From an uncultured Candidatus Saccharibacteria bacterium (GTDB lineage Bacteria > Patescibacteriota > WWE3 > UBA101185 > UBA10185): a DNA stretch of 64,000 nucleotides. The notes beneath the pieces are model-generated. The model made no database searches and had not been told where the DNA came from. It worked only from the letters and a program-made list of their open reading frames with translations. Shown one piece after another: positions 1 through 64,000 of this stretch. The stretch spans positions 67,573 to 131,572 of the forward strand of contig CAZBAJ010000001.1 of the NCBI GenBank assembly GCA_964490125.1, in the 5' to 3' direction. Every line of letters starts with the position of its first letter. Position 1 is the first letter of the stretch. Position numbers and translations under genes: made by a program.

Positions 1-383
1 ATTTTGCGCTTTTATTGTACACCGCACTTGTTGTGGCTATTTTTAAACTTATTCCTGTTACTCTAACCCTGCCCGGTATTGCGGGATTTATTCTTACAAT
101 AGGTATGGCGGTGGACGCCAGTATTTTGGCGTTTGAGCGGATTCGCGAGGAGATTAAGTGGGGTAAACCTCGCGGTGTCGCTCTTAAATTGGGTTTTGAA
201 AGATCGTGGAGCTCTATTAGGGATTCTAATATCTCGTCGCTAATTACCGCAGGCGTGTTGTTTTATTTTGGTTCCGGTATGGTGCGGGGTTTTGCGTTAA
301 CTTTAGCAATAGGTGTTGCGGTGTCGCTGTTTACTAATATTTTTGTCGTCCGCACTGTAATTAGAACTTTAGGAAGGTTTTAG
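1..383 (+). CDS. secD: SecD C-terminal part (partial, continues upstream of window)
   Basis: Open frame from window edge; hydrophobic TM-rich C-terminus typical of SecD; followed 270 nt later by SecF-like gene. Confidence 0.65.
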   Translation, partial: FALLLYTALVVAIFKLIPVTLTLPGIAGFILTIGMAVDASILAFERIREEIKWGKPRGVALKLGFERSWSSIRDSNISSLITAGVLFYFGSGMVRGFALTLAIGVAVSLFTNIFVVRTVIRTLGRF

Positions 384-654
384 AAGGTTGTGTTGGAATA
401 ATACTTGCGGTTAATTTAAAGAATAATTAACTAAAGTTTTGGTTATAAGGTTAGCTATGGGAAAAAAGAAACATAAAAAATACTTAGCGCAAAAGAAAGC
501 CCAAGTTGTTGTTGGTACTTCAGCTTTGGATGCAAAATCAGCGCCTAATTTAAATGCTACCGGTATGTCGACTTTGGGAGCAAGGACGATAGTTAGTCAC
601 AACTTAATTAGTCCGTCAAAAAGTCAATCAGAGGATCCCAAGTCGCATAACATT

Positions 655-1539
655 ATGAAATACAAGTGGTGGTACATAGGTTTTTCTGCTGTACTTTTGA
701 TTCCGTGCATTATTTCCTTGGCGATATTTGGGTTAAAAACCTCCATCGATTTTACGGGCGGGTCGGTTTTAAAATTTAGTCGGACGGAAGGATCTTGGGA
801 TCAAGTTCAGGTTCATCAGATGTTTGTCGACAAAAAAATAGAAGTTGCGCAAATTTTGCTGGACGACGGAGGAAGGGCGCTGACGGTAAGAACCAAACCC
901 ATTGATTCTGCTAGAAACGAGGAAATCAAGTTAGCTTTTGGTAATGCCATTACCCAAACCTCCTTTGAAACCGTTGGCTCTTCCATTGGCGCGGAAACCG
1001 CCAAAAGAAGTCTAATTGCTTTTGGTGTGGCTTGCTTGGGCATCGTGCTTTATATAGCCTATGCTTTTAGAAATATTCCAAGACCTTATTCCAGCTTGCG
1101 GTTTGGGCTTAGTGCCATCTTGGCCATGGTTCACGACGCAATAATCGTCACTGGAGTTTTTTCGTTGCTTGGACATTTTGAGGGTGTGGAAGTCGATCCC
1201 ATGTTCTTAACGGCGCTTCTAACAATAATCGGCTTTTCCGTCCACGATACTATTGTAGTTTTTGACCGCGTCCGCGAGAATTTAGGCAAATTTAAAGGTA
1301 AAAATATCGACTGGATTGCCAATTTTTCTATTTTGGAAACCATGCGCAGGTCAATTGCTACTTCCGCCACGGTTGTAATCACCCTAACCTCGCTCTTGAT
1401 TTTTGGCGGACCTACAATAAAACACTTTATTTTAGCACTGTTGATTGGAGTAATTTCCGGGACCTATTCGTCAATCTTCAACGCTACACCCGTGCTAGTA
1501 ATCTGGGAGGACTTTTTAAGTCGACAAAAGAAACAATAG
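655..1539 (+). CDS. secF: Protein translocase subunit SecF
   Basis: SecF-like TM topology and conserved C-terminal half; longest ORF begins at 439 but the N-terminal extension is low-complexity and the canonical SecF N-terminus MKYKWWYIGF starts at ATG 655. Confidence 0.7.
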   Translation: MKYKWWYIGFSAVLLIPCIISLAIFGLKTSIDFTGGSVLKFSRTEGSWDQVQVHQMFVDKKIEVAQILLDDGGRALTVRTKPIDSARNEEIKLAFGNAITQTSFETVGSSIGAETAKRSLIAFGVACLGIVLYIAYAFRNIPRPYSSLRFGLSAILAMVHDAIIVTGVFSLLGHFEGVEVDPMFLTALLTIIGFSVHDTIVVFDRVRENLGKFKGKNIDWIANFSILETMRRSIATSATVVITLTSLLIFGGPTIKHFILALLIGVISGTYSSIFNATPVLVIWEDFLSRQKKQ

Positions 1540-1571
1540 GTCCACCGTGCGAGCGTAGCAAACCACTCTTT

Positions 1572-2111
1572 CTAAAAAGCCTTGGGCTTAAAGCCTTTGG
1601 GATTTAGAACTTTAAAGTGCTTGTTTTTCTGCGTTAAAACAAACAAACCGCTATTTTGAGCCTTTTCGGCAAAGTCGCTTGTAACAGTCATACCAGCTAT
1701 TCCGCCTAGTACTTGATAATTTTGGTAGTTTGGGAAGGATGATTTGAATAGTGGTAATTTTCTGCCTACAAAATCATTTAAATCGTTGATATGTGGCTTT
1801 TGTTTGACTTCCAGTACTGCTACAACTTTGCCGTTTGTTAGTACTATATCCCACTCGTTTCTTTGTGGGTCTCTTACATTTTTTGCTACGGTGTCAAATT
1901 TTATACCGTTAAGTTGTTTTTGAGTTTCTAGCCCCGTGTAAAAATAATCTTCGGCTACCTGTCCGATATTATTAGAAATGTTCCCATAGTCAGTAGTAAC
2001 CCTTTTTACCTCTGCGCTAAGTTCCTTTATTGCCATATCACGCTCCTTGGCGCTTTTGGCAACCTCTTTGACTATATCTTCCAGTGATTTTTTATTTGTC
2101 CTTTGTTTCAC
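1572..2111 (-). CDS. Hypothetical protein with restriction-endonuclease-like (PD-(D/E)XK) signature, paralog 1
   Basis: Motif EWDIVLTNGKVVAVLEVKQK (D...E-V-K); clear paralog of 4055..4549 (shared AEDYFY, NGIKFD, LEVK, GFKPKA C-terminus); apparent GTG start; TTGACT-N17-TAAAAG promoter-like sequence ends 6 nt before the start (leaderless?). Confidence 0.55.
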   Translation of the reverse strand: MKQRTNKKSLEDIVKEVAKSAKERDMAIKELSAEVKRVTTDYGNISNNIGQVAEDYFYTGLETQKQLNGIKFDTVAKNVRDPQRNEWDIVLTNGKVVAVLEVKQKPHINDLNDFVGRKLPLFKSSFPNYQNYQVLGGIAGMTVTSDFAEKAQNSGLFVLTQKNKHFKVLNPKGFKPKAF

Positions 2112-2296
2112 ACTAAACTTTTATCAAAACACTAAACAAAAGTCAATATGACAATTTATGTCTGTGGGATTTACATGCGGGTTTGGGACTCCAGACTTTC
2201 GCTTGCCGTCGGTTTATAAACCGAATAATCTTTTCAGATAACAAGCCCTATTATATTACCATAAAGTGGTGCAATGGGGTGTGCTAAACTTGTCGC

Positions 2297-4051
2297 ATGA
2301 AAAAATGGGTAGTTAGGGAGGTTTACAATCCCGGTGCTAATGTGCTAAATGATTTTAATTCTATTCTCGACTTACTACTACAAAATCGGGGGATCGACGA
2401 AAATTTACGCCAGGAATTTCTAAATCCATTACATATTTCAGAGTATCTAAAGAAATTGCGGAGCGACTTTAAGGAGTCGCTCAAACAAGCGCGCGATGAG
2501 ATTACCAACGCTATAAATCAAAGTCGTCCAATAATAATTCACGGCGACTACGATGCGGATGGGATTTGCGCTACCGCCATTTTGTACAAAACCCTCACAG
2601 AAACACTCGGTTACAAAAAAGTGGCTTATTTTATACCCAATCGATTTGACCAGGGCTACGGGCTTTCCGCGGATTCGGTTAAGGAAATGGACGACTTAGT
2701 GAATGGCCGATTTGGTTTAATAGATGATGTCGATAATAAAGCTGGCAAAAGGGTCGTCCTGCATAAAAACAAGTCAAACGAACCAACCGCTCTTATTATA
2801 ACGGTGGATTGTGGGATAACCGCGGAGGAGGCAGTTTTGCAACAGGCGCGCGACTTAGGTTTTAAAATTATTATAACCGACCACCACCAAAAGCAGGAAT
2901 CTCTACCCCAATCGGATGTTTTGCTTTGGAACGACCAGATGGTAGGCGCTAGTGCTGCGCTAATGTTGGCGCTTGTTTTGGGCTTGCGAGATGAGCAATT
3001 ACTTTGTTTGGCGGGCATTGCCACCGTGACGGATTTAATCCCGCTTAAAGGGTTTAATCGGGCGTTGGTTAAAAAGTCGCTTGCGATTTTAAATACCAAC
3101 CCACCTTTGGGAATAAAAACGCTCATCGATGTTGCTGGTAGATCTAACGGTGAGCTTGGGGTGTACGACCTGGGTTACATAATCGGTCCTCGTCTTAATG
3201 CCTCAGGTCGATTGGATTCAGCTTACGAGTCGCTAAAATTACTGTTGGAAAATGACAAAAAAGAAGTCGCCCAAATTGCCCAAAAACTTAACGCAGTAAA
3301 TTTAGAGCGCCAGGAAATGACCCAAAAAATGTACGACTTGGCGGAGCGCCTTTACATAGAAGATGCCGGACGCAACAAGCAGAAAATAATTATCGTAGTT
3401 TCTGAAAACTTTCATGAGGGTGTTATTGGTTTGGTGGCAGGTAAGTTGGCACAAAAATATGCTAAGCCCACAATTGCTATAAGCATTAATGGAGAAATGG
3501 CAAAAGGTTCGGTGCGGTCTGTGGCTGGTGTAAATATTATAGAATTTTTGCGACATTTTGGAGACCGGTTTACTAGTTTAGGCGGACATCCTATGGCGGC
3601 GGGTTTTTCTGTTAAAAAAGTCGACCTGACTAAACTTACAGAGGACTTATACAACTACGCGCAGGAAACCATTTCTGACGATGTTTTAGTCCCGCAACTT
3701 ACTGTGGATTTAGAATTGCCGATTGCACAAATAAGTAGCGATTTATTAAAGCAGGTCGACCAGTTAAAACCGTATGGAATAGGTAACCCGGAACCGCTCT
3801 TTCTGTCACGGAAGGTTGGTGTTGCCGGATGCGATTTTGTCGGCAAAGAGGGCTCCCATTTGTCGCTCAAACTTTTTGACGGACAAACCACCTACAAAGC
3901 CGTTATGTTTGACGCCAAAAATTTGGGAATTTCCGGCTTTAACTTGGGCGACAAACTAGATATCGTCTACACCGCGTCGCTTAAAGATTACAACGGAAAA
4001 ACCTACACGGATTTAGTTATTAAGGATTTTGCTATTTCGTTGCAAGGTTAA
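2297..4051 (+). CDS. recJ: Single-stranded-DNA-specific exonuclease RecJ
   Basis: DHH motif region IIIHGDYDADGICATAIL, DHHQ, DHHA1-like GGHPMAAG; 584 aa. Confidence 0.9.
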   Translation: MKKWVVREVYNPGANVLNDFNSILDLLLQNRGIDENLRQEFLNPLHISEYLKKLRSDFKESLKQARDEITNAINQSRPIIIHGDYDADGICATAILYKTLTETLGYKKVAYFIPNRFDQGYGLSADSVKEMDDLVNGRFGLIDDVDNKAGKRVVLHKNKSNEPTALIITVDCGITAEEAVLQQARDLGFKIIITDHHQKQESLPQSDVLLWNDQMVGASAALMLALVLGLRDEQLLCLAGIATVTDLIPLKGFNRALVKKSLAILNTNPPLGIKTLIDVAGRSNGELGVYDLGYIIGPRLNASGRLDSAYESLKLLLENDKKEVAQIAQKLNAVNLERQEMTQKMYDLAERLYIEDAGRNKQKIIIVVSENFHEGVIGLVAGKLAQKYAKPTIAISINGEMAKGSVRSVAGVNIIEFLRHFGDRFTSLGGHPMAAGFSVKKVDLTKLTEDLYNYAQETISDDVLVPQLTVDLELPIAQISSDLLKQVDQLKPYGIGNPEPLFLSRKVGVAGCDFVGKEGSHLSLKLFDGQTTYKAVMFDAKNLGISGFNLGDKLDIVYTASLKDYNGKTYTDLVIKDFAISLQG

Positions 4052-4054
4052 GAT

Positions 4055-4549
4055 CTAGTACGCTTTTGGTTTAAAACCTTCTGAATTTAGCACTCTAAAG
4101 TTTACGCCGTCCTGCGTCAACACAGAAAGCCCGTATTTCTCCGCTTCCTTCATGCTGTCTTTTGGCACTGCCATACCTGCTACACCGCCATAGACATGAA
4201 AATTTGAAAAACCTGGTACAGTTTGTTTAAAAAGGGGCAGTTTTTGTGTGGCAAAATCCTCTACATCTTTAGGATGAAGCTTGTGTTTAACTTCTAAAAC
4301 CGCTACCGAATTACCGTTTTTCAGCACAATATCCCATTCAAGGTCGTTAAACCCGCCAAAATTTTTGGCTACATCGTCATATTTAATTCCGTTTAATACT
4401 TTTTTATGCTTAAGCGCGGAGTAAAAATACTCTTCAGCCACATCACCCAAATTGTTTCCTATTCCACCCATTCTTTGCATAGCTTTTTCTACATAGGCGT
4501 CAAGTTCCGCTAATGCACGACTCCGTTTGGTTGACGAGGGTTTTTTCAT
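4055..4549 (-). CDS. Hypothetical PD-(D/E)XK-like protein, paralog 2
   Basis: EWDIVLKNGNSVAVLEVKHK motif; paralog of 1572..2111; TTGACA-N17-TATTAA on minus strand ends 6 nt before ATG, no SD (leaderless?). Confidence 0.55.
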   Translation of the reverse strand: MKKPSSTKRSRALAELDAYVEKAMQRMGGIGNNLGDVAEEYFYSALKHKKVLNGIKYDDVAKNFGGFNDLEWDIVLKNGNSVAVLEVKHKLHPKDVEDFATQKLPLFKQTVPGFSNFHVYGGVAGMAVPKDSMKEAEKYGLSVLTQDGVNFRVLNSEGFKPKAY

Positions 4550-4624
4550 AAGGATTTAATATCAAAAATCACTTCTAGTGTCAATACGACAATTTATGTC
4601 TATGGGATGTAGATAAGGGTTTGG

Positions 4625-4710
4625 GACTCCAGAGAGAGAGAGTTAAATGTGCATCACCGTCCGTGGACGATGTTGTCGTTTTAACCTCCTCTCCCTGGAG
4701 TCTTTTTTTT
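4625..4710 (+). terminator. Conserved structured hairpin (about 23-bp imperfect stem; arms GACTCCAGAGAGAGAGAGTTAAA / TTTAACCTCCTCTCCCTGGAGTC) followed by T8; copy b of a repeated element
   Basis: Inverted repeat read directly; on the minus-strand RNA the A-C mismatches become G-U wobbles (stronger fold); T8 on plus strand overlaps the stop codon of the convergent small ORF. Confidence 0.6.
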
Positions 4711-4888
4711 ACGAAAACAGCACCTCCACGATAGCGTGGGCTATCCACACAATCAGCGCCACGATTACGAGGAAAAACAACAGCCCCATCACTAGGGCCG
4801 CCCACCATTCCTCGGCCAATATCCCCAGGAACAGGGTGACCCCCAGTCCCGTGAGGACAACTTTCAACAGAAATTTGAACACCGACAT
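4709..4888 (-). CDS. Small two-TM hydrophobic peptide (60 aa, MSVFKFLLKVVLTGLGVTLFLGILAEEWWAALVMGLLFFLVIVALIVWIAHAIVEVLFS)
   Basis: SD GAGGGAGG 6 nt upstream of ATG 4888; TTGTAC-N17-TATAAT promoter on minus strand; markedly GC-rich relative to surroundings; paralog-like to 8075..8239. Confidence 0.55.
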   Translation of the reverse strand: MSVFKFLLKVVLTGLGVTLFLGILAEEWWAALVMGLLFFLVIVALIVWIAHAIVEVLFS

Positions 4889-4983
4889 CTTATCCTCCCT
4901 CGACCCAGAGTTGTTTGTCAACGATGCCTATAATTATAACATGTATTGTTGACTTGTACAAAATATTGGTTTATGTTAGACTC

Positions 4984-5254
4984 CTTACAGTCGCAAAGAT
5001 CCGGCAAACACCGGGGAGCATGGGGAAGAAAGTCCTGTTGAAGGAAGGACGCTGGAAAGTGTCGCCTAAATCCGTCAACCAAGATAAGTAGAACCCCACG
5101 GGAAAGCCCGTTACAGATTAAATCCAGTCGGCAAGAAACCGGAGGGATGCAAAGGTTTGGGTGGAAACACTCAAGCAAAATGAGGTGGCAACGCGGTAAA
5201 ACGCCCTCATGAGATTGTCAAATTAATTTTGGCGGTTTTGTGAGGGCATTTTTT
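4984..5254 (+). promoter_or_regulatory. T-box riboswitch leader (Asp/Asn) with intrinsic terminator
   Basis: Promoter TTGACT(4949)-N17-TATGTT; T-box-like AAATGAGGTGGCAACGCGG (UGGC would pair with a G73 tRNA: Asp/Asn); terminator GCCCTCAT...GTGAGGGC + T6 at 5203-5254; directly upstream of class IIb aaRS gene. Confidence 0.6.
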
Positions 5255-5296
5255 GTCGTCATACCGCAAGTGGCAATAAACCACAAGAAAGGAACC

Positions 5297-6586
5297 ATGG
5301 AGCGTACCTACATTAAAGACCTAAAAGAAAAGCTTGGGCAGGAAGTTAAAATCGACGGGTTTGTGCAAGTGCGACGGGATCAGGGCGGGATTAAATTTAT
5401 AGTTTTGCGCGATGTTACGGGAACTGTGCAATGCATTGTAATGAAGCAGTCGGGGGAGGTGTTTGACCAGGTTGGCGGGCTGTCGTTGGAATCGGTAGTA
5501 GAAATTGGCGGACTTGTTAAAGAGCAAAAGCAGGCGCCCGGCGGATTTGAAGTGGAAATAAAGTCGCTTAAAGTTTTGTCTGTTGCAGAGCCTTTGCCCA
5601 TTCCGGTAATGGAAGAAAAAGGCGGTAATGAGGTTGACGCGACTTTGCGGTTTGACTATAGGTGGATTGATCTGCGCAAGCCGGAAAAGCTTAAAATTTT
5701 TAAGGTCTGGACGGCGCTGGAGAAAGGTTTTAGAAAGTATTTTGCAGACAACGGGTTTATTCAGGTTTATTCTCCGTCAATAATGGGTACTGCTAGCGAA
5801 GGTGGCGCGGAGGTCTTTGAGATTAAATATTACGACAAAAAAGCCTATTTATCCCAGTCGCCACAATTCTACAAGCAGTTAGCCCAAGCCGCGGGTTTTG
5901 AGAAAGTGTTTTTGATGGTTCCGTATTATCGGGCGGAGCTTTCCTTTACAACCCGTCACATGACTGATTTTACCGGTTGGGATTTTGAGATGTCGTTTAT
6001 AGAGTCGCACGAGGATATTGCAAAAGCAGAAGAAGGGATGTTGGTTGAGGGTTTCAAAGCGGTTAAGGCAGAAGTCTTGTCGGACTTAGAGGTTCCTACT
6101 TTACCGTTTCCAAGGTTGACTATGAAGGAAGCTAAAGAGCGACTTAAAAAGGTTGGAATACCTAGCGAGAAGGACGGAGACTTTTCTTCTGAAGAAGAGC
6201 GGGAAATTGGTCGACTTATGAAGGAAGAAACCGGACATGATTTTGTATTTGTTACGGAATATGGCGCACCGTACCGGGCTTTTTACCACATGCGACCAGA
6301 AAATGATCAGAGTGTAACCAAAAGCTACGATCTTATGTACAAAGGTTTAGAGATTACAACGGGTGCCCAAAGAGAACATCGTCCGGAAATTCTAAAGAAG
6401 CAGGCAATAGAAAAAGGCGTGCCGACCGAGCCCTTAGAGGGCTATTTTAGCTACTTTAAGTACGGTTGTCCGCCTCATGGCGGCGCAGGCATAGGTCCCG
6501 GCAGAATTGTCATGAAGATTTTGGATTTGGAAAGCGTAAAAGACGCCACCTTTTTGCCAAGGGATGTAAAGCGTCTGACGCCTTAG
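5297..6586 (+). CDS. aspS: Aspartyl- or asparaginyl-tRNA synthetase (class IIb, archaeal/eukaryal-type, about 430 aa)
   Basis: N-terminal OB-fold then class II catalytic core (GAPYRAFYHMRP... GGAGIGPGR motif 3); start taken as MERTYIK at 5297 (SD AAAGGAA) because ATG 5240 lies inside the T-box terminator. Confidence 0.8.
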   Translation: MERTYIKDLKEKLGQEVKIDGFVQVRRDQGGIKFIVLRDVTGTVQCIVMKQSGEVFDQVGGLSLESVVEIGGLVKEQKQAPGGFEVEIKSLKVLSVAEPLPIPVMEEKGGNEVDATLRFDYRWIDLRKPEKLKIFKVWTALEKGFRKYFADNGFIQVYSPSIMGTASEGGAEVFEIKYYDKKAYLSQSPQFYKQLAQAAGFEKVFLMVPYYRAELSFTTRHMTDFTGWDFEMSFIESHEDIAKAEEGMLVEGFKAVKAEVLSDLEVPTLPFPRLTMKEAKERLKKVGIPSEKDGDFSSEEEREIGRLMKEETGHDFVFVTEYGAPYRAFYHMRPENDQSVTKSYDLMYKGLEITTGAQREHRPEILKKQAIEKGVPTEPLEGYFSYFKYGCPPHGGAGIGPGRIVMKILDLESVKDATFLPRDVKRLTP

Positions 6587-6607
6587 GTTTAAGGCCGTTG
6601 CGACAAT

Positions 6608-6631
6608 AAATTCTATTCAGATTAGAGACAA
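6608..6631 (+). promoter_or_regulatory. Conserved 24-nt motif AAATTCTATTCAGATTAGAGACAA, copy 1, immediately upstream of TTGTCA -35-like hexamer
   Basis: Near-identical copies at 10987..11010 and 53438..53461, each just after or overlapping a stop codon and 1-6 nt upstream of a -35-like hexamer. Confidence 0.5.
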
Positions 6632-6682
6632 CTATCTTGTCAAGTGTATTTTTTAGTGTAATCTTCCCCGCAGGTGGACCAT

Positions 6683-6755
6683 GGGCCGTCCGATCCGGGA
6701 TCAAGCTTGATCTTCAATCTTGCATAGACGGGTTCGACTCCCGTACGGTCCACCA
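6683..6755 (+). ncRNA. tRNA-like element (7-bp acceptor GGGCCGT/ACGGTCC, T-arm ACGGG-TTCGACT-CCCGT, discriminator A, CCA) without a canonical D/anticodon region
   Basis: T-loop TTCGACT and encoded CCA read directly; region between acceptor and T-arm (38 nt, contains palindrome GATCAAGCTTGATC) does not fold as anticodon arm; promoter-like TTGTCA-N16-TAATCT upstream. Confidence 0.35.
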
Positions 6756-6849
6756 AAAATTTAATTTGACTTTTTAATTGGTTTAGTGTAAGTTATTAAC
6801 AGAAGATCAAGCTTGTATCCGACGAAAGTCTCTTGCAAGATGCACAGAA

Positions 6850-6871
6850 GCTCGCGAAAGCGGGCTTTTTT
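6850..6871 (+). terminator. Intrinsic terminator/attenuator hairpin GCTCGC-GAAA-GCGGGC + T6 in leader of carboxypeptidase gene
   Basis: Stem-loop and U-tract read directly, 35 nt upstream of ATG 6906. Confidence 0.6.
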
Positions 6872-6905
6872 GTTTGTGTCTAGATGCTACAATAATCCCT
6901 AGCGT

Positions 6906-7970
6906 ATGGATATCGGTATCGTTAGGAACACATTAATAGTTGTTCTGCTTTTGGGTGCAAAAACCCTAGCTTTCTTGGAATCCAAAGTGTTTGACATTTT
7001 GGTAAAAATTGCACTGGCTCTGGCGATTGGTTACGCGCTGGCGTTAAATAGATTATCAATCGAACACCTGTACACGAGGGCACAGGGTGATGTAAAAACA
7101 TACATTTGGTACAAAACCCTGCCAGCCGACTATTTTGCCAAGCTAGACCAAGAGTCCCAGGCCGTTTTTGCCAGGTATCAAGAGGCCATCAAGCCTAAAC
7201 CACCAACTAGAATCGCAGAAACTCCGTTCCCATCAATTACTGCCAAGTCGCACATTATAATAGATGTCACAACAAACACCGTTTTAAGTTCCAAGGATAC
7301 CAATTTGCCTCTGCCTCCTGCCTCAACCGCTAAGCTAGCAACCGCTTTAGCGTCGCTCAAAATTTACAAGCTGAATGAAGAAATCACCGTTCCTCAGTTT
7401 TGTACGCAGGTTGACGGCACAAAAGCCGAGTTTCTCCAAGGTCAAAAATTTCTGGTGGGTGACTTATTAAAAGCCCTGTTGGTTTATTCCTCTGGTGACG
7501 CTGGTTGTGTGCTATCCATTGGCAAAACTTCTTACGCGGATTTTATTAGACTTATGAACGAGGTCGCCAAAGAGGCGGGCATGCAAAACACAAAATTTAC
7601 TAATCCTATTGGTTTGGACGACGCGGACGGTCAAAATTTAGCTTCCGCGGAGGATTTAGCAAAGCTGGGCATGTTTGCGGTTAAAAACGACTTTATAAAA
7701 GAAGTTGTACGACTTAAAGACCTTGAGCTTAAAGATTTGGACGGAGAATATGTTAAGCGACTTGCAAACACCAATAAATTGTTGACGGAAATTCCGGAAA
7801 GTGTAGGCATAAAAACCGGTACGACCACAGGGGCCGGGGAGGTTTTAATTTATGAATACGCCAAGGACAAGACGAATTTAATAATCGTCGTAATGGGTTC
7901 AGCTGATCGCTTTAAGGATGTAAAAGATTCATTGGCTTGGGCTCTAAATTCCTACGAATGGGATAAATAG
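6906..7970 (+). CDS. dacA: Serine-type D-Ala-D-Ala carboxypeptidase (PBP5/6 family, S11)
   Basis: SXXK (ASTAKL), SXN-like (SSGDAG), KTG (KTGTT) motifs; N-terminal TM. Confidence 0.75.
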   Translation: MDIGIVRNTLIVVLLLGAKTLAFLESKVFDILVKIALALAIGYALALNRLSIEHLYTRAQGDVKTYIWYKTLPADYFAKLDQESQAVFARYQEAIKPKPPTRIAETPFPSITAKSHIIIDVTTNTVLSSKDTNLPLPPASTAKLATALASLKIYKLNEEITVPQFCTQVDGTKAEFLQGQKFLVGDLLKALLVYSSGDAGCVLSIGKTSYADFIRLMNEVAKEAGMQNTKFTNPIGLDDADGQNLASAEDLAKLGMFAVKNDFIKEVVRLKDLELKDLDGEYVKRLANTNKLLTEIPESVGIKTGTTTGAGEVLIYEYAKDKTNLIIVVMGSADRFKDVKDSLAWALNSYEWDK

Positions 7971-7997
7971 GATTGGACGGATCTGGAAACTAGAACG

Positions 7998-8076
7998 GGA
8001 TTCCAGAGAGAGAGAGTTAAATGTGCGACAAGATGTTGTCGTCGGTTTAACCTCCTCTCTCCGGAGTCTTTTTTTT
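7998..8076 (+). terminator. Conserved structured hairpin + T8, copy c of repeated element (arms GATTCCAGAGAGAGAGAGTTAAA / TTTAACCTCCTCTCTCCGGAGTC)
   Basis: Same arms and shared loop words (TGTGC, GATGTTGTCGT) as copy at 4625..4710; follows dac stop; T8 overlaps stop codon of convergent small ORF. Confidence 0.6.
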
Positions 8077-8239
8077 ATTTCTCCTTCTCCTTCTGCCAAA
8101 ACTTGATGGTGGAAAGGATACAAAGGCCGGCTATGCCGACCAGCAGAGTCGCCTCTAGCCACCGTCGCTGAGATGCGAGCCAGGCTGACTCTATTAGCGC
8201 CGACACCACCAGCGCTAACGCTAAGATATACTTGACCAT
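8075..8239 (-). CDS. Small two-TM hydrophobic peptide (54 aa, MVKYILALALVVSALIESAWLASQRRWLEATLLVGIAGLCILSTIKFWQKEKEK), not in supplied ORF track (<60 aa)
   Basis: Translated by hand from minus strand; SD AGGGAGG 4 nt upstream of ATG; GC-rich; same TM-charged-TM architecture and same placement relative to hairpin as 4709..4888. Confidence 0.5.
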   Translation of the reverse strand: MVKYILALALVVSALIESAWLASQRRWLEATLLVGIAGLCILSTIKFWQKEKEK

Positions 8240-8310
8240 GGTCCCTCCCTGTTTGACTTAGTCGCTTTTCAAAGCTCCGCGGTTATTATAACAAATATAA
8301 GGAGGAAAGT

Positions 8311-9471
8311 CTATTTTGAGGTTGGCGAACCCGTGTTACTTTCTACAGGCAAGATATAGTCGCCGGAGATGGCGGGGTAGTAAACGGTGAGTTGACCCGC
8401 ACCCCCGCCTACTGTCGTGTAATTTCCCTCAAACACATAAATTGGTTGTAAATACTTTTGCAATTTTGGCGTGTCGTAATAAGCCAGGTAGATACTGTTA
8501 ATTAAAATCTTGTCAATTCTTATTGGCACATACGGTTCAAACGGATTGCCGTCCTTTGCCATAATCCCAGCAATTACGCCCTTGTTTTTATTGACTTCCG
8601 CCCACGCCATGGCAACAGAAATTATCGGGTAAGTAGCGTTTTGGTCTTTTTCTTTGTCCACTAATTCCCATTGATACGCCTCCACCTTGGGGAAAATTAA
8701 CTGCTTGTATTTTGTATCTCTCGGCGTTCCTACCCAAACATGTAACAAACCTTTATACGGGTCCGGTCCTAAGATAGGAAAGCTTTTAAAACCTCTAAAA
8801 AAATCCACCCTAACAATTTGCGTTTCGTAGTCAAAGTTTACGGCGTGAATTTCTCCGCCTACATATTTGCCCAAATACGCTTTAGAAGTTCCTGTGTAGT
8901 ACATTTCTCCAAACCGTCCGGCAGAAACTAGCATGTTTCTGGCTTGGTCTGTTGCGGTGTCAGCCTTTAGTCGTCCAGCAATATAATAATTAGCTTTGCC
9001 AAATAATGGTAGATCTAATTTAATTTCCCGGGTTTTAGTATTGACATCAAGTCGCCCGTTAAAAGTAGGATCTACCCATGAATAAATTGGGTCAGTAGTT
9101 TGACTGATAAAACTGTCGTCATAATAACCTAAAATAGCTCCTGTGCGTTGGGCGTTTTTGCCTGCTTCATAGGAAAAAAGTGGTTGACGGAGTCTAAAAA
9201 CGGGCATTTTATTGGGAAAATCTGTGGGAAGACGACCGTTTTTGGTGTTTAAAATGTACTGCGGGTCCGAATTAGTGATTTTTTTGTATTGAAACTCCGG
9301 CGCGTCAATTTTGCCAAAGAGGGTGGTTGGCAGATCTTTTGGCGGATTAATCATGTAGACGAGTTTTTTGACGGGTGCTTTTAGGGTAACAAAGGCTATG
9401 TATAAGCCCAAAACCGCCACTACGGTAAAAAGAATGCGTTTAAATAGAGCAGATGTTTCTACCAAATTCAC
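8311..9471 (-). CDS. Hypothetical membrane-anchored (signal-anchor) secreted-domain protein
   Basis: N-terminal TM helix then 350-aa non-hydrophobic domain; no recognised catalytic motif. Confidence 0.5.
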   Translation of the reverse strand: MNLVETSALFKRILFTVVAVLGLYIAFVTLKAPVKKLVYMINPPKDLPTTLFGKIDAPEFQYKKITNSDPQYILNTKNGRLPTDFPNKMPVFRLRQPLFSYEAGKNAQRTGAILGYYDDSFISQTTDPIYSWVDPTFNGRLDVNTKTREIKLDLPLFGKANYYIAGRLKADTATDQARNMLVSAGRFGEMYYTGTSKAYLGKYVGGEIHAVNFDYETQIVRVDFFRGFKSFPILGPDPYKGLLHVWVGTPRDTKYKQLIFPKVEAYQWELVDKEKDQNATYPIISVAMAWAEVNKNKGVIAGIMAKDGNPFEPYVPIRIDKILINSIYLAYYDTPKLQKYLQPIYVFEGNYTTVGGGAGQLTVYYPAISGDYILPVESNTGSPTSK

Positions 9472-9517
9472 AAATTTATTATAGCAACAAATTGTGCTGG
9501 TGGTGTAAAATGTTGAT

Positions 9518-10999
9518 ATGACCGAAGATACAAAGTTGGTAAAAACTAGGATGGCACCCAGTCCGACCGGAGAGTTTCATATTGGTGGCATGCGTACACT
9601 GCTTTATAACTACGCTTTTGCCAAGAAAAATCACGGTAAATTTCTTTTAAGGATAGAAGACACAGATCGGGAAAGGTTTGTGGAAGGAGCAATAGAAAGG
9701 GCTTACCAGGTGATAAAAGATTACGGTTTGAGTTGGGATGAAGGTCCGTTAGTAGGAGGTCCAAACGAGCCTTATGTTCAGTCACAGAGACTGGACTTGT
9801 ACAAAAAACACGCTTTAGAACTTGTGGAAAAAGGTCACGCTTATTACTGCTTTTGTACAAAGGAGCGACTTGATGAGATGCGTAAGAAGCAACAGCATGA
9901 GCATTTAAGCGTTACAAAGTACGATCGCCATTGTTTGAGTTTGACCTCGGAACAAGTTGCTGAAAATCTAAAAACGGGTGTATCTTATGTTATACGGATG
10001 AAAGTGCCTTCAGACAGGGCGGTTTCTTATGACGATGTGTTTTTGGGGAAAATTGAGGTACCGTCCAACGACATTGAAGATCAGGTATTGTTAAAATCGG
10101 ATGGATTTCCCACCTACCACCTTGCCGTAGTTGTTGACGATCATTTAATGGGCGTTACCCACATTTTGCGCGGTAGAGAGTGGCTTCCATCTACGCCCAA
10201 ACATGTTTTGTTGTATGAGTTTTTTGGTTGGGATATGCCTATAACAGGTCACTTTCCGGTTTTAAAAGAAGTCGGTTCAACTAAAAAAATGTCTAAACGC
10301 TTTGGGGATGTTGCGGCTACGGACTTTCTAAAAAACGGCTACTTGCCCGAGGCGCTTTTAAACTTCATCATGCTTTTGGGCTGGAACCCCGGCACAGAGC
10401 AAGAAGTATTTTCTTTGGAGGAATTTATTAAGGTTTTTTCGCTTGAACGAATTCATAAAACAGATTTAGTGGCTTTTGATAGGGAAAAGTTATTATGGTT
10501 TAACGGTTACTACATCCGCCAACTATCCGATAGCGATCTTTACGAAAAAATATCTGCGTGGGCAAAAAAGTGGGATACAGATTTGAATTTGGAATTAAAG
10601 GATCGGGAGTTTTCCACTAGAATTTTGGCGCTAATAAAGGACAGAATGAAATTACTTAGCGACTTTAAGGAGCTGTCGACCTACTTTTTTGTAGATCCCG
10701 TGGTTGACACCAAAGCATTCTCTAATCATTCTGGAGAAAAATGGCAAGCTATTTTGCAGGGTTTTGAAAAAGCTTTCTCAGAACTTGAAGAAGGCCGTTG
10801 GAATAAGGAAAATCTAGATAAAATATCGCACCAGGTTTTGGAAGAGCAAGGATTTTCACCAAAAGAGGCGTTTATGACCTTGCGTCTTGCCGTTACAGGA
10901 CAAACTGCTACACCGCCACTTTTTGATGTGCTTGAACTTTTGGGAAAAAGAGAGGTGGGGCGCCGTCTTAAAGTCGTCCTACCAACAAATTCTAATTAG
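9518..10999 (+). CDS. gltX: Glutamyl-tRNA synthetase
   Basis: HIGH-class motif PTGEFHIGG and KMSKR; 493 aa. Confidence 0.9.
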   Translation: MTEDTKLVKTRMAPSPTGEFHIGGMRTLLYNYAFAKKNHGKFLLRIEDTDRERFVEGAIERAYQVIKDYGLSWDEGPLVGGPNEPYVQSQRLDLYKKHALELVEKGHAYYCFCTKERLDEMRKKQQHEHLSVTKYDRHCLSLTSEQVAENLKTGVSYVIRMKVPSDRAVSYDDVFLGKIEVPSNDIEDQVLLKSDGFPTYHLAVVVDDHLMGVTHILRGREWLPSTPKHVLLYEFFGWDMPITGHFPVLKEVGSTKKMSKRFGDVAATDFLKNGYLPEALLNFIMLLGWNPGTEQEVFSLEEFIKVFSLERIHKTDLVAFDREKLLWFNGYYIRQLSDSDLYEKISAWAKKWDTDLNLELKDREFSTRILALIKDRMKLLSDFKELSTYFFVDPVVDTKAFSNHSGEKWQAILQGFEKAFSELEEGRWNKENLDKISHQVLEEQGFSPKEAFMTLRLAVTGQTATPPLFDVLELLGKREVGRRLKVVLPTNSN

Positions 11000-11010
11000 A
11001 TTAGAGACAA
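10987..11010 (+). promoter_or_regulatory. 24-nt motif copy 2 (AAATTCTAATTAGATTAGAGACAA) overlapping gltX stop, upstream of recA promoter TTGACA-N17-TACATT
   Basis: Sequence identity to copies 1 and 3. Confidence 0.5.
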
Positions 11011-11071
11011 CTTGTTGACAAAAGTCTCGCGCTGAAATACATTCACACCATAAATTGCAGAAGGAGGAAAT

Positions 11072-12196
11072 ATGGCACAAAAAGCTGACAAAATTGATAA
11101 GTCGGACAAAGCCGAAAAAAGCGGAAAGGCGCTGGCGTTACAATCAGCGTTAGATCAAATTAAAAAGTCGTACGGTGACGGCTCTATTATGAAGCTGGGC
11201 GACAAAGTATTAGAGAAAGTTGCAGTAATTCCCACGGGTTCTATTGCTTTAGACTTGGCGTTAGGAGTTGGCGGATTGCCAAAAGGCAGAATTATAGAAA
11301 TTTACGGACCGGAATCTTCCGGCAAGACAACCCTGTGCCAGCATATTATTGCGGAGGCTCAAAGAATGGGCGGGACTGCGGCGTTAATTGACGCGGAACA
11401 CGCTTTTGATCCCATTTACGCGGAAAAAACCGGTGTAAACATTAAAGACTTGTTGGTTTCCCAACCGGATACCGGTGAGCAAGGTTTGGAGATTGCCGAC
11501 ACTTTAATAAGAAGCAACGCCGTGGATTTGATTGTAGTGGACAGTGTGGCGGCTTTAGTACCAAAGGCGGAAATAGAAGGTGACATTGGTGACAGTTTTA
11601 TGGCATTGCAGGCCAGACTTATGAGCCAGTCGTTGCGTAGGCTTAGTGGCGCGGTGAGTAGGTCTAACTGCACATTAGTTTTTACCAACCAATTAAGAAT
11701 GAAAATTGGTGTAATGTTTGGTAATCCGGAAACTACTCCCGGTGGACGAGCTTTGCGCTTTTACGCCAGCGTGCGGATGGAGATTAGAAAAATTGAAGAC
11801 ATTAAAGGTGAGGGTCAGGCGACAGGTATAAGATGCAAAGTGACGGTAAGAAAAAATAAAGTGGCACCGCCTTTTAGAGTAGCGGAGTTTGACATTATGT
11901 TTGCCCAAGGAATCAGCAAAGAGGGCAGTTTGCTAGATGTGGGATCGGAGTTTGGGATTATTAAAAAGTCGGGTTCTTGGTACGAGTATAACGGGGAAAA
12001 GTTGGGTCAGGGTAAGGAGTCGGCGCGGGTGTATTTGCGGGAAAATAAAAAGTTGGCCGACGAGTTAGAGAAGAAGATTAGGGAGTTCTCCACCCAAAAG
12101 TCAGAGGAATTTTTGTCTTTGGGACAAGAGGAGAACGGTGGAAAGGGAGGTTCCGATCCGTCTTCGGTTCTCTCGCCAGACTTAGATGAAGAGTAG
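11072..12196 (+). CDS. recA: Recombinase RecA
   Basis: Walker [12 protein letters not shown], conserved L2 region; acidic C-terminal tail; SD GAAGGAGGA. Confidence 0.95.
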
Positions 12197-12235
12197 CCGT
12201 AGTGCGGTGAAAATCGTAAAGAAAGTTGGTAGTAT

Positions 12236-12466
12236 ATGTTAATGAAGAATAAGCTAACTGGCAGAAGACCAGGTCATATTTATGTAGGCGGTAGATGGCT
12301 TAAGATCGGCTCTGATACAGGTATAGAGACTACTATTCCTGATTACGATGCCCAGTACCTTAAGCGTCTGTTTCGCGAAATTCGAGAAACTAAGCCTTTT
12401 CCACAGCCCCAGGAAGTAGAGTATGAAGGTGCTTGCTCCAGATGTGGGAGAAAAACCTATTATTAA
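12236..12466 (+). CDS. Putative antitoxin partner of PIN protein (uncharacterised 76 aa)
   Basis: Small ORF immediately upstream of and overlapping PIN-domain gene by 44 nt; no recognised DNA-binding motif. Confidence 0.3.
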   Translation: MLMKNKLTGRRPGHIYVGGRWLKIGSDTGIETTIPDYDAQYLKRLFREIRETKPFPQPQEVEYEGACSRCGRKTYY

Positions 12467-12956
12467 GACAGTACTTGACACAAACATTTTGCAATATTTG
12501 CAGAAATCGGTGTTTTCTACGGATTTGGCTGACTTTATTACTAGATTTAGAGAAAGGGATTCTAAACCTAAGATATCGGATATTAGTCTTTGCGAGTTGC
12601 TTTCGGGCTGTAATCACAATCAGGAAGTGGCTTCTTTAAAGATCTTAAATCAGTTTGAAAGGTATTCAATAGATGAGGATATACTGACGGTTGCTGCGAA
12701 ATTACAGAACATCTATCGACTGTTGGGCGTGGAACCAGATCAAGTCAGCTTAGCTGATAGGATAATTGCCGCAACCTCTATAGTAATGGGTGCGGATATC
12801 CTAACCGCAAATGTCAATGACTTTCCGCGTCCGGTATTTAAAGAGAAACACGAGGAGCTGTTTTTATACAGAAAAGGATACAAAACTTGCTTGCAGGTCG
12901 TTCAAATATTGTCGCCAAACTGGGAGTTGGTAGAAAGTTACTTAACAGATGCATGA
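12423..12956 (+). CDS. vapC: PIN-domain ribonuclease (VapC-like toxin)
   Basis: N-terminal VLDTNIL motif and C-terminal ADRIIAATSIVMGADILTANVNDF typical of PIN/VapC. Confidence 0.65.
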   Translation: MKVLAPDVGEKPIIKTVLDTNILQYLQKSVFSTDLADFITRFRERDSKPKISDISLCELLSGCNHNQEVASLKILNQFERYSIDEDILTVAAKLQNIYRLLGVEPDQVSLADRIIAATSIVMGADILTANVNDFPRPVFKEKHEELFLYRKGYKTCLQVVQILSPNWELVESYLTDA

Positions 12957-13503
12957 CGAAATTTATCAAAAAATACTAAACAAGGTGATGTTGTTTTTGT
13001 CGTACCGACCAAGGACAACCCAGGAGGTAAAGCAAAGGTTGGGGAAGTATTTAAAGTCAGAAAAAGATTTAGCGGATCCCCAGTACGACGAGTTAAAAAA
13101 GCAAATTACCCACGAAATTTTGGATTACCTTGATCAGAATAAACTTGTGAGTGACGAGGAGTTTGCCAAACTACTCATTGAGTCCAAAACCAAAGGTAAA
13201 AGTGTCTTGGGCAAGCGCGCAATTTTGGCTAAACTTATGCAAAAGGGCATTAGTAAAAGTGACGCAGGTATGTTTATTGACACTACGGTTTCTACCCAAG
13301 ACGAGCTAACAACCGCGATAAAAGCCCTTATTGCCAGATATAAAATCACCGCCTTTGCCGGGTCTATGCCAGGTCATGCTCTGGAACCCCAGCTTTACGA
13401 CAACCCTAAAACCCGCGGGAATATGGCAAATTACCTTGCTACTCGGGGATTTTCCTACGACATTGCCAAGCAGGCGGTTGACTATTTGCTAAAACGCCCG
13501 TAA
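12949..13503 (+). CDS. recX: Regulatory protein RecX
   Basis: Helical repeats with LSYRPRTTQEVKQRL and KLMQKGISKSDA patterns; position downstream of recA; ATGA overlap with preceding gene. Confidence 0.6.
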   Translation: MHDEIYQKILNKVMLFLSYRPRTTQEVKQRLGKYLKSEKDLADPQYDELKKQITHEILDYLDQNKLVSDEEFAKLLIESKTKGKSVLGKRAILAKLMQKGISKSDAGMFIDTTVSTQDELTTAIKALIARYKITAFAGSMPGHALEPQLYDNPKTRGNMANYLATRGFSYDIAKQAVDYLLKRP

Positions 13504-13545
13504 AATCAGAGTCGCTTATGAAATTCACATTTTTAAGGAGGACAT

Positions 13546-15339
13546 ATGAATACATTACTAATGCTGTTGGTGGCGGTTCTGCTTGCGGTTGTGGCGATTC
13601 TTGCGTTTGTTCTAATAAAAAAGACCAAAAATCTACCCCAACTTCCGTCTAGCTTAAAAAGTTCCCAAGATCAGTTAGTGTTGCAGGGCGACAAATCAGT
13701 GCAGGGCGGTTCGACGGTGCAAAAAATCGACCGAATCGATACAAGTAGTCACCCAGAGCAAAAAGATCGGTTGGGGCAAGGGTATCAAGCAGATCAATAC
13801 AGTCAACCAAGCCACATTAATCAAAGCCAACAAAATCAACCAGTAGACAAAGCTAGCTCTACTGCGCAAGTCAACCAGCCCAACCAACTCAACCAAATTA
13901 ATCAGACTACTCAAGTCAGCCAAGAACAAGTCCAGAGGTTTGTGGACCAGGCAAAGTCTAAAGCCAGGGAAATTATTATCGAAGCCAAGGACGAGGCTAT
14001 TAAAATAAAAAGTTTGGCGGAGTCGGAATCGGCAAAGGTGCGGGGCGAGGTTACCTCGTTAGAAAAAAAAGTGGCGGACAAGCTCACCCAACTAGATACT
14101 AAAGAAAAAGAGTTGGAAGACAAGTCGCAAAAATTAAGTCAAACCCAACAAGAATTACAAAAGAATAAGGAAAAGTTAGATCAGACGGTTACGGAGGCGC
14201 AGGAAAAACTCCAAGCCGTTTCCGGGTTAACTAAAGAGGAGGCAAAAAACCAGCTCCTTGCCAGTGTGGAAAAAGACCTTAAGCAGGAAAAAGGCAAACG
14301 CGTTAAGGAGATGGAGGAGGAAATTAAAAACGAGAGCGACAAGTTGGCGCAGGACATCCTGATTACAGCCATGCGTAAAGGCGCCACGGATCTGGTGGTG
14401 GAGCATACGGTTTCCAAAATTAAATTGCCCGACGATGACATGAAGGGCAGAATCATAGGTAAAGAGGGACGCAATATTAGGACTTTTGAAGAGCTTACGG
14501 GTGTGGATTTGGATATGGATAGCTCGCCCGGCGATATTATGATTTCCTCTTTTGACCCCGTGCGACGGGAAATTGCTAGACTTTCTATGGAAAAACTTAT
14601 TTTGGACGGTAGGATTCAACCTGCTCGAATAGAGGAAATTGTATTGGCGACCCAAAAGGACATGGATCAAATTCTCTTTAAAGAGGGGGAAAATCTGTGT
14701 CATCGGCTTGGGGTTTACAATTTACCGCGAGATATTGTGGCGGTTTTAGGTCGCTTTAAATTCAGGTTCTCTTATGGTCAAAATATGATTGAACACACGC
14801 TTGAGGAAACGCGGATCGGTGTTTCTATTGCCCAAGAAATTAAGGCGGATGTAGAAACGGTAAAAATGGGTTGTTTGTTGCACGACATTGGAAAAGTTAT
14901 TTCCGACGAAGAAGGTACGCATATTCAGCTAGGAGTGGACTTTATTAAAAAGTATAAGCTGTCCGACAAAGTGGTAAACTGCGTGGCGGAACATCACGGC
15001 GACAAGCCCTTTACTTCTATTGAGTCTGCCATTGTTAACTTGGCCGACCACATAAGTGGCGCTCGCCCGGGTGCCAGGAGCGAAGATTACGAGTCGTACA
15101 AAAAAAGAATGGACGACTTAGAAAACGCCGCAACTTCCTTTGACGGGGTAGAAAAAGCTTATGCCATTTCTGCGGGTAGGGAGGTTAGGGTAATTGTAAA
15201 ACCAGAGCGGGTGGATGACGCCACAGCCTCTGTTCTAGCGCGCGAGATTGCTAAAAAGATAGAACTAGAACAAAGTTATCCTGGTGTGGTAAAGGTAACG
15301 GTAATTAGAGAGGTCAGGGTGTCGGAGACGGCTAAATAG
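13546..15339 (+). CDS. rny: Ribonuclease Y
   Basis: N-terminal TM, coiled coil, KH domain (GRIIGKEGRNIRTFE), HD domain (LLHDIGK); contains about 100-aa Q/N-rich low-complexity insert after TM. Confidence 0.9.
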   Translation: MNTLLMLLVAVLLAVVAILAFVLIKKTKNLPQLPSSLKSSQDQLVLQGDKSVQGGSTVQKIDRIDTSSHPEQKDRLGQGYQADQYSQPSHINQSQQNQPVDKASSTAQVNQPNQLNQINQTTQVSQEQVQRFVDQAKSKAREIIIEAKDEAIKIKSLAESESAKVRGEVTSLEKKVADKLTQLDTKEKELEDKSQKLSQTQQELQKNKEKLDQTVTEAQEKLQAVSGLTKEEAKNQLLASVEKDLKQEKGKRVKEMEEEIKNESDKLAQDILITAMRKGATDLVVEHTVSKIKLPDDDMKGRIIGKEGRNIRTFEELTGVDLDMDSSPGDIMISSFDPVRREIARLSMEKLILDGRIQPARIEEIVLATQKDMDQILFKEGENLCHRLGVYNLPRDIVAVLGRFKFRFSYGQNMIEHTLEETRIGVSIAQEIKADVETVKMGCLLHDIGKVISDEEGTHIQLGVDFIKKYKLSDKVVNCVAEHHGDKPFTSIESAIVNLADHISGARPGARSEDYESYKKRMDDLENAATSFDGVEKAYAISAGREVRVIVKPERVDDATASVLAREIAKKIELEQSYPGVVKVTVIREVRVSETAK

Positions 15340-15446
15340 GATTTTGTTTTGGAAGGGAATGTATTGCGAGGATCTGGGCGTCCGCCAAAAGCGGACAGGG
15401 ACCCAGTCCGAGCAAGACTTCCCGACAAAACATCAACGAATAAACT

Positions 15447-16229
15447 ATGAGAATACTATACATCGGCGAAATCGTCGCAAAACTTGGTCGAAAAGCAGTT
15501 AAAGAGGTATTGCCAAGCCTTATTTCTAGTGATAGGATAGACCTTGTTATTGCCAATGCCGAGAATTTGGCTCACGGACGGGGCGCAACCAAGGAGACGC
15601 TCGAGGAGATGATGGCAACGGGTGTAAATTACTTTACAGGTGGCGACCACATTTTTTGGCAAAAGGACTTTGAAGATTACGCCACTGAATTGCCGGTTGT
15701 GTGTCCTGCCAACTATCCGGAACCGGTTGCGGGCAAAACCTACGCCGTTATAGAGACCAAAGAGTTTAAGGTGGCAATATTAAATCTTATGGGCAGAACC
15801 TTTATGAATGAAAACTTTGACAGCCCCTTTCAAAAAATAGATTATTTTCTTAATTCTCTTTTACCTTCGCAAGGGGTGGACGCGCAAAAAGACTTTATCC
15901 TGGTGGACTTTCACGCTGAAGCCTCCAGCGAAAAATTGGCGTTTGCTAATTATGTTGACGGACGGGTGGGGGCGGTTATAGGCTCTCACACGCACATTCC
16001 CACCGCGGATGTCCAGATGTTACCAAAAGGTACCTATTTTGTTAGCGACGCGGGGATGACGGGTTCGGCTGATTCCGTTTTAGGCGTCAAAACCCAAATA
16101 ATTTTAAACAAATATCTTACAGCCAGAAACCAAAAGTTTGAATGGGAAGAAGATGGACGCGCGTGGTTTAGGAGCGTTCTTATTGATACCAAAGCAAAGC
16201 AGATTTCCAGAATTGATAGGCTTGTTTAG
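15447..16229 (+). CDS. ymdB: YmdB-family metallophosphoesterase (2',3'-cyclic-nucleotide phosphodiesterase-like)
   Basis: N-terminus MRILYIGEIVAKLGRKAV and GDH/HTH metallophosphoesterase signatures; conserved rny-ymdB synteny. Confidence 0.75.
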   Translation: MRILYIGEIVAKLGRKAVKEVLPSLISSDRIDLVIANAENLAHGRGATKETLEEMMATGVNYFTGGDHIFWQKDFEDYATELPVVCPANYPEPVAGKTYAVIETKEFKVAILNLMGRTFMNENFDSPFQKIDYFLNSLLPSQGVDAQKDFILVDFHAEASSEKLAFANYVDGRVGAVIGSHTHIPTADVQMLPKGTYFVSDAGMTGSADSVLGVKTQIILNKYLTARNQKFEWEEDGRAWFRSVLIDTKAKQISRIDRLV

Positions 16230-16254
16230 CCTTTGAAAGGGGGTGTATTTTATT

Positions 16255-16530
16255 ATGGCGACAAAATTTGAATTAGTAAATCAGCTTGCCGACAAGGCAG
16301 GTCTTACCAAAGTGGATGCCTCCAAGGCTTTAGATGCGTTGGAAATGATTATTCAGAAGAACCTTTCAAAGGGTGAAAAAGTTACTTGGACTGGTTTTGG
16401 AACCTTTGAAGTAAGACACAGAGCTGCCAGAACAGGCAGGAATCCTCAAACAGGAGCTCCTATGCACATTCCGGCAACTAAGTCCCCGGCTTTTAAAGCA
16501 GGAAAAGGACTTAAGGATGCGGTTAAGTAA
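16255..16530 (+). CDS. hup: DNA-binding protein HU
   Basis: HU fold signature GFGTFEVRHRAARTGRNPQTG; SD GAAAGGGGGTG before ATG 16255. Confidence 0.9.
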   Translation: MATKFELVNQLADKAGLTKVDASKALDALEMIIQKNLSKGEKVTWTGFGTFEVRHRAARTGRNPQTGAPMHIPATKSPAFKAGKGLKDAVK

Positions 16531-16556
16531 TTAACCTAGGGTTTAGTACTTGAGCC

Positions 16557-16596
16557 ACGGAGGGGACGCGCAAGTTGCCCCTCCGTTTTTGTTTTT
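16557..16596 (+). terminator. Rho-independent terminator after hup (9-bp perfect stem ACGGAGGGG/CCCCTCCGT + T5GT5)
   Basis: Read directly. Confidence 0.75.
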
Positions 16597-16644
16597 ACCG
16601 GAGGACTTATTAATGAGGATAATTAGGTTTTGGTACAGTTTGCT

Positions 16645-17931
16645 TTAAAGCGGACAAATGGAAGTCACATGCGTTTCCACAACCGATGCCAAACTCATAA
16701 CAGAATTTTCCCGTAATTTCTCCGGGACTTTGTCGTAGCTACCCGGCAGGGTAAACCAAAAAGTGGAACCCTTACCAAGTCCTTCTGATGCTACACCTAC
16801 CTCTCCGCCCATAGTTTCGACCATATTTTTAACAATGTACAAACCCAAACCCGTACCACCGGATTCTGCAATAGTTTGGTAAGAATTATCTATTCTACCG
16901 AATTTATGGAATAAGCGTTTGACATCTTGGGGATCTATGCCCTTGCCCGTGTCGGTAACCGTAAATTTTAAAAATCCATCCGATTGGTTGGTTACGACAA
17001 GCTTAATCCAACCGGTAGTAGTAAATTTAATGGAATTACCCAACAAGTTCACTAGCATTTCTTGCAACTTTCCCCGGTCAGCAAACACATACTGGCAGTC
17101 TCGCGCAATTTCCACGCTAAAGCCCAAACCTTTTTCCCCAGCTTTAATAGAAAAGTCCTGTGTCACCCCGTCTAAAAAGCGTCTAATATCCAATTCCTCA
17201 ATTTTTAACTGCAAACCTCCTTGATCTATTTTAGAGGTATTTAAAGTATCGTTTATCATGTTAAGCATGCGTTCCACACCGTTTTTTGCCTTTGCCAGAT
17301 AGTCTTTTTGCTTGTCCGTCAAACTGCCGTATTTGCTATTTTCCAACATCCAAATATAGCTTTTAATAATGGTCATAGGAGTGCGTAGTTCATGGCTGGC
17401 AATGGAAATAAACTCATCTTTGGACTTTTCCAAAAGCTTTTCCCGCGTAACATCGGTCAGCGTGATAATGCACTCTTCCTGATTCTGCGGGTTCTTTATA
17501 TTGGTCGACTGAAGTTTTAAGTATTTTTTTCCGTACGACGAGTCAAAAACCAGATTCTGTAACAGCACATCCGCCCCTTTAAAACAGTAATCCTGCGGGG
17601 TGATGTTTTGACCTTCTTCGGTTTCCAGACTTAACATGTCGCCCAACTTTTTACCCTCTACCTGATCAGTTGTTACTTGCAACAAGTCTTCCGCCGGCTT
17701 GTTAATAATATTAATATTAAAGTCTTTATTTACCGCCACTACCGCTTCCGAGATGTTATACAGCAGGTTTTCCGTGTGTTCTTTTTCTTGTAATAATTCC
17801 AGTCCGCGTTTGTAGATCTGTTCGGCTAAAATTTGGTGTTCTGGGTTGTTACAAAAAATTTGCGGCTGATTTTGAGAATTATGTGGGTTTGGCGGACTTT
17901 GCAAATTAATCGTCGGAGTGTTTGTGGGCAT
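16645..17931 (-). CDS. Cytoplasmic PAS-domain sensor histidine kinase
   Basis: H-box HELRTPMTIIKSY, HATPase G-boxes (GGTGLGLYIV); no TM segment; no adjacent response regulator. Confidence 0.8.
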   Translation of the reverse strand: MPTNTPTINLQSPPNPHNSQNQPQIFCNNPEHQILAEQIYKRGLELLQEKEHTENLLYNISEAVVAVNKDFNINIINKPAEDLLQVTTDQVEGKKLGDMLSLETEEGQNITPQDYCFKGADVLLQNLVFDSSYGKKYLKLQSTNIKNPQNQEECIITLTDVTREKLLEKSKDEFISIASHELRTPMTIIKSYIWMLENSKYGSLTDKQKDYLAKAKNGVERMLNMINDTLNTSKIDQGGLQLKIEELDIRRFLDGVTQDFSIKAGEKGLGFSVEIARDCQYVFADRGKLQEMLVNLLGNSIKFTTTGWIKLVVTNQSDGFLKFTVTDTGKGIDPQDVKRLFHKFGRIDNSYQTIAESGGTGLGLYIVKNMVETMGGEVGVASEGLGKGSTFWFTLPGSYDKVPEKLRENSVMSLASVVETHVTSICPL

Positions 17932-17949
17932 GGTTAAAATGTATCAGTA

Positions 17950-20832
17950 GTGCATTCAAGCGTCAAATTTGGTAAGATTTTGACTATGTTAAAAGAGACA
18001 AAAACCCTACCGCAAATGGAAAATGATGTTTTGGACTTTTGGAAAAGCCAAAATATTTTTGAGAAGTCGGTTGACAAGAACTCTGTTGACAACGCGTATG
18101 TTTTTTACGACGGTCCGCCTTTTATTTCCGGTCTCCCGCATTACGGTCATCTGCTTGGGTCTATTGCCAAAGATGTAATTCCTAGATATTGGACTATGAA
18201 AGGCAAGCGCGTTGAGCGGGTGTGGGGTTGGGATGCCCATGGTTTAACGGTGGAAAATAAAGTTCAAGCGCGACTTGGAATAAAAAACCGGCGCGACATA
18301 GAGAAATTTGGCTTAGAGAAGTTTACGGAGGAGTGTTACAAATATACCTCGGAAATTTCTGCGGAATGGGCTTGGTATGTAGACAAAATCGGGCGGTGGG
18401 TGGACTTTGAGAATGCCTATAGGACAACCGACCAGAGCTATATGGAAAGTGTAATTTGGGCGTTTAAGCAACTGTACGACAAAGGATTTATTTACGAGGG
18501 TATACGGACTTCCTTATATTGTACAACTTGCGGAACGCCGGTTTCTAACTTTGAAATCGCCATGGATAATTCGTACAAAGATTACGAGGATCCGGCTATT
18601 ATCGTTCAGTTTAAAGTATTGACAGAGGGTAAATTCAAGGGTGATTACATTTTGGCTTGGACGACTACTCCATGGACAATTCCCTCCAACCGCGCCTTGG
18701 TGGTTGATCCAAAGGAAGACTATATAGTTTTTGAAAGCGAAGTTCCGGGAAACAGATACATCTGTGCAAAAAAGCGATTGGAAGCAGTAATTGGCGATTC
18801 TAAGCATACGGTTTTGGAAGAATTTAAAGGATTGGAATTGCTGGGTTTAGATTACGAACCGCCGTACAGGTTTTTTAAGTCGAATGATAGAGAGTTTAAA
18901 GTGTACGACTTTGAGGGCATGGTAAATATGGAGGAAGGTACCGGCATTGTCCACAGCGCGCCGGGTTTTGGGGATATTGACACTCAAATGGGCAGGCATT
19001 ATGGGTTGCAGATTATGATGACGATAGACGGTGAAGGCTGTTTTGTCCAAGGTAACGCCGGAGAGAACCCTTTTGTAGGAATGTTTTACACCAAAGCAAA
19101 TCCGGTCATTACCGAGGATTTAGAAAAAAGAGATTTTCTGTTCGACAGTAGTAAAATAGTCCACCGAGTCCCGTATCACGATAGATGTAATACAATTTTG
19201 ATTCAAAAGGCGCAAAATTCTTGGTTTGTAAATGTCCAACAGTTAAAAAGTCAACTAATTGAAAATAATAAGGATATTAATTGGGTACCGGAACATATTA
19301 AAGAAGGTCGGTTTAAAATCGGCATCGAACAGGCGCCTGATTGGTGTATTTCCCGAACGCGCTTTTGGGCAACCCCCATGCCCGTTTGGGAAAGCGAGGA
19401 CGGCGAGCGAGTGGTAATAGGCTCAATTAAAGAGTTGGAAGAATTGTCGGGCAAAAAAGTGGAGAATCTACACCGGCCGTATATTGACGAGATTACTTTT
19501 ACTAAAAACGGCAAGCTGTTTAAGCGTCGCACAGAGGTTTTGGATTCCTGGATGGAAGCAGGTTCCATGCCGTACGCGCAGATTCACTATCCGTTTGAGC
19601 ATAAAGATAAGTTTGAGAAGAATTTTCCCGGCGATTACATCGTGGAATATATTCCGCAAGTACGGGCGTGGTTTTATGTCATGCATGTCTTGTCGACCGC
19701 GCTTTTTGGTACAAAATCCTTTAAGAATGTTGTTTGCACTGGAACCATGGCAGGCAACGACGGACGCAAGATGAGCAAAACCTTTGGAAACTACGCAGAT
19801 CCTAAGGATGTTTTAAATAAATATGGGGGCGATGCGCTAAGGCTTTATCTTTTGGGCTCGCCGTTAATGGTAGGGGAAAATGCCAATTTTGACGAGTTGG
19901 ATATAAAGAATAAGTTGCAACGGACATTGAATCCGCTTTGGAATAGTTACAAATTTTTTGAGACTTACGCTACTGCCAATAATTGGACTGCAGGAAAAAC
20001 CTCTACTAGTACACATATTTTGGATGTATGGATCAAGCTACGACTAAGTCAAACCATCAAGTCAATATCGGAAAATTTGGAAAGTTATACTACTCCGCCG
20101 GCGGTTAGGGTTGTAGAGGACTTTGTAGACGATTTGTCTCGTTGGTATGTGAGAAGGTCGCGGGATAGGGTTTCCGGTGGAGATAATGAGGCTTTGTCGA
20201 CTTTGTACCAAGTCTTACTGCAACTTACCCACGCTATCGCGCCAATAATTCCATTTTTGGCAGAGTCAATGTATTTAGGACTCCAAAAATTCGATTCAAC
20301 CCTCAAGGAAGCGTCAATCCATCTAAGGTCGTACACGGATTTTTCCTTTAATTCAGAAAGTCAGCAAAATATTCTGGACGACATGGAAACCGCCAAGAAA
20401 ATTGCGTCTCAAGCCTTGTCAGCAAGGACAGAAAGCGGTATAGCAGTTAGACAACCCTTGGCAAAAATCAGCGTCTTAGGCGTCGTACCGCTAACTAAAG
20501 AATACGACCAGTTAATAAAAGACGAGGTCAATGTTAAAGCCGTTGAGTGGGTTGACGCAAAGCAGTCCGAAGAGGAGAAGGCGGAGTTAAAAGTAATTCT
20601 GGATACTACTATTACCGAAGAACTTAAAATAGAGGGAATTGCCAGGGAGTTGGTGCGGGCAATTCAGGATTTGCGCAAAGAAAAAGGTTTAACAGTAAAT
20701 CAAAAAGTAAAAGTGACTTACCCGGCAACACCGGAAAATACCAAAGCGGTACAAGTTTTTGGCGAAGAGATAAGCCAAAAGGTGGGCGCAACGGAGTTAG
20801 TTTCCGGCAATGCGTTGGTACTAACCCGATAA
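17950..20832 (+). CDS. ileS: Isoleucyl-tRNA synthetase (eukaryote/archaea-like type)
   Basis: HYGH and KMSKT motifs, CP1 editing domain; 960 aa. Confidence 0.9.
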   Translation: MHSSVKFGKILTMLKETKTLPQMENDVLDFWKSQNIFEKSVDKNSVDNAYVFYDGPPFISGLPHYGHLLGSIAKDVIPRYWTMKGKRVERVWGWDAHGLTVENKVQARLGIKNRRDIEKFGLEKFTEECYKYTSEISAEWAWYVDKIGRWVDFENAYRTTDQSYMESVIWAFKQLYDKGFIYEGIRTSLYCTTCGTPVSNFEIAMDNSYKDYEDPAIIVQFKVLTEGKFKGDYILAWTTTPWTIPSNRALVVDPKEDYIVFESEVPGNRYICAKKRLEAVIGDSKHTVLEEFKGLELLGLDYEPPYRFFKSNDREFKVYDFEGMVNMEEGTGIVHSAPGFGDIDTQMGRHYGLQIMMTIDGEGCFVQGNAGENPFVGMFYTKANPVITEDLEKRDFLFDSSKIVHRVPYHDRCNTILIQKAQNSWFVNVQQLKSQLIENNKDINWVPEHIKEGRFKIGIEQAPDWCISRTRFWATPMPVWESEDGERVVIGSIKELEELSGKKVENLHRPYIDEITFTKNGKLFKRRTEVLDSWMEAGSMPYAQIHYPFEHKDKFEKNFPGDYIVEYIPQVRAWFYVMHVLSTALFGTKSFKNVVCTGTMAGNDGRKMSKTFGNYADPKDVLNKYGGDALRLYLLGSPLMVGENANFDELDIKNKLQRTLNPLWNSYKFFETYATANNWTAGKTSTSTHILDVWIKLRLSQTIKSISENLESYTTPPAVRVVEDFVDDLSRWYVRRSRDRVSGGDNEALSTLYQVLLQLTHAIAPIIPFLAESMYLGLQKFDSTLKEASIHLRSYTDFSFNSESQQNILDDMETAKKIASQALSARTESGIAVRQPLAKISVLGVVPLTKEYDQLIKDEVNVKAVEWVDAKQSEEEKAELKVILDTTITEELKIEGIARELVRAIQDLRKEKGLTVNQKVKVTYPATPENTKAVQVFGEEISQKVGATELVSGNALVLTR

Positions 20833-20897
20833 TTGACCTTGGTATATTCGGTTATACCAAAATTGGTTAAAACGGTATACCGCGGTATACTACACGC

Positions 20898-21827
20898 GTG
20901 ACCTGGTTTGCTTTTACAATCATCTCGCCTATTTTAAACGCGCTGGTAAATTATATTGACAAATATCTAATAGAAAAGGTGGTTGAGGGCAGGGGAATAG
21001 GCTCGCTCATAATTTTTAGCGCATTAATGGGTCTGCCGGTGGCGCTTTTAATTTTGCTTTTTGGACCAAATGTTTTTGGAATTTCCACAAAAAACGCGCT
21101 ACTAATAATGCTAAATGGGACTTTTTATGTAGCCTGGGTTTTGCCTTACCTTTACGCACTTCAGAAAGACGAGGCATCAGTGGTAGTTCCGCTCATTTTA
21201 CAACTTACCTCTGTGTTAGCTTTTATTCTTGGATTTATATTCCTTGGGGAAACATTAAGCTTACGACAAGTTATCGGCTGTTTGTTGATTTTGATTGGTG
21301 CTTTAGGTTTGACACTGGAAATTAACTCCTCAATCGGTGGAAAATCCACTTATAAGATAAAGTCGGATGTTTTGCTGTTTTCATTGCTGTCTTGCTTCTT
21401 TGCTGCTGTTAGTGGCGTGATATTTAAGTTTATTGCTCTTGAAGAGAGTTTTTGGGTGACCTCGTTTTGGGAAAATATTGGAATTTTCATCTCTGCCCTT
21501 ATTCTTCTATGCATACCTGTCTATAAATCACAATTCCAAAGAGTTTTTAAAAAAGACGCTGTTAGGGTTTTTTCATTAAACGCGTTAAACGAGTCTTTGA
21601 TTTCTGTAGGTAGGACTTCTTTAAACTACGCCACTCTTCTGGCTCCTATCGCCTTGGTATTTTTTGTGGACTCTGGTTTCCAACCTTTTTTTGTTCTATC
21701 CTTTGGTATTCTGCTCTCCATTTTCTTCCCAAAGTTTGTCGAAGAAGATCTTAGACAGGTCAAACTTATTCAAAAGTTCCTTTCTATTCTTATAATGTTC
21801 GGTGGTACATATCTCATATCGTTTTAA
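20898..21827 (+). CDS. Polytopic membrane protein, EamA/DMT-family-like
   Basis: About 10 predicted TM helices in two 5-TM halves; no catalytic motif. Confidence 0.4.
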   Translation: MTWFAFTIISPILNALVNYIDKYLIEKVVEGRGIGSLIIFSALMGLPVALLILLFGPNVFGISTKNALLIMLNGTFYVAWVLPYLYALQKDEASVVVPLILQLTSVLAFILGFIFLGETLSLRQVIGCLLILIGALGLTLEINSSIGGKSTYKIKSDVLLFSLLSCFFAAVSGVIFKFIALEESFWVTSFWENIGIFISALILLCIPVYKSQFQRVFKKDAVRVFSLNALNESLISVGRTSLNYATLLAPIALVFFVDSGFQPFFVLSFGILLSIFFPKFVEEDLRQVKLIQKFLSILIMFGGTYLISF

Positions 21828-22692
21828 CCTATTGACAACTTTCTTATGTACTATTAACATAAGTTTAGTTATGTTAAAAAGATCCTGGTTTCTTATTGCG
21901 GTTTCTTTGTTTTTCTTGTTGTTTTGGGCTGTTGTTAATATTTTTAACCCCGACGAGGTCTGGCAGGGGTACTTTTCTGACACCTACGGCGTTATAGCCT
22001 TGTTTGGTAGCATACTTGGTTTAGTAGTCGCAAGATCTTGGGGCTACTTTAAGAGTCAGATCGGCATCTCCTTGACCTTACTTTCACTTGGATTGATGTG
22101 CCAGTTTTTAGGGCAGGCTGGTTATACTTTTCTGTATTATGCGTATGGTTTAGAAAATGCTTACCCTGCTTTTTGTGAGATATTCTTTGTGTTAAGCGTG
22201 CCGTTGTATATTTTTGGTAGCTATTACATTGCTAAGGCATCTGGTTTACACGCGTCTTTAGAAAAATCGACCAACAAGCTCATTGCCTTATGTACACCTG
22301 TTTTAATTTTAATTTTTTCATATTTTTTCTTTTTAAGAACCTACGATTTTAGTTCCAATCCGTTAATAAATACAATCATAGAAATTTATTATCCATTAGG
22401 TCAGTCACTTTTCTTGTCTATGAGTTTAGTTGCATTTTTGACTACAAGAGGATACCTCGGCGGTATTATGAAAAAACCTGTTCTGATGATTCTTATTGCC
22501 TTGGTATTTCAGTATTTGGCCGACAGCATGTTTATTTACGAGACCACTCATGAAACATGGCAGGCTGGAAGTCTTAGCGCTCTAGTTTTTGTTATTTCGT
22601 ACTCGTTAATGGCGTTGGCTTTAGTTAATTTTCAAAACTTGGCAAAGGTAATTAAATCAGGGTCCCTTCAGACAAGTAGAATCGATGCTTAA
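21802..22692 (+). CDS. Hypothetical polytopic membrane protein
   Basis: Multiple hydrophobic segments; possible start at MLKRSW (21871). Confidence 0.4.
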   Translation: MVHISYRFNLLTTFLCTINISLVMLKRSWFLIAVSLFFLLFWAVVNIFNPDEVWQGYFSDTYGVIALFGSILGLVVARSWGYFKSQIGISLTLLSLGLMCQFLGQAGYTFLYYAYGLENAYPAFCEIFFVLSVPLYIFGSYYIAKASGLHASLEKSTNKLIALCTPVLILIFSYFFFLRTYDFSSNPLINTIIEIYYPLGQSLFLSMSLVAFLTTRGYLGGIMKKPVLMILIALVFQYLADSMFIYETTHETWQAGSLSALVFVISYSLMALALVNFQNLAKVIKSGSLQTSRIDA

Positions 22693-23554
22693 GAAGCCCA
22701 GTCATTTTGCACCCCGTTCTATCCATGTAAATAACCATCTTTGCAAAACTATGGGATATAGTGTAAAATCTTACAGTATGCGTTCTAGCAAGATAGATGT
22801 AAAGACCGATGGATCACTGTGGAGCCAGTTGGCCGACAGGTTTAATACATTTAAAGTAAAAAGATGTATTCACTCAGATGCTGCCGTAAATATCGAAGTT
22901 GGCTGGCCTGTTTTTTTGTCCTTTATAGAAGGTTTAATTAAAGATCTTGGGCATGACAGGCTGACTGTTTTGGATTTTGGGTGCGGGGTAGGGGAGTTTT
23001 GCAGAACCTTAGCTGAATGCGGTCATGAGGTTACAGGCATAGATCATTCCGAGGGAATGCTTTCCTTGGCAAAAAGTAAGGTGGATAGAGGGGTTAAGCT
23101 TATTCATGCAAATCATAAGCACGAGGTTTTTAGTAGTCAAGAATTGGCGGAAAAATACGATGTTGTGACAGCGATACATAGTCTAGAATGGATCGCCGAT
23201 AACGAGGTTGAAGATGCCTTTGTTAATTTATCCAAGGTAATTAAGAAAAATGGTTTTCTGATTTTTGCTGTGTTTCCACAGGGTCATGTTGTGGACTCCC
23301 TAAAGATTAAAGACTTGTTTGAAGATTTCGATTCCCTAGATAAGCCGCATTTTGGATACGCAAATTTTGACGGTGTTAAGGTACCAGTTTGGATAAGAAC
23401 TACGACCATGTACGATAAGATGCTAAAGCCATTAGGTTTTAAAAGAGTCTTTAATGTCGAACCCGATTACCCCAAAGATTTCTTTAAAAAATATAACTGG
23501 ACTGGTTCTAAATACCCAGAAATGACCATTTTAGCTTATAAAAAGCTTGGCTAG
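22685..23554 (+). CDS. Class I SAM-dependent methyltransferase
   Basis: Motif I VLDFGCGVGEF; 289 aa. Confidence 0.65.
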   Translation: MLKKPSHFAPRSIHVNNHLCKTMGYSVKSYSMRSSKIDVKTDGSLWSQLADRFNTFKVKRCIHSDAAVNIEVGWPVFLSFIEGLIKDLGHDRLTVLDFGCGVGEFCRTLAECGHEVTGIDHSEGMLSLAKSKVDRGVKLIHANHKHEVFSSQELAEKYDVVTAIHSLEWIADNEVEDAFVNLSKVIKKNGFLIFAVFPQGHVVDSLKIKDLFEDFDSLDKPHFGYANFDGVKVPVWIRTTTMYDKMLKPLGFKRVFNVEPDYPKDFFKKYNWTGSKYPEMTILAYKKLG

Positions 23555-23568
23555 ACGAGCGCCCCGAA

Positions 23569-24465
23569 TTAAGCAGATTTATTGATTATGTATTTCCTTA
23601 AGAATCTGGCTGGACGGTAGCTTAACTTGCTTTGCCTAAGTCCCTGCAATCCTGTATCTTGTTGTAGATTTATGTATTTAGCCCCGCGTTGTCGTAAAAT
23701 ATTATCTGACTCGTGTTCTAGAAACAGTGAAGAGTCTTCGTACGCAACATCAGCTTTTCCTAAATGTCCCATAGACCATCCGTTTGGCAGTAGTTGACTG
23801 AATGAAAAACCGACAAACTTGTCTTTTATGAAAAGCCCGGTGTTTACACAGTCAAAATGATAAGACGCTTTGATGTACTCCTCTACCGAGTCCAGGTCTT
23901 CTGATGTTTTCGATCTGTCAAAACCTTTATTTTTTGACCACACTTCTGTTAAAGTAAAAACCAGTTTTTGAGTGCCAGGAACGTCAAGATCCAGTAATTG
24001 TACTTTACATCCTGGATTTTTTTTGACAAAGTTGTTTAGCCTTTTTCTCAGTGGTTTATATTTACCCCCCTGCATATTAGCAAAGTCGTTAAGATTGATA
24101 ACATAGTCAAAACCGTCCCTATCTTCTGCAAATTCTACATCGTTACTTAGTCCTGCCAGTGTTATTTCGGGTACCATTTTTAGTTCCTCTGGGCAAGCTA
24201 ACAACTTACTAAACAAGTCCTCTCCCACAGTCGTTCCTAAAAACGAGTGGATCATGACATCTTTTAAATAGTCGACAATTTTAATAACCAGTACATTTTG
24301 GCTTATCGCGTACATGTTTAGGCGTTTGCTGTTCCAGTAGACAAGGCTCATGGGGTTAAAGTCGCTGTAAGGTTCGTAATGCGACACAAAGTCGGCTATT
24401 GTTTGCAACTCACCATGTGTTACTTTTTTAAAGTTTAGGTTATCCATTATAGATATTGACACCAA
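23569..24465 (-). CDS. Hypothetical protein, possibly DUF2156/LPG-synthase-C-like (aminoacyl-tRNA-dependent transferase fold)
   Basis: About 300 aa, pattern SDFNPMSLVYW near N-terminus reminiscent of MprF C-terminal domain family; weak recollection only. Confidence 0.25.
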   Translation of the reverse strand: MVSISIMDNLNFKKVTHGELQTIADFVSHYEPYSDFNPMSLVYWNSKRLNMYAISQNVLVIKIVDYLKDVMIHSFLGTTVGEDLFSKLLACPEELKMVPEITLAGLSNDVEFAEDRDGFDYVINLNDFANMQGGKYKPLRKRLNNFVKKNPGCKVQLLDLDVPGTQKLVFTLTEVWSKNKGFDRSKTSEDLDSVEEYIKASYHFDCVNTGLFIKDKFVGFSFSQLLPNGWSMGHLGKADVAYEDSSLFLEHESDNILRQRGAKYINLQQDTGLQGLRQSKLSYRPARFLRKYIINKSA

Positions 24466-24526
24466 GTTTTAACATGCTAATAATAGTATTATACAGGGTT
24501 AGGGATTTCTCTAACTAGATCGTCAC

Positions 24527-24814
24527 ATGGAGGCGGTTGAGATGGATATTAACAAATACCAGCAGGCTGTACTTAAAATCGTAAACATGCAAAAGGAGAT
24601 CATTGGACCGTTGGCAATAGACATGGCAAAAAGGGTGGGCGCTATTAAAATTGAAAACGGTGTGGTGGAGATTATTGGCGAGCCCAAAGAAGTCCTGCAT
24701 AAATTGGTAAAAGAGTACGAGGTTTTGTTTGGCGCCCTTTCTGTCAAGGTAAGTAAGGATTCTATTAAAGAAATGGGCTTTACCGCGGAAGAATTGCCTG
24801 AGATTTTAAGGTAG
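24527..24814 (+). CDS. Hypothetical small protein (95 aa)
   Basis: ORF only. Confidence 0.35.
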   Translation: MEAVEMDINKYQQAVLKIVNMQKEIIGPLAIDMAKRVGAIKIENGVVEIIGEPKEVLHKLVKEYEVLFGALSVKVSKDSIKEMGFTAEELPEILR

Positions 24815-25720
24815 TTAGCTTAATAGCAGGTTATCATTTTTCTTTAAATAGTTTTTGCTACTTATTACCTTTTTGCCGGTTTTTTCCTCAAGTTCCAGCC
24901 TGGCGTTTTTGGCAATCCGTCCACCCTTTTTAGCGGGGATTTTGTTTTCTTCCAAACCTTTGGTTTGCATAGTTTCAGCAATTTGACGGGTAGAAAGCTC
25001 TGCCAAAGCGGTAAAGACTAATTCCGCATCGGTCATGTGGTCGCGCAGGTTTTGTGTTTTAAGTCCTTTTAGTTTTTTATGGTCTTTTACAGACAGATCA
25101 CTCCATTCCTCATGAATTATATTTGTAAGGAGGGCAAATTCTTTTGATTCCGTAACTTCGTTGTTTTTCCAATAATCGGTTAGTTTATTTCGGACTTCTT
25201 GACCCATCATGCGTTGCTGAATCCATTTGTCACTCCTGCCCATTTTTTGCCAGTATTCGCGACCTCTGCTCAAAGCTTTTTCAGGGTCTGACATTTCCTC
25301 AAGGCGTTCGTATCCAACTTTTGCTAGCCACAGCTTTATTGGTTCTGCTTTAGGACTGGGGACTGATTGAATTAGCCTTAGTAGTGTTTCTACATCAGCA
25401 ACATCGGTTAGATAAAATTTACCATCTGCGGATTCCATTTTCAGTTGGTCACATTTTGTGACCAACTCACTTCCTTCCTTTTTAAGGCGGTTTTTTAGAG
25501 TCGTCCAGTAACTTTTTGCTTTCTTAAAGTCTGTGTGATTAGTCAGTACTGCGACTATATCGATAATAGAAAAATACCATTTTTCTTGGGTTTCATCGTA
25601 AGATCTTCGGATATTAAAACCTTCAAAAGTAGCTAGTAATTTTGGATTATTATTTATTCTGCTCATACAAACTTTATAGCAACAATTTAAATCGTTGTCT
25701 AGTGTGAAATAGTACGACAA
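24815..25720 (-). CDS. BRO-N domain protein (phage antirepressor/DinD-like)
   Basis: N-terminal FEGFNIRRSYDETQEKWYFSIIDIVAVLT matches BRO-N pattern; basic C-terminal domain. Confidence 0.5.
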   Translation of the reverse strand: MSYYFTLDNDLNCCYKVCMSRINNNPKLLATFEGFNIRRSYDETQEKWYFSIIDIVAVLTNHTDFKKAKSYWTTLKNRLKKEGSELVTKCDQLKMESADGKFYLTDVADVETLLRLIQSVPSPKAEPIKLWLAKVGYERLEEMSDPEKALSRGREYWQKMGRSDKWIQQRMMGQEVRNKLTDYWKNNEVTESKEFALLTNIIHEEWSDLSVKDHKKLKGLKTQNLRDHMTDAELVFTALAELSTRQIAETMQTKGLEENKIPAKKGGRIAKNARLELEEKTGKKVISSKNYLKKNDNLLLS

Positions 25721-25819
25721 AATTACTGGGGTTGTTATTTCGTCGATATCTCGAACATTTTTAAACCCTGATACAGGTCATCTAGAAAAACTTACTATGT
25801 ATAAAAATACAATTTACTG

Positions 25820-26221
25820 TTGTATAATATTTTAATGGACATGACGAAAGCAAAAAACGAGGCGTTTATATATTACAACTCAATGCGTGTAGCAGGATTA
25901 TTTTGTCCCGCATTTAATGAGAAAGTTCATGTTACATTGATGGGGTGGAATCATCTGGTTCGACCAAAGAACAAATCTCGTACAAATGCCGATCTGTACA
26001 GAAGATTCAAGTTGTTAAAACATGTTAGAGGGATAGTTGAGAAATCCGCCACTATTCAGGATATAACAATAAAAGGTAATAGGACTTTCTATGCACTGGA
26101 AGCAATGGTTGTTGAGGATGTTAATAATGTTAAGGTTGCGAGAAAGGTACGGGTTTTAATAGCCGACAGTGTAACAGGTAAAAAATTCTATTCCGTTATG
26201 GATAAGAAGAAGAAGATTTAG
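25820..26221 (+). CDS. Hypothetical protein (133 aa)
   Basis: ORF only. Confidence 0.35.
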   Translation: MYNILMDMTKAKNEAFIYYNSMRVAGLFCPAFNEKVHVTLMGWNHLVRPKNKSRTNADLYRRFKLLKHVRGIVEKSATIQDITIKGNRTFYALEAMVVEDVNNVKVARKVRVLIADSVTGKKFYSVMDKKKKI

Positions 26222-26305
26222 GTGAAGTGCCTCACGCTTTGGTCTCGTGGACGTTAGCGTACCGTACGCCAATGGCGTATCACTTCACTGGGACAGTATA
26301 CTACA

Positions 26306-27802
26306 ATGTTTAAGGGCTGTAAAGTAAACACATTTTGGATAATAACGGTTTTTTCAATTGTCGCCCTCTTCTTTAGTTGGCTCTTTGTCTATAAAACTGG
26401 CATAAATACTTTGGCGATTCAGTCGGAGGACACTATTCCGGCTATGTTTCTACCTGTAAATATAATAAAAGAAGGAACTTTTTATGCGGACTCGTACTAC
26501 CAAATGATTATCCAAAAATATCCGCATCCTGATGACAAAAAGTACGACAAAGGTTTAACGCCGTTTTATTTTAGAAAAATCGTCAAAGAAGATCCTACAA
26601 AGTCATGCGTGGGGGAAGGATGTACTTTGGAGACACACTACATTTCCGCCTTTCCCGTAATGACGGGGCTTATGAGTCTGCCAGTCTATCTAATTCCGGT
26701 TTTGGCGGGCATGCCCGTTACTTGGGAAAATCTTATTTTGCTTTCTCACCTCTGCGCGTCGCTAATCATGGCTTTAAGCGGGGGCTTCTTTTACCTTTTG
26801 TTAAAAAAGCTGGTTGACGATAAAAAGGCGATTTTACTCACTACGCTTTACCTTTTTGGGACGGTTAATTTTGCTATGATTTCTCAATCTTTGTGGCAAC
26901 ATGGAGCCGTTCAATTGTTTACCGTTCTAAGCCTGCTGTTTTTATTAAAGTCGCGCGACTTGAGAGGAATCGGACTTAGCGACAATATCGGGGGCGGTGA
27001 TGTAATTGTTAAGTCAAAGAGAAGCTATGGAAATTTGGTATTATCGGGGTTTTTCTTAGGGTTAGCAGTACTTGCCCGACCTACTGCCGGGATACTCCTT
27101 CCGTACTTTGTTATTTTAGCCATTTATCTTTGGAATTCTGAAACTCTGGAAAGCAGATTGTCGTTTGGGATGCTATTTTCCATAGTCAAAACCAAAGTTA
27201 TATTTTTAGTTGGTTTAATTCCTGCCGTAGTGTTTTTTATCTGGTACAACGCCACTTATTTTGTTGACTTGGGAAACCAGGGTTACGCTAACCAAGTAGG
27301 GAGTAATTGGTTAACGCCCTTCCCGTGGGGATTTTTGGGACTTTGGCTGTCGCCCAGCAAGGGTCTGCTAATCTACTCGCCGATTTTTATTTTTAGCATA
27401 GTTGGTGCCTACCTAGCTTTAAGAAAATCAGCTTGGCGTCAAAATCTAATCTACTTAGTTTTTTTGTCGATTGTCCTAACCCACACTTTGATTTTAGGTG
27501 CGTGGAAACATTGGTACGGCGGTTATTCCTTTGGTTACAGAATGGCAAGCGATATTATTCCGTTTCTTATTTTGCTACTAATCCCGTATTTTAAGTCGTC
27601 CTTATACAACCGCACCAAACGGCTTTTTTACGGCGCAATTATAGCGTCAATCTTAATAGAATTTATGGGTTTAGCCTTTTTTGACGGGATTTGGCACGGC
27701 ACCTACGACAAAGGCTTTTGGCACCAAGAGTGGCTTTGGAGCATTCAAAACAGTGAGGTCGTTTTTAACATCCGCCGATTACTGGTAAAATTAGGTCTGT
27801 GA
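26306..27802 (+). CDS. Large polytopic membrane protein, putative GT-C-type glycosyltransferase (DUF2079-like)
   Basis: About 12 TM helices, 498 aa, heads a glycosyltransferase cluster. Confidence 0.4.
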   Translation: MFKGCKVNTFWIITVFSIVALFFSWLFVYKTGINTLAIQSEDTIPAMFLPVNIIKEGTFYADSYYQMIIQKYPHPDDKKYDKGLTPFYFRKIVKEDPTKSCVGEGCTLETHYISAFPVMTGLMSLPVYLIPVLAGMPVTWENLILLSHLCASLIMALSGGFFYLLLKKLVDDKKAILLTTLYLFGTVNFAMISQSLWQHGAVQLFTVLSLLFLLKSRDLRGIGLSDNIGGGDVIVKSKRSYGNLVLSGFFLGLAVLARPTAGILLPYFVILAIYLWNSETLESRLSFGMLFSIVKTKVIFLVGLIPAVVFFIWYNATYFVDLGNQGYANQVGSNWLTPFPWGFLGLWLSPSKGLLIYSPIFIFSIVGAYLALRKSAWRQNLIYLVFLSIVLTHTLILGAWKHWYGGYSFGYRMASDIIPFLILLLIPYFKSSLYNRTKRLFYGAIIASILIEFMGLAFFDGIWHGTYDKGFWHQEWLWSIQNSEVVFNIRRLLVKLGL

Positions 27803-29052
27803 GCGATACATACAACATTATTTGCCTTTCCAACCAGCTTTGGCTTAAAGATTATTGGACAAATAAAAGTCATGTCATGAGCCGTCTTAGCAAGTTGGGG
27901 CATAAGGTGCTTTTTGTGGAGCCACCGATTAATACCGGCAGACTTTTTTTACGACAGGTGTTAGCCGGTGCGTGGTCAAAAAATCGGCTAATTACCAAGA
28001 CAAGCGTTATTAAAGAAAGCGGGGTTTTAGTTTATTCGCCTTTAAATTTTTTGCCAAACTCTGGTTTCAATACAAGTCGACATATAAAGAGTATAGAAAA
28101 ATTAGCAAAAAGTTACTTTGATCCCACAAGAAAGACTCTGTTGTGGGTTTATCATGTCCAACTAAAAGAGCTTATGGACTATGTGGGTAGGCTCCATCAC
28201 GACATTTTAATTTACGATTGTGTAGATAACTACCTTGGTTTTCCCGAAAATAGTGATTTTTATGCCACCACCGTGAGTAAAAAGCAATTAATTCTGCAGG
28301 AAGTGGAATTGGCTAAAAAGGCGGATTTGATTTTTGCTTCCGCACCGGGTTTGGTTGACAGGCTGATTAAACATAATCCTAACACACACTTTACGCCAAA
28401 TGTGGGAGATTACCAAAAGTTTAAAGACGCAAAGTTAATAAAGGAGCTTCCCAGCGACTTAGCTAAAATAAAGAAACCGGTAATTGGTTTTACTGGGGCT
28501 CTGGATGAATATAAATTCGACATGGAACTGTTTAAAAAGGTTATCAAAGAGTGTCCGAACTGTTCGTTTGTGCTTATCGGCTCTATGGCAATAAAAGGTA
28601 AGGAGGTTACAAAAGACGAACTGGGTTTATCTGACTTTGAGAACGTTTATTTACTTGGTCCAAAACCATACGCGGATATTCATAATTATTTTGCTGGTTT
28701 TGACGCCTACATTATTCCTTACCAGCTAAACGATTACACTGTTGGCGGGTGTTTTCCCGTAAAGTTTCACGATGCTTTGGCAGCGGGTTTGCCCGTGGTG
28801 GTAACCGATATGCCTGTCTACACATTGTTTAAAGATGTTTGTTATATTTCTAAAAGTGACGATGAGTTTGTTGACAATGTAAAGCGGGCGGTTGCGGAAG
28901 ATTCGGTTGACAAGATTAAAGCCAGACAAGAAGTCGCCAAACACAATAATTGGGACGGTAAAGTTGCCAGTATGCTAGAGTTAATAAACAAAGTCATTGC
29001 GAGGAGCGAACTAAAGCAGCAATCTGGGATTGCTTCACTGCGTTCGCAATGA
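27799..29052 (+). CDS. Glycosyltransferase family 4 (group 1)
   Basis: C-terminal GT4 signature ...FHDALAAGLPVVVTD. Confidence 0.7.
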   Translation: MSDTYNIICLSNQLWLKDYWTNKSHVMSRLSKLGHKVLFVEPPINTGRLFLRQVLAGAWSKNRLITKTSVIKESGVLVYSPLNFLPNSGFNTSRHIKSIEKLAKSYFDPTRKTLLWVYHVQLKELMDYVGRLHHDILIYDCVDNYLGFPENSDFYATTVSKKQLILQEVELAKKADLIFASAPGLVDRLIKHNPNTHFTPNVGDYQKFKDAKLIKELPSDLAKIKKPVIGFTGALDEYKFDMELFKKVIKECPNCSFVLIGSMAIKGKEVTKDELGLSDFENVYLLGPKPYADIHNYFAGFDAYIIPYQLNDYTVGGCFPVKFHDALAAGLPVVVTDMPVYTLFKDVCYISKSDDEFVDNVKRAVAEDSVDKIKARQEVAKHNNWDGKVASMLELINKVIARSELKQQSGIASLRSQ

Positions 29053-29062
29053 CGCTCGATAT

Positions 29063-30193
29063 ATGAAAATACTTTACACATTAAATTCAGGCGTTCCTGG
29101 CGGTATGGAGCAGCATGTTTTGGACTTAGTAAGCCAAATGCTTGCCCACGGTCACGAGGTGTATGTTTGGTGTAATGGCGGGGTAATTTACGACTGGTAT
29201 AAAAAAGCGGGTGCTAAAGTTACAGAGAAAACTATTAGAGACGACATTGATATTACCTACATCAAAGAGTTACGACAATTTCTAAAAGAAAACAAGATTC
29301 AAATAGTTCATGCACACGAGCTTAAAGCGGTTGCTAATACACTGCTTGCGGGGTTTTGGGCGGGGGTCAAGGTTAGAATTACTCATCAACACACGCCGTT
29401 TACCGATTGGCAAGTCCCAAAGTCAAAAAGACTTATTTACGATATTTTTTATTCCTTAGCGGTAAATATTTTGGCGACAAGGGAAATTGCGCTAACCAAA
29501 ACTATTAAGCAGTTAAAGATGCAGGCGGGAATTACTCAAAAAAAGCTTGCGGTGATTCCAAACGGCATCGATACCTATAAGTTTTTTGTAGCAGAAAACG
29601 AACGGGAAATATATCGCAAAGAGGTTTGTAAAAAATATCGCATTGATCCGTCAACCAAAATTATTGGAAACATTAGCAGGACGACTAAGGAAAAAGGTCA
29701 CGACCTGTTAATTAGAGCGTTTGCGGAATTACTTTCCGACAAAAACATAAACCGCGCCAAGTATACACTTATGATTTGTGGCGGTGGTGACTTGGAAGAA
29801 GATTTGTGGACTTTGGCAGGGGAGTTGGGCGTTAAAGACCTGATGGTTATTACTGGTCGGTTTGACGACGACTTAAAGCTTAAATTTTATAGCGCGTTTG
29901 ACTATTTTGTTTTCCCAACTTTGGCAGAAGGCTTTGGAATAGTGCTAATTGAGGCTTTAATTTGCGGACTTCCGGTTTTATGTTCAGACATGCCGGTACT
30001 TAAAGAGGTTGGTGGGCAGTTTCCGTTGTATTTTAAGTTGGGGGAGTATCAGGATTTGGCAGAAAAACTGGTGGACATATTAGAAAAACCGCGGGACGAC
30101 GGTCAACAAAAAAGTTACATTGAAAAGAATTATTCTTTGGAAAAGTTTGGCGAGAATTATCATAAACTGTATGAAAGTTGTCTAAAAATTTAA
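29063..30193 (+). CDS. Glycosyltransferase family 4
   Basis: PTLAEGFGIVLIEALICGLPVLCSD; start at MKILYT. Confidence 0.75.
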   Translation: MKILYTLNSGVPGGMEQHVLDLVSQMLAHGHEVYVWCNGGVIYDWYKKAGAKVTEKTIRDDIDITYIKELRQFLKENKIQIVHAHELKAVANTLLAGFWAGVKVRITHQHTPFTDWQVPKSKRLIYDIFYSLAVNILATREIALTKTIKQLKMQAGITQKKLAVIPNGIDTYKFFVAENEREIYRKEVCKKYRIDPSTKIIGNISRTTKEKGHDLLIRAFAELLSDKNINRAKYTLMICGGGDLEEDLWTLAGELGVKDLMVITGRFDDDLKLKFYSAFDYFVFPTLAEGFGIVLIEALICGLPVLCSDMPVLKEVGGQFPLYFKLGEYQDLAEKLVDILEKPRDDGQQKSYIEKNYSLEKFGENYHKLYESCLKI

Positions 30194-30198
30194 TAAAT

Positions 30199-31317
30199 AT
30201 GAAAGTTCTTTTTCTAGCAAGGTCAGATCTTTACACGGTTGCCGGCGGGGACACCGTCCAAATAGAAAATACCGCAAAAGAGCTTAAAAAGCTTGGCGTG
30301 GATGTAGATGTTGCGACAAACTCACATGTGGATATTAAAAATTACGATCTTGTTCATATCTTTCAGCTTGACTGGGTGCCGGAGACCTACTTTTATGTTA
30401 AAAAAGCTAAGGAATACGGCAAACATATTGTTTTGTCGCCCATTCACCACGCAGAAGTTGAGGTTAAAAAGTTTGATGACATTTACACTTTTGGACTCCG
30501 TAAACTGGTGGGTTATTTTATCCGCAAGCAAGAGCATCGTGATATTTTAAAGAATATTTACCGGTCTTTGCACGACAAATCTAAGCTACTTCCAACCTTA
30601 AAAGGTGCTTTTTTTGGTTACAGGCGGACGCAAAGAGAGGCGTTAATAATGTCGGACATAGTTTTGGTGCAGACGGATCAGGAAGCCAAGGATTTACAGT
30701 CGACTTATAGAGTGGATTTTAAATGGCAAAAGGTGGTAAATGGCGTGTCAGAGCAGTTTTTGTCGTGCGACAAGTTTGTAAACAAACTAGCGTTTAAGGA
30801 TTACATAATATGCGTCGGGAGAATAGAGGCCAGAAAAAACCAATTAAATATTATTGAAGCGGTTAAACTTTTCCGCCAGGAAAAAGGTTTTGAAGATGTC
30901 AAGCTGGTGTTTTTGGGCAGACGGAGCGAACATCACAAAAGCTATATTGCCAAGTTCGACAATCAATTAAAGAGCAATAGCTGGATTGTCCACCCGGGTT
31001 TTATTCCGCAGGATGATATTCCCAGTTACTATCATTTTGCTAAAGTGGGAGTTTCTGCCAGCTGGTTTGAAACCACCGGACTCACCAGTTTGGAGGCGTT
31101 ATTTTGCGGAACAAATGTAGTAGCCAGTGGGGAACGGGCAAGAGAGCTTTTGGGCGACTTGGCGGTTTATTGCGAGCCAGCTGATGTAATCTCCATTAAA
31201 AATGCGCTTAGGGAGGCTTACACAAGACCTGCACCAGTAGTTCCGGCAAGTTTTAAAAAGGAATACACTTGGGAAAATGCCGCCAGGCAGACTTTGGAGG
31301 TTTATCATGAACTTTGA
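30199..31317 (+). CDS. Glycosyltransferase family 4
   Basis: ETTGLTSLEALFCGTNVVAS; start MKVLFLA. Confidence 0.7.
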   Translation: MKVLFLARSDLYTVAGGDTVQIENTAKELKKLGVDVDVATNSHVDIKNYDLVHIFQLDWVPETYFYVKKAKEYGKHIVLSPIHHAEVEVKKFDDIYTFGLRKLVGYFIRKQEHRDILKNIYRSLHDKSKLLPTLKGAFFGYRRTQREALIMSDIVLVQTDQEAKDLQSTYRVDFKWQKVVNGVSEQFLSCDKFVNKLAFKDYIICVGRIEARKNQLNIIEAVKLFRQEKGFEDVKLVFLGRRSEHHKSYIAKFDNQLKSNSWIVHPGFIPQDDIPSYYHFAKVGVSASWFETTGLTSLEALFCGTNVVASGERARELLGDLAVYCEPADVISIKNALREAYTRPAPVVPASFKKEYTWENAARQTLEVYHEL

Positions 31318-34162
31318 GCCTGTTTTTATAGCCTTGATTTTTGGTTTTTCGCTAATAGCGATGCTAGTAAGTCCTAAAAAATCGGTCTACCTTATTTTGG
31401 CTGCTTCGGTTTTATTACACAAGGAGCTTTTTAGCGTTTATTCTTGGAACATTCTGCCAATTAGAGTCGTTATGGGAGCAGTTTTGGGCTTTGTAATGCT
31501 CGACATCTTTAAGTCGGTCAAAAATAAACGGTTGGATTGGTTTAAGGAGCAGTTTCAAAGTCCGCTCCCGATTTTGCTCTTGGCATTTTGGGCGATTGCC
31601 GGAGTTTCCATATTTTTTTCCAAAAACATACCTGCTAGTTTGTCAGTTTATGTTTTCTTAACCACGGTTGTTGCGCTTTATTTTTACTTTAGTAAGATTT
31701 TTGACGGAGATAAATTTAGCGTATTACAAATTATTAAGGTTTACATCGGCATCGCTTTTATTTTGTCGCTCATAAGTTTTGTGCAAATTTGGGTTTATAA
31801 AAACTACAACTTTATCTTTGGCGCGTTTTGGAATGTACCCGGTCATACGCCTAGAGTAGGCTCGCTGTTTTGGGATGTAAACCATTTTGCCGGTTTTTTG
31901 GTGCTGTTACTGCCGATTGTGGGTGCTTTAGTTTTGGTGTCGACTTGGAGGCGTCGTCTAAAGTTTGGGCTAATGGGTATAACAATGTTTGTGACCTTGG
32001 CGTTGACTAACGCCCGCAGTGGTTGGATTGCCGGCGCGTTGGCGCTCTTGGTATTTGTGTTAATTTTGGTGTTTAGAAAGTTTAAATACAAGGGTTTTGC
32101 GGTCATATTTTCTTTACTTTTGGCTGTTACTGGGGGGGTTTTGTCACAGTATTTAGATAAGCAAAGCCCTGTACGACGGGAGATCCGGCAGTATTTTCAT
32201 TACCGCTTGGATTCGTTTGACTCGCATTTTTTGTTGCTTACCGGCGCCTGGCAAGTGTTTGAAAAATATCCCATTTTGGGCGGCGGGTACGGCGGTTTTT
32301 TTGAACACTTTGCTAAATCCAAAATCTCTGCAACTTTTTTTGCGCGTGATCCCGCCGCCCTGAATACCCGTGTGCCGGCTCATTCCACTTGGGGAGAGCT
32401 TCTAGCAGAAACCGGCGTTTTAGGTTTTTCTCTCATGTTGATGTTTTACGCCACCGTAGTTTTTACTCTACTTTACGCGTCCTTGCGCCTAAAAAAACGC
32501 CAGGAATTTATAGTTACTTCCGCCATGACGGCTTCCGTCGTAGGTATTCTGACGGCTGGAATTTTTTATTCTTACAACTCGGAGTTTTTCTGGATCATCT
32601 TACTTTTGTATTTTCTTTACGGGTTATATTGCTTGCGGACGGAATTTGTCGATCGTGGTGAAAGCCTTTGGAACGATATTTATTCTTATTTTATTTCTAA
32701 TCCAAAGTTTCCGCCGGCAGTTTTATTTGTTATCGCTTCAGCCCTAATTTTTATCAACCTAGGTTCTAATCATCTAATTCCGTACGATGAGGCTATTTAC
32801 GCCAAGGTCTCTCAAAACATTGTGCAAACAAACGATTGGCTAACCATGTTCTGGCGGGATGGTCTTCCGTGGTTTGAGAAACCGCCTTTGTATTTTTGGC
32901 TTTCCGCGTTGGCTTTAAAAATTCTTCCAGCAACTCCGGAGCTTGCCGTCCGCCTGCCGTCCGCCATATTTGGACTTCTGTCCGTTATGCTAATCTACAT
33001 CTTTGGTAAGAAGCTGTTTGGCAAAACCGCGGGTTTTATAGCAGGTTTTAGTTTGCTCACAATCTTTCATTTTTTGTATTACTCGCGACTCGGCATGCTA
33101 GATGTCACCTGCACATTTTTTATTCTCGCATCGCTTTATTTTTACTACCTAGCCTCGCAAGAAATTGGCAAAGCTAAACTTGTTTTGGCAGGACTTTTTC
33201 TGGGACTTGCAGTTTTAACTAAAGGCGTGGTGGGGTTTTTACCTCTAATAATTATTTCACTTTGGGAAGTTTCTGGACTTTTTAAGCGTCGCCCAACCGC
33301 GTCTACCATTTTTGTCTCACTAGCCAAAATTCTTGTCGTCCTACTTACCTCTGCAGTGATATTTTTGCCATGGCATTTAAAAATGTATCAGCTTCACGGT
33401 CAACCCTTTATAACAAGCTATTTGGGTTATCATGTTTTTGGCAGGGCGACGCTGGAAACGGAAGATAAGACCGGGCCGATTTACTGGTATTTTATTGTAC
33501 TAAAAGTTTCCATGCGACTTTGGTTTTTAGCTTTGATTCCCTCTGTAGTTTATGCGATTTACGGTCTAGTTAAGAATAAAACGGATCGTCCAAAGCTAGG
33601 TTTACTACTAATCTGGGCGGTGTTAATTTTGGCAGTTTTTTCCTTATCAAAGACCAAGTTGGTTTGGTATATTATGCCCATTTACCCTGCTTTGACGCTG
33701 TTAATTGGTTATTTCTATTCCGTTGCTTTAGCTTTTGTCGACCACAAACTTTCCCAACTTAAGCATGTCTCGTCCTTCTTTTTAAAAACTCTAATAATTT
33801 ATCTAACAGTTTGCGTCGTCTTGATTTATACGCTAATAAATAAGAATCTAATTTACCCGTCCGACTTAACGGGGTCACAGGCGCAAATGATGCAACTTAA
33901 AAACAGCATTTACGGTCAAAAAGAAAAAGTGTATTTGGACAGAATCGAGCTTCCGCTAGCGCTTTTTTATGCAGACGGACCTTTTGAAATCACCGATTTT
34001 ACTCCGTTACGCCAGTCGCTAAAAACCGCTAACGCGGAAAAAACCCGGCTACTATTTATTACCAAAGAAAGTCGATTTAAACAATTTCAAAAAGAGTATC
34101 CGGCAATAAAGCTTGTCGGCTCGGCAAAGGAGTGGTATTTTGGGGAGCTGGTGGCGCAATGA
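31307..34162 (+). CDS. Fusion membrane protein: O-antigen ligase/polymerase-like (Wzy_C) N-domain + PMT/ArnT-family (GT39/GT83) C-domain
   Basis: N-half: NARSGW region typical of Wzy_C; C-half: YDEAIYAKVSQN...FEKPPLYFWL hallmark of PMT/ArnT family; about 950 aa, more than 20 TM helices. Confidence 0.65.
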   Translation: MNFEPVFIALIFGFSLIAMLVSPKKSVYLILAASVLLHKELFSVYSWNILPIRVVMGAVLGFVMLDIFKSVKNKRLDWFKEQFQSPLPILLLAFWAIAGVSIFFSKNIPASLSVYVFLTTVVALYFYFSKIFDGDKFSVLQIIKVYIGIAFILSLISFVQIWVYKNYNFIFGAFWNVPGHTPRVGSLFWDVNHFAGFLVLLLPIVGALVLVSTWRRRLKFGLMGITMFVTLALTNARSGWIAGALALLVFVLILVFRKFKYKGFAVIFSLLLAVTGGVLSQYLDKQSPVRREIRQYFHYRLDSFDSHFLLLTGAWQVFEKYPILGGGYGGFFEHFAKSKISATFFARDPAALNTRVPAHSTWGELLAETGVLGFSLMLMFYATVVFTLLYASLRLKKRQEFIVTSAMTASVVGILTAGIFYSYNSEFFWIILLLYFLYGLYCLRTEFVDRGESLWNDIYSYFISNPKFPPAVLFVIASALIFINLGSNHLIPYDEAIYAKVSQNIVQTNDWLTMFWRDGLPWFEKPPLYFWLSALALKILPATPELAVRLPSAIFGLLSVMLIYIFGKKLFGKTAGFIAGFSLLTIFHFLYYSRLGMLDVTCTFFILASLYFYYLASQEIGKAKLVLAGLFLGLAVLTKGVVGFLPLIIISLWEVSGLFKRRPTASTIFVSLAKILVVLLTSAVIFLPWHLKMYQLHGQPFITSYLGYHVFGRATLETEDKTGPIYWYFIVLKVSMRLWFLALIPSVVYAIYGLVKNKTDRPKLGLLLIWAVLILAVFSLSKTKLVWYIMPIYPALTLLIGYFYSVALAFVDHKLSQLKHVSSFFLKTLIIYLTVCVVLIYTLINKNLIYPSDLTGSQAQMMQLKNSIYGQKEKVYLDRIELPLALFYADGPFEITDFTPLRQSLKTANAEKTRLLFITKESRFKQFQKEYPAIKLVGSAKEWYFGELVAQ

Positions 34163-35391
34163 GATATGTAACGGTGTTAAAAAAAGTTTCCTTGGTTAGC
34201 GCCGGCAACATAATAAATGCGGGTTTTGGACTAATTTTTCTTACCGCTTGCGCAAAAACATTAAATGTAGCCGACTTTGGCAAATACGCCCTGCTGACTA
34301 CCCTTTTGGTTTTTATGTCCAAGGTGGTGGATTTTGGCTCAAATTCTGTTTTTGTAGCCGAGTCGCTTAAAACCCAAAACCGACAAATGTTAATTGAGCG
34401 TTTTTATCTGCTTAAAGTAGCGTTATTCGGTGTAGCTTGTCTTCTATCCGTTGTCGTACTGTACTTTTTAGGTTTTGGCTCGCCTCCGGTAATAACTATT
34501 TTTCTTGTCGGACTTATTTTTTACTCCATTAATGTCACGCTTTTTGCTATTTATCAGTCTTTAGAAATGTTTAGACATGCGGTTTTGCTAAACACCATTC
34601 CGGCAATAGTCAAAGCAATTTTGGGCGGACTTATGCTTCTGCACATTTTTACCCCGTCGTTACTAACTATTTACGCCATATTTTCCCTGTCCATGGGACT
34701 CTGCATAGTCCTCTACTTTTTTATCCCAAAGGAATTTAAGTTTTTCCGTCAAACTGATAACTCGTCACAAGGGTTTCTGCCCATTCTTACAACCAGTTTT
34801 CCCGCAGGAATTTCCCAGCTTATTTCCCAAGGCTGGCCCGCAATTTCCAATACTATTGTTAAAATTTCCAAAGGATTTACAGATGTTGGGGTTTTTTATT
34901 TGGCCGACAAAATTGCCAATGTCTTTAATCTAGTCTCGCTTTCTATTTTTACGGTTATTTTGCCCCAAAATGCCCGGCGTAAAAAGGAGAATCTCCCGCA
35001 CGACTTAAAAGAAACCGCGTTTTTAGGTGTGCTTATTTTGCTATTGGCGTTTGGATTTGTTGGTGTTTCCGGTATTTTTGTGACCAAACTTTTTGGCGAC
35101 AAATTTAGCGGTTCTTTATTGATTTTGGACATTTTGATTGTTTCCTCGGCAATTTCTGCCATCCACGCGTTTATGGAAAATTATTTTTATATTCACGACA
35201 GCACCAAGACTATTATGTATATTTCTTTGGTAAAGCTTGGCGTATTTATTGCCCTTGCTCTAGCGCTGATTCCAGTTTTGTCCCTTAAAGGACTGGCACT
35301 AGCACAACTTGTTTCTTCCTTGCTTGGTCTTACGATTGTGGTTTTGACGACCATCTTTGCAAGTCGCAAACGCAGTTGGTCTAAGGTGTGA
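34159..35391 (+). CDS. wzx: Polysaccharide flippase (MOP/Wzx family)
   Basis: 12-14 TM, MOP-like repeats; ATGA overlap with upstream gene. Confidence 0.6.
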   Translation: MRYVTVLKKVSLVSAGNIINAGFGLIFLTACAKTLNVADFGKYALLTTLLVFMSKVVDFGSNSVFVAESLKTQNRQMLIERFYLLKVALFGVACLLSVVVLYFLGFGSPPVITIFLVGLIFYSINVTLFAIYQSLEMFRHAVLLNTIPAIVKAILGGLMLLHIFTPSLLTIYAIFSLSMGLCIVLYFFIPKEFKFFRQTDNSSQGFLPILTTSFPAGISQLISQGWPAISNTIVKISKGFTDVGVFYLADKIANVFNLVSLSIFTVILPQNARRKKENLPHDLKETAFLGVLILLLAFGFVGVSGIFVTKLFGDKFSGSLLILDILIVSSAISAIHAFMENYFYIHDSTKTIMYISLVKLGVFIALALALIPVLSLKGLALAQLVSSLLGLTIVVLTTIFASRKRSWSKV

Positions 35392-35485
35392 TTTTTGATT
35401 ACATGCGGTCTAAAGGTGGTTTTTCTGCTGTTGTTACAGGTTTGGTTTATTTATAAGGGTAAATTAGATATAATGACCGAAATGT

Positions 35486-37552
35486 TTGATTTATAACGGG
35501 TGTATAGATATGCAAGTACAACAATTACCGATTTACCAATTCTTAGAAGGTACTGGGAAGAGCTTTATAATACCTGTATATCAAAGAGATTATGCTTGGA
35601 CTAGGATTAATTGCCAAAGATTGTGGGATGACCTAGTAGATTTGAAAAACAACGCGAGAGCAGACCACTTTTTAGGTACCCTTGTCACCATCGGAAGCGG
35701 TTTCCAAGAGTACACGGTTATTGATGGTCAGCAGAGATTAACAACAACATCAATTTTACTAATTGCCTTACACACATTTATAAAAAACAAACTGGAAAAA
35801 AATGATGAAGAAAAAATATTATCCGAACAGGTTTTGGACTTTTTGATTAACAAGTATTCACCGGAACAAGATAAAAGAATAAGACTAAAGCCTAATAAAC
35901 AGGATAAGGAGCATTTTGAAAAGCTTTTTACAAACGGAAATGCCGAAAATGTTAATTCAAATATAGTGAGTAACTACAACTTTTTTTATGAAAAAATAAA
36001 GTCTGAAATATTATCCCCAAAAGAAGTATTCGACGCATTTAGAAAATTAAAAATCGTACTTATCGATTTGGTTAGAGGACAAGATGATCCGCAGTTAATT
36101 TTTGAGAGTTTAAACTCAACGGGGGTCGATCTTACTGCAGGAGATCTGATTCGTAATTACATCTTAATGGATTTACAACCCATCGAACAAGAAGGAATGT
36201 ATAAGAATTACTGGCTTAATATCGAAAGGTTAACAGGAAACATTGCAGAGTTCGTCAGAAATTACTTGATTTTTAAAACTAAGACATCGGTAAAAAAGGA
36301 TGATGTTTATACAGTATTTAAAAAATTCTCCTTGGATAATTTTCACAGGGATAAGGAATCCATTTTAAAGGATCTACTATATTACGCTGAAATGTATGGT
36401 TGGTTAGTACAGATAAACAACCATCCCAATAGTGTAGTAAATAATCAATTAAACAGACTTAACAAGCTTGAGTTCACGGTATCGCATCCGTACCTACTGG
36501 ATGTTTTCAGCGATTTAAAGGATGGTATTTTAACCGAACAGGCGGTTAAGGACATTTTAATAACTATTGAAAGCTATGCGTTCAGAAAAATGCTTGTAGA
36601 CAACACCACGCAAGGTTTAAACAAGATGTTTATCACACTTTCTAAGGACATAAAAAAAGAAGCATCTTGGAAAGAAATATATTTAGACATTTTGAATTTT
36701 ATACTTCTAGAAAAAAGAGTTTCCCAAAGATTCCCCAGTGATGATGAATTTGAAGCCGCGTTGATAACAAAAGAGGTTTATAGGCTACAAGCAAAGAACA
36801 GAAACTTTTTGCTAGAATCTTTAGAAAACTATAGTTCTGCTTATCCTGTAAATGTTGACGAATTGACAGTCGAACATATAATGCCCCAAACACTTACAAA
36901 AGAATGGAAAAGTAAATTGGGGGATAATTGGCAAGAATTACATAAAAAATATCTACATACTCTAGGCAATTTAAGTTTAACTGCAAAAAATACAGAGTTA
37001 TCCAATAATACTTTTGAAAATAAACAACAGATTGACTATCAAACCAGCAGATTGAAGTTAAATTTTAAACTGGAAGGTCTTACTGATTGGAATGAGGAGA
37101 AAATAATCGAGAGAGCAAAAGATTTAATAAAAAACGCCATAGATATTTGGCCGTTTCCTAAAACAACATACATCAAACCAATCCCCGAAGAGCAGGTTTT
37201 TGATTTAACCAGCGAAGATAGCTTTAGTGGAAGCAAGCCGTCTTTCCTTTATTTTGAAAACGATGATAGAGGGACTGAATTAAAAACATGGAGAGACTTG
37301 CTTACAAAAGGTTGCAGATTCTTGCATGATTTTTCGCCAACCCAGTTCTTGGAAATGCAGAACAGTCATGAATTTAAATGGTATTTCGACAACCAGAAGC
37401 CGTTAAGGCATCCTTTGGAGTTTATGCCAAATAAGTTTGTTGAAGGAAGTATTAGTGCTAATGGCGTTATCGCTTTTCTTTCAAAAATCTGTGAGAGGTT
37501 AAATTACCCTGCAGAAAACATATCATTTTCTATCAAAAATATAAAAGAATAA
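35486..37552 (+). CDS. DUF262 (ParB/Srx-like NTPase, DGQQR) + DUF1524 (His-Me finger, HIMPQ) protein: GmrSD/SspE/BrxU-like nuclease
   Basis: IDGQQRLTT motif N-terminal, TVEHIMPQT C-terminal; alternative start MQVQQL at 35510. Confidence 0.75.
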   Translation: MIYNGCIDMQVQQLPIYQFLEGTGKSFIIPVYQRDYAWTRINCQRLWDDLVDLKNNARADHFLGTLVTIGSGFQEYTVIDGQQRLTTTSILLIALHTFIKNKLEKNDEEKILSEQVLDFLINKYSPEQDKRIRLKPNKQDKEHFEKLFTNGNAENVNSNIVSNYNFFYEKIKSEILSPKEVFDAFRKLKIVLIDLVRGQDDPQLIFESLNSTGVDLTAGDLIRNYILMDLQPIEQEGMYKNYWLNIERLTGNIAEFVRNYLIFKTKTSVKKDDVYTVFKKFSLDNFHRDKESILKDLLYYAEMYGWLVQINNHPNSVVNNQLNRLNKLEFTVSHPYLLDVFSDLKDGILTEQAVKDILITIESYAFRKMLVDNTTQGLNKMFITLSKDIKKEASWKEIYLDILNFILLEKRVSQRFPSDDEFEAALITKEVYRLQAKNRNFLLESLENYSSAYPVNVDELTVEHIMPQTLTKEWKSKLGDNWQELHKKYLHTLGNLSLTAKNTELSNNTFENKQQIDYQTSRLKLNFKLEGLTDWNEEKIIERAKDLIKNAIDIWPFPKTTYIKPIPEEQVFDLTSEDSFSGSKPSFLYFENDDRGTELKTWRDLLTKGCRFLHDFSPTQFLEMQNSHEFKWYFDNQKPLRHPLEFMPNKFVEGSISANGVIAFLSKICERLNYPAENISFSIKNIKE

Positions 37553-37553
37553 T

Positions 37554-38249
37554 ATGGTGCCAAAATCGATAAGATACTCAAAATTTAACGATATTCATGC
37601 GGTTCTGAGTAAGTCTAAACTTTTGATTGAAAAAATTGAAGAAGAATACAAAAACTCCTTAACATTACAGACTGTTTCTGATGAATTACTAGTGGATATA
37701 AAGGATTATTTAGGTAATCTTCGTTCGGCATTAGACTATCTAAGAGCAAAGGTTTCAGGCCACAATTTTCCAATTTGCAAGACAGAAAAAGAATTTGAAA
37801 ATGCCACAGCCGACCTGCCGGACGAGTTAAAAACCATGTTTAAAAAATTTCAACCTTTTCAAGGAAACGAATGGATTGGGCGGTTCAACATCTTAAATAA
37901 CAAATCAAAACACCTGACCCTTATTCCACAAAAGAGAAAAGAGATTATTGAGACAAGAGTAACCCACCCTAGCGGAGGCGGGGTGAGCTGGTCTCAGGGC
38001 GTGACTTTCGGTAGCGGAGTAAGTGTTATGGGTGTTCCGATTGATCCGCGTACGCAAATGCCGATTCCTAATAATATTGTAAAAACTGAAAGAATTACTT
38101 GGGTTAGTTTTGAGTTTGATAATTCAAATTGCCCAGAATTGCCCCCAGACATTTCTGCCCTCCCGTTTTTAAAACAATGCTTTGGAAATGTTATCCGTGT
38201 AATTTCTGAAATTGAGACCGTGGTAAAGGGGTACGATTTAGATGCTTGA
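37554..38249 (+). CDS. Hypothetical protein (231 aa) translationally coupled to the DUF262/DUF1524 gene
   Basis: Starts 2 nt after upstream stop (TAATATG); end overlaps next GT4 start by 8 nt; no recognisable motif. Confidence 0.5.
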   Translation: MVPKSIRYSKFNDIHAVLSKSKLLIEKIEEEYKNSLTLQTVSDELLVDIKDYLGNLRSALDYLRAKVSGHNFPICKTEKEFENATADLPDELKTMFKKFQPFQGNEWIGRFNILNNKSKHLTLIPQKRKEIIETRVTHPSGGGVSWSQGVTFGSGVSVMGVPIDPRTQMPIPNNIVKTERITWVSFEFDNSNCPELPPDISALPFLKQCFGNVIRVISEIETVVKGYDLDA

Positions 38250-39390
38250 GATTGGACAAAAAAAACCTTACAATAGTAGGTTAAAAATTGGAATAGATGC
38301 CAGGTTTTGGAGTCAGACGGGGGTTGGGCGGTATATCCGCCAGATTGTTGGGGAACTTGCCAAGCTGGACGACAAAAATGATTATGTGGTGTATGTAATG
38401 GCGGAGGATTTTGACAAAGTCGTCCTGCCCGCAAATTTTAAAAAAGTAAAAACTAATATTCGTTGGCACACCTTGTCGGAGCAGTTTATTTTGCCAATCC
38501 TCTACCTTCAAGAAAATCTGGATGTCCTAGTCGTCCTAAATTTTAATGTCCCAATTTTTTACCCCAAAAAGTTTGTTACAACCGTCCACGATTTAACTTT
38601 ACTGCGAACCCGTACCGGTCGCGCAACCCGCCTTCCTTATGCACTTTATCTTATAAAATATCTGGCGGGGTGTTTAACGCATTATGTGGCTATAAAAAGG
38701 TCGGCCAAACTATTTACTGTGTCCAATTATGTCAAGAACGACATTATAAAAACCTTTGGAGTAAAGCCGGAAAAAATTGTTTTGACGCCAAATGCTGTGG
38801 ATCAAAGATTTTATAAAAGGCCGGACGACGAGGTGGTGCGGGTTTTGCAAAAATACGGCTTAGCTAAGCCTTACCTGTTCTATGTGGGCAACGCGTGTAC
38901 GCATAAAAATTTATGGCGGTTGGTGCAGGCGTTTGACATTTTGAGTGAGTCCGAGCCGGATTTGCGTTTGGTTTTAGGCGGTAAGCGGGATTTTAATTAC
39001 GACAATTTGGAGAAGAAGTTTGCGGGGCTAAGGTGTGTGGAAAAGATTAAGTTAATTGGTTTTGTTGACGACGACGATTTGCCGGCTTTATATAGTGGGG
39101 CAAGTTTGTATGTAAATCCATCTATGTACGAAGGTTTTGGCATTCAAATTTTGGAGGCCTACGCTTGCGGATGTAGGGTTGCTTGTTCCAACTCCACTTC
39201 TTTACCAGAAGTTGGTGGGGGTTTGGCGGAGTATTTTGATCCTGTGGATGTTCAAAATATTGCCAATGTAATAAAAAATGCTTTACATAAAGATGCGCCC
39301 GATTTTGAAACCAAAGCTCGTCAGCATGCCGGACGATATTCATGGAAAAGTTCTGCTCAAGCTGTTCTGCAAACCATTCAAAATATATGA
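38242..39390 (+). CDS. Glycosyltransferase family 4
   Basis: YVNPSMYEGFGIQILEAYACG. Confidence 0.75.
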   Translation: MLEIGQKKPYNSRLKIGIDARFWSQTGVGRYIRQIVGELAKLDDKNDYVVYVMAEDFDKVVLPANFKKVKTNIRWHTLSEQFILPILYLQENLDVLVVLNFNVPIFYPKKFVTTVHDLTLLRTRTGRATRLPYALYLIKYLAGCLTHYVAIKRSAKLFTVSNYVKNDIIKTFGVKPEKIVLTPNAVDQRFYKRPDDEVVRVLQKYGLAKPYLFYVGNACTHKNLWRLVQAFDILSESEPDLRLVLGGKRDFNYDNLEKKFAGLRCVEKIKLIGFVDDDDLPALYSGASLYVNPSMYEGFGIQILEAYACGCRVACSNSTSLPEVGGGLAEYFDPVDVQNIANVIKNALHKDAPDFETKARQHAGRYSWKSSAQAVLQTIQNI

Positions 39391-40685
39391 AGATCGCCTT
39401 AGTTTTTGACGACTTAATACAGTTTGGCGGGGCGGAAAGACTCTTGCTTGCCGTCCACGAACTTTACCCAGACGCTCCTGTTTACACATCCTTGGCAAGT
39501 GACGAGTGGATTGCGCGCTGTAAGGAAAAAAACATCCGGTTGGTAACGTCATGGATGCAGGGTCTGCCGTTTAAAAGGTCGCTCAACCGGTTTTACGGAC
39601 TTTTGGGTTTGCACGCCCTGGCTTTTGAGTCGTTTAAATTTGACGACTTTGATGTGGCGATTTCTATTTCTGCCCGATTTGCCCACGGAATTGCTACTAA
39701 ACCCTGCACTTTACACATTTGTTATATGAACTCGCCCGGTAGAATGTTTTGGGAGTCGCAGGATTACTTTGACCGGGAGAATTTTTTGCGGTACGACTTA
39801 GTAAGACGATTGTTTTGGTTTTTTGCCACGCCGTTTTTGTCTTTATTGCGACTTTGTGATTATGCCGGCGCGCGGAGGGTGGACTATTTTATTGCCAATT
39901 CCAAAACTCCGCAGGCGCGTATTGCCAAGTACTACAAGCGCGACTCTTCCATAATTTACCCTTTTGTAGACGACATAGACCAATTAAAGGGGCGCGCCCC
40001 CGTGACGAGCGATTCCGCAGTCCGCCTTGGCGGACGAGGACCTAGCGAGGATGGGGGCGTCGCCCCGTATTATTTAGTAGTCACAAGGTTGAATGCTTGG
40101 AAGCGCGTGGATATCGCTATTGAGGCATGCAAAACAATTGGCGCAAATTTAAAAATCATTGGCGAGGGTCCGGATAGGTTGCGTTTAGAAAAATTGGCGA
40201 CAGGAAATAATAAGATCGCTTCGGCTACGCCTCGCGATGACATTGGGGATAATGGTCAGAGCGATGGTTCTGATGACAATCCGAGAGGAAATCAGACCGA
40301 CAGTCGCGATGATACTAGTATTGACTTTCTGGGCTATGTGAGCGACGAGGAAAAAACCCACGCCATGCAAAATTGCACAGCCCTTATCGTCACTCAGAAA
40401 GAGGATTTTGGCATTACCGCGCTGGAGGCCATGGCGCTAGGAAAACCAGTAATTGCTTACCGAGCTGGTGGCGTGTTAGAAACCGTTATAGAAGGCGTTA
40501 CGGGAGAGTTTTTTGACGCCCAAACCCCGCAGTCGCTCGCCCAAAAATTGTCCTCCTTTACCCCGTCAACCTACAAAGCGCAAGACTGCATCAACCAGTC
40601 GTCCAACTTCTCCAAACAAAAACTTCTTACCAAATTGGACGAGGCAGTCAAAACCCTTTACAATAGAAAAACTAACCTGCCGTAA
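39387..40685 (+). CDS. Glycosyltransferase family 4 with acidic low-complexity insertion
   Basis: GITALEAMALGKPVIAYRAGG; insertion ATGNNKIASATPRDDIGDNGQSDGSDDNPRGNQTDSRDD; start MKIALVF (ATGA overlap). Confidence 0.7.
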   Translation: MKIALVFDDLIQFGGAERLLLAVHELYPDAPVYTSLASDEWIARCKEKNIRLVTSWMQGLPFKRSLNRFYGLLGLHALAFESFKFDDFDVAISISARFAHGIATKPCTLHICYMNSPGRMFWESQDYFDRENFLRYDLVRRLFWFFATPFLSLLRLCDYAGARRVDYFIANSKTPQARIAKYYKRDSSIIYPFVDDIDQLKGRAPVTSDSAVRLGGRGPSEDGGVAPYYLVVTRLNAWKRVDIAIEACKTIGANLKIIGEGPDRLRLEKLATGNNKIASATPRDDIGDNGQSDGSDDNPRGNQTDSRDDTSIDFLGYVSDEEKTHAMQNCTALIVTQKEDFGITALEAMALGKPVIAYRAGGVLETVIEGVTGEFFDAQTPQSLAQKLSSFTPSTYKAQDCINQSSNFSKQKLLTKLDEAVKTLYNRKTNLP

Positions 40686-40688
40686 CTT

Positions 40689-41333
40689 ATGTTATATCCG
40701 GTACTAAAAAGGCTTGTCGACATAGTTGGCTCCATCTTTGCGCTAATTTTGTTTTCTCCCATTATGTTTTTTACCGCCCTGTACATTAAGCTAAAATCGC
40801 CCGGTGGACCGGTTTTTGCCGACATCCCGCTACGCGTGGGTAAGGACGGCAAAGAGTTTAGGTTTTTAAAATTCCGCTCCATGATTCCAGGTGCTCATGA
40901 TTGGTTGGAAAAACACCCCGATTGGATGGAAAAATATAAAGCTAATAATTATAAACTGGATCCTAAGGAAGATCCTCGCATTATTCAAACCGGCTACATT
41001 CACTTTATGCGCAAATCCAGCATAGACGAGCTTCCCCAGTTTATAAATGTCCTGCGGGGAGAGATGAGCATCGTGGGTCCGCGTGCGTATTATCCGTTTG
41101 AAATTAAAGATCAGGCGGTAAAATTTAACATCGCACCCCAAGTCGTCCAAAAAGTAATTTCCGTAAAACCGGGTATAACGGGGGTGTGGCAAGTGGGTGG
41201 GCGGTCAAAGGTAAATTTTGACAAACGCATACAACTTGATGCAGACTATGCAGGTAAGAAATCAATTTTGTACGACATCTTGCTGATTTTAAAAACGCCG
41301 TACGCTGTGGTTACCATGAAAGGAGCCTACTAA
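40689..41333 (+). CDS. Polyprenyl-phosphate sugar-1-phosphate transferase (bacterial sugar transferase, WbaP/CpsE C-terminal type)
   Basis: LKFRSM, IVGPRA, PGITGVWQV motifs; 214 aa. Confidence 0.8.
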   Translation: MLYPVLKRLVDIVGSIFALILFSPIMFFTALYIKLKSPGGPVFADIPLRVGKDGKEFRFLKFRSMIPGAHDWLEKHPDWMEKYKANNYKLDPKEDPRIIQTGYIHFMRKSSIDELPQFINVLRGEMSIVGPRAYYPFEIKDQAVKFNIAPQVVQKVISVKPGITGVWQVGGRSKVNFDKRIQLDADYAGKKSILYDILLILKTPYAVVTMKGAY

Positions 41334-43295
41334 ATGGAACAGAAATTTTGGAAACCTAATATTAAGAATGAAAAAAATAGTGCGACTTTAGCGTCGACTA
41401 ACGGGTCGAACGGGTCTAAACCTAAAAAGGGCATAAAGATTTTAGGGATTACGGGTGGAGTTTTGTTGGTTATTTTGGCGGTAGTGGGCATTTTAGCCTA
41501 CAAATTTGTTATAGATCCGGCTTTGGCTCTAAAAGTTAGGGCGGAAAAATTGCAGGAGGATGGTCAACTTGCTAACAAAGCCTTTTTAGATAGGGACTTG
41601 GTGCTGTTGGAAAAAGTTTTTGTTCAAACCGAGCAGGATATTGAGGGTTTACGACAAGACAGAGATGCTAAGTTTGGTTGGGCTAAAAATTTACCTAAAG
41701 TAAAAGAGTTTTATACCGATACTGAATATTTTTTAAACTCCGCGCTTTACGCAATTGACGCGGGTAGGGAATTTTCCAGAATCATTACACCGTTTGCAGA
41801 CGCGGCTGGACTAAAAGTTGCCGAGGGTCAGGAAACTTCCACATTAAGTTTTGCTGACGCTTTTTCTGCGTGGATTGCCTTAATGCCTAAAGTAGCAAAT
41901 GATATCGACCCTTTGTTAGTTAAAGTCGACAAAGTTGGTACCGAGCTTGCCAAAGTGGACGCCAGTAAATATCCGGAGGAGTTTAGAGGTACACCCATTA
42001 AGTCGAACATTATTTATGCCCAAACCACGCTTTCTACCCTAAGCGATTACGCACCCGACCTTAAGCAAGCTTTGGTAATAGTTCCTAAAATTCTAGGTGT
42101 GGGGGTTGGTGTTCCGGAAAAGCGCTACATGATTATTATGCAAAACAATGCAGAAATGCGTCCTACCGGTGGTTTTTGGACAAATTACGCCACTTTTAAG
42201 ATTAAAAACGCCATGCTGAATTCCGACTTTTCTTCCAAGGATATGTACAGCATAGACTACACCTTGGATGCTATTGACGCATACACGGATTTTTCCATTG
42301 GTATGCCAGCTCCAATTAGGCGGTATCTTATGCTGGAGCGCTGGTTTGCCCGGGATGCCAATTTTTCACCGGATTTTCCAACTTCGGTTGCCGATTTTAT
42401 GAGGTCGTACAATAGAGCAATGCAAATTAATCCTGTGGAGATTAAGCCGGTTGACGGGATTTTTGCCATTGATACCAATGTGGTTAGTGAGCTTCTGGAA
42501 GTTACCGGTCCAGCAACAGTTAACGGCATTAGCTACAACAAAGATAATGTCGTACTGGAATTGGAAAAAATTGCCTCGCTGGCTTTGCGAGAACAGTCAA
42601 ACCGCAAAAAAGTTTTGGGCGACTTAATGGAACGCATGTTAGTAAATGTTTTTGAGTCGGACAAAAATTTGTGGCCAAAGCTTGTTGACAAAGGTGTCGA
42701 CTTGTTAAACAGAAAGCATATTGTTATTTACATGAAGGACCCGGAAACCCAAGCTTTGTTAGAAAAATACAATTTTGCCGGTCGACTTATAGATACGCCA
42801 AACAGTGATTATTTGTCGGTGGTTACCAGTAATTTGGCAGGTGACAAGACCAATTTATTTGTGCGACGGGAAATTACCAGCACGACAACAAATTCCGGCG
42901 GTAAGTGGGCAAGAGAGGTTAAAGTAAAATACACCTACGGACCTGCGGAAGGCGATTACGCCTTGTTTGCGACTACTTATAAAGATTACCTTAGGGTGTA
43001 TGTGCCAAAAGGCTCGACCTTAGTTAGTGTAGAAGGTTCCGACAACGATGATACAGGTAGTGCGGACGAGTTAACTAAAACGGCTTTACACGGTTACATT
43101 ACTTTGGCGCCAGGTGGTACTAAAGAAATAACCTTTAAGTACACTTTGCCTGACGGGGTGGTAAAGCCCGGCGAGTACAAGCTGTATATCCAAAAGCAAG
43201 CCGGCCAGCCGAAGGAAAAATATAACCTAAGTGTCAACGGTAAGCAGTCCACGGTGGAGACGGATGTGGATTATAAGTTTACGGCTAAGATATAG
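41334..43295 (+). CDS. Membrane-anchored extracytoplasmic protein of unknown function (DUF4012-like?)
   Basis: N-terminal TM anchor then 600-aa soluble domain; last gene of glycan cluster. Confidence 0.35.
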   Translation: MEQKFWKPNIKNEKNSATLASTNGSNGSKPKKGIKILGITGGVLLVILAVVGILAYKFVIDPALALKVRAEKLQEDGQLANKAFLDRDLVLLEKVFVQTEQDIEGLRQDRDAKFGWAKNLPKVKEFYTDTEYFLNSALYAIDAGREFSRIITPFADAAGLKVAEGQETSTLSFADAFSAWIALMPKVANDIDPLLVKVDKVGTELAKVDASKYPEEFRGTPIKSNIIYAQTTLSTLSDYAPDLKQALVIVPKILGVGVGVPEKRYMIIMQNNAEMRPTGGFWTNYATFKIKNAMLNSDFSSKDMYSIDYTLDAIDAYTDFSIGMPAPIRRYLMLERWFARDANFSPDFPTSVADFMRSYNRAMQINPVEIKPVDGIFAIDTNVVSELLEVTGPATVNGISYNKDNVVLELEKIASLALREQSNRKKVLGDLMERMLVNVFESDKNLWPKLVDKGVDLLNRKHIVIYMKDPETQALLEKYNFAGRLIDTPNSDYLSVVTSNLAGDKTNLFVRREITSTTTNSGGKWAREVKVKYTYGPAEGDYALFATTYKDYLRVYVPKGSTLVSVEGSDNDDTGSADELTKTALHGYITLAPGGTKEITFKYTLPDGVVKPGEYKLYIQKQAGQPKEKYNLSVNGKQSTVETDVDYKFTAKI

Positions 43296-43344
43296 ATTTT
43301 GGTACGGGTGTTGACAAAACAAACCACTTGTATAAGATATAAAT

Positions 43345-43962
43345 ATGGCAAAAGGTTTTGAAGTACCTAAAGATTATTCTGAACGAACCGAACAGGGTCA
43401 GAGGGCTATAGACGACTACAGGCATTGGATCAAGGGGAGTGGACCCCACTCTAGGTTAGGGATATTCTACAGAAGTGCGAAAACTGCATATGAGCGCGAA
43501 AAGGGCGTGGTCTCCTCTGCAGAATACGCAAGAAGATTCGCCAGGTTTCTTGAAGTATCCCCCCCCGTTGTTCTTACATCTGAAAAAATCGACGATTTAG
43601 ACTATTTGGCTGAATTAATTTCTAGCAAACCAAAATCCATTGTTTGTTTGGATACTAGCGAAAGGTTGCGTTGGGCGATGAGTGATGCACAAGTTAGAGT
43701 TTATCAAGTGGCAACGGATTATGATATCGCATTCACTCCTCCTTTTACCAACGAAGGTTCGCGTGACCCTCTTGGGTTTGATGGTTGCGTTGTAATGTAC
43801 CCTAATGGGATTGAGAGTAACCCAAGTACTGTTCCGAGCATGGAGGCAATGATAGAGGATAGGAGTGTTGCAGAGGCGTGGAAACAGCAGGCGGACGCTT
43901 ATGTCGAGAATAACTGCACATGGAGAGAGTTGGTAGCCGATGTTGTAGAGCAGCCCCAATAG
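43345..43962 (+). CDS. Hypothetical protein (205 aa)
   Basis: ORF only. Confidence 0.35.
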   Translation: MAKGFEVPKDYSERTEQGQRAIDDYRHWIKGSGPHSRLGIFYRSAKTAYEREKGVVSSAEYARRFARFLEVSPPVVLTSEKIDDLDYLAELISSKPKSIVCLDTSERLRWAMSDAQVRVYQVATDYDIAFTPPFTNEGSRDPLGFDGCVVMYPNGIESNPSTVPSMEAMIEDRSVAEAWKQQADAYVENNCTWRELVADVVEQPQ

Positions 43963-44012
43963 AACTCTCTTGTTAAGTAGTATCTCGTTAATTTTTCTTG
44001 TAAAATCTATTA

Positions 44013-44699
44013 ATGATAAGGTCAGAAAGTGTCGAGTGTATTGTGTTAAAGAACCTTAATTACAAAGATTCTGACAAGTTGTACACCCTTTTTTCCCCCG
44101 TTTACGGGAAATTTACCGCTACGGCAAAAGGCGTACGGAGGATTAGTTCCAAACGACTTGGCAGCCTGGATACTCTAAATCTTGTTCAAATCAGCTTTTC
44201 CGAGTCGTCCAGAGGTATAAAAATTATCCACCAGGCGCAGGTTATAGAGTCGCACAAACATTTAAAAAAAGCCATGTCAGGCATAGCTAAAGGCTTGTAC
44301 ATGGCGGAATTGGTACACAGGTTTTTTTACCAAGAAACTTACCAGCACGAGTCGGCGCCCGAGGTTTACGGACTTATTACAAAGTCGCTTGGCAGTTTAA
44401 ACAAATTTTACGCCAAGTATCCGGAAGGCAGTTTTAACTTTGTGCCCGTGCGAATTATGAATCTTTTTGAGTCGCGCTTAATGCGCATTTTGGGTTACGA
44501 AATGAGCTTAGATAACTTTTTGCTGACGCGGTTGGAGCTGGGCGACACGGAAATTGAGTATTTACGGTCGCTTAAAGTAGGGCAGGGTTTTGGCGACTTA
44601 AAGCTGATTCAAGGGGGTCATAAAGCGGGAGATGCGGTAATAAAAGAATATGTTTCCGAGGTTTTGGATGAACGCATTTACTCTAGCAGGTTGTTTTAA
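44013..44699 (+). CDS. recO: DNA repair protein RecO
   Basis: N-terminal OB-fold pattern (ECIVLKNLNYKDSDKLYTLFSPVYGKFTATAKGVRR). Confidence 0.6.
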   Translation: MIRSESVECIVLKNLNYKDSDKLYTLFSPVYGKFTATAKGVRRISSKRLGSLDTLNLVQISFSESSRGIKIIHQAQVIESHKHLKKAMSGIAKGLYMAELVHRFFYQETYQHESAPEVYGLITKSLGSLNKFYAKYPEGSFNFVPVRIMNLFESRLMRILGYEMSLDNFLLTRLELGDTEIEYLRSLKVGQGFGDLKLIQGGHKAGDAVIKEYVSEVLDERIYSSRLF

Positions 44700-44941
44700 A
44701 ATCTTTCGTAAGTTTTTTCCATTATTTCCCGGGCTTTTAAGATACCTTTTAACGATCGCATTTTTTTAGGAACCTTAATCGATCCAGCGTAGTCGAGTAT
44801 ATCTTTCGCCTTTCTTAATATCGCATAACCGCTTTTTTGTTCCAGAATCACTCTATCTCCGGGTTTAAAATCTAAGTGGTGTCTTATTTCTTTTGGCAAA
44901 ATTATATAATTTCTTTTTGTGAGCGTGACAGGATAATTCAT
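44696..44941 (-). CDS. AbrB/MazE-family (SpoVT_AbrB swapped-hairpin) small DNA-binding protein
   Basis: VTLTKRNYIILPKEIRHHLDFKPGDRVIL; no cognate toxin adjacent. Confidence 0.5.
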   Translation of the reverse strand: MNYPVTLTKRNYIILPKEIRHHLDFKPGDRVILEQKSGYAILRKAKDILDYAGSIKVPKKMRSLKGILKAREIMEKTYERF

Positions 44942-45236
44942 ATCCTTACAATTTTACCTTTTCTTTGACATTTTTTCAGCAAGCGTGCTTTAATACGGTG
45001 GTAATGAAAGACTCAAACGATGATGAAAAAGTAACGGGGGGGGAGAAGAGGAACATGAGGATGCTTCAGTTGGGCGGGGAAGCGACGAGCATGCGGGTCG
45101 AGAGAATGAACCCGATAGTTGGCTAAAAGATCTTCAAACACTATTAGGCAAGCGTTTTTCCGGTACGGTAACCGCAGTTGATGGCGATCTATCAATACTA
45201 GATATTGATACCACACCACCGATACGCCACGAAATT

Positions 45237-46892
45237 ATGATTGGTAGCGAGGGGCAGTTTGTAGACTCTTTTGGTAAAAAGTTTGAAACCGGTTTTGAAG
45301 GGTGGAAGCCGGGTCAGTTTATCAACTCTAAATTCACAGTTCAAAAAAGGGGAGACGATTTAGTACTTCTTGTTGCAGACTCGGTTGTAGGTGACATCCG
45401 TTACGCTGATATATTTGAACTTCACGGTTTATCTGAGGAAGCTAAACAGCAACTTCTAAAGGTAGGTGTTGCCGAAATTGATGTGGATATAGAGATAACC
45501 GGGGATATGCGTTACGAGATTAGCAATATGTTTCGGTATGAGGCGCGAATTGACAGGATTAATTCCATACAGCTGGCTTTTGATGGTGATTATGAAAATT
45601 TGGTTTTAGGTCAACAGGTTCTTGTCGAAGGAAGGGTAACTGATTACGAGAAGTCTGAAGGACAGGGTGTGTCAGAATATGGTCATTGCAAAGTGGAGTT
45701 GCCCGACGGTACAGTTGTTGCTGTGACAATGTGGAACGGATACTTAACCTATGAGGACGGGGCGTTAGGTGTCATTGATCCGCCGTATCCTTTAGAAGGA
45801 GATAAAGTGCAGATTAATTGCACTTACGGAAACCCCGGGGCAAGGTACGGAAAAGATGACGGGTTGTCACTCTTTGCCTACTACACAAGATCGACATTTA
45901 TGCTCGAGCCGTCCCAGGAAAGAGCAGAGTTGTATGCAAGTCGCAGAAAATTGGTTGACGAGGCTATGCAGGCGTTTTTAGATACACAGGATTTAGCGGA
46001 AGCTAGGAAGATATTGGCACAGGTTACTAAAGGAACTTTGATAACAGGAGGAACTTCAGTGAAGGGGGGTTTAACCGCTGATGAGCAGGATTTTATTCGG
46101 AATGCCGTAGAATTAAAGTTTACTGATCCAGATGAAAAACCTCTAGATTTGTTTGGCGATGAGTACGAGGCGGAGGAGATAAACAAAGTATGGGGTGTGG
46201 AGGTTTATGCCATGAGTAGAGCGGATTTCTACCGTTTTTGTATGAGTTTTGCTACGGGTGGAATAGTCTACGAAAATACCGGGAGCCTGGATTACCCTTA
46301 CAGATTTTTCGATAAAGCCCTAACTCGTGAACAACAGATTGAGGTGTTGACGACAGCGGTCAGCACGCTTGCCCCCAAGGTCATCGGTAAAAGGACATAC
46401 AGTACCAGGAACATGTTTGGTCAAGAGTCCGTTGACAGAGGAAGCATCGTAGACCCAAATCTAATCGATTGGGACACAGCTTATTTATTTGAACAATCGT
46501 TGTCGTATTTGTCTGGATATTCTTTACCCTCCGTAGCTAATGTGTTTATTGATTTAGTAATCGACATGTATGATAAGGACCGCTACAGAAAAGACATCGA
46601 TGCCGATGAGAGGAGAGATTTTTATGAGTATTATATTTGCGATTGCTATCGAAGAAATTTACAAAAGGCTTTGGTTATGGAGCGCGGACAGGTTTTGGGG
46701 GTTAGCAACGCAGAGATTCTAGGTCTTTATGCTAAGCAACTGCCCTTACTAAGGGCACTTTCAAAAAAAATGCAAGTAGATTCGTGGAATAACGACGGGC
46801 GCTATACTGTCTGGGAATATGTAGACGACTGTGCCGATCTAACCGAGAGGGCTACCGTAGTTTCCCGTGAAAATAATTTCTTAAACAATTAA
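45237..46892 (+). CDS. Hypothetical protein; reading frame open upstream to 45027, probably interrupted by G8 tract (see findings)
   Basis: ORF; in-frame protein-like sequence upstream of ATG with no stop back to 45027; ATG 45004 ORF in +1 frame. Confidence 0.45.
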   Translation: MIGSEGQFVDSFGKKFETGFEGWKPGQFINSKFTVQKRGDDLVLLVADSVVGDIRYADIFELHGLSEEAKQQLLKVGVAEIDVDIEITGDMRYEISNMFRYEARIDRINSIQLAFDGDYENLVLGQQVLVEGRVTDYEKSEGQGVSEYGHCKVELPDGTVVAVTMWNGYLTYEDGALGVIDPPYPLEGDKVQINCTYGNPGARYGKDDGLSLFAYYTRSTFMLEPSQERAELYASRRKLVDEAMQAFLDTQDLAEARKILAQVTKGTLITGGTSVKGGLTADEQDFIRNAVELKFTDPDEKPLDLFGDEYEAEEINKVWGVEVYAMSRADFYRFCMSFATGGIVYENTGSLDYPYRFFDKALTREQQIEVLTTAVSTLAPKVIGKRTYSTRNMFGQESVDRGSIVDPNLIDWDTAYLFEQSLSYLSGYSLPSVANVFIDLVIDMYDKDRYRKDIDADERRDFYEYYICDCYRRNLQKALVMERGQVLGVSNAEILGLYAKQLPLLRALSKKMQVDSWNNDGRYTVWEYVDDCADLTERATVVSRENNFLNN

Positions 46893-46949
46893 TCTGATGT
46901 AGTGAGGACGGACATTTGACAAACCTAGTCGCATGTTCTTAAATTGCCA

Positions 46950-47111
46950 TGTTCGACGATGAACGCTGTGGCAGGCGGGAGTCGAGCAAAGTTACTCAAA
47001 TACTCAAAGCGTCCGCCGTTGGCGGAAAGTAGGGTGGAACCGCGCGGGCTAAGGCCTCCGTCCCTAAAGTCGTACAAAGATTTTAGGTTGCAAAAACGCA
47101 AAAGGAGGAAA
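46950..47111 (+). promoter_or_regulatory. T-box leader (Gly), probably translational type
   Basis: Promoter TTGACA(46915)-N17-TTAAAT; T-box AGTAGGGTGGAACCGCGCGG (UGGA matches U73 of tRNA-Gly); no U-tract terminator; CCTCC at 47054 could pair the SD AAAGGAGGA. Confidence 0.55.
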
Positions 47112-48497
47112 ATGCAAGCTAATCAACAAAGTCAAAATAGTCAAGATGATGTTTTGCAAAAAGTTATCTCGTTATGTAAACGCCGAGGGTTTGTTTTCCC
47201 CGGATCGGAAATTTACGGCGGTCTTGCTAATACTTACGACTTTGGTCCTTTAGGTGTCATTCTAAAAAAGAATATTTCCGATGTTTGGTGGAATTATTTT
47301 GTAAGTAGTCGACCGAACATTTACGCGGTTGATACCTGCAATCTAATGAGTCCAAAGATATGGGAGGCTTCTGGACACACAGCCAGCTTTACCAATATTT
47401 TAATCGACTGCATTAATTGTAAATACCGAACGCGTGCCGATCATTTAATTGAAGACGGTGTTAAGGATATTGGAAATGTGGAAGGTTGTCCTTTGGAAGA
47501 GCTTGACAAAATAATTCAAGAGAACAAATTAGTCTGCCCAAAATGCGGTAAGTCGGAGTGGACAAAATGCAGACACTTTAACCAGTTATTTGAAACAAAG
47601 ATAGGAATAATAACAACAGGACAAGATAAGGCTTATCTTAGGGGAGAACTAGCCCAAGGAATGTTTGTAAATTTTAAAAATGTCCTTGACAGTATGCGTC
47701 CAAAATTGCCGTTTGGAATTGCGCAGGTCGGTAAAGCGTATCGTAACGAAATTACTATGGGTAAGTTTACATTTAGAACTTTGGAATTTGATCTCGCCGA
47801 ATTTGAATACTTTGTTAATCCACCGGATTGGGAAAGTGGTTTTGAATATTGGAAGACGGAAATGTGGAAATTTGCATTGTCCGTCGGATTAAAGGAAGAT
47901 AATTTGCGTTGGCGTGAGCATTCCAAAGATGAGCTATCTCATTATTCAAAGCGTACAGAGGATTTGGAATATAAGTTTCCTTGGGGTTTTAAAGAGATGT
48001 GGGGTTTAGCTTATCGTACAGACTTTGATTTAAGGAATCACATGGAAAAATCCGGAGTTGATTTGCGCTATCAGGATCCAACTACTAACGAAAAATTTGT
48101 ACCACATGTACTGGAACCCACATTTGGTATATCAAGGTTATTTACTATCTTACTTGTTAGCGCGTATTCTGAGGACATTGACGGCAGAGTTATTTTAAAG
48201 TTGGACAAAAAAATTTCCCCGTATCAGGTGGCGGTTTTTCCTTTGGTTTCTAATAAACCGGAGCTTGTAGAAAAAGCTCGGCAAATTTATGCTGACTTAT
48301 TGAAGCAGGGGATTCGCGTGGCGTGGGATGACCGAGGGAATATAGGCAAACGCTACCTTTCTCAGGATGAGATCGGAACTCCCGCGTGTGTGACAGTGGA
48401 TTATCAGACTTTGGAGGACGACACGGTAACTTTGCGGGATAGGGATAGTAAAGAGCAGATTAGGCTTATTTCCAAAGAGATCACGACAAGAATATAA
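47112..48497 (+). CDS. glyS: Glycyl-tRNA synthetase (alpha2 dimeric, eukaryote/archaea-like GlyQS)
   Basis: RRGFVFPGSEIYGGLANTYDFGPLG N-terminus, class II motifs; start at ATG 47112 with strong SD. Confidence 0.85.
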   Translation: MQANQQSQNSQDDVLQKVISLCKRRGFVFPGSEIYGGLANTYDFGPLGVILKKNISDVWWNYFVSSRPNIYAVDTCNLMSPKIWEASGHTASFTNILIDCINCKYRTRADHLIEDGVKDIGNVEGCPLEELDKIIQENKLVCPKCGKSEWTKCRHFNQLFETKIGIITTGQDKAYLRGELAQGMFVNFKNVLDSMRPKLPFGIAQVGKAYRNEITMGKFTFRTLEFDLAEFEYFVNPPDWESGFEYWKTEMWKFALSVGLKEDNLRWREHSKDELSHYSKRTEDLEYKFPWGFKEMWGLAYRTDFDLRNHMEKSGVDLRYQDPTTNEKFVPHVLEPTFGISRLFTILLVSAYSEDIDGRVILKLDKKISPYQVAVFPLVSNKPELVEKARQIYADLLKQGIRVAWDDRGNIGKRYLSQDEIGTPACVTVDYQTLEDDTVTLRDRDSKEQIRLISKEITTRI

Positions 48498-48526
48498 AAG
48501 TGGTTCCTTCCCAAACCACCTGTTGC

Positions 48527-48823
48527 CTAGAACCCTTTAACAAGCTGGTCTGTAGAGCCTATATCCCAACCTGCTAAGTCATTTCCGAATTTTCTCCTAA
48601 GGTAGTCCGAAGTCCTAAAATGATAATCATCCTGTTGTTCCTTAGTTCCGTCGTGCTTACAAGCAAATCCAATCCCATATTGATCTTTGCTTACCCGGCG
48701 AATATAAAGTTGGATATAGTTATCATCCTTAGCCCACTCATTGGCAACCTCTAGTAAGTCTTTATTATTTACTCGTTGGTCGAACTTCCACAAACCCAAG
48801 ATTAAGCTTTTAGTATTTTCCAT
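48527..48823 (-). CDS. Hypothetical protein (98 aa)
   Basis: SD GGAGGTGAA before ATG. Confidence 0.4.
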   Translation of the reverse strand: MENTKSLILGLWKFDQRVNNKDLLEVANEWAKDDNYIQLYIRRVSKDQYGIGFACKHDGTKEQQDDYHFRTSDYLRRKFGNDLAGWDIGSTDQLVKGF

Positions 48824-48852
48824 TCTTATTCACCTCCTTTGGATAACAAAAA

Positions 48853-48892
48853 ACCGCGGCTTCTTTCTTTTCCGCGGTGCTTAAATACAACC
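48853..48892 (-). terminator. Rho-independent terminator downstream of HEPN gene (CACCGCGG...CCGCGGT + T6 on minus strand)
   Basis: Read directly. Confidence 0.6.
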
Positions 48893-48954
48893 GATCGCCA
48901 ACTGAACGAAAAGAAAAGGAATGGAAAGGAACCGGATTTATTGTAACATCTTAG

Positions 48955-49401
48955 CTATTTTTGCACAACATTCTTATCAATTTGCCTTTGGAACTCCTCA
49001 AAATCTCCAAGGTTTATCTGGATGTACTCGTATACTTTGTTTAGATCTATGTCTAAGTAGCTGTGGACGGTTATGTTCCTGAAACCCGTGGCTTGGGTTA
49101 ATTTCTCCGACAAATTCTTGTCGATTATTTTCCTGTCGGCTAGAATTTTAAATACCTCTTTAAGTTCTTTAGGTCGTTCAAAGCCGTCGGAAGCTATTAT
49201 AAGCTTAGCGATATCTAGGCACGCCTCTATAATAACTTGAAGTTGTCGGATGGCAAAATCATATTCGTATGGATTTTCACAGAATTCGGTTTCGTCAGTT
49301 CCAATATAACCGTTTAGTAGAAGAAGGCGTCTGTCTATCTCCTCCATTCTTTGTTTTATAGCCTGTTTATCTACCATTTTTACTTTGTAGTCTTTCCACA
49401 A
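48955..49401 (-). CDS. hepT: HEPN-domain toxin (HepT/DUF86-like)
   Basis: R-x4-H motif in GFRNITVHSY; overlaps upstream MNT gene by 35 nt. Confidence 0.7.
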   Translation of the reverse strand: MWKDYKVKMVDKQAIKQRMEEIDRRLLLLNGYIGTDETEFCENPYEYDFAIRQLQVIIEACLDIAKLIIASDGFERPKELKEVFKILADRKIIDKNLSEKLTQATGFRNITVHSYLDIDLNKVYEYIQINLGDFEEFQRQIDKNVVQK

Positions 49402-49792
49402 TTTTATTATAGCGCATATCGTACAGGGGTTTTATGTCTGTATAGTCGTCTAACGCGCGGTTTTCAAAGTTCGCCTTGTTTTTAGCATCGGCTGTGTAGA
49501 TTGACTTACCAAAAAGTACGGATGTGTAATAAAGCGGGTACGACATAATTTGCCGAGGTATAGCTTCTATTGTTTTATCTTTTGCAAGAGCTGTAAGTTC
49601 TTCCTGAAGTTTGAACATGTAATTATAAAGATCACCGGGAAGTCTTTCGTCGTCTAGTACAACGCAAATATCCACATCGCTTGCTGGTGTGGCGCTTCCG
49701 TTGACCTGAGATCCGTACAGGTAAGCGTGAAGAATCTCTGGGTGATTTCTAAAACCCTCTATTAAATTTTGTAAGGTTGCTTGGATGTCCAT
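49367..49792 (-). CDS. mntA: Minimal nucleotidyltransferase antitoxin (MntA-like)
   Basis: YLYGSQVNGSATPASDVDI (GS-x-DVD motif). Confidence 0.7.
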   Translation of the reverse strand: MDIQATLQNLIEGFRNHPEILHAYLYGSQVNGSATPASDVDICVVLDDERLPGDLYNYMFKLQEELTALAKDKTIEAIPRQIMSYPLYYTSVLFGKSIYTADAKNKANFENRALDDYTDIKPLYDMRYNKIVERLQSKNGR

Positions 49793-49892
49793 ACCTGTAT
49801 TTTACACGATATATTCAAAAATAAAAAACAGCCGAGCTTATACCACTTTCGCCTTTTCTTTGTCTTGACACATCAGTCCAAATGGTAGATAT

Positions 49893-49919
49893 TGGTGAAG
49901 ACTGGTGAATTATGGTGAA
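49893..49919 (+). promoter_or_regulatory. Putative MraZ operator: three direct repeats TGGTGAA at exact 10-bp spacing, overlapping mraZ promoter (TTGACA 49866)
   Basis: Read directly; MraZ proteins bind promoter-proximal direct repeats with 10-bp periodicity. Confidence 0.5.
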
Positions 49920-49963
49920 AGTTGCCATAAAGAAAAATCGCGCAGAAAAGCGTCGTACCGAAT

Positions 49964-50395
49964 ATGAAGATGTTTCTTGGGGAATACCAACCAAATATTA
50001 CGGAAGGAAATCGCATTGCCCTGCCCAAGAAACTGCGGGAGCAAATTGTCGGCGACCAGATAATTTTAGCCAAGGGTTTTGAGCCGTGTGTGTTTGTGTA
50101 CGACAAGGAAGATTGGGCGCAGGAGTGGCAAAAGCAGGTTGACAATCCTATAACGGACGCGCGGACGCGAAATTTAAAAAGGTATATTTTTTCTGGTGCG
50201 ACCGAAGCAGAAATTGATGACCAGGGTAGGTTTGTGGTTCCGCAGTCACTAAGAACTTACGGCGGACTTGCTAAAGATGTGGTGGTTATAGGCGCCGGCG
50301 ACCATGTGGAGCTGTGGGATAAGTCTGGTTGGAGCAAGCATTTAGAAAAAATAAGTGGCGACTTGGTAAAAGAGAAACCTTGGATGGACCTATGA
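49964..50395 (+). CDS. mraZ: Transcriptional regulator MraZ
   Basis: Two DXXXR-containing repeats (GNRIALPKKLRE, DDQGRFVVPQSLR). Confidence 0.85.
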   Translation: MKMFLGEYQPNITEGNRIALPKKLREQIVGDQIILAKGFEPCVFVYDKEDWAQEWQKQVDNPITDARTRNLKRYIFSGATEAEIDDQGRFVVPQSLRTYGGLAKDVVVIGAGDHVELWDKSGWSKHLEKISGDLVKEKPWMDL

Positions 50396-51393
50396 AGTCT
50401 GTGGCAGAAGGTCCAAAGTACCATGTGCCGGTAATGCTTGCGGAGACGCTAAAGTTTTTGCAAGTGCGGTCGGGTGGCAAGTATATTGATACAACCTTGG
50501 GCGACGGGGGGCATGCGCTTGAACTTTTAAAACTGGGGGGTGAGGTTTTAGGAATCGATGTTAACCAAGGGTCTATCGATAGGGCGGTAAAACGGATTAA
50601 TCTGGCGGGTTTGGGCGACAAGTTTAGTTGGACTTTGGGGAATTTTAAGAACATCGACAAGTTAGCGCAAGAAAAAGGATTTACGCAGGTTGACGGGATT
50701 TTATTTGATTTGGGTGTTAGTACCACACAACTGCGGGATGAGCGATTGGGTTTAGGTTTTGATTCGGATTATGAGCCAGATATGCGGTTGGACGACAAAT
50801 TGGGAGTTAGAGCGTTTGATTTAATAAACGGTTTGTACGAGAACGAGCTGGCGGATTTATTCTGGGAATTTGGCGAAGAGCGGTTTGCTAAAAAGTTTGC
50901 TAAGGAGATTGTAAAAGCTCGCGGTATGGAAAGGATTTCTAGTGCAAGGAGATTGGCGGAAATTGCACGGAAGGCTTTTCCAGGCTACGAGAATGGTAGG
51001 TTGCACCCTGCCACTCGGATTTTTATGGCACTGCGAATTGCCGTAAACGATGAGCTTGAAAACTTAAAAAGTGCACTGCCCCGGGCTGGGCGCTTGCTTG
51101 CTTGCCCTCGTAAAGAGAGGGTAAAGGACAATGTACTGTCACTGCCTGGCGGACGAATGGTCGTTATAAGTTTCCATTCGCTCGAGGACAAAATTGTAAA
51201 AGAGTTTGCCCAAGGCGCCCAGCCCAAAGATGTAAAAGGTGTTGGTGGCGATGTTGAAGGTGATGGGGGTTATGATGATGCTTTGGTTTTAGCGGAGCTT
51301 ACCAAAAAACCGTTAGAACCGACGCCGGAGGAAGTTTTAAACAACCCCAGCGCGCGGAGCGCAAAAATGCGTGTGGTAGAAAGGGTTTTGTAG
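50392..51393 (+). CDS. rsmH: 16S rRNA (cytosine1402-N4)-methyltransferase RsmH (MraW)
   Basis: YHVPVML... DTTLGDGGHA; position after mraZ; ATGA overlap. Confidence 0.85.
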   Translation: MKSVAEGPKYHVPVMLAETLKFLQVRSGGKYIDTTLGDGGHALELLKLGGEVLGIDVNQGSIDRAVKRINLAGLGDKFSWTLGNFKNIDKLAQEKGFTQVDGILFDLGVSTTQLRDERLGLGFDSDYEPDMRLDDKLGVRAFDLINGLYENELADLFWEFGEERFAKKFAKEIVKARGMERISSARRLAEIARKAFPGYENGRLHPATRIFMALRIAVNDELENLKSALPRAGRLLACPRKERVKDNVLSLPGGRMVVISFHSLEDKIVKEFAQGAQPKDVKGVGGDVEGDGGYDDALVLAELTKKPLEPTPEEVLNNPSARSAKMRVVERVL

Positions 51394-51472
51394 ATATGGA
51401 GCCGATCGAGAATAAGTTGGAAAACGGGTATTAGGCATCAAAGTGGTTTTGTTAGTTAAGGTAGTAGCAAAA

Positions 51473-51748
51473 ATGACTAAACTGTCCAAAATATCAATAG
51501 CGATTTTTAGCTTATCTTTTTTAGTCCAATTAGCTGTGTGCAATCATGTTGCGGTTAAAACCAAAGAGCTTAACACCGTCAACAGCCAAATTTCTGGGCT
51601 TCAAAGTCAAATTTCTGCCATAAATCAAGAAATATATTTAGCATCGTCCATTGTGGGTATGGAGAAAAAAGCCAAAGACCAAGGTTTTGCCTCTATGCAA
51701 GTTCAGGTTAAGACTATTGTAAATCCGACTATTGCTCGGGCGTTTTAG
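51473..51748 (+). CDS. ftsL: Cell division protein FtsL-like (single TM + coiled coil)
   Basis: Size, TM, position between rsmH and ftsI. Confidence 0.5.
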   Translation: MTKLSKISIAIFSLSFLVQLAVCNHVAVKTKELNTVNSQISGLQSQISAINQEIYLASSIVGMEKKAKDQGFASMQVQVKTIVNPTIARAF

Positions 51749-51750
51749 CT

Positions 51751-53439
51751 ATGCACAACCGCTTTACTCTGGTTAAACTTGGGATTATCGTATTGTCGTT
51801 TATTGCGGCATCCCGACTTTTTAGCATTCAAATCTTGTCGCACAAACTATACATAGCCCGCGCCTACGATCAATACGCCAACTTTATAACAATTCCTGCT
51901 AAACGCGGGGAAATTTTAACCTCCGACGGTTATCCTTTGGCGTCAAATCAAGTGTCGTACTTACTTTACGCCGAACCTAAAAAACTTAAAGACAAGCAAA
52001 AACTAATTGACGCGGTGCTGTCTATTTTACCAAAGGAAATTAGTGCAAAGGAAGATGAGCGACTTAAAGAGTTGCTTGACTACAATTTGGCATGGGTGGC
52101 TTTGGAACATAACTTGTCCCCAACTCAAAAAACAACCTTGGAGCAACTAAAGCTAGAAGGAATTGGGTTTGAAGAAGAATCCGTGCGGTTTTATCCGGAA
52201 GGCTCTTTAGCGGCGCATGTTTTGGGTTATGTGGCGGAGCAGGAGGACGGTACACAAGGCGGTTACTATGGTATTGAGGCGGCTTTTAATGGCGACTTAC
52301 AGGGTCGACCAGGCAAAGTAACGGAGGAAAAAGATGCACTAGGTCTTTCTATTTTGACGGGCGGATTTACAAAAGTTCCACCGGTGGACGGCAAGCCAAT
52401 TAGGTTAACCATAGACCGCACTGTGCAGTACATTATAGAAAAAAAGCTTAAGGAGGGTGTAGAAAAGTACGATGCTGGAGACGGCGTGATTATTGTAATG
52501 AATCCCATGGACGGCAGTATTTTGGGCATGGCGACTTATCCGGCATATGATCCTCAAAACATGGATTTTACCGAGCCCGCTGTTTCTGCCGAGTCCGGTA
52601 GAAAGGCGCGTGAGCATAGAAATCTGGCAATTTCGTATTTATATGAGCCGGGTTCCGTAATAAAGCCGTTAACTGTTTCCTCCGCCATAGATTTAGGTTT
52701 AGCGACGCCGGAAACTGCTTATTTCGACCCGGGTTCTGCAGTGTATTCAAATTATACTATTAGAAATTGGGATGGAAAAGCTTTAGGACCCATGAATTTA
52801 ACCACTCTGCTCCAAAAGTCTAACAACATTGGTGCGGCATGGGTAGGACATTTGGTTGGTGCAGACGCACTTTCTACTTATTTTAGAAAATATGGTCTTG
52901 GCGCCCTTTCCGGGGTGGCACTGGAGGGTGAGGAGGCAAGTTTACTTAGGGATTACAAGGAAACTACTGACATTGATCTTGCTACTATGTCCTTTGGACA
53001 GGGAATTTTAGCAACGCCTTTACAGGTGTTAAACGCGTTTAATGCTATTGCAAATGGTGGTATTTTGTATCGCCCAAAAATTGTAGCGGACACGGAGCCA
53101 AAAGAGCTTGGTAGAGTAATAAAAAAAGAGACTTCCAATACTATGATAGATATGCTAATAAAAGCGGTGGACGGTGGGGAGTCAAAATACTTTAATATTA
53201 AAAACTATGTAGTGGCGGGCAAAACGGGTACTGCGCAAATTGCAGTTGCCGGTGGTTACGATCCGCATAAAACTAACGCCACATTTGTGGGCTTTTTGCC
53301 CGCCACCAAAAGATTTTCTATGATAGTTAAGTTGCGAGAACCCCAAACAAGTATTTACGCGGCAGAGACTGCCGTCCCTCTTTGGATGGAGACGGCCGGC
53401 GAGCTGGCAAAGTACTATTCTATCCCGTCAGATAAATAA
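51751..53439 (+). CDS. ftsI: Peptidoglycan D,D-transpeptidase FtsI (class B PBP)
   Basis: SVIKP (SXXK), SNN (SXN), KTGT motifs; N-terminal TM. Confidence 0.85.
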   Translation: MHNRFTLVKLGIIVLSFIAASRLFSIQILSHKLYIARAYDQYANFITIPAKRGEILTSDGYPLASNQVSYLLYAEPKKLKDKQKLIDAVLSILPKEISAKEDERLKELLDYNLAWVALEHNLSPTQKTTLEQLKLEGIGFEEESVRFYPEGSLAAHVLGYVAEQEDGTQGGYYGIEAAFNGDLQGRPGKVTEEKDALGLSILTGGFTKVPPVDGKPIRLTIDRTVQYIIEKKLKEGVEKYDAGDGVIIVMNPMDGSILGMATYPAYDPQNMDFTEPAVSAESGRKAREHRNLAISYLYEPGSVIKPLTVSSAIDLGLATPETAYFDPGSAVYSNYTIRNWDGKALGPMNLTTLLQKSNNIGAAWVGHLVGADALSTYFRKYGLGALSGVALEGEEASLLRDYKETTDIDLATMSFGQGILATPLQVLNAFNAIANGGILYRPKIVADTEPKELGRVIKKETSNTMIDMLIKAVDGGESKYFNIKNYVVAGKTGTAQIAVAGGYDPHKTNATFVGFLPATKRFSMIVKLREPQTSIYAAETAVPLWMETAGELAKYYSIPSDK

Positions 53440-53461
53440 ATTCTATTCAGATTAGAGACAA
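53438..53461 (+). promoter_or_regulatory. 24-nt motif copy 3 (AAATTCTATTCAGATTAGAGACAA) directly after ftsI stop, upstream of TTGCAA hexamer
   Basis: Identity to copy 1. Confidence 0.5.
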
Positions 53462-53584
53462 GTGTATTGCAATGTTATTACTTTTGGTAATAATGGTGTC
53501 AGTCATAATTTTGCTAGGCAAGCCGGTAAGTTTGCATCTTAAGTGAGTGGGTACGGTTGCTACTATGCCGGCTTGTTATATATG

Positions 53585-53935
53585 AATACACGACTTATTG
53601 GAAAAGTGGGCGAGGTTATAGCGTCCAAATATTTACAGGAAAAAGGTTTTTCCATTGTGGCAAAAAATTGGACTTGTCGCTGGGGAGAAATCGACCTAGT
53701 TGCGGAAAAAGACAATATTTTAACTTTTGTGGAGGTTAAGTATCGCGCCGGAGGTATAAATTGTCACCCGTCCGAGGCCATGACTTACTACAAACGCAAA
53801 AGTTTGCAACGGAGCATTAATATATATTTGGCAAAAAATTATGTCACCAAGCCTTGGCGAGTGGATGTGCTGTGCGTTAGCAAGCTGGGCAAATCATTGC
53901 GGGTTGATTATTATGAGTATGTATCCTTGCTCTAG
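53585..53935 (+). CDS. yraN: YraN-family (UPF0102) endonuclease
   Basis: GKVGEVIASKYLQEKGFSIVAKNW...GEIDLVA...FVEVKYR. Confidence 0.7.
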   Translation, partial: NTRLIGKVGEVIASKYLQEKGFSIVAKNWTCRWGEIDLVAEKDNILTFVEVKYRAGGINCHPSEAMTYYKRKSLQRSINIYLAKNYVTKPWRVDVLCVSKLGKSLRVDYYEYVSLL

Positions 53936-54039
53936 TTATTTTGCTTTAAATTCAAGTCGTTTGACTGAATTTGTGTTTAGTACTAAGTCGTCCAAAAATT
54001 ACACTTGTATTTTTTGTCGGACTACTTTACTATAATGAT

Positions 54040-54441
54040 ATGACAAAAAAAGTCCTGATAGTAGAAGACGACATGGCGTTGTTTAACATGTACTCCGTGG
54101 AACTTAAAATTAAGGGCTACGATGTGTTAAATGTAAACGACGGTCTTCAGGCGCTTTCTAAGGCTAAAGAGTATCAGCCGGCAGTTATTTTGTTGGACAT
54201 TATGTTGCCCGGCATGAACGGACTTAACATTCTTACGGAACTTAAGGCAGACTCCCAAACCGCGGATATTCCAGTTATCATGCTCACCAATTACGGTAGT
54301 GAGGACAATGTTAAAAAGGCTTTGGAAAGTGGCGCAACAGACTACATTATGAAGTACAAGATACTGCCTTCCGAATTGGCAGAAAAAATAGAGGTAGTTT
54401 TGGGTACTTCTAGCCAGTCCGATGTCAAAATAGCAATTTAA
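54040..54441 (+). CDS. Single-domain response regulator (CheY-like receiver)
   Basis: VLIVEDD..., LLDIMLPGMNG, phospho-acceptor Asp context. Confidence 0.8.
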   Translation: MTKKVLIVEDDMALFNMYSVELKIKGYDVLNVNDGLQALSKAKEYQPAVILLDIMLPGMNGLNILTELKADSQTADIPVIMLTNYGSEDNVKKALESGATDYIMKYKILPSELAEKIEVVLGTSSQSDVKIAI

Positions 54442-54447
54442 GATCTA

Positions 54448-56169
54448 ATGAATGACCAACCCGCCCTTGACGCATATCTAAACCTTGCGATTTTACTTTT
54501 ACTTGCGTTTTTTATTATTTTTATTGTAATTCGCCAGATAGTAAAGTCCAAAAAAACCAAAAAACTACTTAAAGACCAAAACCAAGCTTTAGAAAGAGCA
54601 AAACAACAACTTACGGTGTGGCAGGCTTTGCCCGACTTATTAAAAAGGCAAGCTTACACGGGTGACCTTGAGCAAAATTTGGATTTAGTGGCAAGTTATT
54701 TACTAAAAGCTTTGGACGCGTCGTCAATTTCTTATGTCTACAAAACTCCCCAAGGATACTCTTTTAGGGCAAGACTTCTAGGCGATGTGAGCCGCGCGTA
54801 TTTTATTAAAAGCAAGCAAGCAGTAATTTCCGGTTATTTAACTACCGCGGGCATGACTAATCAGGAAATTCTTGCGGAAGACCATATTGCGGGGGGCTCG
54901 GTTTTGACACCAGAAAATCCCCAACCGGGTGAATGTATTAGCGATTATTTAACCTCCGCAATGGCACCCATTTATTTTAAGAGCGAGATAGTAGGTTTGG
55001 TGGGTGTTTTTGGCAGTAATCCCGGTTTAACGGATTCTTCCACAGCGGAGGTTATTACCAAGGTGGTGGAGCTGGCGACTTTTTATGCTGACGAGTACAA
55101 AGTCAATTTAGCCAGGGAGCAAGGAAAAATTGAATCGGTTTTGCACAGTATGGACGAGGGTGTGGTGCTCTTTGATAGCGCTTATAAAGTGTCGCTCATG
55201 AATAAAACGGCCTGTATATTCTTAGCGTGTAAGGATGACTTACCCAAGGATATTACCGAGTTTACAACTTTATTAAAAGCCGCGTTACCTATCCAAGAAG
55301 TGGTTTCTGGAGTTATGGACGGAGGAGAAATTAAGTCGCTAAAAAGAATATTTGTTAATAATTATTATTTAGGTTTTACATTTATGCCGGTTAAGTACGA
55401 CCGGGAGATTATTGGCGTGGCGGTAATTATAAGCAACGATTCAGAAGAAGAGCGACTTAAAAATCTGCGTGAGGATTTTACTGCCATGATGGTTCACGAA
55501 CTTCGCGCTCCGCTTACTATTATTAGAGGTTCGGCGGACATGATTTTGCAAAATAAAGAAAAATTCTCGCCTCAAGATGTTGACCTGTTTTTAACACAAA
55601 TTAAAACCTCCGCGTGGGATTTGCTAAAACTGGTAAATGATCTTTTGGATTCGGCAAAGATTGAGTCCGGCAAATTTACGGTTGACAAGTTGCCATGCGA
55701 CCTAAACGCTGTTTTGCGTCAAGAGGTAGAAAATTACAAAGTCTTTATCGAGTCAAAAAACATTGACTTAACACTGGACTTGGCGGATAACCTGCCACAA
55801 CTGCAGCTGGACAAAGAAAAGATCGTTCAGGTGCTTAATAATTTAATGTCCAACGCGGTTAAATTTACCTACAAAGGGGAAATTACCCATATGGCAGAAC
55901 GCGGGTTTATTAAGGTAGGGTCGCGGTTGCAGGGTGGCTTTGTGCAGATTTTTGTGGCGGACAACGGGCCCGGCATTCCAAACGAAGTCAAAAAGCAATT
56001 ATTTAATAAGTTTGTTCAGGCTCGGGAGTCTAGTATTTCAAACGAAAGTGGCACAGGTTTAGGTTTGGTTATTGCTAAAGGTATTGTGGAGGCGCATGGT
56101 GGTAGAATATGGGTGGAAGATAATGTACCAAAAGGCTCTGTATTTATTTTTACTCTACCTGTAAGTTAG
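54448..56169 (+). CDS. Membrane sensor histidine kinase
   Basis: N-terminal TM, HELRAPLTII H-box, HATPase (GTGLGLVIAKGIVEAHGG). Confidence 0.85.
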   Translation: MNDQPALDAYLNLAILLLLAFFIIFIVIRQIVKSKKTKKLLKDQNQALERAKQQLTVWQALPDLLKRQAYTGDLEQNLDLVASYLLKALDASSISYVYKTPQGYSFRARLLGDVSRAYFIKSKQAVISGYLTTAGMTNQEILAEDHIAGGSVLTPENPQPGECISDYLTSAMAPIYFKSEIVGLVGVFGSNPGLTDSSTAEVITKVVELATFYADEYKVNLAREQGKIESVLHSMDEGVVLFDSAYKVSLMNKTACIFLACKDDLPKDITEFTTLLKAALPIQEVVSGVMDGGEIKSLKRIFVNNYYLGFTFMPVKYDREIIGVAVIISNDSEEERLKNLREDFTAMMVHELRAPLTIIRGSADMILQNKEKFSPQDVDLFLTQIKTSAWDLLKLVNDLLDSAKIESGKFTVDKLPCDLNAVLRQEVENYKVFIESKNIDLTLDLADNLPQLQLDKEKIVQVLNNLMSNAVKFTYKGEITHMAERGFIKVGSRLQGGFVQIFVADNGPGIPNEVKKQLFNKFVQARESSISNESGTGLGLVIAKGIVEAHGGRIWVEDNVPKGSVFIFTLPVS

Positions 56170-56183
56170 AAGTTAGGAGGTTT

Positions 56184-57734
56184 ATGGCTGACAAAAATTT
56201 AACCATCGTTAAGGAAATTTTTAGAAATTACGACATTAGGGGGGTTTACGGTAAGACTTTGTTTGATGATGACGCTTATTTAATTGGTAGGGCGTTTGGT
56301 TTGCGACTTAGTAAACTGGGAGCAAAAAACTGCGCGGTGGGTTACGATAATAGGCTAAGTTCACAGGCGCTGTATGCAAAATATCGGGATGGACTTTTAT
56401 CGGCTGGGATTGATGTAATTGAGCTTGGGGAGTGTTTAACGCCGTTAATTAAATTTTATGTGTATGAAAAAAAGTTGGACGCGGGAACTTCTCTTACGGC
56501 AAGTCATAACAGCGCGGAATATAACGGATTTAAACTAATGCTTAAGGATGCCAAGCCCTTTTTTGGCGACGAGATTTTAAGTTTGTACGACGATATTGTT
56601 GCGGGACTTGGAGACGAGTTATCTACTGGTATCGACGAAGCTATTTCTGCCAGAACTTCGGTTGGGTTATTAAATCAAAATGATTCTTCTGGGAAGCCAG
56701 TCTCCAAAAAAATTACCTTTGGGAAAGTCATCCCAGGAAACGACCTGTTAGAACTTTACGCAAAATTTTTGGCGGAGAGATTTGATTTTAAAGGTAAAGG
56801 ATTTAAAGTTGCTCTAAATTGTGGCAACGGTACGGCAAGTAATTTTGCGCCAAAAATTTTGCGTGATCTTGGTGTGGAGGTTGTAGAAGTTAACTGTGTG
56901 TCGGACGGAACCTTCCCCAACGGTGCCCCCGACCCCGAGCGTCACGATTTTATGCAGGCTCTAGAGAAAAAAGTCCTGCAGGAAAAATGCCACCTAGGTT
57001 TTGGGTTGGACGGCGATTCCGACAGATTCGGTTTGGTGGATGAAAACGGCTTTCATTACGAGTCGGACAAACTTATGATGTTACTTGCCAGTTACCTTTT
57101 GCCCCAGCACCCCGGCGGACTCATTTGTTGCGATATCAAGTCGTCATCAAGTCTCATAAAACTTATTACAGAGCTTGGAGGAAAAGGTCAAATTATTAAA
57201 ACCGGCTATCCCTACCACATTCCGCAGGCGCAAGGCGACGCGTTATTTAGCGCGGAGCTTTCCGGCCATTTCTTTTTTGGGCGCAAACTTGGCTTTTACG
57301 GGTTGGACGACGGGATAATTTCCGCTTGCATGTTGTTAAAGGTGTACGACGAGCTGTCCGACAATGTTGGCACTGCTCAAAGCAAAACTTTTAGTCAACT
57401 TATGGCGGATTTTCCCAAGCTGTATCACACGGCGGAAGTTAAAATTAATTGTGACGACGCGGTAAAGATGTCAGCCATAGAAAAAATTGTTGCCAAAGCA
57501 AAGGGCGATACGCGAATTAAAGATGTTTTAATTATTGACGGCGTTCGTGGGGCAACTTCCGACACGGGTTGGTTTCTACTTCGCGCTTCTAACACCTCGC
57601 CTTACATTGTGGGACGGGTAGAAGGCGCCACGGAGCAAGAAGTCGACCAGATAAAATCTTTAGTAGCAGAGTTGTTAACCGTCGGTGAACTTTCTGGCGA
57701 GGTAATAACTTCCGCCCCAGTCTATTATTCCTAG
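56184..57734 (+). CDS. Phosphoglucomutase/phosphomannomutase family protein
   Basis: TASHNSAEYNGFK active-site serine loop, GLDGDSDR metal-binding loop. Confidence 0.8.
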   Translation: MADKNLTIVKEIFRNYDIRGVYGKTLFDDDAYLIGRAFGLRLSKLGAKNCAVGYDNRLSSQALYAKYRDGLLSAGIDVIELGECLTPLIKFYVYEKKLDAGTSLTASHNSAEYNGFKLMLKDAKPFFGDEILSLYDDIVAGLGDELSTGIDEAISARTSVGLLNQNDSSGKPVSKKITFGKVIPGNDLLELYAKFLAERFDFKGKGFKVALNCGNGTASNFAPKILRDLGVEVVEVNCVSDGTFPNGAPDPERHDFMQALEKKVLQEKCHLGFGLDGDSDRFGLVDENGFHYESDKLMMLLASYLLPQHPGGLICCDIKSSSSLIKLITELGGKGQIIKTGYPYHIPQAQGDALFSAELSGHFFFGRKLGFYGLDDGIISACMLLKVYDELSDNVGTAQSKTFSQLMADFPKLYHTAEVKINCDDAVKMSAIEKIVAKAKGDTRIKDVLIIDGVRGATSDTGWFLLRASNTSPYIVGRVEGATEQEVDQIKSLVAELLTVGELSGEVITSAPVYYS

Positions 57735-57773
57735 TCCTTGGGGTACGCATACAAGTAGAATACTCTGGTAAAA

Positions 57774-60395
57774 TTGGGTCGCTTTGATTACTTTATGAGT
57801 AATATTTTTGAACATCTACAAGAAGACGCAATAAAATGGCGAGAAGATGGATACAAAACTGACCAGTATTCTGCGGTTGGTGAAATATTGTCGTGGAATA
57901 GAGACGAGACAGGTCAGTTGCGGTATCTGCGGGAGGCACAATTGAATGCCTTAGAGGTTTACTGGTTTGTACGACTTGTTTTAAAGACGCCAAAACTGCT
58001 TGATTTGTACAACAGATATTATCCTAGAAGTAGCGATTTAGCCAATGCCTTGGGTGTACCTAGAACAAACATAGTTACAAATATGCTAATTGATCACGAA
58101 GATCTATTTGAGAAAATAAAAACAGATGTTGAGTTTGCAAAATCCATGCAGTTGGACTCTTTGCACGAATCCTTAAACCTACCATACTCAAGCTACATCC
58201 TGGCTTTGGCTATGGGCGCAGGAAAAACAGTACTCATAGGTGCCGTTATAGCAACAGAATTTTGCTTAAGCATCGAATATCCTGAAGCAAATTTTATGAA
58301 AAACTCCTTAGTTTTTGCTCCCGGCACCACAATCATTGAGTCTTTAAGGGAAATTTCTGGCATGCCCTTTGACAAAATATTACCACCAAGATTTTATAAG
58401 TCTTTTACAGCCAATATAAAAATGGTCTATACCCGAAACGGTGAAAAAACGATCCCTGTACAGGATTCAAGTACCTACAACATTATTGTAACCAACACAG
58501 AAAAAATAGCATTAAGAAAAATCGCTAAACGGAAAGAGCAGTCCCAATTAGAATTTGAGGAGTTAGAGAAGCAAGAAAAGTTGCTAGCAAATGCTAGGCT
58601 CAATAAGATCTCAAGCCTACCGAATTTGGGTGTATTTTCCGATGAAGCCCACCACACTTATGGAAACAAATTGGGCGACGAATTAAAGCGTGTAAGAAGT
58701 ACCATAAACCACCTACACGCTGAAACTGATCTTGTGTGTGTAGTTAATACCACAGGGACACCTTACTATAAAAAACAACCGATAAAAGATGTAGTTTTTT
58801 GGTATTCGTTAAAGCAGGGTATACAGGATAACATTTTAAAGAGCCTACACAACGGTATTTTAACCTACGATATTAAGGACGAAAAACCCGAGGAAATTAT
58901 CGATGATATTGTCAAGGACTTTTTAGAAAAGTACGATAAAACCGCTTTAAGCAACGGTGCCAAAGCTAAAATCGCATTTTATTTTGCTAATCAGGAGCAT
59001 TTGGACTTATCCAAGCCGTACATTGAAAAATCTTTAGCTAAATACGGACAGAATCCCACGATTATTCTAGTCAATACCCAAAAATCTTCACAGAAAGAAA
59101 TAGATGAATTCAACCGACTTAACGACCCCGATAATCAGAAACGAGTAATCCTGCTTGTTGGGAAAGGTACCGAGGGCTGGAATTGCCCCTCTTTATTTGC
59201 TACCGCCCTAGTTAGGGAGTTTACAAGTTCAAATAACTTTATTTTACAGGCATCCACTAGGTGTTTACGACAAATACCGGAGAATAAACAGCCAGCAACT
59301 GTCTACATAGAATCAAAAAATCAGGCAATTCTTAATAAAGAGTTAAAGGAGACATTTGCTATGAGTTTGTCGGATCTTAACAGAGTGGATCAAAAGATGG
59401 AAACCCAAGTTTTAGAATTTAAAAAGACGGTTTACCCTTCCCTAGAGATTACGCGGACGATAAAAAAGGTTATGCAAGGAACTAACAAACAAAGTCAGAT
59501 CAAACTTTCTAAACCAAAGGGCGTTTACCAAAATTTGGTTGTTAAGTCCATTTTTGAGCCAAAACTAGAAAGTACGGGAACTGTTCTTTCACCAACAGGT
59601 GAGGATGTTCAGGTAATTTTTTCTACTGAAACATACGATATCTATACAGCTGTACAGATGATTACTGATAATTATCACCAGAATTGTCTGCCCATCCTTG
59701 GGGAATTAAGAAAATTGTATCCAAGTGGCCAGTTACCTAGAAACCACCTTAGAGAGCTTTTTGACCAAGTAGAAAGACAATGTCAGAATTACATCACGAT
59801 AGAGGAGAAGATAACCGAGGCCTTGGCTCTGATAAAATTTCAGGATGAGGATCAAAAGCCCGTCTTTTATAAAAACGATAAAGGTGTTTATTGCCACACG
59901 ATCCGATATAAAAAGGGTACTTTTGGAGACAATAATGAGCTTTTAGTCCATCAAAAAGATTATGCTGGAATAAATATCCGAGAGCTTGGTTTTCACTATA
60001 CGCCTTACAATTTTGACTCCGAACCAGAAAAAAGTTTTTACGATTACATGCTTAATAAACTACAAACAAAGGCGGAAGATGTAGATGATATATATTTTAC
60101 AGGGGGTTTAACTAATACAAAGCAAACGGATATGTATTTTCAATACAAAGGAACGGATGATAGATATCACAACTACTTTCCTGACTTTGTCGTGGTCAAA
60201 AAGGACGGAACATTTTTAATAATTGAGATTAAGGCGGAGGGTAAAGAAAACGACCTAGAGGTACAGACAAAAATAAAAGCGGTAAGAAAGTTAGAAAATT
60301 TGCCAGAGAATCGGTTTAAATACGAGATAATTTATACCGACAATCCCGTGCCTGTAAGAAAATTTGAGGGTGCAGAAGCATGGTTAAAAAGTTAA
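57774..60395 (+). CDS. res: Type III restriction enzyme Res subunit (SF2 helicase + C-terminal PD-ExK nuclease)
   Basis: Walker A AMGAGKT, DEAHH box (FSDEAHHTYG), C-terminal PDFVVV...IIEIK. Confidence 0.75.
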   Translation: MGRFDYFMSNIFEHLQEDAIKWREDGYKTDQYSAVGEILSWNRDETGQLRYLREAQLNALEVYWFVRLVLKTPKLLDLYNRYYPRSSDLANALGVPRTNIVTNMLIDHEDLFEKIKTDVEFAKSMQLDSLHESLNLPYSSYILALAMGAGKTVLIGAVIATEFCLSIEYPEANFMKNSLVFAPGTTIIESLREISGMPFDKILPPRFYKSFTANIKMVYTRNGEKTIPVQDSSTYNIIVTNTEKIALRKIAKRKEQSQLEFEELEKQEKLLANARLNKISSLPNLGVFSDEAHHTYGNKLGDELKRVRSTINHLHAETDLVCVVNTTGTPYYKKQPIKDVVFWYSLKQGIQDNILKSLHNGILTYDIKDEKPEEIIDDIVKDFLEKYDKTALSNGAKAKIAFYFANQEHLDLSKPYIEKSLAKYGQNPTIILVNTQKSSQKEIDEFNRLNDPDNQKRVILLVGKGTEGWNCPSLFATALVREFTSSNNFILQASTRCLRQIPENKQPATVYIESKNQAILNKELKETFAMSLSDLNRVDQKMETQVLEFKKTVYPSLEITRTIKKVMQGTNKQSQIKLSKPKGVYQNLVVKSIFEPKLESTGTVLSPTGEDVQVIFSTETYDIYTAVQMITDNYHQNCLPILGELRKLYPSGQLPRNHLRELFDQVERQCQNYITIEEKITEALALIKFQDEDQKPVFYKNDKGVYCHTIRYKKGTFGDNNELLVHQKDYAGINIRELGFHYTPYNFDSEPEKSFYDYMLNKLQTKAEDVDDIYFTGGLTNTKQTDMYFQYKGTDDRYHNYFPDFVVVKKDGTFLIIEIKAEGKENDLEVQTKIKAVRKLENLPENRFKYEIIYTDNPVPVRKFEGAEAWLKS

Positions 60396-60417
60396 TTTAA
60401 GTTTATAATCTGCAAAT

Positions 60418-62172
60418 ATGGAAAAATCAACTACAACCCAAAAAGTTTCTAAAGTAAAAGGCAGACCAATGCTCCATTGGGTTGGCAAAAAGCCGTTAGA
60501 ATTAATCCAAAGCTACCCAGCCCAACTTTGTGAAAGCTTTGGTGTAAAAAAACCTTACGAGACTCCCAGCTTTGAGTCGCTTGATAAAAATTGGAGCAAT
60601 TTATTGTTTCATGGGGACAATAAAGAGATTTTATCGACATTGTTAGTTAACGGATTTAGAGGCAGGGTAGATTTAATTTACATCGATCCTCCGTTTGACA
60701 GCGGGGCGGATTATATTCGTAAAGTTGAATTGCGGGGAACAGACAAGAAGATAGACGGGGAGGAGCAAAACATTATTGAGCAAACGCAATACACAGACAT
60801 TTGGGCAAACGATAACTACCTCCAGTTTATGTACGAGCGATTAATATTGCTAAGGGAATTGTTAAGCGACAAAGGGAGTATTTATTTGCATTGCGACTGG
60901 CACAAAAGCCATTATTTACGGTTTTTACTAGACGAGGTTTTTGGTGACGAGAATTTCTTGAACGATATTTCGTGGTGTTACACAGGACCGTCTGGCTCTG
61001 AAGAGTATTTCCCAAGACGACATCAATACATTTTCCTGTACGCTAAAAACAAAGGGCATCACATCTTTAATCAGGTTTTTGAAAAGCACAAATCCGGACT
61101 CCATAACACAGGGCAAGTTTTTGGATCTAATGGTGATGGTGTCGATGTATCTACCTTAGTAGAAAAGGGAAAGAAGAAAGAAGACTGGTGGGAAGATTCC
61201 TTTGGCGATGAGGTTTGGAAGGATATTTGGAACACAGAGCGTTATAGGGGTCAGCTCACGGAGTATCCGACGCAGAAACCAGAACCATTACTGGAAAGGA
61301 TTATCTTTGCATCGACAAATGAGAATTCCATAATCTTGGACTGTTTTGCCGGGAGCGGTACAACTTTAGCCGTTGCCCAAAAATTGGGAAAAAGATGGAT
61401 CGGAGCTGATTTAAACAAAGGGGCAATCCAAACTATCTCCAAGCGGATTCAGGGCGTAATAAAAGAGTCAAAGGAAACTAAATACCCGTCATTTATTCAT
61501 TATCGAGTCAACAACTACGATTTTCAGGATGATGCATTGATAAAAAGGATTATTTTTGAGAAATATGGCATAGAACAACTTAAAACCGATGGATTTTTTG
61601 ACGGGCTTTTGGGAGGTAAGCTTGTTAAACTGCTGGATTTCCATAAACCATTAACAAAACTCGATATTCAACTTGTTAAGGATGAGCTTGATTTACGCAA
61701 AGATGAGGATCGGGATATTTTGCTTATTTGTAGTGGTTCAGAGTTGGACACTGAAGAGGAGTTGGCTCGTTATAACAGGATTAGCGCAGTAAATCGGATT
61801 CATTACAGAGATGTGCAGAAGGATGGGATCATGGCGTTTGACCACGCCCAAGCAGATATAAAAGTCATTAAAAAGGACGGTAAAGCGGTAGTAGAGATTA
61901 ACGACTATTTTTCTCCCACGATCTTGAAGCGCTTATCACTGGATCGCACGGTATTTGATGAGCAAATTACGGATTTTAGGGCGCAAATCGATGTCGTCCT
62001 TATCGACGTTGATTATAACGGAAAAAGTTTTAATATTTGCATTTCCGATGTGCCCGAGAAGAAAAAGGACTTTATTAAGGCTAAGTACGAGTTTGATATT
62101 AAGGATAAGAAACAAAAAATTGCAGTAAAAGTGGTAGACATGATGGGAGAAGAGGTTTTATTTGTCGACTAG
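60418..62172 (+). CDS. mod: Type III R-M Mod subunit (beta-class N6-adenine/N4-cytosine DNA methyltransferase)
   Basis: DPPF (IYIDPPFDSG) precedes FAGSGTT (motif I): beta-class order. Confidence 0.75.
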   Translation: MEKSTTTQKVSKVKGRPMLHWVGKKPLELIQSYPAQLCESFGVKKPYETPSFESLDKNWSNLLFHGDNKEILSTLLVNGFRGRVDLIYIDPPFDSGADYIRKVELRGTDKKIDGEEQNIIEQTQYTDIWANDNYLQFMYERLILLRELLSDKGSIYLHCDWHKSHYLRFLLDEVFGDENFLNDISWCYTGPSGSEEYFPRRHQYIFLYAKNKGHHIFNQVFEKHKSGLHNTGQVFGSNGDGVDVSTLVEKGKKKEDWWEDSFGDEVWKDIWNTERYRGQLTEYPTQKPEPLLERIIFASTNENSIILDCFAGSGTTLAVAQKLGKRWIGADLNKGAIQTISKRIQGVIKESKETKYPSFIHYRVNNYDFQDDALIKRIIFEKYGIEQLKTDGFFDGLLGGKLVKLLDFHKPLTKLDIQLVKDELDLRKDEDRDILLICSGSELDTEEELARYNRISAVNRIHYRDVQKDGIMAFDHAQADIKVIKKDGKAVVEINDYFSPTILKRLSLDRTVFDEQITDFRAQIDVVLIDVDYNGKSFNICISDVPEKKKDFIKAKYEFDIKDKKQKIAVKVVDMMGEEVLFVD

Positions 62173-62190
62173 TTATGATAGTCTAAAACC

Positions 62191-64000
62191 ATGAACAAAC
62201 AAACTGCCCAAATACTTTGGTTTGATCAAATTTCCAAGCATGATATTGCCATAGCTGGCGGAAAAGGTGCCAACCTGGGGGAAATGACTACCGCGGGAAT
62301 TCCGGTACCTAACGGATTTGTTGTTACTTCTAAAGCCTATTACGACTTTTTGGACAAAACCTCTCTTAAGCAAAAAATTTTAACAGAACTTAGCGGACTT
62401 GATCACAACGACAATGCAAAACTAAACGAAGCGTCCAAAAGAATAAAAACCGCCATTATGGAAGCAGAACTTCCCGGCGAGCTTGCCCAAGAAATTAAAG
62501 AGTTTTATCATACCCTTTCCGGTGAGCACGATAAATTAGTTGCAGTTAGGAGCTCCGCCACGGCGGAAGACCTGCCAGACGCCTCGTTTGCCGGTCAGCA
62601 GGAGACTTATTTAAACATTAAGGGCTGGAAAAATGTAGTGGAAAATGTCCAAAAGTGCTGGGCGTCGCTTTTTGAGTCGCGCGCCATTTTTTACAGGAGC
62701 GACCGAGGTTTTTCCCATTTTAAAATTGGTATTGCCGTGCCTGTCCAACTCATGGTACAAAGCGATGTTTCTGGCATTATGTTTACCGTCAACCCGCTAA
62801 CTAATAATAGGGGAGAAATATCCATCGAGGCGGCGTGGGGTTTGGGTCAGCCTGTGGTTTCGGGAGAAGTTACGCCGGATCAGTATTTAGTCGACAAAAA
62901 AACCTGGCAAATTACGCACAAACATTTGTCCAAACAAACTTGGCAAATGACGCTTATTGGCAACATCAATGTGTCGCGCGATTACCAAGAAGTCCAAAAA
63001 CTGTCCGACTTAAAAATTAAGGAGCTTGCTAAAATTGGCGCGCATATAGAAAGGCATTACGGTCATCCGCAGGACATTGAGTGGGGCATGGAAGGTCACA
63101 AGTTGTATATTGTCCAATCTCGACCTGTCACTACGCTAAAGCAAACTAATATCTCGGAGGAAAAGCAGTCGCTTGATACCAGTAAAGAGGTAACGGAATT
63201 GTTTGCCGGACTTTCTGCCAGTCCGGGAATTGCCAGTGGGCCGGTAAAAATTGTTAAGTCGCCCAGTGAGATTGGCGTGGTTGTGCAGGGCGATGTACTG
63301 GTTGCGGAAATGACCAATCCGGATTATGTGCCGGCTATGCGTAAAGCCTGCGCTATTGTTACAGACAGTGGGGGCAAAACTTCACACGCGGCTATTGTGA
63401 GCCGTGAGTTGGGTGTGCCGGCGGTGGTGGGTAGTGGAGTAGCAACAGAGCGACTTAAAAACGGCCAAATAATTACGGTTGACGGCACAAACGGTAAAAT
63501 TTACGAGGGTAATATTGTTATTCAAAATAAAGTCGCGCAAGTTAACAAATCTTTGTCACAGATTAAAACCGCTACCAAGGTGTATGTAAACTTGGCGGAG
63601 CCTCAACTTGCAGAGGACATGGCCAAGCGCAATGTTGACGGTGTAGGGCTTTTGCGGGCGGAATTCATCATTGCTAATATTGGCACCCATCCCAAAAAGT
63701 TTATTAAGGAAAAACGCTCGCAGGAGTTTGTTAAAAAGTTGGCGGACGACTTAGAGCTTTTTGCTAAGGCATTTGATGGTCGTCCTGTAGTTTATAGATT
63801 TACCGACTTTAAAACTAATGAATATCGTTCCCTCGAGGGTGGTGAGGAGTTTGAAGGAGAAGAGCCCAATCCGCTAATAGGTTTTAGAGGAACGGGCAGA
63901 TACATCGAGGATGCGGAAGTTTTTAATTTGGAGCTGGAGGCTATTAAAATCGTCCGCAATAAAAAGGGTTACAAGAATTTGCATGTCATGTTGCCGTTTG
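62191..64000 (+). CDS. ppsA: Phosphoenolpyruvate synthase / pyruvate,water dikinase (partial, runs off window)
   Basis: N-terminal ATP-grasp-like AIAGGKGANLGEM, phosphohistidine domain GGKTSHAAIVSRELGVPAVVG; no stop before window end. Confidence 0.8.
   Translation, partial: MNKQTAQILWFDQISKHDIAIAGGKGANLGEMTTAGIPVPNGFVVTSKAYYDFLDKTSLKQKILTELSGLDHNDNAKLNEASKRIKTAIMEAELPGELAQEIKEFYHTLSGEHDKLVAVRSSATAEDLPDASFAGQQETYLNIKGWKNVVENVQKCWASLFESRAIFYRSDRGFSHFKIGIAVPVQLMVQSDVSGIMFTVNPLTNNRGEISIEAAWGLGQPVVSGEVTPDQYLVDKKTWQITHKHLSKQTWQMTLIGNINVSRDYQEVQKLSDLKIKELAKIGAHIERHYGHPQDIEWGMEGHKLYIVQSRPVTTLKQTNISEEKQSLDTSKEVTELFAGLSASPGIASGPVKIVKSPSEIGVVVQGDVLVAEMTNPDYVPAMRKACAIVTDSGGKTSHAAIVSRELGVPAVVGSGVATERLKNGQIITVDGTNGKIYEGNIVIQNKVAQVNKSLSQIKTATKVYVNLAEPQLAEDMAKRNVDGVGLLRAEFIIANIGTHPKKFIKEKRSQEFVKKLADDLELFAKAFDGRPVVYRFTDFKTNEYRSLEGGEEFEGEEPNPLIGFRGTGRYIEDAEVFNLELEAIKIVRNKKGYKNLHVMLPF

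Follow-up and report, generated by a model that had tools for sequence, protein, structure and literature searches.

Phage morons, in the concept of Hendrix and Juhala, are single genes that bring their own sigma-70 promoter and their own stem-loop terminator, sit where related genomes have two adjoining genes with nothing in between, and have a base composition unlike that of their neighbours. In the minimal mobile elements of Neisseria, cassettes are swapped between conserved flanking genes by transformation and homologous recombination. Small peptide genes with overlapping convergent transcripts are familiar from type I toxin-antitoxin loci with 3'-overlapping RNAs, such as txpA/RatA, bsrG/SR4 and par of E. 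faecalis. To our knowledge, little is known of how Saccharibacteria and other bacteria of the Candidate Phyla Radiation (CPR), whose genomes are tiny and highly syntenic, gain functions. Full-text literature searches returned no description in Saccharibacteria of cassettes like those analysed here.

The DNA analysed is a stretch of 64 kb (the window) from the chromosome of a Candidatus Saccharibacteria (TM7) bacterium with 41.6% GC. An earlier note on it had described a hairpin followed by eight Ts (T8) and a convergent micro-ORF as a recurring, selected module. We think it somewhat more probable than not that the unit is a moron-like accessory micro-gene cassette that is exchanged by recombination and in which the hairpin is the shared 3'-end or terminator palindrome. 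Judged from sequence, it is an accessory "plug-in" gene slot and not a conserved peptide or a regulatory RNA, and the comparison of loci indicates that it belongs to a real and fairly unusual family of accessory micro-gene cassettes in a CPR bacterium.

The unit downstream of dac and its counterparts in the window

The features of the unit at site c, and of its counterparts at sites a and r, are as follows.

7971-8310, minus strand as sense: cassette c, the whole unit, made up of promoter, 5'UTR stem-loop, ribosome-binding site, GC3-rich ORF, hairpin and about 25 nt of 3' flank
8285..8313, minus: promoter of cassette c, TAGACT-17-TATAAT with a TG-n extension, 10/12 hexamer matches
8240..8284, minus: 5'UTR of cassette c, with the stem-loop GCUUUGAAAAGC at 8264-8275 and the SD sequence AGGGAGG at 8244-8250
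8075..8239, minus: two-TM ORF of 54 aa, MVKYILAL...QKEKEK, the variable cargo of cassette c
8069..8076, plus: T8 tract, the putative U-tract for dac termination; on the minus strand an A8 that overlaps the TAA of the ORF
7999..8068, both strands: hairpin c, a long imperfect palindrome, near-perfect over 70 nt, 95.4 bits with the covariance model R1
7971..7998, minus: 3' flank of the cassette c frame, CCCGTTCTAGTTTCCAGATCCGTCCAATCC, between the hairpin and the dac stop
4933..4960, minus: promoter of cassette a, TGTACA-16-TATAAT with a TG-n extension, 10/12 hexamer matches
4709..4888, minus: two-TM ORF of 59 aa, the cargo of cassette a, GC3 0.75
4625..4702, both strands: hairpin copy a, 109.6 bits with R1, with T8 next to it at 4703-4710
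2185..2224: decayed hairpin remnant at site r, GGGACTCCAGA ... GCCGTCGGTTTATAAACCGA

The elements that the earlier note had named at site c, namely the hairpin, the T8 and a convergent minus-strand ORF of 54 codons with an AGGGAGG SD, are all present in the sequence. The SD lies 4 nt 5' of the ATG (the reverse complement of 8237-8239), and T8075, T8076 and A8077, read in reverse complement, give the TAA with which the ORF ends. The promoter of cassette c has the top score within positions 1-20000, tied with four more sites; it and the promoter of cassette a both score with the best of the first 20 kb, and both are TG-extended. The arms of the hairpin, GATTCCAGAGAGAGAGAGTTAAA (7999-8021) and TTTAACCTCCTCTCTCCGGAGTC (8046-8068), enclose a 24-nt loop that holds a small hairpin of its own, and compared to shuffled sequences the folding is strong on both strands (-40.9 kcal/mol, z -7.0, on the plus strand; -33.7 kcal/mol, z -5.8, on the minus strand). 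The 54-aa ORF has a GC of 0.527 and a GC3 of 0.673, and together with the strong promoter and the SD this GC3, compared to 0.35-0.48 in host genes, makes the frame look coding, as had been proposed. The product was said to have been missed by the ORF track, which is consistent with the result of an exact look-up in the public gene-call index, where no gene is on record for it.

That the module recurs was also borne out, since the arms of the hairpin return at 4625-4702. The 24-mer CCAGAGAGAGAGAGTTAAATGTGC occurs exactly twice in the 64-kb window, at 4629 and 8003, with 0 occurrences expected (100 shuffles), and from the TAA stop across the A8 into the arm hairpin copies a and c are identical, suggesting that gene conversion has acted between them. 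In the intergenic gaps of the window, no small ORF is both GC-rich and hydrophobic except the two that adjoin these hairpins. Their peptides were held to be alike, and both are indeed small, GC-rich in their coding DNA and two-TM, but the sequences are unrelated (E 0.72) and paralogy of the 54-aa and 59-aa peptides was dismissed on this ground. The module as first drawn, a repeated hairpin with its ORF, is right as far as it goes, but the real unit appears to be larger: it includes the conserved promoter and 5'UTR, and the ORF would be its interchangeable cargo.

All this lies among housekeeping genes. The gene order is secF, a 179-aa gene on the minus strand, recJ, a 164-aa gene on the minus strand, cassette a, a T-box leader with a class II aaRS of the Asp/Lys/Asn type, dac, cassette c, a 386-aa gene on the minus strand and gltX, in a cluster of the form secDF-recJ-aaRS-dac-gltX-recA, and the cassette frame occupies its three sites (r, a and c) inside 8 kb of this one cluster. 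The gap between recJ and the convergent 164-aa gene is only 3 nt. The products of the 179-aa and 164-aa genes are paralogs that share 52% identity and a PD-(D/E)xK nuclease fold (AlphaFold2 model, pLDDT 85.7), for which Foldseek ranks NucS/EndoMS and the Can2 and Card1 nuclease domains highest.

Searches for homologues of the 54-aa peptide by word index and by HMMER among 1.84 billion representatives gave none, the sole HMMER match, to a 1198-aa protein in 15 short stretches, being judged spurious, and against Pfam, NCBIfam, PHROGs and PADLOC nothing was found at curated thresholds; the peptide is thus known from a single sequence. An Rfam scan of the whole window at gathering thresholds gave no match, and in a scan of 1900-8400 by E-value the hairpin gave only miRNA-precursor matches, which are spurious. 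The covariance model scan that the earlier note had proposed was run with R1 on the window and about 150 kb of related loci (about 210 kb), and it returned copies only at the homologous sites, with none beyond sites r, a and c. When sequence collections were scanned with 5'-arm or two-arm patterns there was no match, because the 5' arm varies and because locus L003 is N-masked there, whereas a 3'-arm scan found L013 and L015 together with seven chance matches. Except at the known loci, the hairpin was absent from pattern scans of GTDB (two-arm pattern), JGI and IMG/VR. IMG/VR held no true match to the hairpin, to the UTR or frame, or to the neighbouring 164-aa nuclease family, and an origin from phage was dismissed for that reason.

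Frame, cargo and empty sites in related loci

Syntenic loci were gathered by means of dac, the 164-aa family, the 386-aa family and the 3'-arm DNA pattern. Site c is empty in five of them (L004, L011, L026, L027 and L029), where dac and the 386-aa gene overlap or are 10-58 nt apart. It is filled in L003 and L008, which have the same hairpin and a clearly homologous promoter and 5'UTR (TTTGTTATAATAnCCnCGGnGCTTTnAAnAGCGACTA), and the cargo there is a hydrophilic ORF, of 63-69 aa in L003 and of 67 aa in L008, that is in either case unrelated to the 54-aa ORF. The earlier note had let its case depend on conservation of the 54-aa frame in related genomes; with unrelated ORFs at two filled sites and with five sites empty, the frame is not conserved. 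What is kept at site c in L003 and L008 is the -10 box and the UTR downstream of it, and the UTR pattern GTTATAATAnCnnCGGnGCTTTnAAAAGCGAC is common to cassette c and these two loci. UTRs related to that of cassette c are also found at site a of L007 and L008 and at site r of L027. The 3' flank CCCGTTCTAGTTTCCAGATCCGTCCAATCC is homologous to that at site c of L008, and a comparison by eye with the site a flank gives about 13/22 identities. Because the L003 scaffold bears a filled site c and, beyond an N-gap, an empty allele as well, it points to a filled/empty polymorphism inside that population.

Site a, upstream of the 164-aa gene, has a still wider range of contents. The 59-aa TM ORF is found there in the window, in L022 and in L023, the DNA being 97% identical in L022 and L023; a 42-aa and a 54-aa ORF are found in L008 and L015; and in L007 there is a 40-aa ORF with a 69-aa Cys-rich (CxxCxGxG-rich) ORF. 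Only CTCTCTGGAGTCCCAAACC is left in L024, and in L025 there is no trace. At site r, upstream of the 179-aa paralog, the window and L008 have a decayed remnant, in L013 the hairpin is complete and follows a truncated ORF, the 5' part of the cassette being replaced by a fragment of an insertion sequence (IS), and L027 and L029 have diverged hairpins behind ORFs of 120 aa and 73 aa, respectively. Homologous hairpins are thus found 3' of cassette ORFs in L003, L007, L008, L013, L015, L022, L023, L027 and L029, and the hairpin is always within about 25 nt of a cassette stop codon. In an all-against-all blastn of the cassettes similarity was confined to the promoter/UTR and hairpin ends, and every cassette, regardless of its cargo, has an SD and an ATG at proper spacing. 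These alignments show that the frame is homologous across sites and strains, that the ORFs within it are unrelated and that the sites can be empty.

Pairwise comparisons show how the inserts are distributed. Between the window and L022, the cassette (4701-5000) is identical at 291/299 positions, whereas the 164-aa gene is about 70%, the aaRS about 79% and the flanks 70-80% identical, and the identity breaks down within the hairpin loop. Between L007 and L008, the flanks are 96-100% identical whereas the interior, from the 5'UTR to the hairpin base, is about 45% identical, which amounts to unrelated sequence, and identity resumes at the 5' base of the stem. When the window and L008 are compared at site c, identity is about 80% in the promoter/UTR and in the hairpin, much as in the adjacent coding DNA, and only about 36% inside the ORF. 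From the contrast between ends and interior at site c, and from the interior of L007 and L008, it follows that a constrained frame is retained around a cargo that is replaced. Near-identical strains hold different inserts and strains that are 20-30% diverged share a 97%-identical insert, and on these alignments the inserts have been exchanged horizontally between strains.

The composition of the cargo ORFs is in keeping with this, their GC3 being 0.49-0.75 as against 0.35-0.48 in host genes. This fits either a foreign gene pool or a special codon regime, and it also agrees with the called cargo frames being coding. In the 59-aa ORF the differences between the window and L022, by reading, are 3 nonsynonymous to 1 synonymous, so that purifying selection on this peptide is not demonstrated. 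The 54-aa product is probably a real, strain-specific small membrane protein with two TM segments.

The hairpin, its likely role and other readings

In the nine canonical copies of the hairpin 96% of the stem cells are paired and no change is two-sided. Read on the cassette-sense strand, the 3' arm varies only in the length of (CT)n, and the 5' arm varies by exchanges of A and G; covariation statistics are uninformative for these copies because the 3' columns are invariant. A plain terminator has no need of such an invariant 3' arm, and this counts against a role of that simple kind. The compensatory arm changes that the earlier note saw between the two window copies are not there, all three differences being one-sided. 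Two-sided changes, the covariation that it had named as a test of the hairpin, are not seen in the window pair or in the nine canonical copies but appear in the diverged copy of L029. There, 3-4 pairs have changed on both sides in a compensatory way (C-G to U-A, A-U to G-C), none is disrupted and an 18-bp stem is kept, and therefore the structure of the hairpin is maintained over longer distances.

The T8/A8 had been taken as a part of the conserved element, and this did not hold, as it is absent in L003, L007, L008 and L013. Only the two window copies have it, L022 carrying A5GA in its place. In L027 and L029 the cassette-sense strand is U-rich 3' of the hairpin, but the canonical copies have no U-tract on that strand, CCCAAACCC or CCCGUUCUAG being next to the stem, so that termination in the sense direction would be non-canonical. 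In the window, hairpin c thus looks like an intrinsic terminator on the plus strand, with -40.9 kcal/mol and T8 downstream of dac, but not on the minus or cassette-sense strand, where CCCGUUCUAG follows the stem. The proposal that dac is the plus-strand partner agrees well with this, for in this genome hairpin and T8 would make a textbook dac terminator. Summed over ten hairpins, the minimum free energies are -345.9 and -341.5 kcal/mol for the two strands, and neither is favoured overall. In the model-fitted alignment there are 22 G.U cells versus 7 mismatches on the cassette-sense strand, but the idea of deducing the strand of function from G.U counts was dropped, as the independent MFE folding has no strand preference.

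A probable explanation is that the locus provides a fixed expression frame, consisting of an extended -10 promoter, a short 5'UTR with a stem-loop, a strong SD and, directly past the stop codon, a (GA)n/(CU)n hairpin of 60-100 nt, and that this frame would hold an interchangeable small ORF of foreign-looking composition. The hairpin would form the 3' end of the cassette transcript, as a terminator or insulator and as a block to exonucleases. Its nearly palindromic sequence would let it work in both directions, and the plus-strand T8 would make it the intrinsic terminator of dac. In the same manner the hairpin of copy a would halt plus-strand read-through from recJ, which, with only 3 nt to the convergent 164-aa gene, is without a terminator of its own. 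Exchange of the cargo most likely takes place through homologous recombination at the conserved frame and the flanking genes, and the palindrome may serve as a fragile hot spot for breakpoints.

It is conceivable, though we consider it unlikely, that the hairpin is instead a recombination site at the DNA level, analogous to attC, or a target of a hairpin or cruciform nuclease, by which ORF cassettes are captured and released. A hairpin does lie 3' of every cargo ORF, the breakpoints of exchange are at or inside it (in the loop for the window and L022, at the 5' base of the stem for L007 and L008), its 3' arm is invariant, the remnants keep the distal 3' arm only (CTCTCTGGAGTCC in L024, TCTGGAGTCC at site r of the window, TGGAGTCC at site r of L008), and a gene of the PD-(D/E)xK fold adjoins two of the three sites. 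However, the junctions of the remnants vary by 2-5 nt and therefore look like imprecise deletions, there are no tandem arrays, and among the precomputed Pfam hits of the genes called within 10 kb on either side of L008, L026, L027 and L029 there is no integrase or recombinase. The GTTRRRY/RYYYAAC boxes do not follow the attC order and lie in the inner part of the stem (the 5' arm has GTTAAA and the 3' arm TTTAAC, with 17 bp of (GA)n/(CT)n stem outside them). Moreover, hairpins are found without the nuclease gene in L027 and L029, and the nuclease gene without hairpins in L010, L011 and L025.

A more far-reaching form of this idea, which we regard as still less likely and put forward as speculation, is that Saccharibacteria have an integrase-less, hairpin-delimited system of cassette capture in which the neighbouring PD-(D/E)xK nuclease may take part. 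A fixed "expression socket" of promoter/5'UTR and palindrome, present at a few sites, would swap foreign micro-genes, the (GA)n/(CT)n palindrome would be the actual substrate of recombination, and it might be processed by the adjacent accessory nuclease represented by the 164-aa and 179-aa paralogs. If true, this would be a minimal gene-sampling device for an ultra-small genome.

The accessory cassette is also to be preferred over a locus of the type I toxin-antitoxin kind, in which the TM peptide would be a toxin and the 3' end of its mRNA would be targeted by a convergent plus-strand RNA ending at the hairpin and T8, that is, the dac 3'UTR at copy c and an sRNA at copy a. We hold this to be improbable. 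The window ORFs of 54-59 aa are hydrophobic and two-TM, each with a strong promoter and an SD, the convergent transcripts would be fully complementary across the hairpin, and the T8 would give a clean plus-strand 3' end; but cargos in the same frame at the same sites are hydrophilic, acidic or Cys-rich, the relatives are without the T8, no sigma-70-like plus-strand promoter was found in 4550-4625, and the two peptides, unrelated to each other, match no toxin family at curated threshold. The only plus-strand partner at copy c is the 3' end of dac.

To suppose that the 54-aa frame is not a gene, and that the transcript from promoter to hairpin is a non-coding RNA or the region decaying DNA, seems to us just as improbable. 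It is true that the frame has no homologue and no public gene call, and that an open frame of 54 codons in DNA of 53% GC is not very improbable, but a well-spaced SD and ATG accompany whatever cargo is present, GC3 is raised in this very frame, the peptide has a clean two-TM pattern, and the ORF takes up exactly the stretch between UTR and hairpin. Finally, a selfish palindromic repeat (MITE, REP or Correia-like) that has small ORFs beside it by chance is very improbable, for although it has 23-nt inverted arms round a variable core, two copies and one remnant, and a (CT)n length polymorphism, there are only three homologous sites in the window and about 150 kb of related loci, the pattern scans of the collections did not find it save at the known loci, the filled sites with readable upstream sequence carry the conserved promoter/UTR (L013 being the exception), and no target-site duplication is evident.

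Significance and comparison with known systems

Between essential housekeeping genes, a conserved frame here holds unrelated micro-genes, several of which are membrane peptides missed by gene callers. The locus is therefore a concrete case for the study of accessory-gene flux in Saccharibacteria and the CPR, and a route to strain-specific small proteins that may be for interaction with the host or for immunity. It could also serve as a natural "landing pad", with promoter and terminator ready-made, for genetics in cultivable Saccharibacteria. It is a caution as well: a hairpin and an ORF that are repeated in two copies in one genome are not the same as a conserved pair of regulatory RNA and peptide.

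Among the described systems, MITEs share the inverted arms, but here two copies and one remnant in 64 kb all lie within 6 kb, and the reading is disfavoured, since the copy-number behaviour of such elements is missing in the window and the related loci. Like type I toxin-antitoxin loci, the two window cassettes have a strong promoter in front of a gene for a small hydrophobic peptide and would be overlapped at the 3' end by a convergent transcript. They differ in that no promoter of an antisense RNA was found in 4550-4625, cargos in the same frame are often hydrophilic and no toxin family is matched, and the first two of these differences set them apart from such loci. With integrons and attC sites they share a small ORF followed by an imperfect palindrome of 60-100 nt and a variable cargo of atypical composition and mostly unassigned role. 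The cassettes here, however, are single and have their own promoters, there is no array, intI or attI, the R-box motifs are wrong in order and position, and no extrahelical bases are evident; the integron reading was rejected because of the box order, because there is no array and because no integrase is among the Pfam hits within 10 kb on either side of L008, L026, L027 and L029.

Bidirectional terminators have a geometry like the A8-hairpin-T8 between dac and the convergent ORF, with a stem that is stable on both strands. In the cassettes, however, the stem of 22-23 bp is much longer than usual, the U-tract is on one strand and in this genome only, and the sequence is conserved between sites and strains. 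With phage morons the likeness is closer, though it is a likeness in DNA features only: the cassette has its own promoter (8285-8313), an ORF and a terminator-like hairpin (7999-8068), it separates genes that adjoin each other in relatives, and its GC of 0.53 and GC3 of 0.67 stand against a genome GC of 0.416. Unlike morons, it lies in a housekeeping cluster of a bacterial chromosome rather than in a prophage, one homologous frame of promoter, UTR and hairpin serves many unrelated cargos, and the terminator in most copies is without a sense-strand U-tract. The cassettes differ from the minimal mobile elements of Neisseria in being far smaller (0.3-0.5 kb, with micro-ORFs) and in having a conserved expression frame of their own at three sites within 8 kb. 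What the two have in common is that gene content varies between fixed flanks and that identical cassettes are found in divergent backgrounds. Natural competence has been reported in the Saccharibacteria phylum, and by analogy with Neisseria, uptake of DNA followed by homologous recombination is a plausible route for the exchange of these cassettes.

Nuclease-fold paralogs and their promoter palindrome

The accessory genes downstream of sites r and a are paralogs that belong to no Pfam family, and each carries the same overlapping palindrome, GACATAAATTGTCATATTGACA, in its promoter.
1572-2111, minus strand, 179-aa accessory paralog
4055-4549, minus strand, 164-aa accessory paralog
2141-2184 and 4560-4612, promoter regions of the two paralogs with the palindrome

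Structure prediction gives both proteins a PD-(D/E)xK nuclease fold, NucS/EndoMS and Can2/Card1-like, preceded by a long N-terminal helix. The palindrome, which takes in the -35 box, is about 90% identical between the paralogs, whereas their proteins share only 52% identity, and it is conserved, being present also in five of the related syntenic scaffolds (L008, L013, L022, L024 and L025). It looks like an operator for some regulator. The paralog gene is missing or decayed in L026, L027 and L029, and in L010 it adjoins HepT and ParE genes.

The T-box leader and the aaRS-dac gap

Cassette a, the micro-gene unit with the ORF at 4709-4888 on the minus strand, has a common back-to-back promoter region with the T-box leader of a class II aaRS gene.
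4987-5211, plus strand, T-box leader (40 bits, E 2e-6)
5203-5247, plus strand, terminator hairpin of the leader
5240-6586, class II aaRS gene
6587-6905, 319-nt gap between the aaRS gene and dac
6846-6869, canonical terminator within this gap

The leader would be overlooked by standard annotation because its score is far under the Rfam gathering score of 93, and its sequence is visibly kept 5' of the aaRS gene in L007, L008, L022, L024 and L026.

A chimeric scaffold, a disrupted cassette and a further micro-gene

At site c, between dac and the 386-aa gene, the GTDB representative scaffold (L003) is chimeric: filled and empty alleles are joined by N-gaps (L003 2338-2347 and 2703-2712) and the dac 3' end is present in duplicate. 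One of these gaps falls within the hairpin, and therefore assemblers break at the cassette palindrome. In L013 the cassette is interrupted by an inserted IS, as a transposase fragment (L013 26-352, weak rve_3 match) adjoins the truncated Cys-rich cassette ORF just 5' of the site r hairpin.

Between recA and gltX there is a further autonomous micro-gene (L027 8150-8500; L028 1924-2115), whose product, a two-TM peptide of 63 aa, matches Phage_holin_2 weakly and below threshold (E 0.003). A TATAAT promoter of its own, an SD (GGAGG) and a terminator with an ordinary GC stem make it a moron-like insert, its frame unlike the promoter/5'UTR and hairpin common to the hairpin cassettes.

Follow-up and report, generated by a model that had tools for sequence, protein, structure and literature searches.

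Single-chain GmrSD-like proteins can act in defence on their own, as HEC-06 defends as a single gene and its DGQQR and EH mutants are inactive (bioRxiv 10.1101/2024.01.29.577857). Besides this single-gene organization, a two-gene GmrSD system (GmrS1 plus GmrSD2) has been described in E. coli ECOR17, whose second gene is indispensable and encodes nothing but a ParB_n/DUF262 domain (PMC12373910). Accessory genes have also been linked to restriction-modification (R-M) loci in general. For example, at least 16 HEPN clades are tied to R-M operons (Anantharaman et al. 2013, PMC3710099), and RonA of the Ronin system is a 61-aa membrane protein (bioRxiv 10.1101/2023.04.06.535777).

This paper describes a tightly coupled gene pair in a 64,000-nucleotide stretch of DNA, the whole of which is referred to as the window, and which consists of a GmrSD-family gene followed by a gene of a large unnamed family, designated X (Table 1). 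With moderate confidence, the pair is interpreted as a stand-alone type IV enzyme accompanied by a portable, probably defence-related gene that is found downstream of restriction genes.

Table 1. Features of the GmrSD-X locus, with positions given as those of the window.
Feature	Position	Strand	Evidence or remark
GmrSD gene, single-chain, type IV restriction family, 680 aa	35510..37552	+	Pfam, PADLOC
GmrSD_N (DUF262, ParB/Srx-like NTPase)	35540..36163	+	DGQQR at 35723-35737
GmrSD_C (DUF1524, His-Me finger nuclease)	36731..37132	+	EHIMPQ at 36872-36889
GmrSD C-terminal tail, aa 542-680	37133..37549	+	Alpha/beta domain, apparently SeqA-C-like
Gene X, 231 aa, large unnamed family linked to restriction genes	37554..38249	+	ORF call
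X helical-bundle part, aa 1-125	37554..37928	+	Most invariant polar residues: Y32, R57, S58, D61, Q100, N116, K119, H120
X motif NNKSKH	37896-37913	+	Within helical-bundle part
X exchangeable beta-subdomain, aa 130-176	37941..38081	+	Identity jumps, DNA break
Inserted segment	35319..38283	+	About 2.97 kb, between flippase gene and next GT4 gene
Cassette leader	35440..35509	+	Conserved -10-like box (ATATAAT), GGGTG Shine-Dalgarno-like element
Rebuilt 5' end of downstream GT4 gene	38242..38283	+	New ATG 13 codons before ancestral start

The larger protein belongs to the GmrSD family, in which a DUF262 NTPase is combined with a DUF1524 His-Me nuclease, and it carries an extra domain at its C-terminus that appears to be SeqA-C-like. 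The two family domains were assigned by Pfam PF03235 (E=5.4e-36; 125 bits versus a gathering cut-off of 33.2), with DGQQR at aa 72-76, and by PF07510 (E=5.3e-26; 91.6 bits versus a gathering cut-off of 23), with EHIMPQ at aa 455-460. Among the PADLOC models, the protein matched Orf5 (1.4e-141) as well as the HEC-06 models (4e-67 to 7e-66 over aa 9-557), while its resemblance to SspE, in both PADLOC and PDB sequences, was limited to the N-terminal part (aa ~13-125). More than 120 clusters of full-length homologs were found at 53% identity or above. The open reading frame on the forward strand (35486..37552) encodes 688 aa from a TTG codon; the true start is probably the ATG at 35510, as in all homologs and in L001, where the gene was called independently. 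The reading frame, both domains and their motifs are as described in the first-pass annotation, with the likely product corrected from 688 to 680 aa. The C-terminal tail shares 13-17% identity with the SeqA C-terminal domain without giving a Pfam SeqA match, and it is joined to a nuclease, whereas SeqA-C is joined to an oligomerisation domain. On structural resemblance, this tail is a putative DNA- or modification-reading module, which suggests that one GmrSD subfamily may hold a DNA-reading module that has not been described before.

The pair resides on an AT-rich cassette of ~2.9 kb that was horizontally acquired into the glycan operon of a candidate-division WWE3 (CPR) bacterium, because the corresponding site is empty in the syntenic locus L119, GC and GC3 drop across the pair, and cassette DNA that is 78-86% identical recurs in unrelated contexts. 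Upstream of the pair, Pfam analysis identified three GT4 genes along with a Wzy_C/PMT fusion and a Polysacc_synt flippase; a further two GT4 genes and a Bac_transf gene lie downstream. The same operon is present in L119, which also derives from candidate division WWE3 and encodes a flippase that is 78% identical to that of the window. In L119, only 3 nt separate the flippase stop codon from the start of GT4; the ~2.97 kb found between these genes in the window therefore represents an insertion. Synteny in blastn ended at window position 35318 (L119 8160) and restarted at 38284 (L119 8228). Exact matches to the downstream GT4 protein were confined to the same genome. The GC content was 0.335 for the GmrSD gene, 0.382 for X and 0.314 for the leader, versus 0.40-0.48 for the flanking genes and 0.416 for the window, and GC3 was 0.335 for GmrSD and 0.349 for X versus 0.40-0.52 for the flanking genes. 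These values and the empty site bear out what had been proposed by eye, namely that the pair is more AT-rich than the flanking GT genes and was inserted into a glycan-biosynthesis operon. Neither terminal repeats nor a target-site duplication were found at the insertion ends, and scans for tRNA genes and Rfam families gave no match in the window. The 8-nt overlap between the X stop and the downstream GT4 reading frame, which had been noted previously, is real, although this GT4 start is itself a product of the insertion: the N-terminus reads MKIGIDARFW in L119 and MLEIGQKKPYNSR-LKIGIDARFW in the window.

DNA homology between cassettes begins at ~35440, and the leader is conserved in GmrSD-X cassettes of unrelated contexts (L025, L028, L031). 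It contains an imperfect 29-nt direct repeat (35443-35471 / 35483-35511) and, by consensus resemblance only, would constitute a promoter; a generic sigma-70 scan did not flag its -10-like box.

Judged by its homologs, X is a real and conserved gene, since a word-indexed search retrieved 449 of these, and an exhaustive profile search 2,433 cluster representatives (the about 2,400 family clusters being defined at 50% identity). The X protein gave no match in Pfam at E <= 0.01, nor any in PADLOC, NCBIfam or PDB sequences, in line with its initial description as a 231-aa reading frame without a recognisable motif, and 94 family members together with the family profile likewise gave no significant match in any of these collections. 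Moreover, none of the 5,027 PADLOC v2 models, which include the PDCs that their authors state to have been added, matched X. Identity with a known glycan-pathway enzyme, the case that the first-pass annotation had named as refuting its proposal, is excluded, as X is not a glycan enzyme. Several copies of the gene are frameshifted or truncated (L020/L021, L041, L048, L072), and such copies are common for costly defence genes.

An AF2 model of X (pLDDT 91.8, pTM 0.83) revealed a helical bundle. Among 237 members, conservation amounted to 99% for H120, 99% for Q100, 98% for Q126, 96% for Y32, 95% for D61, 93% for S58 and 92% for N116. The conserved motif is N-x-x-K-H, and its -5 position is occupied by Asn in 52% and by Arg in ~9% of these members, the Arg of the canonical HEPN Rx4-6H signature being missing in about 91%. 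In the model, the helical bundle appears to resemble HEPN toxins weakly: HepT toxins were the highest-probability Foldseek matches in PDB (none at E < 0.1), Ribonuc_2-5A (KEN/HEPN) gave a sub-threshold match in 12 of the 94 members, always over the motif region, and HEPN_Apea matched one member at E=0.19. All HEPN-family profiles remained below their gathering scores in the X members (the best, Ribonuc_2-5A, reaching 19.4 bits versus 23.3), hhalign of the X family with the DUF4145 (HEPN) protein that adjoins X in L022 yielded 0.1% probability, and no P-loop or ATPase domain was found in X. The beta-subdomain that follows the bundle is exchanged between family members. Over aa 7-129, 130-176 and 177-225, respectively, identity with the window X was 86%, 30% and 76% for P0010, and 67%, 85% and 57% for P0007. 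Furthermore, the DNA homology between L028 and the window is interrupted exactly at 37942-38080, and alternative segments were seen in the family alignment.

Members of the X family are positioned co-oriented and immediately 3' of restriction or modification genes of unrelated types (I, II, ISP and IV). In a census of 45 de-duplicated, tightly linked upstream neighbours, at least 19 were R-M genes, comprising GmrSD (4), HsdM (3), C5 methylase (3), Mrr_cat (3) and Type ISP (2), as well as single cases of DpnII, D12 methylase, HsdR and PD-(D/E)XK. The gap between the upstream gene and X had a median of 13 nt and was 25 nt or less in 27 of the 45 cases; in the window it is a 1-nt spacer (TAA T ATG), where 2 nt had initially been counted. 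Downstream, HsdS was the neighbour in 4 of 28 cases, and in loci of the Bacteroidota type X is followed by an 83-aa ORF. In L010, L075, L089 and L052, X even lies between hsdM and hsdS, with overlaps of 4 nt, and in P0243 it forms a fusion protein with a complete HsdS. The close relatives of the window X follow Mrr_cat/NA-iREase1, HaeIII R plus C5 methylase, D12 methylase, HsdM, HsdR and PD-(D/E)XK genes, those behind Mrr-like, HaeIII-type, Dam-type and type I R-M genes being 58-73% identical to it. Recurrent, co-oriented and tight placement by R-M genes in unrelated genomes, the hallmark of R-M-attached defence genes, was thus observed for X. Other neighbours of a defence type included Lit-like Peptidase_U49, RelA/SpoT, QueC with a deoxyribosyltransferase, a KAP NTPase, a HerA-like ATPase and DUF4145. 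Some X genes follow the housekeeping genes SecA, ThrRS or DnaK, or have no close upstream gene, and the R-M linkage of X is frequent, not universal. Two further roles were considered and rejected: a Vsr-like repair function beside C5 methylases, because X also occurs after GmrSD, Mrr, HsdM and HsdR and has no PD-(D/E)XK signature, and a C-protein-like regulator, because X has no HTH and is placed 3' of restriction genes, not 5'.

The first-pass annotation had proposed that X is the obligate partner in a new two-component GmrSD module, which would make the pair a type IV system in which X is needed for GmrSD activity or control. The tight coupling in the window agrees with this proposal, and so do the two-gene precedents GmrS1+GmrSD2 of ECOR17 (PMC12373910) and, reportedly, TgvAB (PMC11014532). 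Moreover, the co-occurrence that the annotation had suggested to look for was indeed observed, as the GmrSD-X unit recurs in L025/L026/L031, L028/L029 and L046, where DNA that is 78-86% identical lies in unrelated neighbourhoods. The same cassette thus occurs in no fewer than three further contexts, where its two genes co-vary in sequence (identity of 81-92% for GmrSD and about 71-82% for X), but only within the narrow clade that is delimited by this GmrSD identity. However, the 4 close GmrSD homologs that were inspected, which are 77-84% identical and agree in length and tail, are all solo genes; the gene next to them is on the opposite strand, and their DNA homology with the window stops exactly at the GmrSD stop codon. 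The close relatives being solo, GmrSD therefore does not need X. X is also far commoner with other partners, including unrelated R-M genes, GmrSD accounting for 4 of the 45 tight upstream neighbours and being absent upstream of X in all 15 loci taken from species-representative genomes. In addition, the related HEC-06 is active as a single gene, and the ParB_n/DUF262 domain that characterizes the second gene of the two-gene systems (PMC12373910) is absent from X, for which no DUF262/DUF1524 match was found in 94 members at E <= 10. These comparative sequence data already largely refute an obligate two-component system, which is considered very improbable. The GmrSD-X coupling is real, but it is one case of X riding behind any restriction gene and is not GmrSD-specific; taken alone, the GmrSD gene would encode an ordinary, self-sufficient type IV enzyme.

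If X is not an obligate partner, it could still be guarded by its neighbour, as in PrrC or Ronin: the partner R-M protein would bind and silence X, and a phage anti-restriction protein would set the toxic X free. The translational coupling of X to the upstream restriction gene (1-nt spacer in the window, median gap 13 nt), its position between hsdM and hsdS in the loci mentioned above and the HsdS fusion in P0243 are in agreement with such a model, and PrrC and RonA are precedents of effectors that are restrained by R-M subunits (PMC3710099; bioRxiv 10.1101/2023.04.06.535777). Guarding is nevertheless regarded as unlikely, as X proteins that are 58-80% identical pair with GmrSD, Mrr, HaeIII R-M, Dam-type methylase, HsdM and HsdR, and some X genes are without any R-M neighbour. 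Specific inhibitory contacts are hard to reconcile with partners that are structurally unrelated while the X proteins are similar, and X therefore most likely acts autonomously and not via specific protein contact, although the fusion of X to HsdS could instead point to a direct physical coupling. Alternatively, X might be a selfish or hitch-hiking gene with a function in mobility, addiction or regulation and no immune effector role, which gathers in R-M-rich variable islands. Its clean insertion at gene ends, with the homology of solo GmrSD genes stopping at the stop codon, would fit this explanation, as would its highly variable contexts (including SecA, ThrRS and DnaK), its mosaic recombination and frequent pseudogenes, and the fact that no known defence model matches it. 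Little credence is given to this explanation, since X is unlike transposases, integrases, homing endonucleases and HTH regulators, terminal repeats were not found, and X was not found in viral contigs, phage records or plasmid records. Furthermore, X is strictly co-oriented with restriction genes and separated from them by very short gaps, which speaks for co-expression and against a random residence in islands. A broader proposal, which is doubtful at this stage, is that X represents a widespread, partner-agnostic class of restriction back-up effectors, i.e., non-canonical HEPN-like enzymes of which the beta-subdomain senses restriction failure or activity and which elicit abortive infection. 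The signal sensed by such an effector could be, e.g., an anti-restriction factor of a phage or a product of restriction. Such a gene would be pluggable behind type I, II, ISP and IV genes and would spread along with them, especially in CPR bacteria and Bacteroidota.

In the favoured interpretation of a stand-alone type IV enzyme with a portable X, GmrSD would be a type IV nuclease that depends on DNA modification and needs no partner, as demonstrated by experiment for the related HEC-06, and its SeqA-like tail may help it to read modified DNA. X would be a portable accessory defence gene that is co-transcribed and translationally coupled with the preceding restriction gene, adding a second, abortive-infection-type layer behind restriction. 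Its helical bundle with the invariant His and the conserved polar cluster may constitute an enzyme, perhaps a non-canonical HEPN-like RNase, and the exchangeable beta-subdomain could be a specificity or sensing element. The interest of the locus lies in this rider, as it belongs to an unnamed family that has no model in Pfam, NCBIfam or PADLOC, and its location within a few nt of R-M genes of at least four mechanistic types makes it a candidate for a new layer of immunity that is accessory to restriction. H120, D61 and N116 offer targets for mutagenesis, and the alternative beta-subdomains provide natural specificity variants. Besides, the locus is a clean example of a defence cassette inside a CPR cell-surface glycan operon, with the start of the downstream gene rebuilt.

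Compared with the described systems, the window GmrSD shares with HEC-06, PADLOC 'Orf5', BrxU, SspE and EcoCT GmrSD the arrangement of DUF262 (DGQQR), linker and DUF1524 (His-Me, EHxxP) in one chain. It matches the models of HEC-06 over their full length and, like HEC-06, would act without a partner, its close relatives occurring as solo genes, whereas the additional C-terminal domain of ~139 aa, which appears SeqA-C-like, sets it apart from the single-chain GmrSD-like profiles. It is situated in a glycan operon and not in a BREX, Hma or Ssp locus: BREX-type domains, by which BrxU is recognised, were absent from the 10 flanking genes, and the match with SspE was partial (aa ~13-125), the adjacent genes being glycan genes and not ssp genes. 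The pair resembles GmrS1+GmrSD2 and, reportedly, TgvAB of Vibrio cholerae in the tight linkage of a GmrSD-type nuclease gene to a second gene, but X differs from the second gene of GmrS1+GmrSD2 in having neither DUF262 nor DUF1524 and in being dispensable, judging from the solo homologs. As a small gene nested in type I R-M loci, X is comparable to Ronin (RonA plus orphan HsdMS) and to the PDCs (Payne et al. 2024, 'guilt-by-embedding'), which provide, or are expected to provide, additional layers of defence; RonA itself was rejected as a match for the X proteins embedded between hsdM and hsdS, X being a soluble protein of 220-250 aa whereas RonA is a 61-aa membrane protein. Finally, X resembles the R-M-linked HEPN proteins (PrrC/RloC, ApeA, AbiU2, AbiJ, DUF4145) in being a small accessory gene that is co-oriented with or embedded in several R-M types, and apparently also in its helical bundle with a conserved His, R-N-x-x-x-H being present in a minority of the members. 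It differs from PrrC/RloC, in which an N-terminal ABC-ATPase precedes a C-terminal HEPN nuclease, by having no ABC-ATPase, and from HEPN proteins by the exchangeable beta-subdomain of ~60 aa that separates the motif helix from the last helix.

The first gene of the pair encodes a GmrSD-type protein, as the first-pass annotation had proposed: Pfam GmrSD_N (DUF262) and GmrSD_C (DUF1524) were matched far over their thresholds, both the DGQQR and the EHIMPQ motif are present, and PADLOC related the protein to the GmrSD-like families 'Orf5' (1.4e-141) and HEC-06 (about 1e-66). The proposed likeness to SspE holds for the N-terminal part only. Translation almost certainly starts at ATG 35510, yielding 680 aa, and not at TTG 35486, because an independent gene call uses this ATG and all close homologs measure 676-683 aa. 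The following 231-aa ORF, here designated X, is tightly spaced as described, but the GmrSD stop (TAA) is separated from the X ATG by one base and not by 2 nt. X overlaps the next glycosyltransferase (GT4) ORF by 8 nt, and it indeed lacks a recognisable motif, with no match in Pfam, NCBIfam, PADLOC or PDB sequences. The AT-richness judged by eye was borne out by measurement (GC 0.335 for GmrSD and 0.382 for X, versus 0.40-0.48 in the genes around them and 0.416 over the whole window); the leader has a GC of 0.314, and GC3 falls like GC across the cassette. The surrounding glycan operon encodes three GT4 proteins, a Wzy_C/PMT fusion and a flippase upstream, and two GT4 proteins and a Bac_transf protein downstream. 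Apart from minor corrections of start codon and spacer, the initial observation is confirmed.

The suspected insertion is established by an empty site in the syntenic contig L119 (GCA_040960375.1), in which the operon matches gene for gene. Its flippase is 78% identical to that of the window, whose named relatives all belong to candidate division WWE3 (CPR), and 3 nt separate the flippase stop from the GT4 start, with neither GmrSD nor X in between. Nucleotide synteny ends at window position 35318 and restarts at 38284, with 2,966 nt in place of 68 nt. The ancestral GT4 start MKIGIDARFW of L119 reads LKIGIDARFW in the window; since the ancestral ATG is lost and a new start lies 13 codons upstream, in junction sequence without counterpart in L119, the insertion rebuilt the GT4 5' end. 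Neither terminal repeats nor a target-site duplication were found at the insertion ends, and tRNA and Rfam scans of the window gave no match.

Elsewhere in the operon, the fusion protein combines O-antigen-ligase-like Wzy_C with PMT/PMT_2 (dolichyl-phosphate-mannose-type glycosyltransferase) domains and is kept in L119 (951 aa). The GT4 gene at 39342-40685 encodes 447 aa (398 aa in L119) and exceeds all other genes of the operon in GC (0.478; GC3 0.52). Synteny with L119 is interrupted between 40178 and 40320 (L119 10125-10162). Close to this break, blastn gave a short match on the reverse strand (39987-40071 versus L119 10015-9924); together these features suggest that DNA was rearranged or inserted locally.

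The GmrSD-X order recurs at several loci. X homologue P0004 (80% identical) follows a 682-aa GmrSD, with phytase and malic-enzyme genes adjoining; P0010 (about 71%) follows a 680-aa GmrSD, with a type III restriction-modification (R-M) system adjoining on the other strand; and locus L046 has the same order. The GmrSDs of these loci are 81-92% identical to that of the window over their full length. Cassette DNA from ~35440 to 38215/38221 is 78-86% identical in such loci, and the homology takes in a leader of ~70 nt that contains a box resembling ATATAAT and a GGGTG element and is conserved among the other cassettes. Judging from this shared DNA, the cassette moves as a unit, within a narrow clade only. 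A direct repeat in the leader may be a regulatory site.

Coordinates of features in the window and in compared loci (L-numbers)
Feature	Position	Strand	Remark
Wzy_C/PMT fusion	31277-34162		961 aa
Imperfect direct repeat, 29 nt	35443-35471 and 35483-35511		Cassette leader, just 5' of GmrSD start; 72% identical, 40-nt spacing
GmrSD ORF, as first called	35486..37552	+	688 aa from TTG
X ORF	37554..38249	+	231 aa, same orientation as GmrSD
Rebuilt GT4 5' end	38242-38283	+	New ATG 13 codons upstream, overlaps X stop
83-aa ORF	L014 8714-8965; L016 2122-2373; L019 8712-8963; L057 869-1120; L088 2094-2345; L027 5497-5745		
Broken X copies	L020 4866-5561; L021 349-1044; L041 6178-6648; L048 5992-6658; L072 639-1088		

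An obligate two-component GmrSD-X system, as the first-pass annotation envisaged, is largely refuted: co-occurrence recurs within the narrow clade, but outside it the pair dissolves from both sides. Four of four GmrSD homologs on long contigs (84, 81, 80 and 77% identity) are solo and are followed by a gene in the reverse orientation, and their DNA homology to the window is confined to the GmrSD ORF (35508-37551). The partners of X vary likewise: an Mrr_cat/NA-iREase1 protein precedes P0007 (69%), a HaeIII endonuclease and C5 methylase pair precedes P0013 (66%), and a Dam-class methylase precedes X in L032 (73%). P0026 (58%) is flanked by hsdM and hsdS and overlaps each of them by 4 nt; L075 and L089 show the order HsdM-X-HsdS, L078 has HsdR followed by X, and L013 has HsdR, HsdM/S and PD-(D/E)XK genes followed by X. 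GmrSD was upstream of X in 0 of 15 loci from species-representative genomes. Comparison of these loci shows that the pairing is non-obligate.

X habitually sits behind restriction genes in general. Among 92 de-duplicated X loci pooled from genome, metagenome and exact-match look-ups, 45 had a tight upstream neighbour (same-strand ORF of >=100 aa within 200 nt), at a median gap of 13 nt (<=25 nt in 27/45). In a Pfam tally, these neighbours comprised GmrSD (4/45), HsdM, C5 methylase and Mrr_cat/NA-iREase1 (3/45 each), Type ISP (2/45), and DpnII, D12 methylase, HsdR and PD-(D/E)XK (1/45 each), bringing R-M genes to at least 19/45. With R-M genes accounting for well below 1% of the genes of bacteria in general, the enrichment would be very strong against this background. 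Among the remaining neighbours are a KAP NTPase, a HerA-like ATPase, proteases and, in a few cases, housekeeping genes (SecA, ThrRS). HsdS is the downstream neighbour in 4 of 28 cases, and other defence-type neighbours are Lit-like Peptidase_U49, RelA/SpoT, QueC with deoxyribosyltransferase, and DUF4145. X was not found in viral contigs, annotated phage records or plasmid records. In L022 (Moraniibacteriota; 8449-9117), X follows dnaK and precedes by 21 nt a 222-aa DUF4145 (HEPN-type) protein, to which hhalign found no relationship. A conserved 83-aa ORF (MTLHIF.CS.RQT..G.TPD..G.NLP...; 66-99% identical), without a PDB sequence relative and not present in the window, lies 3' of X at a distance of 17-30 nt in five loci and of about 940 nt in the Mrr-X locus; this small protein may be a partner of X specific to certain lineages.

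By homology, X is a genuine protein family: a word-indexed search gave 449 matches, and an exhaustive profile search 2,433 cluster representatives (E <= 1e-3), nearly all stand-alone and of 220-250 aa. AF2 gave a high-confidence model (pLDDT 91.8, pTM 0.83), with predicted helices at 12-38, 43-67, 78-97 (broken), 106-120 and, finally, 202-224, and a beta unit at 126-188. Over 237 diverse members (residue numbers are printed positions +6) the top-conserved residues are polar, namely H120 and Q100 (99%), Q126 (98%), Y32 (96%), D61 (95%), S58 (93%), N116 (92%), K119 (91%), R57 (86%), E130 (85%) and R128 (82%), a pattern that suggests an active site. The motif ending in the His is N-x-x-K-H family-wide and R-N-K-x-x-H in one subclade, the latter as in the KEN domain of RNase L/Ire1. 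X is best called HEPN-like but non-canonical, and is not filed as a HEPN family member, because Foldseek returned nothing below E=0.1 (the highest-probability matches being HepT toxins), profile matches were sub-threshold (Ribonuc_2-5A in 12/94 members, all across the motif region; HEPN_Apea in 1/94), and the Arg occurs in only about 9% of members. The beta-subdomain (aa 130-176; window 37941-38081) is exchangeable and mosaic: P0010 and the window X share 86%, 30% and 76% identity in their N-terminal, beta and C-terminal parts, and DNA homology breaks exactly at this subdomain (compare L028 3414-3573). In P0007 and P0026, conservation is highest in the beta part, and backbones that are otherwise similar exchange at least three or four versions of this subdomain that are unrelated in sequence. 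Frameshifted or truncated copies, seen as split or short ORFs in several loci, suggest recurrent inactivation.

The GmrSD protein would work alone as a modification-dependent nuclease, since the related HEC-06 is a single-gene defence, inactivated by DGQQR and EH mutations (bioRxiv 10.1101/2024.01.29.577857). X would be an accessory defence gene, portable and expressed together with whichever restriction gene precedes it. Autonomous action of X is probable, as X proteins that are nearly identical are paired with unrelated partners. The chief competing explanation is a guard model in which X binds its restriction or modification partner directly; it is favoured by P0243 (619 aa), a putative fusion from the exhaustive profile search, where an X domain (aa 1-229) with the motif FRNKNSH continues in frame into a complete HsdS carrying two Methylase_S target-recognition domains. 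A non-immune, selfish X gene is also possible. As an accessory defence gene, X could possibly be a HEPN-like RNase serving as abortive-infection back-up, a role that Anantharaman et al. (PMC3710099) suggested for no fewer than 16 HEPN clades linked to R-M genes, with PrrC and Ronin as precedents (PMC3710099; bioRxiv 10.1101/2023.04.06.535777).

With the two-component claim downgraded, the X family, riding behind restriction genes, is a concrete, testable candidate. The GmrSD of the window is of the already known HEC-06/Orf5 kind; its SeqA-like C-terminal tail, which might read methylated DNA, is possibly undescribed so far. Extra GmrSD domains in a phylogenomics study were DUF4268, DUF4357 and DNA_binding_1, with SeqA not among them (PMC4619093), and in the literature searched SeqA, 'type IV restriction' and GmrSD came together in a general review only. 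The pair does not belong with the two-gene GmrSD systems described in PMC12373910, in which the second gene has a ParB_n/DUF262 domain. X fits the concept of R-M-embedded or attached accessory genes (PMC3710099; Payne et al. 2024), and PADLOC, embedded candidates included, has no model for it; what sets it apart from the known R-M accessory genes is that the family has no name, its motif is non-canonical and its beta-subdomain is exchangeable.

Follow-up and report, generated by a model that had tools for sequence, protein, structure and literature searches.

A poly-G tract near the 5' end of an uncharacterised Patescibacteria gene as a probable phase-variation switch

Results

Reading frames around the poly-G tract

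The locus lies within a 64,000-nucleotide stretch of DNA (the window) from an uncultured bacterium of the Patescibacteria, and its features are listed in Table 1. A homopolymer of eight guanines (GGGGGGGG), located at codons 11-14 of the ORF that begins at ATG 45004, separates this ORF from the large ORF called as a 551-aa gene. The ATG 45004 frame (MKDSNDDEKVTGGEKRN...) comprises 40 codons before it reaches a stop. Immediately 3' of two stop codons, at 45027, the frame of the large ORF opens, and its upstream part translates as KSNGGGEEEHEDASVG...DSWLKDLQTLLGKRFSGTVTAVDGDLSILDIDTTPPIRHEIM. A scan of this frame upstream of 45237 found no ATG, GTG or TTG, so the extension can be reached only from ATG 45004 and through the tract. 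Adding one G in silico (G9) produced a single 629-aa ORF, in which the addition gives a Gly-Gly-Gly reading and the peptide across the junction is VTGGGEEEHEDASVGR; removing one G (G7) produced an early stop and no long ORF. This bears out an earlier note on this DNA, which had claimed both that the G8 run lies between the ATG 45004 ORF and the in-frame sequence that is open upstream of the 551-aa gene and that one inserted G joins them into one 629-aa ORF.

Table 1. Features of the poly-G locus, in window coordinates
Feature	Position	Strand	Remarks
Accessory segment, about 2.4 kb, as judged by alignment	44698..47111		AbrB/MazE-like gene, poly-G gene and leader of the GlyRS gene
AbrB/MazE-type (SpoVT-AbrB) gene, 81 aa	44696..44941	-	Pfam PF04014, E = 6.6e-7; divergent
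Promoter-like element	44965..44994	+	TTGACA 44965-44970, 18-nt spacer, TGcTTTAAT 44986-44994; read by eye
Start and first 11 codons, MKDSNDDEKVT	45004..45035	+	Translation; 5' of the tract
G8 homopolymer, proposed slipped-strand switch	45036..45043	+	G9 in frame; G8 and G10 out of frame
N-terminal extension	45044..45236	+	Open frame, no start codon; translatable only with the tract in frame
TAA ending the 40-aa product of the G8 (off) allele	45124..45126	+	Translation
551-aa ORF as called	45237..46892	+	Identical to P0001; folded core

No other G run of 8 or more occurs in the window, and the only other G/C runs of at least 7 are a C8 (43559-43566) and a G7 (32132-32138). Two G/C runs of 8 were seen against about 0.45 expected (our own estimate, assuming independent bases over 64 kb at 42% G+C); one such run in 64 kb is by itself not improbable. 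It is the arrangement around the G8, rather than the run itself, that is unusual. The window has 60 ORFs of 100 aa or more, and of these the large ORF has the longest start-less lead, with 70 open codons before ATG 45237; the median is 4 and the second longest 35 codons. The C8 run was examined as a possible further switch and dismissed. It lies in frame and encodes a Pro-Pro that the orthologue conserves; used as a control for the G8, it also showed an unchanged length in three other SRA assemblies with 100% identity to the window (SRR11845627-29).

The N-terminal extension is coding sequence shared with orthologues

The extension contains an acidic tail, a short helix (SWLKDLQTLLGKR) and the motif IDTTPP. 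Compared with a sister species (about 74% protein identity), the 64 codons between the tract and ATG 45237 carry 25 substitutions, distributed 9/0/16 over the three codon positions (chi-square p = 4e-4), and the gene body carries 105/79/245. By this substitution pattern, the extension is evidently real coding sequence under constraint. Across the 1.9 kb of the gene, no other lesion was found in the window or in the sister species.

In P0003, a 51%-identical orthologue, the whole protein and the extension form one ORF with no tract, and the Met of ATG 45237 is replaced by Ser. When 67 family representatives were aligned, the extension matched the N-termini of nearly all full-length members, which are tract-free single ORFs. 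The orthologue comparison had been named beforehand as a check, and with the contiguous ORF of P0003 and the sister-species tract described below it favours the switch. Orthologues starting at the downstream ATG, the outcome that was to speak against it, were found only as gene calls on out-of-frame alleles. A scan of the genome contigs with the family alignment found no relative, and the corresponding metagenome scan returned one of the sister-species contigs again (L001) and nothing else.

ATG 45004 has the features of a gene start

The promoter-like element in Table 1 ends 9 nt before ATG 45004, implying that the mRNA would be leaderless or have a very short leader, and it is near-invariant between the window and the sister species. 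Our promoter scan did not list it because that scan accepts nothing but A as the second base of the second hexamer. Across the window, a -10-like box (at least 5 of 6 consensus positions, ending 4-12 nt upstream) was present at 18 of 48 gene starts, compared with 7% of random positions; with its -10-like box and conserved TTGACA, the context of ATG 45004 is typical of this genome. A sequence scan upstream of ATG 45237 detected neither a -10-like box nor a Shine-Dalgarno sequence. The start at ATG 45004 aligns with the MPERQDD of P0003, and the first 11 codons of the sister species read MKDPNNDEKVT, with two synonymous and two non-synonymous codon differences from the window.

Tract length differs between otherwise identical sister-species assemblies

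The sister species keeps a poly-G tract at the same codon. Its length is G10, out of frame, in four assemblies (L001-L004, from the three JGI samples 3300013125, 3300013136 and 3300013138 and the SRA run SRR11049291), and G9, in frame, in a contig from another, fifth sample (L007, JGI 3300013123), where the gene is called as a 632-aa protein (P0004). Over alignments of 2.3-3.3 kb, a single gap and 0-4 mismatches separate the G9 contig from the G10 contigs; against L004, the 2328 bp compared contain the gap and no mismatch. The tract is the sole indel across 3.3 kb, and the backgrounds outside it are 99.85-100% identical. At the level of consensus assemblies, the sister species hence displays a length polymorphism on otherwise identical genomes. 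The lone G9 contig may itself result from an error in the consensus, and the four G10 assemblies show no drift between samples, a pattern that would also fit a stable frameshift.

Across the two species, tract lengths of 8, 9 and 10 were found, with an in-frame consensus in one of the six assemblies and an out-of-frame one in the other five. By our own reading, the off-state peptide of the G10 allele has about 21 aa and ends at a TGA. It differs from the 40-aa G8 product, and the off-state products are therefore not conserved. In the window species the tract is covered by one assembly, with P0001 on one contig; the Logan contigs of the window strain end at least about 540 nt short of it, and exact look-ups of the window MazE-like protein and of the 40-aa off-state peptide returned no record.

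The gene lies in an accessory segment and encodes a member of an uncharacterised family

Aligned by BLASTN, two related loci (L095 and L097) show homology to the window up to 44697 and again from 47157. In both, GlyRS directly follows RecO and the two segment genes are absent. Judging from these alignments, the 2.4-kb segment is accessory and apparently dispensable in a Patescibacteria genome. Its second gene, the AbrB/MazE-like gene, lies 62 nt from ATG 45004 and is syntenic in the sister species. We found no flanking direct or inverted repeats that would mark the segment as a mobile element, and the genes around distant family members differ from one member to another, giving no functional clue. 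A type II toxin-antitoxin pair was considered and rejected: the two genes are divergent, the partner is unmatched in Pfam and PADLOC, and other family members have no AbrB/MazE-like neighbour.

Searches of the protein against Pfam, NCBIfam, PHROGs, PADLOC and PDB sequences gave nothing credible. It belongs to an uncharacterised family of ~600-aa proteins with likely OB folds, for which we count 67 representative clusters. An AlphaFold2 run with 20 sequences (pLDDT 84, pTM 0.76), which replaced a three-sequence run (pLDDT 59), predicts an acidic disordered tail, a short helix, two likely OB folds and a helical C-terminal domain. Residues ~98-294 are modelled as two successive five-stranded barrels with the OB strand order, matching known structures with low TM-scores (0.14-0.36). 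The best Foldseek matches were Teb1 AB, TEBP-alpha, RPA70 DBD-AB and the Deinococcus radiodurans SSB (E 1e-4 to ~2e-3). Baculovirus LEF-3 proteins were also among the best, and proteins named SSB appeared lower in the list. The C-terminal helical domain (~320 aa) had no match.

Discussion

The best explanation of our findings is slipped-strand phase variation of a gene whose true start is ATG 45004 and whose product has about 629 aa, the 551-aa annotation from an internal ATG being wrong. We estimate the probability of this joint reading at about 0.65. The same switch had been proposed in the earlier note, with a homopolymer sequencing or assembly error as the alternative, and it finds support in the uninterrupted P0003 and in the G9 and G10 consensus assemblies of the sister species. 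According to this model, a G gained or lost during replication in the tract, eleven codons into the gene, would shift the ribosome into or out of the long frame. In the ON state, with G9 and presumably also with G6 or G12, the full protein would be made, while G8, as in the window genome, and G10 would be OFF and yield only a peptide of 40 or ~21 aa. Since ATG 45237 has no nearby -10-like box or ribosome-binding site, the folded core would probably not be made in the OFF state, which would then amount to no functional protein. The tract changes would arise in the DNA, be reversible and occur at high frequency.

Homopolymers near the 5' end of genes have been described as a general device for reversible inactivation (PMC2831843), and poly-G tracts inside genes are reported to drive phase variation in Campylobacter and Neisseria (PMC8355987, PMC3786947). 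At the present locus, the repeat number decides between a full-length and a truncated frame (629 aa with G9 and 40 aa with G8 in the window; 632 aa with G9 in the sister species). The tract is kept in two species in a gene under purifying selection, which argues against simple decay, and the absence of the accessory segment from a syntenic relative fits a contingency gene. On the other hand, the protein looks cytoplasmic (by eye, neither a signal peptide nor a membrane segment is evident), and this counts against a contingency gene. Classic contingency genes have mostly surface or restriction-modification functions.

We weighed several other explanations. The DNA could be stably out of frame and the protein restored by RNA polymerase slippage (mRNA with one G more or less) or by a ribosomal frameshift; we regard this as unlikely. 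In its favour, the majority alleles of both species are out of frame and the extension is nevertheless under purifying selection. Frameshifted poly(A) genes in Buchnera are indeed rescued by transcriptional slippage (PMC2831843). Furthermore, by our own reading, the zero frame of the G8 allele contains G_GGG_GGG, which formally qualifies as a -1 slippery heptamer. A programmed -1 site was nonetheless rejected, as RNA folding 3' of the tract gave no stimulatory structure (z = 0.03) and the G10 orthologue would require the opposite shift (+1, or -2, instead of -1), so that no single ribosomal mechanism could serve both alleles. Efficient slippage of RNA polymerase is known chiefly from A/T runs of at least 9, and the in-frame G9 allele on an identical background points to a change at the DNA level. 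Some leaky expression through polymerase slippage might nevertheless accompany a DNA switch. A sequencing or assembly error at the homopolymer, with a true tract of G9, an intact gene and no switching in this organism, is in our estimation unlikely as well. Homopolymers are the most indel-prone sites, G9 is just one base off and a single assembly covers the tract of the window species; four independent sister assemblies, however, concur on G10, so consensus lengths that are out of frame at this site are real and can be reproduced. Moreover, the two species would need errors in opposite directions, and three other runs of the window strain yielded an identical assembly of the C8 run 1.5 kb from the tract. 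Even if the G8 were an error, the G9/G10 polymorphism of the sister species would still mark the locus as length-variable.

Decay of an accessory gene, through independent and effectively irreversible frameshifts on the way to loss, would agree with a segment that is dispensable and missing in a relative and with a gene that is off in five of six assemblies. We consider it very unlikely, however, in view of the conserved promoter, the lack of a second lesion over 1.9 kb in either species, the purifying-selection pattern of both extension and body at ~74% protein identity, and the occurrence of two out-of-frame lengths and one in-frame length at a conserved tract. The poorest prospects are those of the annotation as it stands, with a 551-aa product made from ATG 45237 and an untranslated leader holding a small upstream ORF. 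ATG 45237 was the start picked by gene callers both in the window and in four contigs of the sister species, and its Met lies near residues 62-70 of the open frame, about where the confident part of the modelled fold sets in. Against this stand the 9/0/16 pattern over the upstream 64 codons, the presence of the extension in nearly all full-length family members, the Ser of P0003 in place of the Met, the bare sequence context of ATG 45237 and the non-conserved products of the small ORF, and we hold this reading to be highly improbable.

In a few host-adapted pathogens, phase variation by poly-G tracts is textbook knowledge. If slipped-strand switching operates at this locus, uncultured bacteria with reduced genomes in environmental communities would also keep contingency genes, and their ON and OFF alleles could be caught in sister metagenome samples. 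The gene would be mis-annotated, as 551 aa from an internal ATG in place of a frameshifted 629-aa gene, and the same mis-annotation is probably common in MAGs. In addition, our analysis flags the ~600-aa family as worth functional study. More tentatively, the ultrasmall Patescibacteria (CPR) may use homopolymer contingency loci for bet-hedging at the population level, the toggled gene encoding no surface antigen but an accessory cytoplasmic protein with likely OB folds (possibly ssDNA-binding) of an undescribed family, paired with an AbrB-like regulator and perhaps part of a defence, DNA uptake or mobile-element module; we think this broader picture possible, but would not favour it at present.

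The best structural matches of the modelled protein are tandem-OB ssDNA-binding proteins (RPA70 DBD-A/B, Teb1 AB, Oxytricha TEBP-alpha, POT1 and the Deinococcus SSB). Unlike in those proteins, nucleic-acid binding is here putative, with TM-scores of 0.14-0.36 and 8-13% identity.

With regard to the switch, the poly(A) genes of Buchnera resemble our case in that an out-of-frame homopolymer gene is still selected and some transcripts restore the frame (PMC2831843). In contrast to slippage-rescue cases, which mostly involve A/T runs, the in-frame DNA allele described here sits on an identical background and suggests a change in the DNA itself. Rescue by transcriptional slippage also occurs in Thermus dnaX and in IS-element transposases. 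Coding homopolymers with reversible loss of function are likewise found in Mycobacterium tuberculosis glpK (7C) and at the 5' poly(A) of Listeria monocytogenes inlA, and these cases extend such switches beyond surface antigens (10.1101/717272, PMC10334774). The glpK and inlA cases rest on isolates, reversion assays and phenotypes, whereas the present locus is known from consensus assemblies.

A search of the literature gave no report of homopolymer phase variation in Patescibacteria, the nearest case being a gene with a hypervariable 9-mer repeat in a Gracilibacterium (PMC6851277). The closest parallels are in Campylobacter jejuni (Cj1295 and capsule, LOS and flagellar-glycosylation genes) and Neisseria meningitidis (hmbR, hpuA), where an ORF likewise holds a run of about 8-11 G close to its 5' end and the genome is not rich in G+C. 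There too, a one-G change is reported to toggle the frame, and the tract is kept while its length differs among related strains or species (PMC8355987, PMC3786947, PMC3068675). The products of those loci act at the surface, in glycosylation or in restriction-modification, whereas the protein described here looks cytoplasmic, with likely OB folds in its model, and its host is an uncultured environmental member of the Patescibacteria rather than a host-adapted pathogen. What we propose for this locus is thus a known mechanism in a new lineage and in a new gene family.

Results

A run of eight G's separates two reading frames near the 5' end of the gene annotated as a 551-aa ORF (see the table). 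Reading from ATG 45004 (MKDSNDDEKVTGG...), the frame crosses the run and ends after 40 codons, while the frame of ATG 45237 is open, and protein-like, well upstream of that start; we call this upstream part the extension. Translation confirmed this arrangement as the earlier note had described it, including that one additional G (G9) joins the parts into a single 629-aa ORF; deleting one G does not join the frames. The 70 open codons before ATG 45237 contain no ATG, GTG or TTG, and this startless lead is an outlier in the window, being the longest among 60 ORFs of 100 aa or more (median 4, next-longest 35).

The tract is the sole run of eight or more G's within the 64-kb window, which is statistically unremarkable: we counted two G/C runs of this length against about 0.45 expected by our own estimate (64 kb, 42% G+C). 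The further G/C runs of seven or more are a G7 and a C8. The latter, in an ORF with no Pfam match, gave no sign of being a second switch, as it is in frame, three Logan assemblies of the window's strain show it at the same length, and the Pro-Pro that it encodes recurs in an orthologue of 56% identity. We used it as a control.

Coordinates of the features discussed in the text
Feature	Position	Strand	Description
Same-strand gene run	26306-43295		long; includes two glycosyltransferase genes (GT1-family, bacterial sugar transferase), then a DUF4012 gene; immediately upstream of the studied region
G7 run	32132-32138		within the 961-aa ORF 31277-34162
C8 run	43559-43566		within the 205-aa ORF 43345-43962 (S-P-P-V)
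Segment of ~2.4 kb	44698-47111		divergent AbrB/MazE-like gene (PF04014), target gene, GlyRS leader
GTGACA-N16-TACAAT	44925-44952		listed by the promoter scan
Short ORF	45004 (ATG); 45124-45126 (TAA)
Start of open large-ORF frame	45027
G8 tract	45036-45043
Annotated 551-aa ORF	45237 (ATG) to 46892
GlyRS, mechanical ORF start	46944		TTG
T-box-like leader	46950-47068	+	upstream of the GlyRS gene
GlyRS, probable start	47112		ATG after AGGAGG
HepT-like ribonuclease and MNT-type nucleotidyltransferase genes	48955-49792	-	overlapping; just downstream of GlyRS

A database search returned three relatives: P0001 (551 aa), an identical call; P0002, 74% identical and likewise called as 551 aa; and P0003 (649 aa), which is 51% identical and covers 98% of the G9-joined query. 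The species carrying P0002 is syntenic with the window (RecO, MazE-like gene, target gene, GlyRS) and has the tract at the same position. It is G10 and out of frame on four of its contigs (L001 to L004; JGI 3300013125, 3300013136, 3300013138 and SRR11049291), and G9 and in frame on a fifth (L007; JGI 3300013123), compared with the out-of-frame G8 of the window (NCBI contig, 240,555 bp). The G9 contig encodes P0004, a 632-aa protein that begins MVVMKDPNNDEKVTGGGEEEHDD... and is the second member of P0002's 90%-identity cluster. The contig shares 99.85-100% identity with the four G10 contigs; its 2328-bp alignment with L004 is free of mismatches and has a single gap, the sole indel being the tract. 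One conserved tract therefore occurs at three lengths (8, 9 and 10) in consensus assemblies, and in the sister species in-frame and out-of-frame alleles share an identical background; we consider these the likely marks of a locus varying by slipped-strand mispairing. None of the other family members that we examined has a 5' homopolymer, which places the origin of the tract in the common ancestor of the two species.

The earlier note had proposed looking for a contiguous ORF in orthologues, and P0003 provides one: its whole N-terminal region lies in a single frame, without a homopolymer. The MKDSNDD of ATG 45004 aligns with an internal Met of P0003 (MPERQDD...), which has Ser at the position of Met 45237. 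An exhaustive profile search extended the family to 67 representative clusters. Nearly all of the full-length members aligned (about 600-640 aa) start 40-70 residues upstream of the Met 45237 position and have in common a short helix (W/F-x-x-L-x-x-x-L) and an I-D-S/T-T-P motif. Over the 64 codons between tract and ATG 45237, read in the large-ORF frame, the window and the P0002 locus differ by 25 substitutions, of which 9, 0 and 16 fall on codon positions 1, 2 and 3 (chi-square p = 4e-4); 10 codon changes are synonymous and 12 non-synonymous changes are mostly conservative. This ratio resembles that of the gene body (153 synonymous against 141 non-synonymous codon changes; codon positions 105/79/245). 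Taken together, the substitution pattern and the family N-termini argue that the extension has been translated ever since the two species began to diverge, and the sole route into it is from ATG 45004 across the tract.

Few genes of the window have a Shine-Dalgarno sequence. On the other hand, 18 of 48 gene starts have a -10-like box (at least 5/6 consensus positions matched, box end 4-12 nt upstream of the start), compared with 7% at random positions, an excess which suggests that leaderless mRNAs, or mRNAs whose leader is very short, are widespread in this genome. Upstream of ATG 45004 we read TTGACA and, after an 18-nt spacer, TGcTTTAAT, whose end lies 9 nt before the ATG, in a promoter-like region nearly invariant in the sister species; the promoter scan omits this element because of the T at position 2 of its second hexamer, and lists another instead. 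ATG 45237 is preceded by no -10-like box and no Shine-Dalgarno sequence. By context, ATG 45004 looks like a start and ATG 45237 does not.

The target gene is accessory, because the ~2.4-kb segment is missing from the related genomes GCA_040960375.1 and GCA_040960315.1, where RecO abuts GlyRS (7340-7440 of the syntenic locus L095) and no space is left for a T-box-like leader. We found no terminal or flanking repeats at the segment, and the neighbourhoods of distant homologues of the gene are not conserved. The gene run upstream is syntenic in L095. The leader of GlyRS scores 32.9 bits against RF00230 (E = 5.8e-6), far short of the gathering threshold of 93, at which it gives no match; the shortfall comes from stem I, of which hardly anything is present. 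The leader has an intact T-box motif, AGUAGGGUGGAACCGCG, and is preceded by a promoter-like TTGACA-N17-TTAAAT. GlyRS probably starts at the ATG rather than at the TTG of the mechanical ORF. Just beyond it, the HepT-like/MNT-type pair looks like a toxin-antitoxin module.

The host is a Patescibacteria (CPR) bacterium, its GlyRS being closest to those of a Patescibacteria-group MAG (70%) and a candidate division WWE3 MAG (65%). The target protein has no match in Pfam, NCBIfam, PHROGs, PADLOC or PDB sequences. An AlphaFold2 model built on a 20-sequence alignment is confident (pLDDT 84, pTM 0.76): open-frame residues 1-60, which hold an acidic tail and a single helix, are disordered or low-confidence; two five-stranded barrels span about residues 98-294, and residues 297-616 are helical. 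The best PDB structure matches are tandem-OB single-stranded-DNA binders (Teb1 AB, TEBP-alpha, RPA70 DBD-AB, Deinococcus SSB, POT1; E 1e-4 to about 2e-2, low TM-scores). Among viral matches, baculovirus LEF-3 proteins are among the best and proteins named SSB stand lower in the list. With moderate confidence, we predict a tandem OB fold that possibly binds nucleic acids. On L091 (157-3879), a contig with a higher G+C (0.58), the gene of a distant family member, P0012, is immediately followed by that of a VirD4/TraG-type type IV secretion coupling protein, and from this single neighbourhood the family might be linked to conjugative DNA transfer.

Discussion

Considering the above results, we favour, with a probability of about 0.65, a slipped-strand poly-G ON/OFF switch near the 5' end of the target gene, as the earlier note had suggested; the annotated 551-aa gene would then be the OFF allele of a 629-aa gene. 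As in contingency loci, a tract is present, its length toggles the frame, the length is polymorphic on a clonal background (in the sister species, at consensus level), and the tract is kept while the gene remains under purifying selection.

Recoding, by which a ribosomal frameshift or RNA-polymerase slippage yields the full protein from out-of-frame DNA, is unlikely. The G8 allele does contain a formal -1 slippery heptamer (G_GGG_GGG), and polymerase slippage could allow some leaky expression of the kind reported for poly(A) genes of Buchnera (PMC2831843), but the G10 allele would require the opposite shift, RNA folding reveals no structure downstream of the tract (z = 0.03), and an in-frame DNA allele exists, so that polymerase slippage is unnecessary to explain the data. 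We regard it as slightly less likely still that a sequencing error in the window's assembly accounts for G8. The tract in the window species is covered by one assembly only; however, four independent sister-species assemblies reproduce the out-of-frame G10, the C8 run 1.5 kb away does not vary in three additional assemblies from the window's own strain, and errors of opposite direction would be required in the two species.

Decay of a gene on its way to loss is quite improbable, since the gene carries no other lesion and the selection pattern contradicts it. Least probable of all is that the annotated 551-aa protein is the true product, given the coding pattern of the extension, its presence in the family N-termini and the contrasting contexts of the two ATGs.

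The slipped-strand switch is a well-supported reading of an ordinary mechanism in an unusual organism. The searchable literature yielded no account of homopolymer phase variation in Patescibacteria; the mechanism is known, and what is new is the lineage and the uncharacterised gene family. The proposed mechanism corresponds to that of the poly-G contingency loci found within genes of Campylobacter and Neisseria, and also to the reversible homopolymer frameshifts described for M. tuberculosis glpK and Listeria inlA.
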